A DNA stretch of 13,834 nt, taken from Clostridia bacterium (GTDB taxonomy: Bacteria; Bacillota; Clostridia; TANB77; RGIG9151). The stretch is from positions 1 through 13,834 of the forward strand of contig JAEEXS010000038.1 in the NCBI GenBank assembly GCA_016287855.1. The letters run 5' to 3'. Shown piece by piece: positions 1 through 13,834 of the stretch (the first letter of the stretch is position 1; each line of letters begins with the position of its first letter). The position numbers and the translations under genes are program-made. The notes under the pieces were generated by a model that worked only from the letters and a program-made list of their open reading frames with translations, was not told the origin of the DNA and did not search any database.

Positions 1-1
1 C

Positions 2-1201
2 GCCACCCTGGTCCTCATAGGACTCAATCGGCTTTCCTGCTCCACCCTGGTCCTCATAGGACTCAATCGGCTTTCCTGCTCCACCCTGGTCCTCGTAGGA
101 CTCAATCGGCTTTCCTGCTCCACCCTGGTCCTCGTAGGACTCAGTCGGCTTGCCAGGGACTCCGGGGTCCTCGTAGGACTCAGTCGGCTTGCCAGGGACT
201 CCGGGATCCTCGTAGGATTCACCACCGATGGTGCCGGGAGCGGTACCTTCATCCTCACCAAGAGGACGCCTGGGGTTGGGGTTCCAGCCGGAAGGCGGAT
301 TCCATCCACCAGAGGGCTGCGGCTTGTAACCGCAGATTTTGCATTCTCCGTAGCGGTTGAAGTCATGGCGCTCCAGCTTGGACTCCTGCTCTACGCCGAG
401 CAGAATCCCGCAGTCCTTACAATAGGTGTAAACCAGGCGGGAGATGATATGCCCATCTTCAGGAGCATCGGGATATACTCCCTGGCACTCCCATTCGCTA
501 TACTCATAACGAGTATGCTTGTGCTTGCAGGGCTCAGCGGTGGGGGTAGGCGTGGGTTCAGCGGTGGGGGTAGGCGTGGGTTCAGCGGTGGGGGTAGGCG
601 TGGGCTCAGCGGTGGGGGTAGGCGTGGGTTCAGCGGTGGGTTCGGGCGTGGGTTCAGGCGTGGGCTCCGGAGTGGGTTCGGGGGTAGGTTCGGGAGTCGG
701 CTGCGGAGTCACCGGAACGTAAATGATAATCTTTTCCGGCTCGGGCGGCTTTTTGTAGCCACACCGATCGCACACGTCATCGTCCCCGAAGTCATGACCC
801 GGTTCTACCGTGGTCCTCGTCGCCACCCATATGGTCTCACCACAATCGCCGCACTTCGCCCCTGCGTAGATATGATATTCCACGCAGGCGTCCTCCGTAC
901 CGACGATAATCGGGTCGGAGGTATAGTCCACCAATTCGTTGATGTCGTAGTGGATGTGCTGGCAGTCGTCGATGAGATTCAGATCCGGGGCAGTGCGTGC
1001 GAGCTGAAGATCGGACAGCTGCTTGCGCAGACCGTCGATAACAACTTTGCAGTCGCATTCGGCTTCGACCTTCCCGCAAACGGAGCACACGGGTTCGGCC
1101 TTCTCACCGTGGATATGATGCACGAGGCACCAAACCACGTGGCCCAGCAGGGCCAGGCACAGGATAACCAGGATAATTGTCAAAATGGGACGTCTCTTCA
1201 T
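2..1201 (-). CDS. Membrane-anchored/exported Cys-rich repeat protein. The 5' end is complete and the 3' end runs off the left window edge (400 codons visible). Not in the supplied ORF track.
   Basis: I checked every + strand triplet in register 2 mod 3 from 2 to 1201 and found no tta/cta/tca, so the minus frame is open for 400 codons. The ATG is at 1201..1199, with SD GAAAGGAGGA ending 9 nt upstream. The N-terminus MKRRPILTIILVILCLALLG is a basic-then-hydrophobic signal/anchor. Next come CSVCG..CDC, a CQH..CGDCG..HDF..CDRCGYKK module, a (EPTP)n/(AEPTPTPT)4 linker, a second module CKH..CKDCG..HDF..CKICGYKP, and then 13-aa ESYED repeats. Residues 1-150 align with the neighbouring 147-aa protein. 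Confidence 0.8.
   Translation of the reverse strand, partial: MKRRPILTIILVILCLALLGHVVWCLVHHIHGEKAEPVCSVCGKVEAECDCKVVIDGLRKQLSDLQLARTAPDLNLIDDCQHIHYDINELVDYTSDPIIVGTEDACVEYHIYAGAKCGDCGETIWVATRTTVEPGHDFGDDDVCDRCGYKKPPEPEKIIIYVPVTPQPTPEPTPEPTPEPTPEPTPEPTAEPTPTPTAEPTPTPTAEPTPTPTAEPTPTPTAEPCKHKHTRYEYSEWECQGVYPDAPEDGHIISRLVYTYCKDCGILLGVEQESKLERHDFNRYGECKICGYKPQPSGGWNPPSGWNPNPRRPLGEDEGTAPGTIGGESYEDPGVPGKPTESYEDPGVPGKPTESYEDQGGAGKPIESYEDQGGAGKPIESYEDQGGAGKPIESYEDQGG
3..236 (-). repeat. 39-bp head-to-tail tandem repeat, 6 units visible and truncated by the window edge. It encodes 13-aa units GKP(I/T)ESYED(Q/P)G(G/V)(A/P).
   Basis: Units start at 3, 42, 81, 120, 159 and 198. Units 1 and 2 are identical, and unit 3 differs by one a>g change. 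Units 4-6 diverge in their second half. The period is a multiple of 3 and in frame with CDS 2..1201. Confidence 0.9.
533..712 (-). repeat. 24-bp tandem repeat x4 (533-628) followed by seven degenerate 12-bp units (629-712). It encodes a Pro/Thr/Glu linker, (AEPTPTPT)4 then (EPTP)n.
   Basis: The units ttcagcggtgggggtaggcgtggg at 557-580 and 581-604 are identical. Those at 533-556 and 605-628 differ only at the first base. The array is in frame with CDS 2..1201. Confidence 0.9.
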
Positions 1202-1326
1202 TTTAGAACGTCCTCCTTTCATTATTTTTTTATATAAACCGATGTCAGCCCCATCGGATTCCAATGAAAAGGATATATTAAACATCCATCTCCCTTACAA
1301 GGGAGATTAAATCTATTTTTTCAGAC
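1202..1326 (-). promoter_or_regulatory. ~125-nt 5' leader of CDS 2..1201 with two hairpins.
   Basis: Hairpin 1 has an 8-bp stem, 1288-1295 / 1300-1307 (minus-strand RNA AUCUCCCU-UGUA-AGGGAGAU). Hairpin 2 has a 6-bp stem, 1239-1244 / 1252-1257, with a loop containing GGGCU. The SD is at 1211-1220. The leader is homologous to leader 1932..2055. The TSS position is inferred from the -10 box only. Confidence 0.5.
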
Positions 1327-1332
1327 ATTATC

Positions 1333-1361
1333 ATTATACCACATTATTATTTTTTTTGCAA
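1333..1361 (-). promoter_or_regulatory. SigA-type promoter with extended -10: TTGCAA-17 nt-TGgTATAAT.
   Basis: On the minus strand the -35 TTGCAA is at 1361..1356, the TGg at 1341..1339 and the TATAAT at 1338..1333. Confidence 0.6.
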
Positions 1362-1454
1362 CTAGTTATGTATACAGCTTGTCCTTATTCTTCTAATATT
1401 GCATAATAGTGCCATTTCCGCAATATTAAAATAATAAATATTTTTTTGTAAAAT

Positions 1455-1480
1455 AATACACCGGGGGCTGCCGGTGTATT
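1455..1480 (-). terminator. Rho-independent terminator after CDS 1488..1931.
   Basis: A 10-bp stem AATACACCGG / CCGGTGTATT (1455-1464 / 1471-1480) with a 6-nt loop. On the minus-strand RNA it is followed by AUUUUAC. It lies 8 nt past the stop codon. Confidence 0.7.
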
Positions 1481-1487
1481 GTAATGT

Positions 1488-1931
1488 TTATGAAATTTTA
1501 GTGTATCCGCATTCGATGCATTCGCCGTTTTCATTGAAATTATGAGAAATCTCGAACTCTTTGAGGGTTACCCATATATCTTCCCCACACTTATTGCATT
1601 TGTAAATTCTATCCACAGTATATGTGTAGCACACATTTTTTTCAAAAACATGTGTCGGGTAGGACTTCCACTCATCAATAAGGACTTCCCGCTCAGTGCG
1701 CGGATGCTGGCATTTTTCAATACTGTCCACATGTATCTCGCTATTTCCTAGTTGCTTCTCAGCAATAGATTCACAATAGGTGCATTTGTATTCCATCTGT
1801 CTACCACAAACAGGGCATGTAGCTTCCTTAAGCTTTACAGCAATGCTGGTATTGCACCCCTGCAAACCCAGACTCAGGATAACCACCAAAATAATCAGTA
1901 GCCAGCAAACAAAAGCACGACTATTTTTCAT
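1488..1931 (-). CDS. Small exported Cys-rich protein (147 aa), possible lipoprotein, and a paralog of the N-terminal 150 aa of CDS 2..1201.
   Basis: ORF-track entry 1488..1943. I prefer the ATG at 1931 because the SD AAAGGTGGA ends 7 nt upstream, and the track's first ATG lies inside that SD. The N-terminus is MKNSRAFVCWLLIILVVILSLGLQGC, a signal peptide with a lipobox-like LQGC. It carries CPVCG..CTYC, CQH, and CNKCG-x13-HNF-x5-CIECGYTK. Confidence 0.75.
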   Translation of the reverse strand: MKNSRAFVCWLLIILVVILSLGLQGCNTSIAVKLKEATCPVCGRQMEYKCTYCESIAEKQLGNSEIHVDSIEKCQHPRTEREVLIDEWKSYPTHVFEKNVCYTYTVDRIYKCNKCGEDIWVTLKEFEISHNFNENGECIECGYTKIS

Positions 1932-2055
1932 TCCGACATCCACCTTTCACAAATTCATTATGTTGTATATAATGTCGATACCCAAGCCCAGTACCAACTT
2001 ATATTTAAAACGTCCAGTTCTCTTACAAAAGATCTTTAATATATGTTTAAACGCG
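1932..2055 (-). promoter_or_regulatory. ~124-nt 5' leader of CDS 1488..1931, homologous to leader 1202..1326.
   Basis: Hairpins lie at equivalent positions. One is 2019-2023 / 2028-2032 with the same UGUA loop. The other is 1977-1981 / 1991-1995 with a GGGCU-containing loop. Each stem needs one G.U pair that exists only in the minus-strand RNA. Confidence 0.45.
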
Positions 2056-2061
2056 CATTAT

Positions 2062-2089
2062 ATTATATCACACTCTCAGTTTTTTTCAA
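2062..2089 (-). promoter_or_regulatory. SigA-type promoter with extended -10: TTGAAA-16 nt-TGaTATAAT.
   Basis: On the minus strand the -35 TTGAAA is at 2089..2084, the TGa at 2070..2068 and the TATAAT at 2067..2062. Confidence 0.6.
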
Positions 2090-2112
2090 CTAATTATGTG
2101 CACTTTTTATAC

Positions 2113-2143
2113 AAAAAGACACCGGTGCTACCGGTGCCTTTTT
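2113..2143. terminator. Bidirectional rho-independent terminator ending the ABC-ABC-yitT operon.
   Basis: The stem is GACACCGG / CCGGTGCC (2118-2125 / 2131-2138) with one mismatch and a 5-nt loop. It is flanked by AAAAA (2113-2117) and TTTTT (2139-2143). Confidence 0.75.
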
Positions 2144-2197
2144 AATTTCAGAAATTGATCATCTTAGAAGTTTTATAACAGCTTTCCTTATTATGAT

Positions 2198-3085
2198 TTA
2201 CGTAGTCGGACGCTGGAAAAACCAGCCTTCTACTCTATTTGAATTAATAACATCAATAAACGCATCTGGATCTGCTTTTTTTATATTCTTTATAACCAAA
2301 TACATCTCATCTCCAGCAACAACCGAATACACTAAATTCTTTTCTCCTCCTTTATAAAGCCCTTTACCTTTAAAAAGCGTTGCTCCATGGTTTGTAGTTT
2401 CTCTTATTTCTTTATATACATCATCTGGCTTGTCCGTAATTATAAACAACGTCTGCTTTTGATATCTTCTATATATCAAGTGAATTACTTCTGTACCTAC
2501 ATATTGATAAATTATAGAGTATAATGCTTTTTCCCAACCATATACAAGACCTGCAACGGTAAGTAACGCAATATTACCCAGTAAAATATAATTAAATGCA
2601 TCAATTCCATATTTTTTAGAGCATAGTGCAGAAATAAAATCTGTTCCGCCTGTTGTCGCTTCAGCATTTAAACATATCGCTATAGCAAGTCCATTAATTA
2701 TTCCACCAAAAACTGAGGTAAGCAATAAATCACCGGTTATTTCGTAATGAGGAAATAAATCTACAACTAAACCTGTTAACACTATGCTTACAATAGATAA
2801 AATTGCAAATCGTTTTCCTATATACTTAAAACATATAACCGCTAAAATAAGGTTTAATGGAATATTTATAAAGCTATATGGAACATAAATATTTAAAAAC
2901 GTATCAAAAAGCTTTTGAAGTAAAATTGCAATTCCAACGAAACCTCCAGGGATAAGTCCACCAAAATATACAAAGCTATTTAGGTTAAGACCCATGATAA
3001 AAGCGCCTATACCGACCATTATGGCCCTACCAATATCCCGCTTAACTTTATTTTCTTTTTCCCAAGGATGTACTAGTTCGTCCAT
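2198..3085 (-). CDS. YitT-family integral membrane protein with a C-terminal DUF2179-type domain.
   Basis: A 295-aa ORF with a multi-TM N-terminal part (GGLIPGGFVGIAILLQ) and a soluble C-terminal domain (TLFIITDKPDDVYKEI...GATLFKGKGLY...). The SD AGGAAGGGA lies upstream. It starts 20 nt after the ABC stop, so it is probably co-transcribed. Confidence 0.85.
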   Translation of the reverse strand: MDELVHPWEKENKVKRDIGRAIMVGIGAFIMGLNLNSFVYFGGLIPGGFVGIAILLQKLFDTFLNIYVPYSFINIPLNLILAVICFKYIGKRFAILSIVSIVLTGLVVDLFPHYEITGDLLLTSVFGGIINGLAIAICLNAEATTGGTDFISALCSKKYGIDAFNYILLGNIALLTVAGLVYGWEKALYSIIYQYVGTEVIHLIYRRYQKQTLFIITDKPDDVYKEIRETTNHGATLFKGKGLYKGGEKNLVYSVVAGDEMYLVIKNIKKADPDAFIDVINSNRVEGWFFQRPTT

Positions 3086-3105
3086 ATTATCCCTTCCTTA
3101 TACAA

Positions 3106-5004
3106 TTATTCTAATTCAAACACTCCTGTATACAATTGATAATACTTGCCTTGCTCACTAAGTAATTTTTCGTGAGTACCACGTTCTATTATTCTTCCAT
3201 GCTCTAATACCATAATAACATCCGAGTTCTGGACTGTAGAAAGTCTATGAGCAATTACAAAAACTGTTCTTCCTTTCATAAGCGAATCCATACCCTTTTG
3301 AACTATTGATTCTGTTCTTGTATCTATACTTGACGTTGCCTCATCTAAAATCATAACCGGTGGGTCTGCAACTGCTGCTCTGGCTATTGCAATTAGCTGT
3401 CTTTGGCCTTGAGATAAGTTTGCACCATCTCCTGTTATAACAGTATTATATCCATTAGGAAGTCTATTTATAAAGCCATCTGCATTAGCAAGCTTTGCAG
3501 CCTTAACAACTTCAGCATTACTTGCATCTAATTTACCATATCGAATATTTTCCATAATAGTACCAGTAAACAAATGAGTATCTTGTAAAACAATTCCTAA
3601 AGAACGCCTTAAGTCGCTTTTCTTTATCTTATTTATATTAACCCCATCATATCTAATTTTTCCATCGGCTAAATCATAAAATCTATTAATAAGATTTGTA
3701 ATTGTTGTTTTGCCCGCACCTGTAGCTCCAACAAAAGCGACCTTTTGACCAGGCTCTGCGAATAATTCTATATCATGCAAAACTAATTTATTTTCTTCAT
3801 ACCCAAAATCTACATCAAAGAAACGTACATCACCTTTCAATTCAACATAGGTAGTTGTGCCATCTTTATGAGGATGTTTCCAAGCCCAAATTCCAGTACG
3901 CTTTTTAGACTCAATTAAATGACCCTCTTTATTATATTTTGCATTAACTAATGTTACATATCCCTCATCTTTTTCAGACTCCTCATCAATAAGGCTAAAA
4001 ATTCTCTCTGCTCCAGCTAGTGCCATTGCTATATAACTTATTTGTTGGGCTACTTGGCTTATTGGTCTTATAAAGCTCTTACTTAAATTTAAAAACGATG
4101 CTATTGCTCCTAAGGTTAACGCATTTACTCCATTTATTGCTAATGCACCACCGACAATTGCTATTAATACATATTGCAAGTTGCCAAGATTAGCAATAAC
4201 CGGCATTAAAATAATTGAATACTTATTGGCCTTATCTGCATTTTCCCTTAATATTTCATTACGTCTATCAAACTCGGCTTTTGCTTGTTCTTCATGACAA
4301 AAAACTTTTACAACCTTCTGACCATTGATTAACTCTTCAATATATCCATTCAAACTTCCAAGTGATTCTTGTTGTTTCATAAAATATTTGGCAGATTTAC
4401 TTCCAATTTGAGAAGTCGTAAAAAACATTAAACCAATTATTACCAAAACCATCAATGTAAGCCATGGGCTAAGATAAATCATAGCTGCAAACACTGTTAC
4501 TATCGTTATTAATGAAGAAAAAACTTGTGGAACACTTTGAGATATCATCTCTCTTAATGCATCTGTATCGTTTGTATAAATACTCATTATATCTCCATAA
4601 GCATGAGTATCAAAATACTTTATAGGTAACGTTTCCATGTGAGAAAACATATCATCTCTAATTTTCTTCAAAATTCCCTGTGTAATTACTGCCATAATTC
4701 TAGTTTGTAAGAACGTTGAAAAAATACCTATTAGATATATTCCACCCATAATTAAAATTGCCTTAAGCAATCCAGTAAATACAGGATTTGCTTCTAATGC
4801 GAGTGGTGCGATATAATCATCAATTAATACCTGTAAGAAAAGTGAACCTAATACTCCAGCAACTGCACCTGCTAAAATACATACTAAAACTACCCCAAGT
4901 AACACTTTATATGTACCTGTTATATATGATAATAATCTTCTTATTGTATTTTTATTTAGCTTTTTTAATCCGTCAAAACCACCTGGCCTTCTACCTCTTG
5001 GCAT
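3106..5004 (-). CDS. ABC exporter permease/ATPase fusion. This is the subunit carrying the consensus ATPase site of a heterodimeric pair (LmrD/YheH/EfrB-like).
   Basis: Six-TM domain plus an NBD. Walker A is GATGAGKTT, Walker B with catalytic Glu is VMILDEATSSID, and the signature LSQGQ is non-canonical. I prefer the ATG at 5004; the track's first codon at 5007 is GTG. It overlaps the upstream ABC gene by 14-17 nt. Confidence 0.93.
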   Translation of the reverse strand: MPRGRRPGGFDGLKKLNKNTIRRLLSYITGTYKVLLGVVLVCILAGAVAGVLGSLFLQVLIDDYIAPLALEANPVFTGLLKAILIMGGIYLIGIFSTFLQTRIMAVITQGILKKIRDDMFSHMETLPIKYFDTHAYGDIMSIYTNDTDALREMISQSVPQVFSSLITIVTVFAAMIYLSPWLTLMVLVIIGLMFFTTSQIGSKSAKYFMKQQESLGSLNGYIEELINGQKVVKVFCHEEQAKAEFDRRNEILRENADKANKYSIILMPVIANLGNLQYVLIAIVGGALAINGVNALTLGAIASFLNLSKSFIRPISQVAQQISYIAMALAGAERIFSLIDEESEKDEGYVTLVNAKYNKEGHLIESKKRTGIWAWKHPHKDGTTTYVELKGDVRFFDVDFGYEENKLVLHDIELFAEPGQKVAFVGATGAGKTTITNLINRFYDLADGKIRYDGVNINKIKKSDLRRSLGIVLQDTHLFTGTIMENIRYGKLDASNAEVVKAAKLANADGFINRLPNGYNTVITGDGANLSQGQRQLIAIARAAVADPPVMILDEATSSIDTRTESIVQKGMDSLMKGRTVFVIAHRLSTVQNSDVIMVLEHGRIIERGTHEKLLSEQGKYYQLYTGVFELE

Positions 5005-6730
5005 CACTCACACCCCTTTCCATTTGAGAATAATAAACATCTTGATAAATTTTATTAGTTCTTAATAATTCATCATGTGTTCCAACAGCTACAACTCTTC
5101 CTTCATCTAAAATTATAATCTTATCTGAATTCATAACAGAGCTTACACGTTGAGCGATAATAAACTTAGTTGTTTCTGGTATGTACTCTGAAAAAGCCTT
5201 CCGTATAAGGCTATCTGTCTTTGTATCTACCGCACTAGTAGAATCGTCTAAAATTAAGATTTTCGGTTTTTTAAGCAACGCTCTAGCAATACATAACCTT
5301 TGTTTCTGACCGCCAGAAACATTAGTTCCGCCTTGTTCTATATGAGTATCATATTTATCTGGGAATTTCTCTATAAACTCATCCGCACAAGCAAGCTTAC
5401 ATACTTCTTTTATCTCATCATCAGTTGCGTTTTCATTTCCCCATCTTAAGTTTTCTTTTATTGTTCCCGCAAACAACTCATTTTTTTGTAGAACCATAGA
5501 AACCGCATTACGAAGAGTTTCAATATCATACTTTTGCACGTCAATTCCACCAACTAAAACTTTTCCTTTAGTTGCATCGTACAACCTAGGAATTAGTTGA
5601 ACAAGAGTCGTTTTAGACGAACCAGTACCACCTAAAATTCCTACTGTTTCTCCAGATTTTATATCTAGATTAACCTTAGCTAAACAAAGCTTTTTCTTAT
5701 CTTTTGCATAACTAAAGCTAACATTCTCAAACTTAACACTTCCATCTTGTACGTAAAGTATCGGGTCTTTAGGATTTTTAATATCTGTTTCTTCAGATAA
5801 AATCTCACATACCCTTTCAGCAGAAGCTCGTGAAATAGTAATAATTATTAATATTATAGATAACATCATAAGACTAATTAGAATTTGCATTATGTATGTA
5901 ATTAAAGTCATAAGACTTCCAGTCGTAAGATCTCCTGCAACAATTAGTCTTGCTGCAAACCAAGAAATAAGCAACATACAAGAATAAATAACAAACTCCA
6001 TAAGAGGTGCATTTAATGCTACTAATTTTTCAGCCTTTACAAAGTCTTTATATATTTCGCCAGATACAGTATTAAACTTATTTTCCTCAAAATCTTCTCT
6101 TACATACGATTTTACTACTCTAATTCCATGTAAATTTTCTTGAACAACATTATTTAATTTATCATAGGTCTTAAATACTCGCTCAAAAATAGGATGCGCT
6201 TTCATAGCAATAAAACATAGCCCAAATCCTAGTATAGGAATTGCAGCTAAAAATATAAGCGATATTTTTAAGTTTATATACATAGCCATAACCAAAGAAA
6301 ATATAAGCATTAGCGGTGCTCTTACTGCTACTCTAATAATCATTTGGAATGCCATTTGAACATTAGTAACGTCTGTTGTAAGTCTTGTTATAATACTAGA
6401 TGTTGAAAATTTATCTATATTACTAAAAGAAAAATTTTGGATATTGTAGTACATATCATGTCTTAAATTTGCAGCAAATCCAGTTGAAGCCTTTGCTGCT
6501 GCTCTACCTGCCAAAATTCCAAACAATAACGAAAAAAATGACAAAATAACTAGTATTATTCCATACTTTATTATCTCGTTCATATTTCCTGCATCAATGC
6601 CCTTATCTATTAAACTCGCCATTAAAAGAGGAATTATTACCTCTAACACTACTTCAATACTTACATATGTAGGTGCAAGTAATGTCGTAGTTTTATATTG
6701 TCTTATACATTTTGCTAATTTTTTTATCAT
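4991..6730 (-). CDS. ABC exporter permease/ATPase fusion. This is the subunit carrying the degenerate ATPase site (LmrC/YheI/EfrA-like).
   Basis: Walker A is GGTGSSKTT, the signature VSGGQ is canonical, and Walker B ILILDDSTSAVD has Asp in place of the catalytic Glu. I prefer the ATG at 6730 (MIKKLAKC...). The track start at 6757 is a GTG that coincides with the predicted TSS of promoter 6765..6793. Confidence 0.93.
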   Translation of the reverse strand: MIKKLAKCIRQYKTTTLLAPTYVSIEVVLEVIIPLLMASLIDKGIDAGNMNEIIKYGIILVILSFFSLLFGILAGRAAAKASTGFAANLRHDMYYNIQNFSFSNIDKFSTSSIITRLTTDVTNVQMAFQMIIRVAVRAPLMLIFSLVMAMYINLKISLIFLAAIPILGFGLCFIAMKAHPIFERVFKTYDKLNNVVQENLHGIRVVKSYVREDFEENKFNTVSGEIYKDFVKAEKLVALNAPLMEFVIYSCMLLISWFAARLIVAGDLTTGSLMTLITYIMQILISLMMLSIILIIITISRASAERVCEILSEETDIKNPKDPILYVQDGSVKFENVSFSYAKDKKKLCLAKVNLDIKSGETVGILGGTGSSKTTLVQLIPRLYDATKGKVLVGGIDVQKYDIETLRNAVSMVLQKNELFAGTIKENLRWGNENATDDEIKEVCKLACADEFIEKFPDKYDTHIEQGGTNVSGGQKQRLCIARALLKKPKILILDDSTSAVDTKTDSLIRKAFSEYIPETTKFIIAQRVSSVMNSDKIIILDEGRVVAVGTHDELLRTNKIYQDVYYSQMERGVSDAKR

Positions 6731-6764
6731 CTTAAAACCCACTTTCCAAAAAATCACTCATACT

Positions 6765-6793
6765 ATTATATTTGTTTATGCAGATAATATCAA
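6765..6793 (-). promoter_or_regulatory. SigA-type promoter of the ABC-ABC-yitT operon: TTGATA-17 nt-TATAAT.
   Basis: On the minus strand the -35 is at 6793..6788 and the -10 at 6770..6765. Confidence 0.65.
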
Positions 6794-6876
6794 TATTATT
6801 TGCCATTTTTTTATCTCAAAAATATTTTTAAAAAATTTTTAATATTTAATATTTTTCGACAAAATATAATTTTAGC

Positions 6877-6904
6877 TTGTGATATATTCCATTTATGGTA
6901 TTTA
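6877..6904 (+). promoter_or_regulatory. Candidate promoter for the 23-codon ORF: TTGTGA-16 nt-(TGg)TATTTA.
   Basis: The -35 is at 6877-6882, TG at 6896-6897 and the -10 TATTTA at 6899-6904. The -10 is weak in very AT-rich DNA, so this is tentative. Confidence 0.35.
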
Positions 6905-6935
6905 TTACCAAATGTTAAAGAAAGGAGGTATAATA

Positions 6936-7007
6936 ATGAACAGAGCGTTAAAGATAACTCTTTTGGTAATTTTATTTTACATACTTCTTATTGAGGTGTG
7001 TATGTAA
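6936..7007 (+). CDS. 23-aa hydrophobic small protein MNRALKITLLVILFYILLIEVCM (candidate small membrane peptide). Below the size cut-off of the ORF track.
   Basis: The SD AAAGGAGG (6921-6928) lies exactly 7 nt before the ATG at 6936, and the TAA is at 7005-7007. A strong terminator starts 12 nt downstream. It is the only + strand unit in the window with a complete set of expression signals. Confidence 0.45.
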   Translation: MNRALKITLLVILFYILLIEVCM

Positions 7008-7018
7008 TTTTATCAAAG

Positions 7019-7057
7019 AAAAAGCGGGGACCAACACTCCCCGCTTTTTCTTTTTTT
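7019..7057. terminator. Bidirectional rho-independent terminator, shared by the small + ORF and the convergent acyl-CoA synthetase gene.
   Basis: The stem is GCGGGGA / TCCCCGC (7024-7030 / 7038-7044) with a 7-nt loop. An A-run lies at 7019-7023 and T-runs at 7045-7049 and 7051-7057. Confidence 0.85.
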
Positions 7058-7131
7058 ATGAACAGAACATTTATAGGCTTTCGCCTTATGTTATTATTAT
7101 ACTCTAGTATCTATAATAATGTCAATAATTT

Positions 7132-8829
7132 CTATTGTTGGTTTTGTCCAACTTTCGCTCTCTTAATCTTATTAGTAGTAGTTTTTTCAAAAGCTTCTTT
7201 CCTTATAACCACCCTTGAAATTCTCTTATAGAACGGTAGCTTTGCGCAAACTTTAGCAATATCCGCTCTTACAGTAGCTTCAACATCTTCTATTCCTAAA
7301 TCTTTAACTGTCTCTTCATTTAATACAACTTCAGCACAAAGACCAGTTTCAGAACCATTTTCATCCTTAACTCCATATACAACAACCTCAGAAATATATG
7401 AGATTGAAGATATATAAAGTTCAAGTTCCTCAGGGAAAATATTCTTACCATTCTCTAAAACAATAAGGTTCTTCTTTCTACCAGTTATCATGAGTTGACC
7501 TTTTTCGTTTATCTTACCATAGTCTCCAGTATTAAACCAACCATCTTTTAATACTTCTGCAGTAAGATCTGGTCTTTTATAGTAACCTAACATTACTATA
7601 TCGCCTTTAACACAGATTTCCCCTTCTCCATTTTCATTCTTATTTTCAATTTTTACTTCACAGCAAGGAAGTATAACACCAACAGTTGCTGGATCATTAA
7701 ATTTAAGTTGGTTTACACTAACTAACGGAGAACATTCTGTAATTCCATAACCATTTATTAAAATTATTCCAATAGACTCAAAAAACTTAGCAAGTTCAGG
7801 TCTTAAAGGTGCACCCCCGCAAACTATCTCAATTAAATTACCACCAAAAGCTTCAAGAACTGATTTAAACAATTTCCTTCTTACGTCTATTCCAACCTTC
7901 CTAAGCGCATTACTAATAGCTATCATTACTTTTAAAGCGCCGGCTTTTCCAGACTTTTCAGCAGTGCTCCATATCTTTTTATAAAAAGCTTCTGCGAAGG
8001 CAGGAACAAGTAATATATAATCAGGTTTATAGAATTTTAAATTCTTTTCAACTGTCCTTAAATTCTCATTTATGCAAAGAGTTGCACGTCTTTGTATTGC
8101 TATTAATATTCCGCAAGTTGACTCATAAGTATGATTATAAGGCAAAACAGACAAACATCTTGTAAAAATATCTGCTACTCTTAAACCATGATAAACACAA
8201 CTTATTAAATTATGTTCTGTAAGCATAACTCCTTTAGCGATACCTGTAGTTCCAGAAGTATATACAAGTAATTTTAGCTCATTATCCTTGGTAGACAATT
8301 TATCATATTCGTTATTTCCATTAGAATATATCTCTCTACCCTTTTCTTTAAGTTTATTATATGATAAAAATTTTCCTTCATCTTCTTCTCTAGCGAAGCC
8401 AATAAATTGTTTGATATTAGGCATTTTATCTGCTAATTCCATAAATTCTTTTTCATATTTTTCAGCATAGAAAAGAATCGTACTATCGCTGTCATTTACA
8501 ACATTTATAATATCATCTATAGGAAGTTCTTTATCGACAGGAACCAAAACAGAATCGCTTTTTAGTACAGTAAGATAAACTGTAATCCAGTCATAACTAT
8601 TATCTCCAATAACTGCTATATGCGTGTTTTTAATGCCCATATTTAATAAAGCATTTCCAAGCGCATACGTATCATTTTGGGCTTCTTTATAGGTAACATC
8701 TACTACTTCTTCACCTTTTCTATATTTATAAGCAATATTATCTCCTGAATCTTTAACCGCTTTCTCTAGTAAATCCTTAACTGAGCTAATTTCTATAGCA
8801 TCGTTATATTTAATCTTATGTTTTCCCAT
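7132..8829 (-). CDS. AMP-forming long-chain acyl-CoA synthetase (COG1022 / FadD-like AMP-binding enzyme).
   Basis: A 565-aa ORF with AMP-binding motifs YTSGTTGIAKGV, GYGITECSP and WFNTGDYG...TGRKKNLIVLENGKNIFPEELE. The SD GGAGGGA lies 6 nt before the ATG at 8829. Confidence 0.9.
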   Translation of the reverse strand: MGKHKIKYNDAIEISSVKDLLEKAVKDSGDNIAYKYRKGEEVVDVTYKEAQNDTYALGNALLNMGIKNTHIAVIGDNSYDWITVYLTVLKSDSVLVPVDKELPIDDIINVVNDSDSTILFYAEKYEKEFMELADKMPNIKQFIGFAREEDEGKFLSYNKLKEKGREIYSNGNNEYDKLSTKDNELKLLVYTSGTTGIAKGVMLTEHNLISCVYHGLRVADIFTRCLSVLPYNHTYESTCGILIAIQRRATLCINENLRTVEKNLKFYKPDYILLVPAFAEAFYKKIWSTAEKSGKAGALKVMIAISNALRKVGIDVRRKLFKSVLEAFGGNLIEIVCGGAPLRPELAKFFESIGIILINGYGITECSPLVSVNQLKFNDPATVGVILPCCEVKIENKNENGEGEICVKGDIVMLGYYKRPDLTAEVLKDGWFNTGDYGKINEKGQLMITGRKKNLIVLENGKNIFPEELELYISSISYISEVVVYGVKDENGSETGLCAEVVLNEETVKDLGIEDVEATVRADIAKVCAKLPFYKRISRVVIRKEAFEKTTTNKIKRAKVGQNQQ

Positions 8830-8854
8830 ACTAGTTCCCTCCGTTTGTATTTTT

Positions 8855-8879
8855 ATATCTAGTTTTAAAAACTAGATAT
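8855..8879. promoter_or_regulatory. 25-bp perfect palindrome ATATCTAGTTTT-A-AAAACTAGATAT. Candidate repressor operator (or leader hairpin) at about +11..+35 of the acyl-CoA synthetase transcript.
   Basis: The 12-bp arms 8855-8866 and 8868-8879 are exact reverse complements. The palindrome lies between the consensus promoter and the SD. Confidence 0.5.
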
Positions 8880-8895
8880 CTCGTTTTTCAAAACC

Positions 8896-8924
8896 ATTAT
8901 ATTTTATTACAAAATATATGTCAA
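8896..8924 (-). promoter_or_regulatory. Perfect-consensus SigA promoter TTGACA-17 nt-TATAAT for gene 7132..8829.
   Basis: On the minus strand the -35 is at 8924..8919 and the -10 at 8901..8896. Confidence 0.7.
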
Positions 8925-8941
8925 TATACTGTATCAATTTT

Positions 8942-9802
8942 TTAAATAATATTTCCCATTAATGCAGTATATTTGCTGTCCTTACTTAGTTTCTTATCAC
9001 AACTAGCCACAATAAGCTTTTTTATAGCCTTATTTCCCTCTTTCATATGTATAACACACTCATCTACTAAAAAACCAATTACAACTTCCTTATCTCGACT
9101 CACAGTAGAAATAGGAATAATTCTTAATCGCTTTTTCCATTTTTCTTCAAAGTCAAAATCATTCTTATGTATCTGCTCTATAATTTCATCTGGCACAAGT
9201 TCTTTCATAACTTCCTTTTCAACTATAATTACTGGATAGCCTGTAATAGTTTCCTTTACGTTATGTCCTGAGTCTAGAAAGGCTTTAATTAGAACTTTTT
9301 TATCTAAAATTTTAATTTCTACATCATATAAAAGCTCTTGCAAATTTAGTCTACTTCTTAAAAACACACCTATCCACTTTATTATAATAATACTAACTGC
9401 TGTGCCTAATACTATCATTAAAACTGGAAATTCCTCTACATACAATACTCCGCCCTCAGAAATCATACTAAAATTAAGTAAAAACGCCAGTCCAAAGCTT
9501 GCCCCACCTATTAAAAAAGTAATTCCAAAGAAAAAAACGATTGCTTTCAAAAAATCTTTTATTCCTCGTATATTAAAGCCCACAAAAACCATAGTTACCG
9601 CCAAAATAATTTTTAACGATAATAATTGCTCACTATAAAAACCAAATATATAACTAAAAATAACGTATATTGCTCCAATACCCGCACTTATCCCGAGTTT
9701 ATACCATTTGCTTTTTACTCCGGAAAATTTAGATGTTGCATAGAGTATAATATAGTTCATTATAAAGTTTTCTAAAAACATTTGATCCACATATATAGTC
9801 AA
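8942..9802 (-). CDS. spoIIGA: SpoIIGA-family membrane aspartic peptidase (pro-sigma-E processing peptidase family), with no sigma-factor gene adjacent.
   Basis: A 286-aa ORF. The N-terminus MTIYVDQMFLENF matches the SpoIIGA-type M-x-IY-[LV]-D start. It has ~5 TM segments, the catalytic-type motif FLDSGHN, then RIIPISTV and a C-terminal KLSKDSKYTALMG. These parallel B. subtilis SpoIIGA as I recall it. The start is TTG at 9802, with SD GGAGGTG 8 nt upstream. Confidence 0.85.
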   Translation of the reverse strand: MTIYVDQMFLENFIMNYIILYATSKFSGVKSKWYKLGISAGIGAIYVIFSYIFGFYSEQLLSLKIILAVTMVFVGFNIRGIKDFLKAIVFFFGITFLIGGASFGLAFLLNFSMISEGGVLYVEEFPVLMIVLGTAVSIIIIKWIGVFLRSRLNLQELLYDVEIKILDKKVLIKAFLDSGHNVKETITGYPVIIVEKEVMKELVPDEIIEQIHKNDFDFEEKWKKRLRIIPISTVSRDKEVVIGFLVDECVIHMKEGNKAIKKLIVASCDKKLSKDSKYTALMGNII

Positions 9803-9840
9803 AGAGAGTACACCTCCATATATAAAGTATACTCTCTTTG
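9800..9840 (-). promoter_or_regulatory. Hairpin enclosing the spoIIGA-like translation initiation region.
   Basis: An 11-bp perfect inverted repeat, 9800-9810 / 9830-9840, with a 19-nt loop. The SD lies in the loop and the TTG start codon (9802..9800) is the last 3 nt of the 3' arm. Confidence 0.45.
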
Positions 9841-9867
9841 CTCGTCAAAATATGTCATTTCTTGCTA

Positions 9868-11010
9868 TTAAAATTCAACAGGTGGAGTGTCACTAACTCC
9901 AAAATAAAACTTTATAGCCTCAACAATACGCATAGAAGCTTTTCCATCTCCATACGGATTTGTTGCCTTATTCATCTTTTCATACTCTTCCTTATCATCT
10001 AAAAGAAGCTTTGCTAAATTATATATTTTTTCTTCTTCTACTCCAGCCATACGAACAGTTCCAGCCTCTACTGCTTCTGGTCTTTCAGTTTCTTGTCTTA
10101 ATACTAAAACTGGCTTCCCAAGAGCCGGAGCTTCCTCTTGAAGTCCACCTGAATCAGTCATAACCATATAAGAGCGATCCATTAAATTATGTAACTCCTG
10201 AACATCTAATGGTGCTATTAAATGAACATTTTTTATATCTCCTAAAATTTCATTTGCCGGTTCACGAACTGCAGGATTTAAATGAACTGGATAAACCACT
10301 TCAACATCATTATATTCCTCTGCAATTCTTTTTATTGCCTTAAATATATTTCTCATAGGTTCGCCCAAATTCTCTCTTCTATGAGCGGTAACCAATATTA
10401 TTCGCTTATTAAAATCTACCCCTTTTAATTCTTCAGTCTTAAACTCATAAGAACTATTTACAGTTGTTTTTAATGCATCTATTACAGTATTTCCGGTTAC
10501 ATACATTCCATCTTCATTAATATTTTCTTTTAATAAATTATTCTTATTATTGCTTGTAGGACAAAAATGCAAATCTGCCATTTTTCCAACTAAAGTTCTA
10601 TTCATCTCTTCAGGGAAAGGAGAATATTTATCTCCCGTTCTAAGCCCTGCTTCAACATGTCCAATCTTAGTTTGTTTATAAAACGCTGCAAGGGCTCCAG
10701 CAAAAGTAGTTGTTGTATCTCCATGGACTAATACTATATCTGGCTTTGCATCCTCTATAACCTTCTCTATTCCGTTTAATACACTAGATGTAATTTGAGA
10801 TAATGTTTGACGTTCTCTCATTACGTTCAAATCATAATCTGGTACAATTTTAAATATATCTAATACTTGATCAAGCATCTGTCTATGTTGAGCAGTTACG
10901 CAAACTATCGTTTCAATTTCTTCATTCTTTTTAAGTTCATTTACAAGCGGTGCCATTTTTATTGCTTCTGGCCTTGTGCCGAAAATAGTCATTACTCTAA
11001 TCTTTTTCAT
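9868..11010 (-). CDS. mnaA: UDP-N-acetylglucosamine 2-epimerase (non-hydrolysing).
   Basis: A 380-aa ORF with the motifs IFGTRPEAIKMAPL, GHVEAGLRT and MTDSGGLQEEAPALGKPVLVLR. Confidence 0.95.
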   Translation of the reverse strand: MKKIRVMTIFGTRPEAIKMAPLVNELKKNEEIETIVCVTAQHRQMLDQVLDIFKIVPDYDLNVMRERQTLSQITSSVLNGIEKVIEDAKPDIVLVHGDTTTTFAGALAAFYKQTKIGHVEAGLRTGDKYSPFPEEMNRTLVGKMADLHFCPTSNNKNNLLKENINEDGMYVTGNTVIDALKTTVNSSYEFKTEELKGVDFNKRIILVTAHRRENLGEPMRNIFKAIKRIAEEYNDVEVVYPVHLNPAVREPANEILGDIKNVHLIAPLDVQELHNLMDRSYMVMTDSGGLQEEAPALGKPVLVLRQETERPEAVEAGTVRMAGVEEEKIYNLAKLLLDDKEEYEKMNKATNPYGDGKASMRIVEAIKFYFGVSDTPPVEF

Positions 11011-12079
11011 CTTTTTTGTCCCCTTTTTCTGTGTTATTCATTTCTCCCATATATCTACTACCTGCTATTATAAATATTACTATTGTCAAAATTAATAAAG
11101 TAAATTTCCAAATTCCTGTTTCGATTAAAACTATTCCCGCCAATCCCAAAAATGCACTTACTATGTATAAAATAATAACAGACTGTTTTTGAGATAATCC
11201 GGAGTCCAATAATCTATGATGTAAATGACCTCTGTCTGCCTCCATAGGTGACTTTCCGCTTAGTACTCTTCGTATTATTGCAAAAGCTGTATCAAAAACA
11301 GGTAATCCTAAAACAACTAATGGAACAATTATTGCAATTGCTGTATAGCTTTTTACTAGGCCCATTATAGATATTGTTCCTAAAGTAAAGCCTAAAAACG
11401 CAGAACCAGTTTCACCCATAAATATCTTTGCTGGATTAAAGTTAAACGGTAAAAATCCCATAGTTGCACCAGCAAGACCCGCTGCTAATATTATTGTTTG
11501 AGGTTGGTTTAAATATACCGCTATAAACAATAACGATAGTGATGAAATAGTTGCAACTCCGGCAGCTAGTCCATCAAGTCCATCTATAAAATTAATAGCA
11601 TTTGTAATTCCAACTATCCAAACCATTGTAATAGGAATCGACCAAGCACCTAATTCAAATATACCACCTTCAACAAATGGATTAGTTAAAAATTCGACTC
11701 TAACCCCAAAACCTACAACTACAGCCGCTGCTATAATTTGAAATATCAATTTAGTCCAAGGTCTAATTGGCTTTATATCATCCCATACACCCGCTATTTC
11801 TATAACTACAATTCCAAGTATTAAACCTAAAATTTTATTATCAAAAAACGCTTGATCAAAACCCGCCATAACAAAATGATAGATCAAGGCCATTATAAAG
11901 CCTAAAATTATAGCAATTCCTCCCATAAGAGGTGTTGGATTTTTGTGAACTCTTCGCTCGTCCTTAGGTACATCTACTGCTTTTAACTTTACAGCTAAAT
12001 TTTTTACAAATGGCGTCATAAAAAATGACACTATAAAACCAATCGAAAAAATCATTATTATGTTTATATAATCGTTCAT
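10997..12079 (-). CDS. tagO: Undecaprenyl-phosphate N-acetylglucosamine-1-phosphate transferase (TagO/WecA, MraY-like glycosyltransferase family 4).
   Basis: A 360-aa polytopic membrane ORF with VDVPKDERRVHKNPTPLMGG and NAINFIDGLDGLAAG. It overlaps the mnaA start by 14 nt. Confidence 0.9.
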   Translation of the reverse strand: MNDYINIIMIFSIGFIVSFFMTPFVKNLAVKLKAVDVPKDERRVHKNPTPLMGGIAIILGFIMALIYHFVMAGFDQAFFDNKILGLILGIVVIEIAGVWDDIKPIRPWTKLIFQIIAAAVVVGFGVRVEFLTNPFVEGGIFELGAWSIPITMVWIVGITNAINFIDGLDGLAAGVATISSLSLLFIAVYLNQPQTIILAAGLAGATMGFLPFNFNPAKIFMGETGSAFLGFTLGTISIMGLVKSYTAIAIIVPLVVLGLPVFDTAFAIIRRVLSGKSPMEADRGHLHHRLLDSGLSQKQSVIILYIVSAFLGLAGIVLIETGIWKFTLLILTIVIFIIAGSRYMGEMNNTEKGDKKDEKD

Positions 12080-12106
12080 TTAAGGTATCTCCTATCCTTT
12101 TGTAAA

Positions 12107-12541
12107 TTATATTAAATCCAATTTGTCCATACGTTCCTTATACTTTCCACCAAGGCACTCCGTTTCTAGCCAAATTTTCAAATACTCTATTGCTTCTTCT
12201 TCGCTTATAAACCTACCTGGGAAACATATTACATTTGTATCGTTATGTTGCCTCGAAAGCACTGCAAAATCTTTACAAGTACAGTTCACTGCTCGTACAC
12301 CTTTAAACTTATTTGCTGTAATACTAACTCCAACTCCACTTCCACAAACTAAAACTCCTCGTTCACACTCACCATTAGACACAGCTTTAGAAGCCGGAAT
12401 CGCATAATCTGGGAAACCATCATCTTTATCGAAAGTATAAGCTCCAAAATCCTTAACTTCATAACCCTCTTTCAATAAATATTCTTTTAATTTCTCCTTT
12501 AATGGGAACCCAGCATGATCAGCTCCAATTGCAATTTTCAT
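12107..12541 (-). CDS. rpiB: Ribose-5-phosphate isomerase B (RpiB/LacAB family).
   Basis: The motifs are MKIAIGADHAGFPLKEKL and GVLVCGSGVGVSITANK. I prefer the ATG at 12541, with SD GGGAGTG 9 nt upstream. The track's start at 12553 is a GTG inside that SD. Confidence 0.93.
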   Translation of the reverse strand: MKIAIGADHAGFPLKEKLKEYLLKEGYEVKDFGAYTFDKDDGFPDYAIPASKAVSNGECERGVLVCGSGVGVSITANKFKGVRAVNCTCKDFAVLSRQHNDTNVICFPGRFISEEEAIEYLKIWLETECLGGKYKERMDKLDLI

Positions 12542-12559
12542 AATAGGAATCACTCCCTT

Positions 12560-13834
12560 CTATTTTTTAGCCAATTCAGCGTGTATCAATTTCATTTCTT
12601 CCTGTCTTTTTACCTTCTTAGTAGTAGTCTTTATCAACTCATCATAAGTAGTAATAAGTTTTTGAATATGCTTATATCTAGGGAAAGTAGTATTAATTTC
12701 TCTAATTTTATCCCACAATATTTTTTCTAGTTCTTCATCAGTTTTATCGGCATATTTTTCTTTTATAATCTCTTTATCAAAAACTGCTTTTACTGAAACA
12801 ATTATATCATTATCTTTCTTATCTTCAAGTCCAAACACCATACATTCTTGGACTAAATCAATTCTATTTACTATTGTTTCTATTTCTTCAGGGAATACCT
12901 TTTTACCATTTCTAAGAACTAGCATATTTTTTATTCTTCCGGTTAAAAATAACATCCCATCTTTATCAAAATAACCTAAATCTCCAGTATAAAACCAACC
13001 ATCTTTTAAGACTTCGGCTGTTAATTCTGGCATTTCATAATACCCAAGCATTATATTAGGACCTTTTACTCTTACTTCTCCTATGCCCTTCTCATCTTTA
13101 TCTACAATTTCAATTGTATCGTTTATCATAGGGAAACCTACTGAACCCTTTTTCATAGCCTTAAAGTTTTCACCCGCAATTACAGGAGAAGTTTCACTTA
13201 AACCATATCCTTGAACTGTTGTAATACCCAAATCAGTAAAGCCTTTTAGATATAAAGGATCTGCTGCTGCGCCTCCAGAAACAATCATCCGTAATTCGCC
13301 ACCTAAGGCATCCAGTATAGGCTTAAATAGCTTTCTTCTAATATCTATATGAAATTTTAATAAACAATTACTAATCTTAATTGCATTTTTTATCGTCTTG
13401 CTCTTACCTTGTTTATCTATTTCTCTCATTATTGCTTTATATATAGATTCTAGTAATATAGGCACACCAACAAAAACAGTAACTTTATACTCCTTTAAGT
13501 TCTGTTTAATATATCTTAAACCGTCTGGGAACGTATTTCTTACACCATCTGCAAGCATCAAAGCCATACATGTTGAGCCAAATATATGATGAAGTGGTAA
13601 AAATGCAATATTGGTATCTGTTGGTCTAATATCTTCCGTGCACTGAAGTGCATAGATATTAGAAGCTATATTCTTTTGAGAAAGCATTACTGCTTTTGCT
13701 TGTGAAGTAGTTCCAGAGGTAAATAATAAGATATTCATAGCATGTTCATCTATTTTATAATCCACATATTCATTCTTTCCAGCTTTTAACTTAGTTCTTC
13801 CGGCTTCGGTCAATTCTTTAATATTTTTATATCC
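12560..13834 (-). CDS. AMP-forming long-chain acyl-CoA synthetase (COG1022-like). The N-terminus lies beyond the right window edge.
   Basis: The motifs are FTSGTTSQAKAV, GYGLSETSP and WFYTGDLG...TGRIKNMLVLRNGKKVFPEEIE. The track's start at 13813 is a TTG. The frame stays open through 13834 (..GYKNIKELTEAG..), and the ~140 N-terminal residues typical of this family are missing. Confidence 0.9.
   Translation of the reverse strand, partial: GYKNIKELTEAGRTKLKAGKNEYVDYKIDEHAMNILLFTSGTTSQAKAVMLSQKNIASNIYALQCTEDIRPTDTNIAFLPLHHIFGSTCMALMLADGVRNTFPDGLRYIKQNLKEYKVTVFVGVPILLESIYKAIMREIDKQGKSKTIKNAIKISNCLLKFHIDIRRKLFKPILDALGGELRMIVSGGAAADPLYLKGFTDLGITTVQGYGLSETSPVIAGENFKAMKKGSVGFPMINDTIEIVDKDEKGIGEVRVKGPNIMLGYYEMPELTAEVLKDGWFYTGDLGYFDKDGMLFLTGRIKNMLVLRNGKKVFPEEIETIVNRIDLVQECMVFGLEDKKDNDIIVSVKAVFDKEIIKEKYADKTDEELEKILWDKIREINTTFPRYKHIQKLITTYDELIKTTTKKVKRQEEMKLIHAELAKK

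Follow-up and report, generated by a model that had tools for sequence, protein, structure and literature searches.

What keeps a single gene GC-rich inside an AT-rich genome, and why does its composition change at the start codon? The question is raised by the window, the whole 13,834-nt stretch of Clostridia DNA analysed here, in which GC content is 59.4% at positions 1–1201 and 32.1% at 1202–13,834. The other 1200-nt segments have a mean GC of 0.320 (sd 0.018, maximum 0.357), so that 1–1201 stands about 15 SD out. The maximum contrast between left and right GC lies at 1200–1219, no more than about 30 nt from the start codon (ATG, 1201) of a minus-strand gene, here called g1, and the step at a start codon described in an earlier, sequence-only reading is thereby borne out. 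In 30-nt steps, GC passes from 0.67 (1141–1170) through 0.40 in the first ten codons of g1 (1171–1200) to 0.27 (1201–1230). The hand counts of that reading were all reproduced: 56.7% at 1081–1200, 63.3% at 241–300, 32.6% in the leader at 1202–1330, 33.3% in the second leader at 1932–2060, 40.6% (179/441) in the paralogous coding sequence, and 29–37% in the backbone samples.

The minus strand of positions 1–1201 carries codons 1–400 of a gene for a membrane-anchored surface protein of 475 aa, rich in Cys and His (GC 0.594, GC3 0.66). The open reading frame overruns the left end of the window, which is also the end of the contig (13,836 nt). Both stop inside a 39-nt tandem repeat of g1, which accounts for the contig break. 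The N-terminal transmembrane anchor (1112–1201; aa 1–30, ...LLGHVVWCLVHH) has a GC3 of 0.70, with its first ~10 codons AT-rich (GC 0.40). It is followed by a CxxC..CxC motif and a first Cys/His domain (737–1111; C.H...C..CG...H.F...C..CGY; GC3 0.72). This is the hypervariable part, with 50–63% amino acid identity between the window lineage and three other alleles from the same or closely related strains (L003, L027 and L028). A Pro/Thr linker (536–736) built of 24-nt and 12-nt tandem repeats carries G-runs on the antisense (+) strand, with a GC skew of +0.53. Next come a second Cys/His domain (314–535; GC3 0.66), which is a second copy of a ~75-aa repeat and about 93% identical in amino acids to the L003 allele, and an acidic Gly/Pro-rich tail (2–313) of 39-nt repeats (13 aa, ESYEDQGGAGKPI) truncated by the contig end.

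Pfam, NCBIfam and PDB gave no above-threshold domain match for the g1 family, with just sub-threshold PT/PARP, HypA and zinc-ribbon noise, and searching PDB sequences with a profile of the domain gave nothing beyond zinc-finger noise at E > 0.2. An AlphaFold2 model built from a 3-row alignment was unusable (pLDDT 53). The ~75-aa Cys/His repeat domain is widespread in Firmicute surface proteins, uncharacterised, and lacks a Pfam entry.

The compositional shift affects all three codon positions, with GC1/GC2/GC3 of 0.63/0.49/0.66 in g1, where a set of nine backbone genes has about 0.44/0.33/0.20. Amino acid composition and the Pro/Thr repeats are ruled out as its cause, because every segment of the protein has a GC3 of 0.61–0.72, the non-repetitive domains included (0.66–0.72). 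Codons typical of g1 are CTG, ATC, CCC/CCG, TCC, ACC, CGC, CAG and AAG; CCC stands at 52% in g1 against 0/101 in the backbone, CTG at 52% against about 1%, and TCC at 83% against 1%. At fourfold sites the gene has A.09, C.40, G.23 and T.28, compared with A.40, C.06, G.10 and T.45 in the backbone. This usage is strand-asymmetric, with A/(A+T) of 0.26 and G/(G+C) of 0.37 in g1 against 0.47 and 0.62. The antisense open reading frame at 365–1237 (+) and similar frames were rejected as genes, stop-poor frames being expected in GC-rich DNA.

The 5' flank of this coding body is of native composition. The g1 leader (1202–1332, minus strand) is 33% GC and structured, with hairpin P2 (1288–1307), a GGAUGU motif, hairpin P3 (1239–1257, loop GGGCUGA) and an AGGAGG ribosome-binding site. 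The promoter in front of the leader (1333–1371) is composed of an ACATAA box, a TTGCAA −35 element, a 17-nt spacer and a TG-extended TATAAT −10 element. The near-consensus promoter and ribosome-binding site suggest strong expression of g1. Beyond an AT-rich spacer lies the terminator of a second family gene, g2 (1453–1482; ACACCGGCAGCCCCCGGTGT followed by a U-run), which has homologous counterparts after g1, after a third paralog, g3, and after all orthologs, and is almost invariant between species. The g2 gene itself (1488–1931, minus strand) encodes a 147-aa paralog with a transmembrane anchor and one Cys/His domain, and its GC3 of 0.43 is intermediate between g1 and the backbone. The region 1932–2099 holds its leader, in which hairpins P2 and P3 recur with compensatory substitutions, and its promoter (2062–2099), which has an ACATAA box, TTGAAA, a 16-nt spacer and TATAAT. 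As had been claimed, the g1 and g2 upstream regions are paralogous, with 74% nucleotide identity, while the proteins share only 31%. A terminator-like hairpin (2120–2136, minus strand) downstream of yitT is the left-hand boundary of the variable region, on the side of the backbone. The yitT-family membrane protein gene (2198–3085, minus strand; GC 0.33, GC3 0.21) is the first ordinary backbone gene and served as the synteny anchor for finding orthologous loci.

The leader is paralogous or orthologous to those of all family genes, its hairpin stems covary across the family, and the promoter pattern is confined to the upstream regions of family genes (29 loci). Rfam gave no match to the leader at E ≤ 1 for the window and five orthologous loci, an exact leader 21-mer was absent from GTDB representative genomes, and a degenerate leader pattern was found in only three metagenome contigs, all of one project. 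The leader is an uncharacterised, covarying RNA motif specific to the g1 family. On the other side of the gene, the g1 3'UTR folds with z = −5.2 and is kept between alleles, with one compensatory hairpin swap; this conserved multi-hairpin region is likewise uncharacterised.

The 3' edge of the GC-rich tract lies outside the window but is visible in L001 (16.5 kb, 99% identical to window positions 1–8483), where g1 is complete at 7282–8709. There the high GC extends ~125–140 nt beyond the stop codon, through the structured 3'UTR to the terminator. The proposal that composition changes at the coding boundary beside a native-looking promoter and leader is correct for the 5' side; the 3' side, GC-rich past the stop codon, calls for a correction. 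Immediately after g1 and its 3'UTR, GC returns to 0.29–0.33 in both L001 and L027, the latter taken from a 378-kb scaffold, and the genes that follow are ordinary syntenic chromosomal ones (GHL10/Cu_amine_oxidN1, Cu-oxidase_4, DZR). This disposes of the suggested edge of a GC-rich island. High GC continuing leftward, which would have pointed to a contig join between two organisms, was not seen either, since the longer contigs carry syntenic genes of ~30% GC. Neither contig shows a multi-gene atypical block past g1, and no mobility genes border it, the neighbours being yitT, ABC exporters, GHL10, Cu-oxidase_4 and DZR.

The suggestion of a chimeric assembly fares no better, because the order yitT – g2 – g1 – GHL10 and the same step recur in independent assemblies: the NCBI contig of the window, JAEEGH, GCA_016648615, JAEEGL and four ENA/Logan contigs. 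Across NCBI, JGI, ENA and Logan sources, eight or more contigs, produced by different projects and assemblers, contain the junction. The step is also found at the orthologous loci of related species, and synteny around g1 is the same there, so the locus is not absent from relatives. We are nearly certain that a single-gene GC-rich islet with native flanks is real.

Comparison between strains reveals a second peculiarity of the gene. Alleles of g1 differ by a dS of 0.7 to more than 2, against 0.03–0.4 in the flanks (a 10–30-fold ratio), with a dN/dS of 0.15–0.4. The L003 allele is a mosaic, a mosaic leader was also seen, and gene presence or absence at the locus varies between strains. SNP density between the window and L001 is patchy, at about 1.5–2.5 per kb in g1 and g2 and 27 per kb in yitT. 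The g2 gene is nearly invariant between strains (dS 0.06), though GC-enriched. These patterns indicate that the g1 coding sequence is a hypervariable cassette held between a promoter and structured leader on one side and a 3'UTR and terminator on the other, and that its alleles are far older than the backbone. In all compared regions they keep a GC3 of 0.60–0.69 despite synonymous saturation.

The enrichment is a property of the whole family. Positional orthologs in related genomes of 31–36% GC are all GC-enriched, in graded fashion (GC3 0.32–0.63), and paralogs with the same leader are enriched as well (g2, 0.43; g3, 0.63). Family GC3 values are 0.65, 0.67, 0.63, 0.49, 0.40, 0.40, 0.36, 0.34 and 0.32, compared with 0.13–0.33 for neighbouring genes, and each of the alleles and orthologs has the step at its start codon. 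Family proteins are only 27–44% identical, against 72–79% for the adjoining GHL10. The identity pattern of the family across four taxa matches that of GHL10, with L020 and L022 closest in both, as judged from pairwise identities only.

These two sister orthologs differ in GC3 by 0.23, with 59 synonymous W/S differences against 19 S/W. Polarising the changes by parsimony with low-GC outgroups at saturated sites, a procedure biased toward inferring W-to-S changes, gives W-to-S to S-to-W counts of 24:4 for L022 and 25:4 for the window lineage. Shifts from AT to GC thus appear to have occurred independently in at least two lineages. Higher GC3 goes with higher GC1 (rho 0.80) and with more Gly, Ala, Arg and Pro (rho 0.73) across nine genes that are not independent. 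This joint shift is compatible with any pressure acting on nucleotides and gives selection no preference. Depletion of sense-strand A at fourfold sites also extends across the family, with A/(A+T) of 0.24–0.39 (about 0.47 in L006) against 0.36–0.52 in neighbours.

Ordinary translational selection for C-ending two-fold codons cannot produce the CTG, CAG, AAG, CCC, TCC and CGC usage of g1, although it could contribute part of the mild enrichment in L015 and L020. GC-richness is probably a persistent, in-situ property of the coding body of this family, and in this species the conserved 3'UTR is GC-rich too.

The reading that we favour, with a probability of roughly 0.45 as a whole, is that a persistent in-situ drive acts on a hypervariable gene family, most plausibly through selection at the mRNA level. 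Its general part, that GC-richness is maintained in place and does not reflect a recent single import, is probable; the identity of the force as mRNA-level selection is proposed only tentatively. The host is a spore-forming, Clostridia-class bacterium of ~32% GC from gut or rumen, and positions 1–1201 are the 5' four-fifths of a chromosomal gene. A promoter of sigma-A type with an AT-rich leader, and a hairpin-rich 3'UTR with its terminator, bracket a fast-evolving coding body that is swapped between strains as mosaic alleles. The target of selection may be the transcript, an mRNA that would be highly expressed, long-lived or slowly translated: hairpins at both ends could be protective, the GC-rich body would offer few AU-rich RNase sites, and the initiation region would stay AT-rich. 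Frequent allelic recombination might add some GC-biased conversion. The strand-asymmetric fourfold sites, the AT-rich first ten codons and the AT-rich spacer between g2 and g1 count in favour of selection on the transcript. We know of no documented bacterial gene recoded by selection by +45 GC3 points, and no described precedent in Clostridia was found in the literature searched.

GC-biased gene conversion, acting where recombination is unusually frequent, is an unlikely competitor. Diversifying or balancing selection on the surface protein would drive frequent replacement between the conserved flanks, mismatch repair of highly mismatched heteroduplexes would favour G/C, and the body would be pushed to high GC. 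Recombination is demonstrable in the mosaic alleles and leader, the patchy SNPs and the variable gene presence; synonymous changes are directionally W-to-S, and GC1 and amino acid content move with GC3. By our own calculation, holding GC3 at 0.66 against a background of 0.20 takes a bias of about 2 in population-scaled terms (B), not an absurd value. Recombining bacterial genes have raised GC3 in 11 of 14 groups (Lassalle et al. 2015; PMC4450053), and g1 resembles them as a recombining locus with higher GC3 and a W-to-S bias, while departing from the model in its shift of +45 GC3 points and in its strand asymmetry. Conversion is a strand-symmetric process, yet the fourfold sites of g1 are strongly asymmetric; the g2–g1 spacer and the leaders lie within the recombining region and have remained AT-rich; and g2 is enriched but hardly varies. 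The effects reported for bacteria amount to a few GC3 points, not 45.

The sequence-only reading had offered, as one of three options, replacement of the coding part by a xenolog from a high-GC Firmicute, with the leader as recombination anchor. The anchored replacement finds support in the conserved flanks, the hypervariable coding sequence and visible allelic replacement (mosaic alleles, dS exceeding the flanks 10–30-fold), but there is no sign of a high-GC Firmicute donor. Extended to repeated import of coding bodies from GC-richer Clostridia with homologous genes, recombining at the conserved leader and terminator, the idea explains the GC levels of the lineages as different donors or stages of amelioration, and we consider it decidedly unlikely. 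Conserved flanks are what anchored replacement requires, the alleles are much older than the backbone, and the Cys/His domain family is present in GC-rich organisms (L018, a contig of 62% GC, where the family gene has native composition). The codon usage of g1 presumably resembles that of genes from Clostridia of 55–60% GC, or of a Firmicute of ~57–60% GC, as import would predict.

Against this, a search of 1.84 billion representative proteins turned up nothing nearer to g1 than its positional orthologs in the low-GC clade (26–34% identity). No GC-rich donor was found in these libraries, which themselves lack g1 alleles and are therefore incomplete for the family, so that the absence of a donor weighs little. 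A protein word-index search with the N-terminal 163 aa of g1 gave no match, a linker-free family alignment retrieved P0094 alone, and the full-length family alignment was dominated by low-complexity matches to the PT linker; blastn of 1–2200 against a phage database gave a single spurious 70-nt match to the PT repeat. Import also sits poorly with the agreement between family and neighbour topologies while sisters L020 and L022 lie 0.23 apart in GC3, and with a step fixed at the start codon in all alleles and orthologs instead of at variable junctions; moreover, donors would need the same AT-rich leader and terminator. A single ancient import, still ameliorating, was rejected as well: GC3 has stayed high even though synonymous change has reached saturation, both between lineages and between alleles.

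It is quite improbable that the leader and the 3'UTR with its terminator delimit a dedicated diversification unit, acted on by an undescribed targeted process, perhaps transcript-mediated or recombination-coupled, that depletes sense-strand A and enriches GC. Such a unit would combine 10–30-fold faster synonymous and non-synonymous change with a GC-rich gene body in an AT-rich genome; in a milder variant, the members of a regulon could have been deliberately given GC-rich 'anti-host' codons that prolong mRNA life or gate translation.

Locus-specific hypermutation between leader and terminator, acting on DNA or transcript, depleting sense-strand A and enriching C and G, is very improbable. It has the merit that one process would account for the GC-richness and the surplus of synonymous divergence alike, and the dS ratio to the flanks, the coincidence of the boundaries with conserved elements and the family-wide A depletion (L006, at ~0.47, apart) agree with it. 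Within ~10 kb on either side of g1, however, there is no silent donor cassette or second copy of any g1 segment, no reverse transcriptase domain in the Pfam listings of the neighbours, no copy resembling a template repeat and no other candidate diversification machinery. A dN/dS of 0.15–0.4 and mosaic blocks are expected from exchange of old alleles, and g2, GC-enriched and with the same leader, hardly varies. Finally, an assembly chimera, an island edge or a contig join of two organisms is practically negligible as an explanation: the window ends within the GC-rich segment and by itself leaves the left side unseen, but longer contigs run through g1 into syntenic chromosomal genes of ~30% GC, the independent contigs are concordant, and the tandem repeat explains the break.

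Several known systems share features with the g1 locus. In Borrelia, the vls cassettes have 49.1% GC against ~28.6% for the chromosome, a difference thought to be actively maintained (PMC11499132). Like vlsE and its silent cassettes, g1 is a hypervariable surface-protein coding region ~20–27 GC points above an AT-rich genome. It differs in having neither a silent-cassette array nor a second copy within ~10 kb, in lying on the chromosome behind a strong promoter and a leader of its own, and in variation that is seen between strains and not demonstrated within a clone. In vls, skew is ~0.52, whereas the g1 coding strand (G.29, C.30) has no net GC skew and only the PT linker is skewed, with its G-runs antisense.

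Conserved flanks and deeply diverged mosaic alleles older than the backbone also recall cassette-type surface loci such as the pneumococcal capsule locus (dexB–aliA), the Clostridioides difficile S-layer cassette and the central region of flagellin. None of these is known for a large GC excess, and the g1 flanks are non-coding regulatory RNA or DNA elements, not housekeeping genes. Genomic islands and other horizontally acquired genes likewise deviate strongly from their host in GC and codon usage; unlike them, g1 is one gene with native, conserved regulatory flanks at the same syntenic site in relatives, with no mobility genes, graded enrichment in all orthologs and paralogs, and a composition stationary across saturated alleles.

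In Streptomyces, bldA and the TTA codon define a rare-codon regulon, and the g1 family resembles it as a small co-regulated gene set written in codons otherwise almost unused by the genome. Here recoding spans the entire gene instead of one codon, its extent varies widely among orthologs, and a cognate tRNA regulator was not identified for the g1 family. In contrast with integron cassettes, the family modules each carry a consensus promoter, the Pfam listings contain no integrase within ~10 kb of g1, and the 3' hairpin with its U-run resembles an ordinary intrinsic terminator.

Gene-sized GC anomalies are routinely taken for horizontal transfer or misassembly. For g1, both are made unlikely by native, vertically inherited flanks, syntenic graded orthologs and stationary GC. 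Why mutation alone does not determine the GC content of bacteria is a long-standing question (PMC2936526), on which the locus would bear. If the maintaining force were confirmed, whether mRNA selection, biased gene conversion or targeted mutagenesis, the locus would offer a natural experiment in which one gene is held 27 GC points (45 GC3 points) off the mutational equilibrium of its genome. The analysis also adds three uncharacterised elements: the family-specific covarying leader motif, the multi-hairpin 3'UTR and the ~75-aa Cys/His domain.

The leftmost gene of the window, the minus-strand gene g1, forms a GC islet one gene long whose regulatory flanks are native, conserved and functional. 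Its open reading frame starts at an ATG at 1201 and remains open at the window's left end. Positions 1-1201 are 59.4% GC, compared with 32.1% in the other 12.6 kb, and lie about 15 SD from the remaining 1.2-kb stretches (maximum 35.7%, mean 32.0, sd 1.8). A sequence-only reading had placed a GC step at the start codon, and its counts were reproduced: 56.7% at 1081-1200, 63.3% at 241-300, 32.6% and 33.3% in the leaders (5'UTRs) of g1 (1202-1330) and of its neighbouring paralog g2 (1932-2060), 179/441 = 40.6% in the g2 coding sequence, and 29-37% in sampled stretches of the ordinary backbone genes. The change point falls at 1200-1219; in 30-nt steps across the start, GC drops from 0.67 to 0.40 in the first ten codons and then to 0.27.

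Codon positions one to three of g1 have GC contents of 0.63/0.49/0.66, against about 0.44/0.33/0.20 in nine backbone genes. Third-position GC (GC3) is 0.61-0.72 in all parts of the protein, also in the transmembrane anchor and two non-repetitive domains, so neither amino-acid composition nor Pro/Thr repeats explain the excess. A comparison of codon usage showed that g1 preferences are nearly the inverse of those of the backbone: CTG rises from 1% to 52%, CCC from 0% to 52%, TCC from 1% to 83%, ATC from 4% to 56% and CAG from 19% to 100%, while TTA (50%), CCA (39%) and CAA (81%) all fall to 0%. Fourfold sites in g1 are strongly strand-asymmetric (A.09, C.40, G.23, T.28; backbone A.40, C.06, G.10, T.45).

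The window is nearly the entire 13,836-nt contig, and its left end falls within a 39-nt (13-aa) tandem repeat of the g1 tail, ESYEDQGGAGKPI (1-221), which accounts for the contig break; the tail repeat of other g1 alleles is a different one, TGTYTDPGTTGTP. An exact-match search with g2 retrieved a 16.5-kb contig, JAEEGH010015565 (L001), 99% identical to window 1-8483, in which g1 is complete (475 aa, 7282-8709). Past g1, GC returns to 0.29-0.33 in the ordinary genes GHL10/Cu_amine_oxidN1, Cu-oxidase_4 and DZR zinc-ribbon genes, and it does so likewise on a 378-kb scaffold (L027) and on three further contigs (L025, L026 and L028). The anomaly is thus one gene long in many independent assemblies, which excludes the edge of a GC-rich island, a chimera and a join of two organisms, all raised in the earlier reading. 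Nor does the g1 locus qualify as a DGR target, with no reverse transcriptase or template repeat within about 10 kb, or as an integron cassette, with no integrase gene in that range.

The g1 protein begins with a membrane anchor at its N-terminus and a CxxC..CxC motif, continues with two copies of a Cys/His domain joined by a PT linker, and ends in an acidic repetitive tail. Its paralog g2 (1488-1931, minus strand) encodes a one-domain protein of 147 aa, 31% identical to g1 (GC 0.40, GC3 0.43), and a third paralog, g3 (L001 12342-12698), one of 118 aa (GC 0.51, GC3 0.63). The Cys/His unit of about 75 aa (C.H...C..CG...H.F...C..CGY; 314-535, 737-1111 and 1491-1835, minus strand) had no match in Pfam, NCBIfam or PDB. 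A profile built from its three copies in the window was scanned with HMMER against 1.84 billion representative proteins, revealing an unannotated repeat, of which Firmicute surface proteins of 1-2.6 kaa hold up to 26 tandem copies. One member of the cluster carries the annotation Mogibacterium sp., and P0001, the Cys/His-repeat protein scanned, carries choline-binding repeats; the unit is probably an extracellular metal-binding repeat. A subfamily shares the full g1 architecture (anchor 'GHxxWC..H', CxxC, domain, PT linker, domain, acidic tail). Within the PT linker, 24-nt and 12-nt tandem repeats (530-709, plus strand) give the antisense strand runs of 3-5 G, with G-quadruplex-like spacing and a GC skew of +0.53; repeat number varies among alleles. 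Genes for further small membrane proteins of the DZR zinc-ribbon type also lie near the family locus (L001 11176-11670, minus, and 12849-13307, plus; L020, L022, L025 and L027), so the neighbourhood is enriched in Cys-rich envelope proteins.

The leader was thought to look native, and comparison of related strains and species bears this out: it is AT-rich and conserved across family loci. The DNA in front of g1 is 74% identical to that in front of g2; each stretch holds the preceding gene's terminator, an ACATAA box, a TG-extended sigma-A-type promoter close to consensus, a 130-nt leader with two hairpins and a strong ribosome-binding site (promoter and leader at 1202-1371 for g1 and 1932-2099 for g2, minus strand; L001 12150-12341 for g3). 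In a pattern search, ACATAA-N4-TTGMAA-N16-18-TAYAAT was found exclusively upstream of family genes (29 loci). Leaders of about 130-150 nt, also present in L003, L006, L015, L020, L021, L022, L024 and L027, likewise occur only before family genes and share hairpins P2 and P3 and a GGAYGU motif; in the 11 leaders examined, the P3 loop G(G/U)GCU(G/U) is conserved and the stem varies in sequence while keeping complementarity. In sister species, an outer helix AAGUGG/CCACUU encloses both hairpins. The leader, which has no Rfam match, is a candidate new cis-regulatory RNA.

At the other end, the terminator GCACCGGCAGCACCCGGTGC is nearly invariant across family loci; g3 shares the promoter, leader and terminator type of g1, and the 45 nt 3' of the terminator are identical in both. 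The change of composition at the coding boundary holds at the start codon and fails at the stop: the tract of high GC in L001 and L027 extends about 125-140 nt further, through the 3'UTR to the terminator (L001 8710-8850; L027 15320-15450). This 3'UTR folds, with a z of -5.2, into very stable hairpins such as C7-GAAA-G7 and GGCC-UACG-GGCC, whose loops are of GNRA and UNCG type. It is conserved between alleles with saturated coding sequences and shows one compensatory hairpin swap (GUCCC..GGGAC to GCUCC..GGAGC), and so is a functional RNA element rather than neutral DNA. Orthologs in other species lack it, their terminator lying 5-12 nt after the stop codon.

Between these flanks the coding body is hypervariable and recombining. 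Across four lineages GHL10 proteins are 72-79% identical, against 27-44% for the family protein, with the same grouping for both (L020+L022 versus L001+L015). Within the window's species cluster, g1 alleles are strongly divergent and mosaic: that of L003 is 50% identical in the first 150 aligned codons and about 93% in domain 2, and its leader resembles that of g1 over the 5' half and that of g3 over the 3' half. Strains with flank dS of 0.03-0.08 have a g1 dS of 0.67 (1.0 in the first 150 codons), and at flank dS of 0.27-0.43 it is about 2 or unmeasurable; dN/dS is about 0.15-0.4. In contrast, g2 is nearly invariant (dS 0.06 versus 0.27-0.43 for flanking yitT, ABC and GHL10). Together with SNP densities between the window and L001 (0-2.5 per kb in g1/g2, 27 in yitT, 59 in intergenic 6758-7131), this low divergence suggests that the g2-g1 segment has spread recently by recombination. 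Replacement through conserved flanks, part of the proposed xenolog exchange, stands; its high-GC donor is unsupported, none having been found.

The GC excess is family-wide and graded. Positional orthologs lie directly upstream of GHL10 - Cu-oxidase_4 - DZR (L015, L020, L022) or directly downstream of yitT (L006). GC3 is 0.67 in L003, about 0.65 in g1, 0.63 in L022, 0.49 in L006, 0.40 in L020 and L024, 0.36 in L021, 0.34 in L015 and 0.32 in L023, exceeding that of the neighbours (0.13-0.33) wherever these are sequenced; on a contig of 62% GC, a domain relative follows the composition of its own genome. Across nine non-independent genes, GC3 is correlated with GC1 at rho 0.80 and with Gly/Ala/Arg/Pro content at rho 0.73, indicating a nucleotide-level pressure that spills into the protein. 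All g1 alleles keep a GC3 of 0.60-0.69 despite synonymous saturation, so the composition is stationary rather than a relic in decay. At conserved residues, synonymous differences are directional: between L020 and its sister L022 they number 59 W/S versus 19 S/W (W, A/T; S, G/C). Outgroup-polarised W-to-S versus S-to-W changes are 24 versus 4 in L022 and 25 versus 4 in the window lineage, which would place at least two origins of strong enrichment, with the caveat that low-GC outgroups and site saturation bias parsimony towards W-to-S.

These patterns point to a persistent force on the g1 gene body in situ. Its cause we infer, tentatively favouring selection on the transcript (probability about 0.35), because enrichment is specific to the sense strand, spares the initiation region, leader and inter-module spacer, and is accompanied by conserved, putatively protective hairpins at either end of the mRNA and by a promoter and ribosome-binding site of consensus type. 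The mRNA would be highly expressed, long-lived or slowly translated, and host decay enzymes would favour AU-rich RNA, a preference of Firmicute RNases Y and J. Biased gene conversion at a g1 recombination hot spot is unlikely, though it has a bacterial precedent (PMC4450053). It predicts strand symmetry, whereas the fourfold sites are asymmetric. Effects reported in bacteria are also much smaller than the g1 shift. Repeated import, with GC-richer relatives donating coding bodies by way of the conserved flanks, is rather improbable: g1 codon usage resembles what we take to be that of GC-rich Clostridium, but no donor was found, a weak negative because even the g1 alleles are absent from the searched protein libraries. 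A locus-targeted mutator would explain excess dS and GC jointly but is very improbable, with no machinery or template within about 10 kb on either side.

We class the locus as a hypervariable surface-protein cassette of unusual, actively maintained composition; a mechanistically new process behind it is quite doubtful. The nearest analogy, as GC-rich surface-protein sequence in an AT-rich genome, is Borrelia vls, a surface antigen whose cassettes are 49% GC in a 28.6% genome and whose composition is believed to be maintained (PMC11499132). Unlike vls, g1 shows neither a net GC skew nor signs of within-clone switching, and no silent cassette lies within about 10 kb of it. Exchange through conserved flanks resembles that of cassette-type hypervariable surface loci, which are not known to be GC-shifted. 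The pattern is clean across strains and species, the organism being known only from metagenomes, and routine readings do not explain it.

Gene content also varies: L003 lacks g2, g3 is restricted to L001/L004-type strains, and an AT-rich pair (616 aa and 74 aa, 4-nt overlap, 26-27% GC, no Pfam match) lies between yitT and g2 in L025 (3785-5856), L027 (10940-13011) and L028 (9683-11754), and is absent from the window at about 2100-2197. The backbone is an unremarkable chromosomal stretch from a spore-forming Firmicute, encoding SpoIIGA, UDP-GlcNAc 2-epimerase, RpiB, two ABC exporters, an AMP-binding enzyme and YitT. In Bacilli and Clostridia, spoIIGA usually shares an operon with sigE; here, 112 nt downstream of spoIIGA (8942-9802, minus strand), the AMP-binding enzyme gene (7132-8829, minus strand) follows instead.

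Follow-up and report, generated by a model that had tools for sequence, protein, structure and literature searches.

The window, the whole 13,834-nt stretch of DNA analysed here, carries at positions 1-2143 two cassettes, A and B, both on the minus strand. The host is an AT-rich, spore-forming Clostridium of ruminant gut (rumen) metagenomes. Each cassette opens with some 330 nt of conserved non-coding DNA at its 5' side, followed by a coding region, a CACCGG..CCGGTG intrinsic terminator and a short conserved tail. In the 5' non-coding part an upstream stretch comes first, then a palindromic box that is fused to the -35, an extended -10 promoter of sigma-A type and finally the structured leader, about 125 nt long. 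An earlier note on this DNA had described such elements for both cassettes and all of them were found on the minus strand where it had placed them. It had also given each cassette a terminator hairpin at its upstream side; the positions were right, but the two hairpins belong to the preceding genes (YitT and B), and a cassette's own terminator is the one at its 3' end. The gene upstream of B has YitT_membrane and DUF2179 assignments. The promoters and terminators are:

2120..2136, minus strand: terminator CACCGGTAGCACCGGTG of the upstream YitT-family gene, left border of the variable region
2062..2103, minus strand: B promoter
2103..2084, minus strand: B box GTGCACATAATTAGTTGAAA, including the -35
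2089..2084, minus strand: B -35, TTGAAA
2070..2062, minus strand: B extended -10 TGATATAAT (TGaTATAAT), TG extension flagged by scan
1459..1476, minus strand: B intrinsic terminator CACCGGCAGCCCCCGGTG, then a T-rich stretch (TATTATTTT)
1333..1440, minus strand: A promoter region, including about 75 nt of conserved upstream sequence (1440..1376)
1375..1356, minus strand: A box GTATACATAACTAGTTGCAA, containing the palindrome AACTAGTT and the -35
1361..1356, minus strand: A -35, TTGCAA
1341..1333, minus strand: A extended -10 TGGTATAAT (TGgTATAAT), TG extension flagged by scan

Within related contigs the box-plus-promoter pattern was restricted to the cassettes. In the window strain the YitT terminator stands in place of the longer upstream stretch of B, and the 20-mer of the B terminator also closes cassette A in L001, so that it flanks A on both sides. 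The coding regions and their products contain:

1488..1931, minus strand: cassette B coding region, 147 aa
residues 39-54 of the B translation: knuckle CxxCG..CxxC
1712..1503, minus strand: single module of B
2..1201, minus strand: cassette A coding region (from translation), 400 codons, truncated by the window end
residues 6-27 of the A translation: transmembrane anchor
residues 39-51 of the A translation: knuckle CxxCG..CxC
about 964..749, minus strand: A module 1
748..536, minus strand: A Pro/Thr-rich (PT) linker
535..323, minus strand: A module 2
221..3, minus strand: A 13-aa acidic repeats

The full-length A gene encodes 475 aa (L001, 7282-8709). The coding region of cassette A has tandem repeats of 39 nt (4.8 copies) and 24 nt (5.6 copies). 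The module is about 75 aa long and its Cys/His pattern, C.H...C..CG...H.F...C..CGY, suggests metal binding. Judged by sequence, the A and B products appear to be Cys-rich proteins that are membrane-anchored, lipoprotein-like or secreted. In a lipoprotein the signal peptide is closed by a lipobox, [LVI][ASTVI][GAS]C; B has LQGC at Cys26 after a hydrophobic stretch, a possible lipobox in which the Gln at -2 is atypical. The identical B protein (P0001) occurs in at least four assemblies and its AlphaFold model has a pLDDT of 78-92 in the C-terminal module. The protein family had no match in Pfam or NCBIfam, where zinc-ribbon families (DZR PF12773, FmdB TIGR02605 and others) reached at best 16-17 bits against cut-offs of 27-31, and neither a sequence nor a fold match in the PDB. 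We defined an uncurated A-like family by GH(V/L)xWCL in the transmembrane anchor, a knuckle of the form CxxC..CxC, a pair of modules with a PT linker between them and location between YitT and GHL10. A has every one of these features and belongs to this A-like envelope protein family of AT-rich Clostridia.

Homology and origin of the cassettes

To assess the homology of the non-coding parts, positions 1202-1480 were aligned with 1932-2143 and compared with 1000 dinucleotide shuffles. The local score was 41 as compared to 11.9 +/- 1.6 (maximum 21) for shuffles (z = 17.8), and the leaders alone gave z = 8.8; in neither test did any shuffle score as high as the real alignment. The window contains two occurrences of the leader core TTGTAAGRGANNTGGAYGT (0.01 expected), and leader lengths of about 125 nt (A) and about 124 nt (B) were confirmed. 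BLASTP of A against B gave 31% identity from residue 6 (E 3e-14), the second module of A also aligned to B (E 2e-4), and the first CxVCG begins at residue 39 in both. The earlier note's view of a duplicated expression cassette for exported Cys-rich proteins is supported: the two are duplicated, self-contained cassettes for a family of exported or membrane-anchored Cys-rich proteins. Further copies, for which it had proposed to search, were also found: the leader and box precede the same protein family in cassettes C, D and E and in a fourth A allele (L032), which share the promoter and terminator as well, and cassette copy number and order differ between strains. A scan of one set of genome contigs returned no true cassette instance. 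The note had not recognised the protein family or the leader, in agreement with their absence from Pfam, NCBIfam and Rfam.

The gene order ABC, YitT, gene, GHL10, Cu-oxidase_4 recurs in other species, where the gene encodes the same two-module protein, and synteny of the A locus was seen in L021, L022 and L025. A is the local allele of a gene fixed between YitT-family and GHL10/Cu-amine-oxidase-N genes in a clade of AT-rich Clostridia. The syntenic single-copy gene of the other species encodes a transmembrane anchor, Cys cluster, module 1, PT linker, module 2 and acidic tail. As this is the full two-module architecture, the A form is ancestral and B derived, which reverses the proposal that one copy had been extended by a linker, a second module and repeats. 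Compared with A, B has been shortened to one module and has a lipoprotein-like signal and a degenerate leader. It is a paralogous copy, as are C and E at other places, and these copies brought their regulatory region and terminator along.

Structure of the leader RNA

The predicted leader features are:

1202..1326, minus strand: leader A, about 125 nt
1307..1288, minus strand: leader A P1 hairpin
1287..1282, minus strand: leader A GGAUGU
1271..1263, minus strand: leader A anti-SD CUUUUCAUU
1257..1239, minus strand: leader A P2 hairpin, loop GGGCUGA, flagged terminator-like by scan
1238..1221, minus strand: leader A U/A-rich tract after P2
1216..1212, minus strand: leader A SD (ribosome-binding site) GGAGG
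1213..1188, minus strand: leader A hairpin GGACGU/ACGUCC, AUG in loop
1932..2055, minus strand: leader B, about 124 nt, from alignments
2035..2016, minus strand: leader B weak P1
2015..2010, minus strand: leader B GGACGU
1998..1974, minus strand: leader B P2, loop UGGGCUUGG

Leader A had a minimum-free-energy fold of -41 kcal/mol (z = -3.3) and none of 200 shuffles was equally stable. Leaders A and C both gave z of about -3.3 with the anti-SD:SD helix included. Leader B, which lacks the anti-SD segment, was not more stable than its shuffles (z = 0.11) and scored 71 bits with the covariance model. Across 12 leaders P1 was paired in 96% of cells as compared to 38-56% in slid controls, with compensatory changes at 5 of its 7 pairs, and in the six window-type leaders double changes were found in 9 of the 16 pairs of P1 and P2. 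The P2 loop has a conserved GNGCU motif followed by a U-rich tract. Attenuation leaders are recognised by a stable hairpin with an immediate U tract in the interval between promoter and SD, conserved among homologues; a hairpin with a U-rich tract was present in 12/12 leaders. The U tract behind P2 is interrupted (UUUAUAUA), making terminator strength doubtful. CCUUUC:GAAAGG pairing occurs in A, A', C, D and E with varying flanks, and GGACGU:ACGUCC or GACAUU:AAUGUC helices surround the AUG. In predicted structure the leaders match a translational riboregulator, with a conserved helix that would pair the SD or start codon, B being without the anti-SD.

In the 116 kb of sequence searched, the covariance model matched solely cassette leaders. 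Two clades arrange P2 and the outer helix differently and the window-type model misses the other clade. Searching the window and eight related loci with Rfam 15 (cmscan, E <= 1) gave no match on any leader and three unrelated sub-threshold matches (sraA, snoRNA and L10_leader), the last with E 0.82, below the gathering score, at the 3' end of the L024 gene. The leaders resemble Firmicute riboswitch and attenuator leaders (Rfam cis-regulatory) in lying between a sigma-A-type promoter and the SD and in their covarying helices, conserved unpaired nucleotides, hairpin with U-rich tract and SD/AUG sequestration, and differ from them in having no Rfam match and in a helix layout that varies between two clades. 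From these structures, a strong constitutive promoter would be under the control of the leader, P2 with its U-rich tract may act as an attenuator, and the SD and AUG would each be hidden by their own helix until a candidate factor reading P1, the GGAYGU element and the conserved GNGCU loop freed expression. Supported by covariation and lacking an Rfam family, the leader is a candidate for a new riboregulator that acts on the expression of envelope proteins in gut Clostridia.

Allele replacement at the A locus

The A gene is hypervariable among close strains, an observation absent from the earlier note. Housekeeping genes of L001 and L003 share 91-94% identity, and the B cassette (98%), B-A spacer (99%) and A 3' UTR (97%) are nearly unchanged, while identity in the A coding region drops to 75%, with many gaps. 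Divergence between A alleles extends from near the -10 or early leader to the stop codon; the upstream stretch, 3' half of the leader and 3' UTR/terminator are near-identical and are likely to serve as homology arms. Allele pairs are mosaic, with 54% to 100% identity per 30-codon block, and otherwise divergent alleles share long blocks that are 87-100% identical, which points to recombination. dS exceeded 2 in two of three allele pairs and was 0.74 for A/D, which have near-identical blocks in common, and dN/dS was 0.10-0.37. The low dN/dS, with dS saturated in two of three pairs, indicates that the alleles are very old and under purifying selection. Taken together, these sequence comparisons show that homologous recombination replaces A alleles, whole or in part, between lineages, so that close lineages hold deeply diverged, mosaic alleles under purifying selection.

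Two other sources of this variation were weighed against recombination. Targeted hypermutation, through a mechanism like that of diversity-generating retroelements, a deaminase or an error-prone polymerase, would produce both diversity and GC bias and would fit a coding region far more diverged than its flanks and a composition that shifts sharply at the start codon. We consider it very improbable, as the age of the alleles and the purifying selection on them speak against it, the long shared blocks point to recombination, the window and L001 copies are 99.3% identical, and the called genes of the fetched loci include no reverse transcriptase. A diversity-generating retroelement target, defined by a reverse transcriptase and a template/variable repeat pair differing at adenines, was likewise rejected; no such repeat pair was found in window 1-2400. 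The cassettes could also be mobile elements (an integron-like cassette, miniature transposable element, IS-mobilised unit or phage moron) with the CACCGG..CCGGTG hairpin as recombination site. This would account for cassette C being present in L001 and missing from the same site in L003, for cassette E adjoining an IS200-like Y1 transposase and two 26-nt repeats, and for the identical terminator 20-mer on either side of A. Mobility of this kind is nevertheless improbable: A and B have no integrase, reverse transcriptase or transposase gene within about 10 kb, the cassette C indel has neither a clean target-site duplication nor a clean insertion junction, every cassette carries its own promoter, no phage or plasmid relatives were found and the A gene is syntenic between species.

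Base composition and related systems

The coding region of A has a GC content of 0.60 and a GC3 of 0.65, as compared to a GC3 of 0.43 in B and 0.19-0.24 in nine neighbouring genes, confirming the discordance in coding composition that had been reported. The codon adaptation index against the host set was 0.24 for A, 0.46 for B and 0.68-0.77 for host genes. GC3 was raised in the A-locus gene in every species with measurable neighbours (gene vs neighbours: window 0.65 vs 0.20; L022 0.63 vs 0.24-0.28; L019 0.56 vs 0.19; L025 0.42 vs 0.13-0.21; L021 0.39 vs 0.19). GC3 is flat along A with no gradient toward the gene edges, the non-coding 3' UTR (about 120 nt) is GC-rich too, and two A alleles with saturated dS both have a GC3 of about 0.64. 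All full-architecture relatives with readable flanking genes lie at the same locus in AT-rich genomes. That the discordance spans family and species goes beyond the earlier note.

We regard as probable an explanation in which a cassette family with an ancestral A form undergoes allele swapping, is gated by its leader and maintains its GC composition. The last is the weakest step: the GC-rich, host-anti-adapted coding composition would be a maintained trait of a recombining gene pool, upheld by GC-biased conversion or by selection at the DNA or RNA level, and not the trace of one recent import. The lack of a GC3 gradient toward the gene edges counts against GC-biased conversion. The main alternative is recent import from GC-rich (about 55-60%) donors behind the resident promoter and leader, A being unameliorated and B further along. 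A GC3 of 0.63-0.67 and a codon adaptation index of about 0.25 do appear foreign, B is intermediate (GC3 0.43), the locus exchanges DNA between lineages, and database coverage is incomplete, neither protein search having returned A itself. Import would require many separate events (A, A', D, the L032 allele, C, E, L019, L022), every one of them joined precisely to the same leader on one side and the same terminator on the other, and the donors would have to share these AT-rich flanks. Among 1.84 billion representatives, a search found no close relative in a GC-rich context, the fetched contexts were AT-rich and syntenic, and alleles with saturated dS retain the same high GC3; we hold import to be unlikely. 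An assembly chimera or other artefact fusing GC-rich and AT-rich organisms is scarcely credible. The window does stop within the repeats of A and several contigs are broken inside the gene, but the A/B arrangement recurs in independent metagenome assemblies (NCBI, JGI, ENA and Logan), by which a chimera is dismissed. The junctions on both sides of A were recovered in NCBI (16.5-kb), ENA (28.6-kb) and Logan (10.6-kb) contigs from other samples, the A reading frame is unbroken and AT-rich syntenic genes flank both sides.

A bolder version of maintained composition is offered tentatively. A locus-bounded process, for which strongly GC-biased conversion among expressed paralogous cassettes and selection for GC-rich DNA or mRNA are candidates, may hold a hypervariable envelope gene at about 60% GC in 31% GC genomes throughout the clade, with the conserved AT-rich leader and terminator as recombination arms and a riboregulator not described before gating expression. 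This would be a Firmicute counterpart of the vls composition anomaly with promoter-bearing cassettes. A synonymous-site composition about 45 points above the genome, in a gene that is vertically syntenic yet recombining, makes a clean natural case that bears on GC-biased gene conversion versus selection as shaper of bacterial base composition. The locus allows the gene to be set against its own AT-rich flanks, against B, a paralogue that varies less and is poorer in GC, and against the same gene in other species.

Several known systems share parts of this organization. The Mycoplasma vlp and vsp genes are tandem paralogues with a highly conserved promoter/5' region, diverging repeat-bearing coding bodies and a copy number that varies with strain, and they switch through promoter poly-A tracts or site-specific inversion. 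The cassettes are alike in their tandem paralogues, common 5' region, repeats and variable copy number, but no poly-A switch or inversion element was seen at them, and we know of no covarying structured leader or GC-rich coding anomaly in vlp or vsp. Integron gene cassettes are also compact units of a single gene and a hairpin, variable in number and order at a fixed chromosomal position and often of foreign composition. They are, however, promoterless, attC-ended and dependent on an IntI integrase, with attI nearby; an integron cassette was ruled out here by the extended -10 of each cassette and a plain terminator hairpin with GC stem and T-rich tail, and no integrase is among the called genes nearby.

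The vls cassettes of Borrelia have 49% GC in a 28.6% genome, a composition conserved across species and thought to be maintained, and segmental recombination generates their variation (PMC11499132). Both systems are variable surface-protein loci with cassettes GC-richer than the genome. Unlike in vls, each cassette here has its own promoter, leader and terminator, no silent-copy array is seen in the contigs covered, the host is a Firmicute, variation is known from sequence comparison of strains and not from within-strain switching, and the coding-strand GC skew is -0.02 as compared to 0.52 (PMC11499132). A vls-type gene-conversion system is defined by one expression site with promoterless silent cassettes, high GC and a strong GC skew; with all copies found here promoter-bearing and such a skew, it was rejected despite the high GC.

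For the Cys/His module there is neither a Pfam model nor a solved structure that matches, and the module family is shared with giant cell-wall proteins. Giant Firmicute repeat surface proteins (such as P0005, 1808 aa, with choline-binding repeats) share the same module of about 75 aa and differ in their normal composition and in having no such leader, the cassette proteins being small, membrane-anchored or lipoprotein-like, with one or two modules. A giant protein with the module in a 42% GC genome showed no composition discordance. In the giant proteins the module (C.H...C..CG...H.F/Y...C..CG[YH]) occurs in up to 26 tandem copies, beside cell-wall-binding, Ig or PKD domains.

Cassettes A and B and further copies of the unit

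Two consecutive units, B then A, are read on the minus strand of window 1-2400. Their features, in reading order, are:

2136..2120, minus: hairpin terminating the upstream YitT-family gene
2103..2084, minus: B box GTGCACATAATTAGTTGAAA, which includes the -35 TTGAAA
2070..2062, minus: B extended -10, TGaTATAAT
minus: B leader, ~124 nt
1931..1488, minus: B ORF, 147 aa
1476..1459, minus: hairpin CACCGGCAGCCCCCGGTG 3' of B
1375..1356, minus: A box GTATACATAACTAGTTGCAA
1341..1333, minus: A extended -10, TGgTATAAT
minus: A leader, ~125 nt
1201, minus: start of the A ORF, which leaves the window at base 2

The earlier note had claimed that these units were homologous in both their non-coding parts and their proteins and were discordant in coding composition, and all three claims held. 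Local alignment of the A and B upstream regions scored 41 (z = 17.8), a score reached by none of 1000 dinucleotide shuffles (11.9 +/- 1.6). Leader A against leader B alone gave z = 8.8, again with no shuffle reaching the observed score. Proteins A and B aligned from the N-terminus with 31% identity (E 3e-14) and the second module of A likewise matched B. Third-codon-position GC (GC3) was 0.65 in A and 0.43 in B as compared to 0.19-0.24 in nine neighbouring genes. The observation was therefore real, and richer than first described. Elsewhere in the window a strong intrinsic terminator with a 16-bp stem (7012-7106, minus) lies between an ABC-transporter pair and acyl-CoA synthetase genes; an Rfam match to sraA at this position (E 0.86) reached 27.8 bits where the gathering score is 56, and was judged a chance terminator match.

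The search for more leader and box copies proposed in the earlier note returned cassettes C, D and E and a fourth A allele, the last in contig L032. Protein B was found identical or near-identical in NCBI, JGI, ENA and Logan assembly contigs. L001, a 16.5-kb contig with 99.3% identity to the window across the region, carries the complete A gene (475 aa). Beyond it come a GC-rich 3' UTR of ~120 nt and the same terminator 20-mer, after which the genes are AT-rich again. Because L001 spans all of these, an assembly chimera was excluded. Cassette C lies at L001 ~12160-12760 and has the box and TGGTATAAT as in A and B, the leader core TAATCTCCCTTGTAAGGGAGATGGACGT, and the same terminator and tail as the other cassettes. 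It encodes a 118-aa secreted protein ending in ...GHDHHSHGECPLCGYQ (GC3 0.63) that aligns with the module's second half (E 5e-5). Cassette C is absent from the corresponding site in the related contig L003. Scanning metagenomes with a box-plus-promoter pattern detected cassette D in L008, directly after YitT and without B, and cassette E in L018, a different locus; 7 of the 13 matches were chance promoters without a leader. The same pattern over the genome contig collection gave a single match, an unrelated promoter in L005.

The gene orders observed were YitT-B-A, YitT-616aa-74aa-B-A' (A' being another A allele) and YitT-D. The two extra AT-rich genes, encoding 616 aa and 74 aa, lie between YitT and cassette B in L003 (3785-5856), have their own CACCGG..CCGGTG terminator and are absent from the window strain. 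The pair was also found in L004 and L032 and partly in L013, L033, L034 and L035. Scans against Pfam, PHROGs and PADLOC assigned neither protein to a Pfam or PADLOC family, and the PHROG matches were weak. The record names of the cassette-bearing contigs point to bovine or ruminant metagenomes, and the host is an AT-rich spore-former, as a SpoIIGA-type Peptidase_U4 is present. In several assemblies the contig breaks inside the Pro/Thr-rich (PT) or acidic tandem repeats of the A gene (window position 1 and the ends of L008 and L032). Short-read assemblies will under-represent this locus systematically.

The protein family and exchange of A alleles

Against Pfam, NCBIfam, PHROGs and PADLOC, proteins A, B and C gave only low-complexity PT or sub-threshold zinc-ribbon matches. 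With a window-only profile, exhaustive HMM searching recovered 84 representatives, in two groups. One consists of giant surface proteins (1000-2200 aa) with up to 26 tandem copies of a ~75-aa module, which also bear choline-binding, Ig or PKD domains. The other consists of A-like proteins (310-437 aa) with the complete architecture of A: a basic tail and a transmembrane helix carrying GH(V/L)xWCL, then a CxxC..CxC knuckle, coiled coil and Cys cluster, and after these module 1, a PT linker, module 2 and an acidic tail. The A-like genes share the neighbourhood ABC, YitT, gene, GHL10/Cu_amine_oxidN1, Cu-oxidase_4, DZR. Architecture and shared neighbourhood together show that A is the positional orthologue of a gene conserved in single copy. 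The two-module form is thus ancestral, and B (one module, lipoprotein-like signal) is the derived copy. This reverses the polarity given in the earlier note, which took A as the copy extended by a linker, second module and repeats, as the two-module form is already present in syntenic single-copy relatives.

The word-indexed protein search returned B alone, even with a four-sequence profile including A-like sequences, and missed A-like proteins that the exhaustive HMM search recovered. A itself was returned by neither search and the library of 1.84 billion representatives holds no close representative of it. As the searches missed known members, "no homologue" results for the A/B family need caution. 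An AlphaFold2 model of B from a 12-row alignment was of moderate quality (pLDDT 73.7), in which three long beta strands and a terminal knuckle make up the module (pLDDT 78-92). Foldseek of this model against the PDB gave nothing below E 0.36, and a PDB sequence profile search gave no significant match. The Cys/His pattern suggests that the module may bind zinc.

Nucleotide identity between L001 and L003 differs by segment.

Nucleotide identity, L001 against L003
Housekeeping genes: 91-94%
B cassette: 98%
B-A spacer: 99%
A 3' UTR: 97%
A leader: 86%
A coding region: 75%, with 363 gap columns

Allele divergence runs from near the -10 and early leader to the stop codon, between near-identical flanks. 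A and D form a mosaic: their 30-codon blocks are 54-58% identical in module 1 and 90-100% identical in module 2, and A' and D have one block at 87% in common. dS exceeded 2 for A/A' and A'/D and was 0.74 for A/D, which have near-identical blocks in common; dN/dS of allele pairs was 0.10-0.37. The A alleles are thus old and under purifying selection, and homologous recombination has shuffled and exchanged them; hypermutation is not their source. The B cassette and spacer (window 1459-2103), at 98-99% against 91-94% for housekeeping genes, suggest either that this segment spread recently or that it is under unusually strong constraint reaching synonymous sites. A conserved tail after the terminators, TTTTCCTAAAGGAATTTAAATA, is a near reverse complement of CCTTTAGGAAAA (L001 12070-12110, 12740-12770 and 8835-8865). 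CCTTTAGGAAAA lies at the left edge of the cassette C insertion site and is present too in the empty site of L003; recombination may favour this point, or the sequence may be a small palindrome that arose by chance.

The leader RNA

Twelve distinct leaders were compared, six window-type and six from other species. The structured leader is so far undescribed, and an Rfam scan of the window and 8 loci found no family matching it. The P1 hairpin stem varies from AUCUCCCU/AGGGAGAU to AUUUGCC/GGCAAAU, AUUCGCC/GGCGAAU and AUUGUC/GACAAU; it was paired in 96.4% of cells (slid controls, 38-56%), and 5 of 7 pairs show compensatory changes. The conserved unpaired element GGAYGU follows directly. The stem of the second hairpin, P2, differs in almost all copies (CCGAUG/CAUCGG, GCAGUGUU/AACACUGC, GUAGUGCU/AGCACUAC, UCGAUGUU/AACAUCGA, GUUGGUAC/GUAUCGAC, GUCGAUGU/ACAUCGAC) while its loop retains G(G/U)GCU, followed by a U-rich tract and AUAUAUA. 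Computed P2 pairing was 78%, an underestimate as MAFFT set the P2 of A one register off. A terminator scan scored the P2 of leader A as terminator-like.

Window-type leaders sequester the ribosome-binding site (SD, GAAAGG) by pairing it with a CCUUUC segment, and enclose the AUG in a GGACGU/ACGUCC helix. In the other clade P1 and P2 lie inside an outer helix AAGUGGUU/AACCACUU, and the start codon is paired within a GACAUU/AAUGUC helix. Leaders A and C folded much more stably than shuffles (z about -3.3); leader B was not above shuffles (z = 0.11) and has no anti-SD. Matches to a window-type covariance model were confined to cassette leaders in the 116 kb of sequence examined, and the model did not detect leaders of the other clade. 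From this structure we infer a model in which a strong promoter would be combined with output gated by attenuation and/or translational sequestration, with the gating possibly released by some further factor. A small ORF in leader A (MSEKIDL...) was set aside as the other cassettes do not conserve it. An invertible switch of the cwpV kind was also rejected, as a repeat scan of window 1-2400 showed no leader segment bordered by inverted repeats. Near A there is a single inverted repeat (window 1385-1402 / 1420-1437, 18 nt, 89% complementary, 17-nt spacer); it falls within the conserved stretch upstream of the A promoter and, judged by eye, is not clearly shared by other cassettes.

Coding composition and comparison with known systems

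The compositional discordance sits at synonymous sites. The codon adaptation index against the host set was 0.24 for A and 0.46 for B as compared to 0.68-0.77 for host genes, and host-rare codons make up ~30% of A versus 3-8% in host genes. GC content rises abruptly at the start codon and GC3 is flat along A (0.57-0.72 per 40 codons). The A-like gene was GC3-elevated in all species with measurable neighbours.

GC3 of the A-like gene and its neighbours, in the window and in loci of other species
Window: gene 0.65, neighbours 0.19-0.24
L022: gene 0.63, neighbours 0.24-0.28
L019: gene 0.56, neighbours 0.19
L025: gene 0.42, neighbours 0.13-0.21
L021: gene 0.39, neighbours 0.19

A giant-repeat relative in a 42% GC genome was concordant with its neighbours and has no leader. 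The non-coding A 3' UTR is GC-rich as well, which argues against a purely codon-level cause. Two alleles saturated at synonymous sites both had GC3 ~0.64. High GC is therefore either actively maintained or repeatedly re-imported, in which case the donors must have these AT-rich flanks as well. GC-rich donors of this kind did not appear, in searches of imperfect coverage that missed A itself. Our verdict is that the GC-rich composition is probably maintained, with repeated re-import as the alternative.

The A/B-type cassettes are a paralogous family derived from a conserved, hypervariable envelope-protein locus, and we class them on these features as putative variable surface-protein cassettes combined with a cis-regulatory leader. 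In the loci examined they lack what defines an integron cassette, a diversity-generating retroelement, a phage moron or an IS-borne unit. No relatives came from tblastn searches of phages and plasmids, a box scan of viral sequences gave zero matches and a terminator scan gave five chance matches in GC-rich contigs. The Mycoplasma vlp and vsp families resemble the cassettes in having a conserved 5' region and a divergent body. The nearest analogue of the composition anomaly is vls of Lyme Borrelia, at 49% GC versus 28.6% GC (PMC11499132). A, with a coding-strand GC skew of -0.02, does not share the strong skew of vls (0.52) and has no vls-like G-runs, and unlike vls all cassettes found so far have their own promoter.

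In L018 (1-759, minus, and 840-905) cassette E adjoins an IS200-like Y1 transposase ORF (PF01797, E 8e-16). Two direct copies of AACTTTTGATGGACGTCCCCGAGTTC, followed by cassette E, contain GATGGACGTCC, which resembles the leader element GAGATGGACGTCGC and is identical to it over GATGGACGTC. The arrangement could reflect a REP/RAYT-type element, in which a repetitive extragenic palindrome is paired with its transposase, or could be coincidental. The A 3' UTR (L001 8710-8830, just past the left end of the window, ~58% GC by eye) had no Rfam match. It carries a C7-GAAAA-G7 hairpin and further G/C-run hairpins ahead of the terminator and is conserved in L003 despite the differing coding regions; in other species the terminator lies within ~15 nt of the stop codon.

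Follow-up and report, generated by a model that had tools for sequence, protein, structure and literature searches.

Three copies of a Cys/His module, encoded by two genes at the left of the window (the whole stretch of DNA analysed, 13,834 nucleotides), belong to a large uncurated family of repeats of about 75 residues, carried by proteins that uncultured anaerobic Clostridia secrete or display at the surface. Each copy is proposed to hold two zinc-type ions, which would do the job of disulfides outside the cells of these anaerobes. The explanation as a whole, comprising the family, a two-metal fold and a role as staple or spacer, is assigned a probability of roughly 0.6. The two genes and their associated features are as follows.

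1..1201, minus strand: long gene, for a predicted signal-anchored Cys/His surface protein (translation and full-length copy)
1121..1186, minus strand: predicted signal-anchor transmembrane segment, long-protein aa 6-27, after MKRRP (hydropathy, mean KD 3.4)
1049..1087, minus strand: N-proximal four-Cys knuckle of the long protein, C39-x2-C42-G-x5-C49-x-C51 (translation)
749..964, minus strand: module A, long-protein aa 80-151 (translation, family HMM match LONG/79-152)
530..748, minus strand: Pro/Thr/Glu-rich linker, long-protein aa 152-224 (translation)
320..529, minus strand: module B, long-protein aa 225-294 (translation, pairwise alignment, family HMM)
2..319, minus strand: C-terminal tail of the long protein, aa 295-400 in the window (translation)
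1239..1307, minus strand: two-hairpin 5' leader of the long gene (sequence; equivalents in L003-L006)
1333..1361, minus strand: promoter-like site of the long gene, TTGCAA-17-TG-TATAAT (sequence; promoter kept in L003-L006)
1488..1931, minus strand: short gene, 147 aa and stop, for a predicted single-knuckle, single-module lipoprotein (translation)
1854..1931, minus strand: predicted lipoprotein signal peptide of the short protein, lipobox L-G-L-Q-G-C26 (sequence, hydropathy)
1773..1817, minus strand: N-proximal knuckle of the short protein, C39-x2-C42-G-x6-C50-x2-C53 (sequence, alignment)
1497..1712, minus strand: module of the short protein, aa 74-145 (sequence, family HMM, AlphaFold model of aa 67-147)
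2062..2089, minus strand: promoter-like site of the short gene, TTGAAA-16-TG-TATAAT (sequence)
1453..1482, minus strand: terminator hairpin 3' of the short gene (sequence)

The long gene starts at 1201, preceded at a distance of 10 nt by the ribosome-binding site GAAAGGAGG, and leaves the window via its left end, with the 5' 400 of its 475 codons inside; the complete gene was found at L001:7282-8709. Its product would be a signal-anchored, wall-spanning protein, composed of a four-Cys knuckle, a module, a Pro/Thr linker, a second module and a tail of acidic 13-aa repeats. The anchor segment ends with a G-H-x-x-W-C motif, then HHIH; the motif is kept across the anchored subfamily, among whose members C39, C42 and C49 of the knuckle are invariant (alignment A4). 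The linker is encoded by tandem repeats of 12 and 24 nt, and gave only sub-threshold PT and PARP matches. In the tail, a W-N-P-P segment is followed by the repeats, ESYED[PQ]G..GKP[TI], in 39-nt coding units; these resemble a motif, Y-[ED]-D-x-G-x-x-P-x-P-V, that occurs once in the tails of the subfamily. The N-terminal third of the long protein has a paralogue in the short protein, which is present in identical form on further contigs (P0001) and would represent a lipid-anchored version with a single module. The short protein aligns over its full length with aa 6-151 of the long protein (BLASTP E 3e-14); module B matches the short protein with E 2e-4, and modules A and B match each other with E 2e-6. 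Judged from these alignments the three modules are homologous, their similarity being far above chance.

The modules lie where the initial annotation had placed them, and their cores read exactly as it had given them: CGDCG-x14-HDF-x5-CDRCGYKK (aa 117-151, within 749..964) in module A, CKDCG-x13-HDF-x5-CKICGYKP (aa 261-294, within 320..529) in module B, and CNKCG-x13-HNF-x5-CIECGYTK (aa 112-145, within 1497..1712) in the short protein. The C-[QK]-H start and the EW or DY pair that it described are likewise present in every module. Two of its patterns require amendment. An N-proximal knuckle, C-x2-C-G-x6-7-C-x1-2-C, had been claimed for both proteins, and both do have one, but only the short protein has the x6 spacing, the long protein having x5. 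The six Cys/His of the module core pattern are all present, but the full set of putative ligands comprises eight positions. These are C80, H82, C106, C117, C120, H136, C144 and C147 in module A; C225, H227, H251, C261, C264, H279, C287 and C290, the canonical CHHCCHCC, in module B; and C74, H76, C101, C112, C115, H130, C138 and C141 in the short protein. The first two of each series form the leading C-x-H, and the third (C106, H251 and C101) is the mid-module ligand newly recognised here.

The family was revealed by an exhaustive profile search over 1.84 billion representative proteins, in which 122 representative clusters matched at E<=1e-3 and 37 at <=1e-10; HMM iteration then gave about 810 copies in 121 proteins. 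The iterated HMM matches all three window copies (LONG/79-152, LONG/222-294 and P0001/71-145; domain E 5e-16 to 6e-14). The copies mostly stand in head-to-tail arrays with a period of 76 residues and up to 26 copies per protein, a spacing of 66-90 residues being found in 88% of neighbouring copies. The kinship with repeats of large surface proteins of gut Clostridia, which had earlier been suggested, is therefore direct, and shorter related repeats, 'ATCTEAG..C..CG..IPALGH', co-occur in the same proteins. Choline-binding repeats and PKD, Ig/Big_3, Lipase_3 and Peptidase_C39_2 (C39-like) domains are fused to the repeats, and one family gene is accompanied by LytR_cpsA_psr, Wzz and MurJ in a locus for cell-wall polysaccharide. 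The named family members are all annotated as "hypothetical protein". As the initial annotation had anticipated, no named family accounts for the module. Pfam, NCBIfam and PHROGs, searched with the window proteins and with ten members of the family, yielded nothing beyond low-complexity matches and zinc-ribbon noise below threshold; neither PDB sequence searches nor Foldseek against the PDB and BFVD found a significant fold match. Word-indexed homologue searches with the short protein, with aa 1-162 of the long protein and with a 143-copy alignment returned the short protein itself or nothing, scans of viral contigs found no relatives, and no description of the Cys/His repeat was found in the literature.

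Such arrays raise the alternative that the module captures, buffers or senses zinc or another metal at the surface, rather than acting as a passive staple. Ligand density is very high and copy numbers are large, so that a 26-copy array could hold some 50 ions; the anchored subfamily has extra Cys/His near the membrane (G-H-x-x-W-C / HHxH, the four-Cys knuckle and CH-x2-C-x-VHCP); and the structured leader that the long gene has of its own could be regulatory. Nevertheless, a role in metal handling is considered unlikely. The Cys3His or Cys2His2 knuckle sites of characterised proteins bind metal tightly and structurally, and surface proteins that scavenge zinc use His/Asp/Glu sites instead. Also, zinc-uptake or Zur-type genes were found beside none of the loci examined, and the leader matches no metal riboswitch in Rfam.

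The eight ligand positions of the family, numbered C6, H8, H32, C44, C47, H63, C71 and C74, follow the pattern C-x-H...H(or C)...C-x2-C-G...H-x-[FY]-x5-C-x2-C-G-[YH]. Across the ~810 copies they are conserved at 88-99%, and 648 of 810 read exactly CHHCCHCC. Position 32 is occupied, or adjoined, by His or Cys in 708 of the 710 complete copies. Throughout the membrane-anchored subfamily, which includes the window proteins, the His at this position is replaced by a Cys one residue downstream; of the three window copies, two, module A and the short module, have this arrangement, while module B has His. Eight stand-alone mini-units, C-x-H-x-[FWY]-x3-7-C-x2-C, contain exactly four ligands each. Exactly five Cys are present in 506 of the 710 complete copies (71%), and this odd number, together with the exchange of His and Cys at the mid position, argues for metal ligands rather than disulfides. 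The initial suggestion of a metal site, as opposed to chance cysteines, is thus supported by the conservation pattern. A pairing of C6 with C71/C74, proposed from the co-loss of ligands, was dropped after covariation analysis; copies without C71/C74 are terminal copies, in which His is kept at position 6.

That the module is an ordinary disulfide-rich extracellular domain, with incidental His residues, would suit its extracytoplasmic location, where disulfides are the usual cross-link, and the even number of Cys, six, in each window copy. It is nevertheless highly improbable, given the predominance of five-Cys copies, the conservation of three His positions at 91-99%, the interchange of His and Cys both at position 32/33 and at position 6, and the C-x2-C-G spacing typical of metal knuckles. 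An even set of conserved Cys with dispensable His, as in a disulfide-rich domain, is not what the family displays. The hosts, moreover, are gut or sediment anaerobes: SpoIIGA marks the window genome as that of a spore-forming clostridial organism, and the relatives are gut MAGs.

An AlphaFold model of short-protein aa 67-147, built from a 143-sequence alignment, is all beta with pLDDT 84, and places strands at 16-23, 36-46 and 52-61, its first 20 residues reaching a pLDDT of only 58-72; an alignment of three sequences gave an unusable model (pLDDT 54). For covariation, 692 copies (Meff 624) were analysed by mean-field DCA. Five pairs (10-46, 11-45, 11-42, 13-40 and 17-36) form a ladder that sets the segment after C-x-H antiparallel to beta2, starting from the first knuckle; the pairs 42-51, 41-50, 33-60 and 31-60 correspond to the beta2-beta3 hairpin and bring position 32 beside 63; and 65-76, 64-73 and 29-76 pack the last knuckle on the position-32 loop. 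Contacts within and between copies are formally inseparable by DCA on tandem repeats; the ligand sites are placed within one copy because the single-copy short protein keeps all eight ligands. From secondary structure, spacing and covariation taken together, each of the two C-x2-C knuckles most likely serves a metal site of its own, one at either end of the long hairpin, and the predicted structure is a beta-meander of three strands that carries one site of four ligands at either end.

In the proposed model, each copy would fold as a three-stranded antiparallel beta-meander, held together by two tetrahedral metal ions, most likely Zn2+; sequence cannot distinguish Zn from Fe, Ni or Co. Site 1, at the turn of the beta2-beta3 hairpin, would be formed by the N-terminal C-x-H and the first C-x2-C (C74, H76, C112 and C115 in the short protein), and site 2, at the opposite, open end, by the mid-module His or Cys, the H-x-[FY] His and the final C-x2-C (C101, H130, C138 and C141).

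The resemblance to a zinc ribbon or treble clef, put forward in the initial annotation, is not borne out in its classical form if the knuckles are separated as covariation and the model indicate. The C-x2-C-G knuckles are predicted to lie at beta-hairpin turns, as they do in zinc-ribbon and rubredoxin-type knuckle domains. The two knuckles of a zinc ribbon, however, share one ion, whereas those of the module are predicted to stand at the two ends of a hairpin whose strands are about 10 residues long, each knuckle being completed by C-x-H or by His/Cys and His. Further differences are the length of ~75 residues, the two predicted sites, the secretion of the proteins, and the fact that no model reaches its gathering score: the best zinc-ribbon match of the short protein is DZR, with 16.3 bits against a cut-off of 27.3, and no more than 10 of 143 copies match any one zinc-ribbon model, such as DZR (PF12773), Zn_Ribbon_TF (PF08271) or Zn_Ribbon_1 (PF13240), at E<=0.01. 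The same predicted separation bears on a rubredoxin-like Fe(Cys)4 or Fe-S site for extracellular electron transfer. Rubredoxins also carry C-x2-C-G knuckles, and there are weak, sub-threshold matches to rubredoxin-like and desulfoferrodoxin models, but knuckles a hairpin's length apart would share no common ion, at least one His is present in each proposed site, and cytochromes and electron-transfer genes are absent from the neighbourhoods examined; a redox centre is accordingly judged very improbable.

The extracytoplasmic location given in the initial annotation is well supported by prediction. In the short protein the lipobox, MKNSRAFVCWLLIILVVILSLGLQG-C26 (LGLQG before C26), follows a positively charged n-region and a hydrophobic h-region, its Cys falls in the first 35 residues, and lipid modification is predicted; it presumably satisfies PROSITE rule PS51257. 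Hydropathy gives the long protein an N-in signal anchor. An N-terminal signal or anchor segment is predicted from sequence in 97 of 120 family proteins, most of the others being fragments, and the fusion partners named above point the same way. The reverse topology, with misread signal sequences and with the modules on the cytoplasmic side as zinc ribbons of small membrane proteins, is scarcely credible. Zinc ribbons are overwhelmingly intracellular, and L001 encodes membrane proteins with double zinc ribbons nearby, but the hydrophobic segment has positive charges on its N-terminal side (MKRRP and MKNSR; relatives have long basic tails), the short protein has its lipobox, cleavable signal peptides of the classical type and cell-wall-binding repeats are found in most members of the family, and Pro/Thr wall-spanning linkers occur in the long protein and its relatives.

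Returning to the two-ion model, metal staples would in a reducing habitat substitute for disulfides as extracellular cross-links, and may give the module compactness, rigidity and resistance to proteases, as a building block or spacer. The role as structural spacer is the weakest step, because neither experiment nor a conserved operon partner at the loci examined indicates function.

Several known systems invite comparison. Tandem C2H2 zinc fingers are likewise strung together like beads, metal sites recurring every 28-38 residues, and poly-finger proteins (Aart, 2i13, E 5e-9; PRDM9; CTCF) are matched cumulatively by a profile owing to the spacing H-x7-11-C-x2-C-G-x12-15-H-x7-C-x2-C-G. The single-finger matches are each insignificant (i-Evalue 0.01-2.5), Pfam zf-C2H2 models leave the modules unmatched, and kinship was rejected as similarity of periodic pattern. 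Unlike the fingers, the module lacks an H-x3-5-H pair, no further conserved His following H63 at a distance of 3-5 residues, and it is modelled without a helix; by covariation, His63 is remote from the C44/C47 knuckle; and the proteins are secreted and bacterial. DUF6487 (PF20097) matches neither window protein; in the 19-copy protein P0002 it reaches a summed 29.8 bits over profile positions 41-63 of 67, with no significant single stretch, and elsewhere it is faint. Staphylococcal Aap/SasG G5-E rods are also elongated, all-beta, head-to-tail repeats at a Gram-positive surface for which zinc matters. The G5-E repeats, however, have no Cys/His ligand pattern and show no sequence relationship to the module, and their zinc bridges molecules instead of stapling a domain; Foldseek gave a very weak match to 5tu7 (rank 48, E 1.4). 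The CXXC-rich variant-specific surface proteins of Giardia are extracellular in an oxygen-poor habitat and dense in C-x2-C, motifs thought to hold metal and not solely disulfides, but they are eukaryotic and unrelated in sequence, with another repeat unit and without a conserved set of His ligands.

The long gene occupies a syntenic locus, YitT-GHL10, and is preceded by a conserved structured leader. Hairpin 1 of the leader (1288..1307) has a TCTCCC/GGGAGA stem; hairpin 2 (1239..1257) has a CCGATG/CATCGG stem and a GGGCTGA loop, and is followed by a T-run. Equivalent hairpins in L003-L006 have stems of different sequence. The related loci were sought through the conserved neighbour GHL10, and alignments A3 and A4 contain no conserved stretch of 7-10 columns. 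No Rfam family was found for the leader, and a metagenome scan with the leader pattern gave 75 matches, none adjoining a module gene and all attributable to chance. The terminator of the short gene has a 90% identical copy 3' of the long gene, beyond the window (family D5: L001 7003-7033 and 8814-8844).

Separately, the long gene forms a fast-evolving, codon-aberrant GC island (GC3 0.65 vs 0.2), and raised GC is likewise seen in its positional orthologues from four related genomes. A recently transferred cassette was rejected as the cause: leader, promoter and terminator are native-looking and common to the paralogue, and the four orthologues share the raised GC. We would suggest only tentatively, and consider it rather doubtful, that anaerobic Clostridia build extracellular zinc-finger-like rods, of a fold without solved relative, from arrays of up to 26 units of 76 residues with two disulfide-replacing staples each, and that the anchored subfamily in the window is at the same time a rapidly diversifying surface protein, whose coding sequence, downstream of the conserved leader RNA, stays in GC-rich codons that are rare in the host, by retention or by repeated renewal, pointing to a dedicated control or exchange mechanism for this gene.

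If the metal staples are real, stabilisation of the zinc-finger type is not limited to the cytoplasm, and may be routine for the stable extracellular proteins of strict anaerobes. The repeats would then define a domain family missing from Pfam and NCBIfam, and hundreds of giant surface proteins of Clostridia from gut and sediment, so far 'hypothetical', would gain a name and a testable model; the repeats would also bear on the amount of zinc tied up by such cell surfaces. A rigid, modular building block of ~75 residues could be of interest to protein engineers. The codon-aberrant, fast-evolving positional orthologue with its structured leader poses a separate puzzle, that of a single surface gene maintained unlike the rest of its genome.

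All the genes in the window lie on the minus strand, and two of them encode proteins that carry Cys/His modules:

1..1201, minus strand: long gene, starting at 1201 and leaving the window at its left end, with 400 of its 475 codons inside
1931..1488, minus strand: short gene, encoding 147 amino acids

The long gene start is preceded by a ribosome-binding site, GAAAGGAGG; the full gene is found on a public metagenome contig (L001:7282-8709), its product being identical across the 400 shared residues. Separate promoter-like sites serve the long and short genes. The other window products are YitT, two ABC exporter subunits, two AMP-binding ligases, SpoIIGA, a UDP-GlcNAc 2-epimerase, a family-4 glycosyltransferase and RpiB, and this gene content marks the host as a low-GC, spore-forming clostridial genome; a conserved neighbour gene places it nearest to MAGs of uncultured Eubacteriales/Clostridia from animal guts. 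The 290-aa ORF opposite the long gene (365..1237, plus strand) is not a gene, and is a by-product of high GC and repeats.

The three module cores described in the initial annotation, two in the long protein (modules A and B) and one in the short, match the sequence exactly, at the coordinates it gave, and its interpretation proved essentially correct. The core pattern it proposed is exact but incomplete: the leading C-x-H, which it had recorded apart as a C-[QK]-H opening each copy, is also conserved, as is a mid-module Cys or His, a ligand position absent from its list. The N-proximal four-Cys knuckle exists in both proteins, with a small correction of its spacing in the long protein to C-x2-C-G-x5-C-x-C. 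The homology between the two proteins covers all of the short one and residues 6-151 of the long one (31% identity, E 3e-14), and they have in common a hydrophobic N-terminus, the four-Cys knuckle, a linker and a module. Module A and module B match each other with E 2e-6, and the match between module B and the short module has E 2e-4.

A word-indexed protein search returned the query itself as the sole match. When 1.84 billion representative proteins were searched exhaustively with a profile, 122 clusters passed E<=1e-3, of which 37 reached E<=1e-10; typical family proteins have 300-2,700 residues and many matched stretches, to a maximum of 26. An HMM iterated over these proteins located about 810 copies across 121 of them. 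Eight positions (C6, H8, H32, C44, C47, H63, C71 and C74 in family numbering) are conserved at 88-99%, with Gly48, [FY]65, Gly69, Gly75 and [YH]76 also favoured, and 648 copies have exactly CHHCCHCC at the eight. The median spacing between adjacent copies is 76 residues (66-90 in 88%), and the arrays therefore run head to tail without linkers. Two shorter repeat types related to the module were also recorded in the same large proteins (P0026, P0105, P0108, P0061, P0098 and P0018, P0062): one of approximately 40 aa, ATCTEAG-x5-C-x2-CG-x10-IPALGH-x-[FWY], and H-x-H-x-F...HWH-x3-C-x-H...H-x-F-x5-C-x2-CGY. They point to a broader superfamily of secreted Cys/His repeats, and the presence of these ATCTEAG..C..CG..IPALGH and HWH..C.H types inside the family bears out the kinship with surface repeats of gut Clostridia proposed in the initial annotation.

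That the modules lie outside the cell, as had been proposed, is well supported by sequence features. A segment resembling a signal peptide or signal anchor precedes the first copy in 97 of 120 proteins, the remaining 23 being mostly fragments that begin within a repeat. Partner domains include choline-binding cell-wall repeats, PKD, Big_3, a class-3 lipase and a C39-like peptidase, and a locus for cell-wall polysaccharide contains one of the family genes. Of the window proteins, the short one carries a lipobox (LGLQG-C26). A basic N-terminal tail, a single hydrophobic segment and Pro/Thr-rich linkers characterise the long one and its nearest relatives. A cytoplasmic topology is thus unlikely.

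Four facts favour a role for the conserved Cys and His as metal ligands rather than in disulfides. Exactly five Cys, an odd count, occur in 506 of 710 complete copies; the three His are conserved to the same degree as the Cys; His and Cys are interchanged, His32 being systematically swapped for a Cys one residue downstream throughout a membrane-anchored subfamily (the long and short proteins, P0015, P0033, P0036, P0047, P0052, P0103, P0087 and P0110) and some variants having H-x-H in place of C-x-H; and apparent loss of a first-knuckle Cys is a shift only, to C-x-C-G or C-x4-C-G. In all, 708 of 710 copies retain His or Cys at or beside position 32. Pairing of the Cys as disulfides is accordingly unlikely. 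Iron or redox chemistry is unlikely as well.

The arrangement of the eight ligands was approached by modelling and covariation. The AlphaFold2 model of the short module, from a 143-sequence alignment of diverse copies, is confident (mean pLDDT 84) and all-beta; in the 81-residue construct its strands span residues 16-23, 36-46 and 52-61. Covariation across 692 copies, with pairs among invariant columns left out, gave three consistent sets of top pairs. The first (10-46, 11-45, 11-42, 12-45, 13-40, 13-42, 17-36) describes an antiparallel ladder of the segment following C-x-H against strand 2, from the first knuckle onward; the second (42-51, 41-50, 42-52, 33-60, 33-58, 31-60) is a hairpin of strands 2 and 3, in a register that puts position 32 opposite 61-63; the third (65-76, 64-73, 70-77, 29-76) packs the last knuckle on the position-32 loop. 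Model and covariation together place the first knuckle in the hairpin turn, with His/Cys32 and His63 some ten strand residues away at the open end. From this we infer that {C6, H8, C44, C47} and {H32/C33, H63, C71, C74} are the sole arrangement giving two four-ligand sites. Eight stand-alone mini-units, C-x-H-x-[FWY]-x3-7-C-x2-C, have exactly four ligands each, so the second site type can exist by itself; and because the single-copy short protein retains all eight ligands, the sites would form within a copy and not between copies. The predicted sites in the window proteins are:

First site: short protein C74/H76/C112/C115; module A C80/H82/C117/C120; module B C225/H227/C261/C264
Second site: short protein C101/H130/C138/C141; module A C106/H136/C144/C147; module B H251/H279/C287/C290

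The module family is without a solved or curated relative. No Pfam or NCBIfam model reached cut-off with the window proteins and ten family members, and among 143 copies run singly against Pfam no family matched more than 10 at E<=0.01, those that matched up to 10 being generic zinc-ribbon models. DUF6487 was rejected: its score was a sum over one 19-copy protein, in which no individual stretch was significant. Foldseek gave best E values of 0.2 in PDB and 0.09 in BFVD, with TM-scores <=0.5. A profile search of PDB sequences gave a cumulative match (E 5e-9) to artificial and natural poly-C2H2 proteins, taken as periodic-pattern similarity: no finger-sized match is significant by itself, there is neither an H-x3-5-H pair nor a helix, and a C2H2-like site is at odds with the covariation. 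The few members with a named source, a Mogibacterium MAG and a Clostridia MAG, bear the label 'hypothetical protein', and a full-text literature search found no description of the module family.

The long protein belongs to a subfamily of signal-anchored proteins with a common order: basic tail, transmembrane segment ending G-H-x-x-W-C, four-Cys knuckle, coiled-coil-like stretch, module, Pro/Thr linker, module and acidic Y-[ED]-D-x-G-x-x-P-x-P-V tail. Where its transmembrane segment ends on the outside, the long protein has the subfamily-conserved G-H-[IV]-x-W-C-[LI] followed by HHIH (1109..1144, residues 20-31), which adds another Cys/His cluster at the surface of the membrane. Most anchored relatives have a DG-x-CH-x2-C-x-[VI]-H-C-P cluster directly before module A (P0015, P0033, P0036, P0047, P0052 and P0103; columns ~128-140 of the subfamily alignment A4), which neither window protein has. 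The acidic tail of the long protein consists of about 7-10 copies of a 13-aa repeat, ESYED[PQ]G..GKP[TI], in 39-nt units (window 2..230, residues ~325-400, continuing to L001:8577), apparently amplified from the single C-terminal motif of the subfamily. Positional orthologues of the long gene, and leader equivalents, lie on four other contigs, listed here after the window leader:

Window 1239..1330, minus strand: leader
L003: leader 9866-10000, orthologue 10001-11089
L004: leader 104-237, orthologue 238-1551
L005: leader 199-333, orthologue 334-1416
L006: leader 60-193, orthologue 194-1126

Each of the four orthologues is followed directly by a GHL10/Cu_amine_oxidN1 gene and a Cu-oxidase_4 gene; on one of these contigs YitT immediately precedes the subfamily gene, as in the window. 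In several cases the contig ends immediately upstream of the anchored gene. A glmS ribozyme (80.5 bits) at the edge of one contig (L003:1-146) is unrelated to the modules.

The loci have two hairpins in common, located downstream of a conserved TTGCAA-17-TATAAT promoter and ahead of the start codon. The first stem varies by genome (TTTGCC/GGCAAA or TCTCCC/GGGAGA); the second keeps its G[UG]GCUG(A) loop over five different stems and precedes a U-run; both hairpins lie within an outer stem, AAGUGG/CCACUU, at four of the loci. The stems covary across loci, which with five sequences is only suggestive of a conserved structured leader, whose possible roles include attenuation or the provision of a binding site. 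The leader had no match in Rfam, and a metagenome pattern scan gave no additional examples.

The anchored proteins are only 28-50% identical, compared with 71-84% for their GHL10/Cu_amine_oxidN1 and Cu-oxidase_4 neighbours, and GC3 of the anchored gene is raised in every locus (0.34-0.65, against 0.17-0.28). The long gene is 60% GC in a genome of about 31%, with GC3 0.65 against 0.17-0.22 in neighbours, a codon adaptation index of 0.24 against 0.68-0.77 in host genes, and a 37% share of host-rare codons. The short gene falls in between (GC3 0.43, CAI 0.45). A single recent transfer does not account for this GC island. Its boundary coincides exactly with the long-gene CDS; the terminator hairpin after the short gene (ACACCGGCAGCCCCCGGTGT, window 1453..1482) has a 90% identical copy after the long gene (L001:8814-8844), and the transmembrane-coding segments of the two genes have 73% DNA identity, so that the two are tandem paralogues in a native frame. 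In other genomes, one of them ~60-66% GC, family genes have the same GC3 as their neighbours. Where the GHL10 gene occurs in less closely related genomes, the anchored gene is absent. Candidate explanations are an old acquisition that has ameliorated slowly, repeated replacement of alleles, and selection for rare codons.

The gene for P0138, a family protein of 2,476 aa with 26 copies, is directly downstream of genes for an ECF-type sigma factor and an unannotated 430-aa protein (L165:4934-6741), and a sigma/anti-sigma pair may control it. Since the neighbourhoods of six family genes have no partner in common, function is argued here from anatomy. The modules would be metal-stapled, rigid, protease-resistant units forming stalks or spacers on the surface of anaerobes, the short window protein being a single lipid-anchored unit and the long protein a wall-spanning anchor that would present two units and an acidic repeat tail. 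The main rival is a role in metal capture or sensing. The module belongs to a sizeable, unnamed family of Cys/His repeats located outside the cytoplasm, each probably with two metal sites, a variation on the theme of the structural zinc domain in an unusual place, for which metal binding, site geometry and role are predicted.
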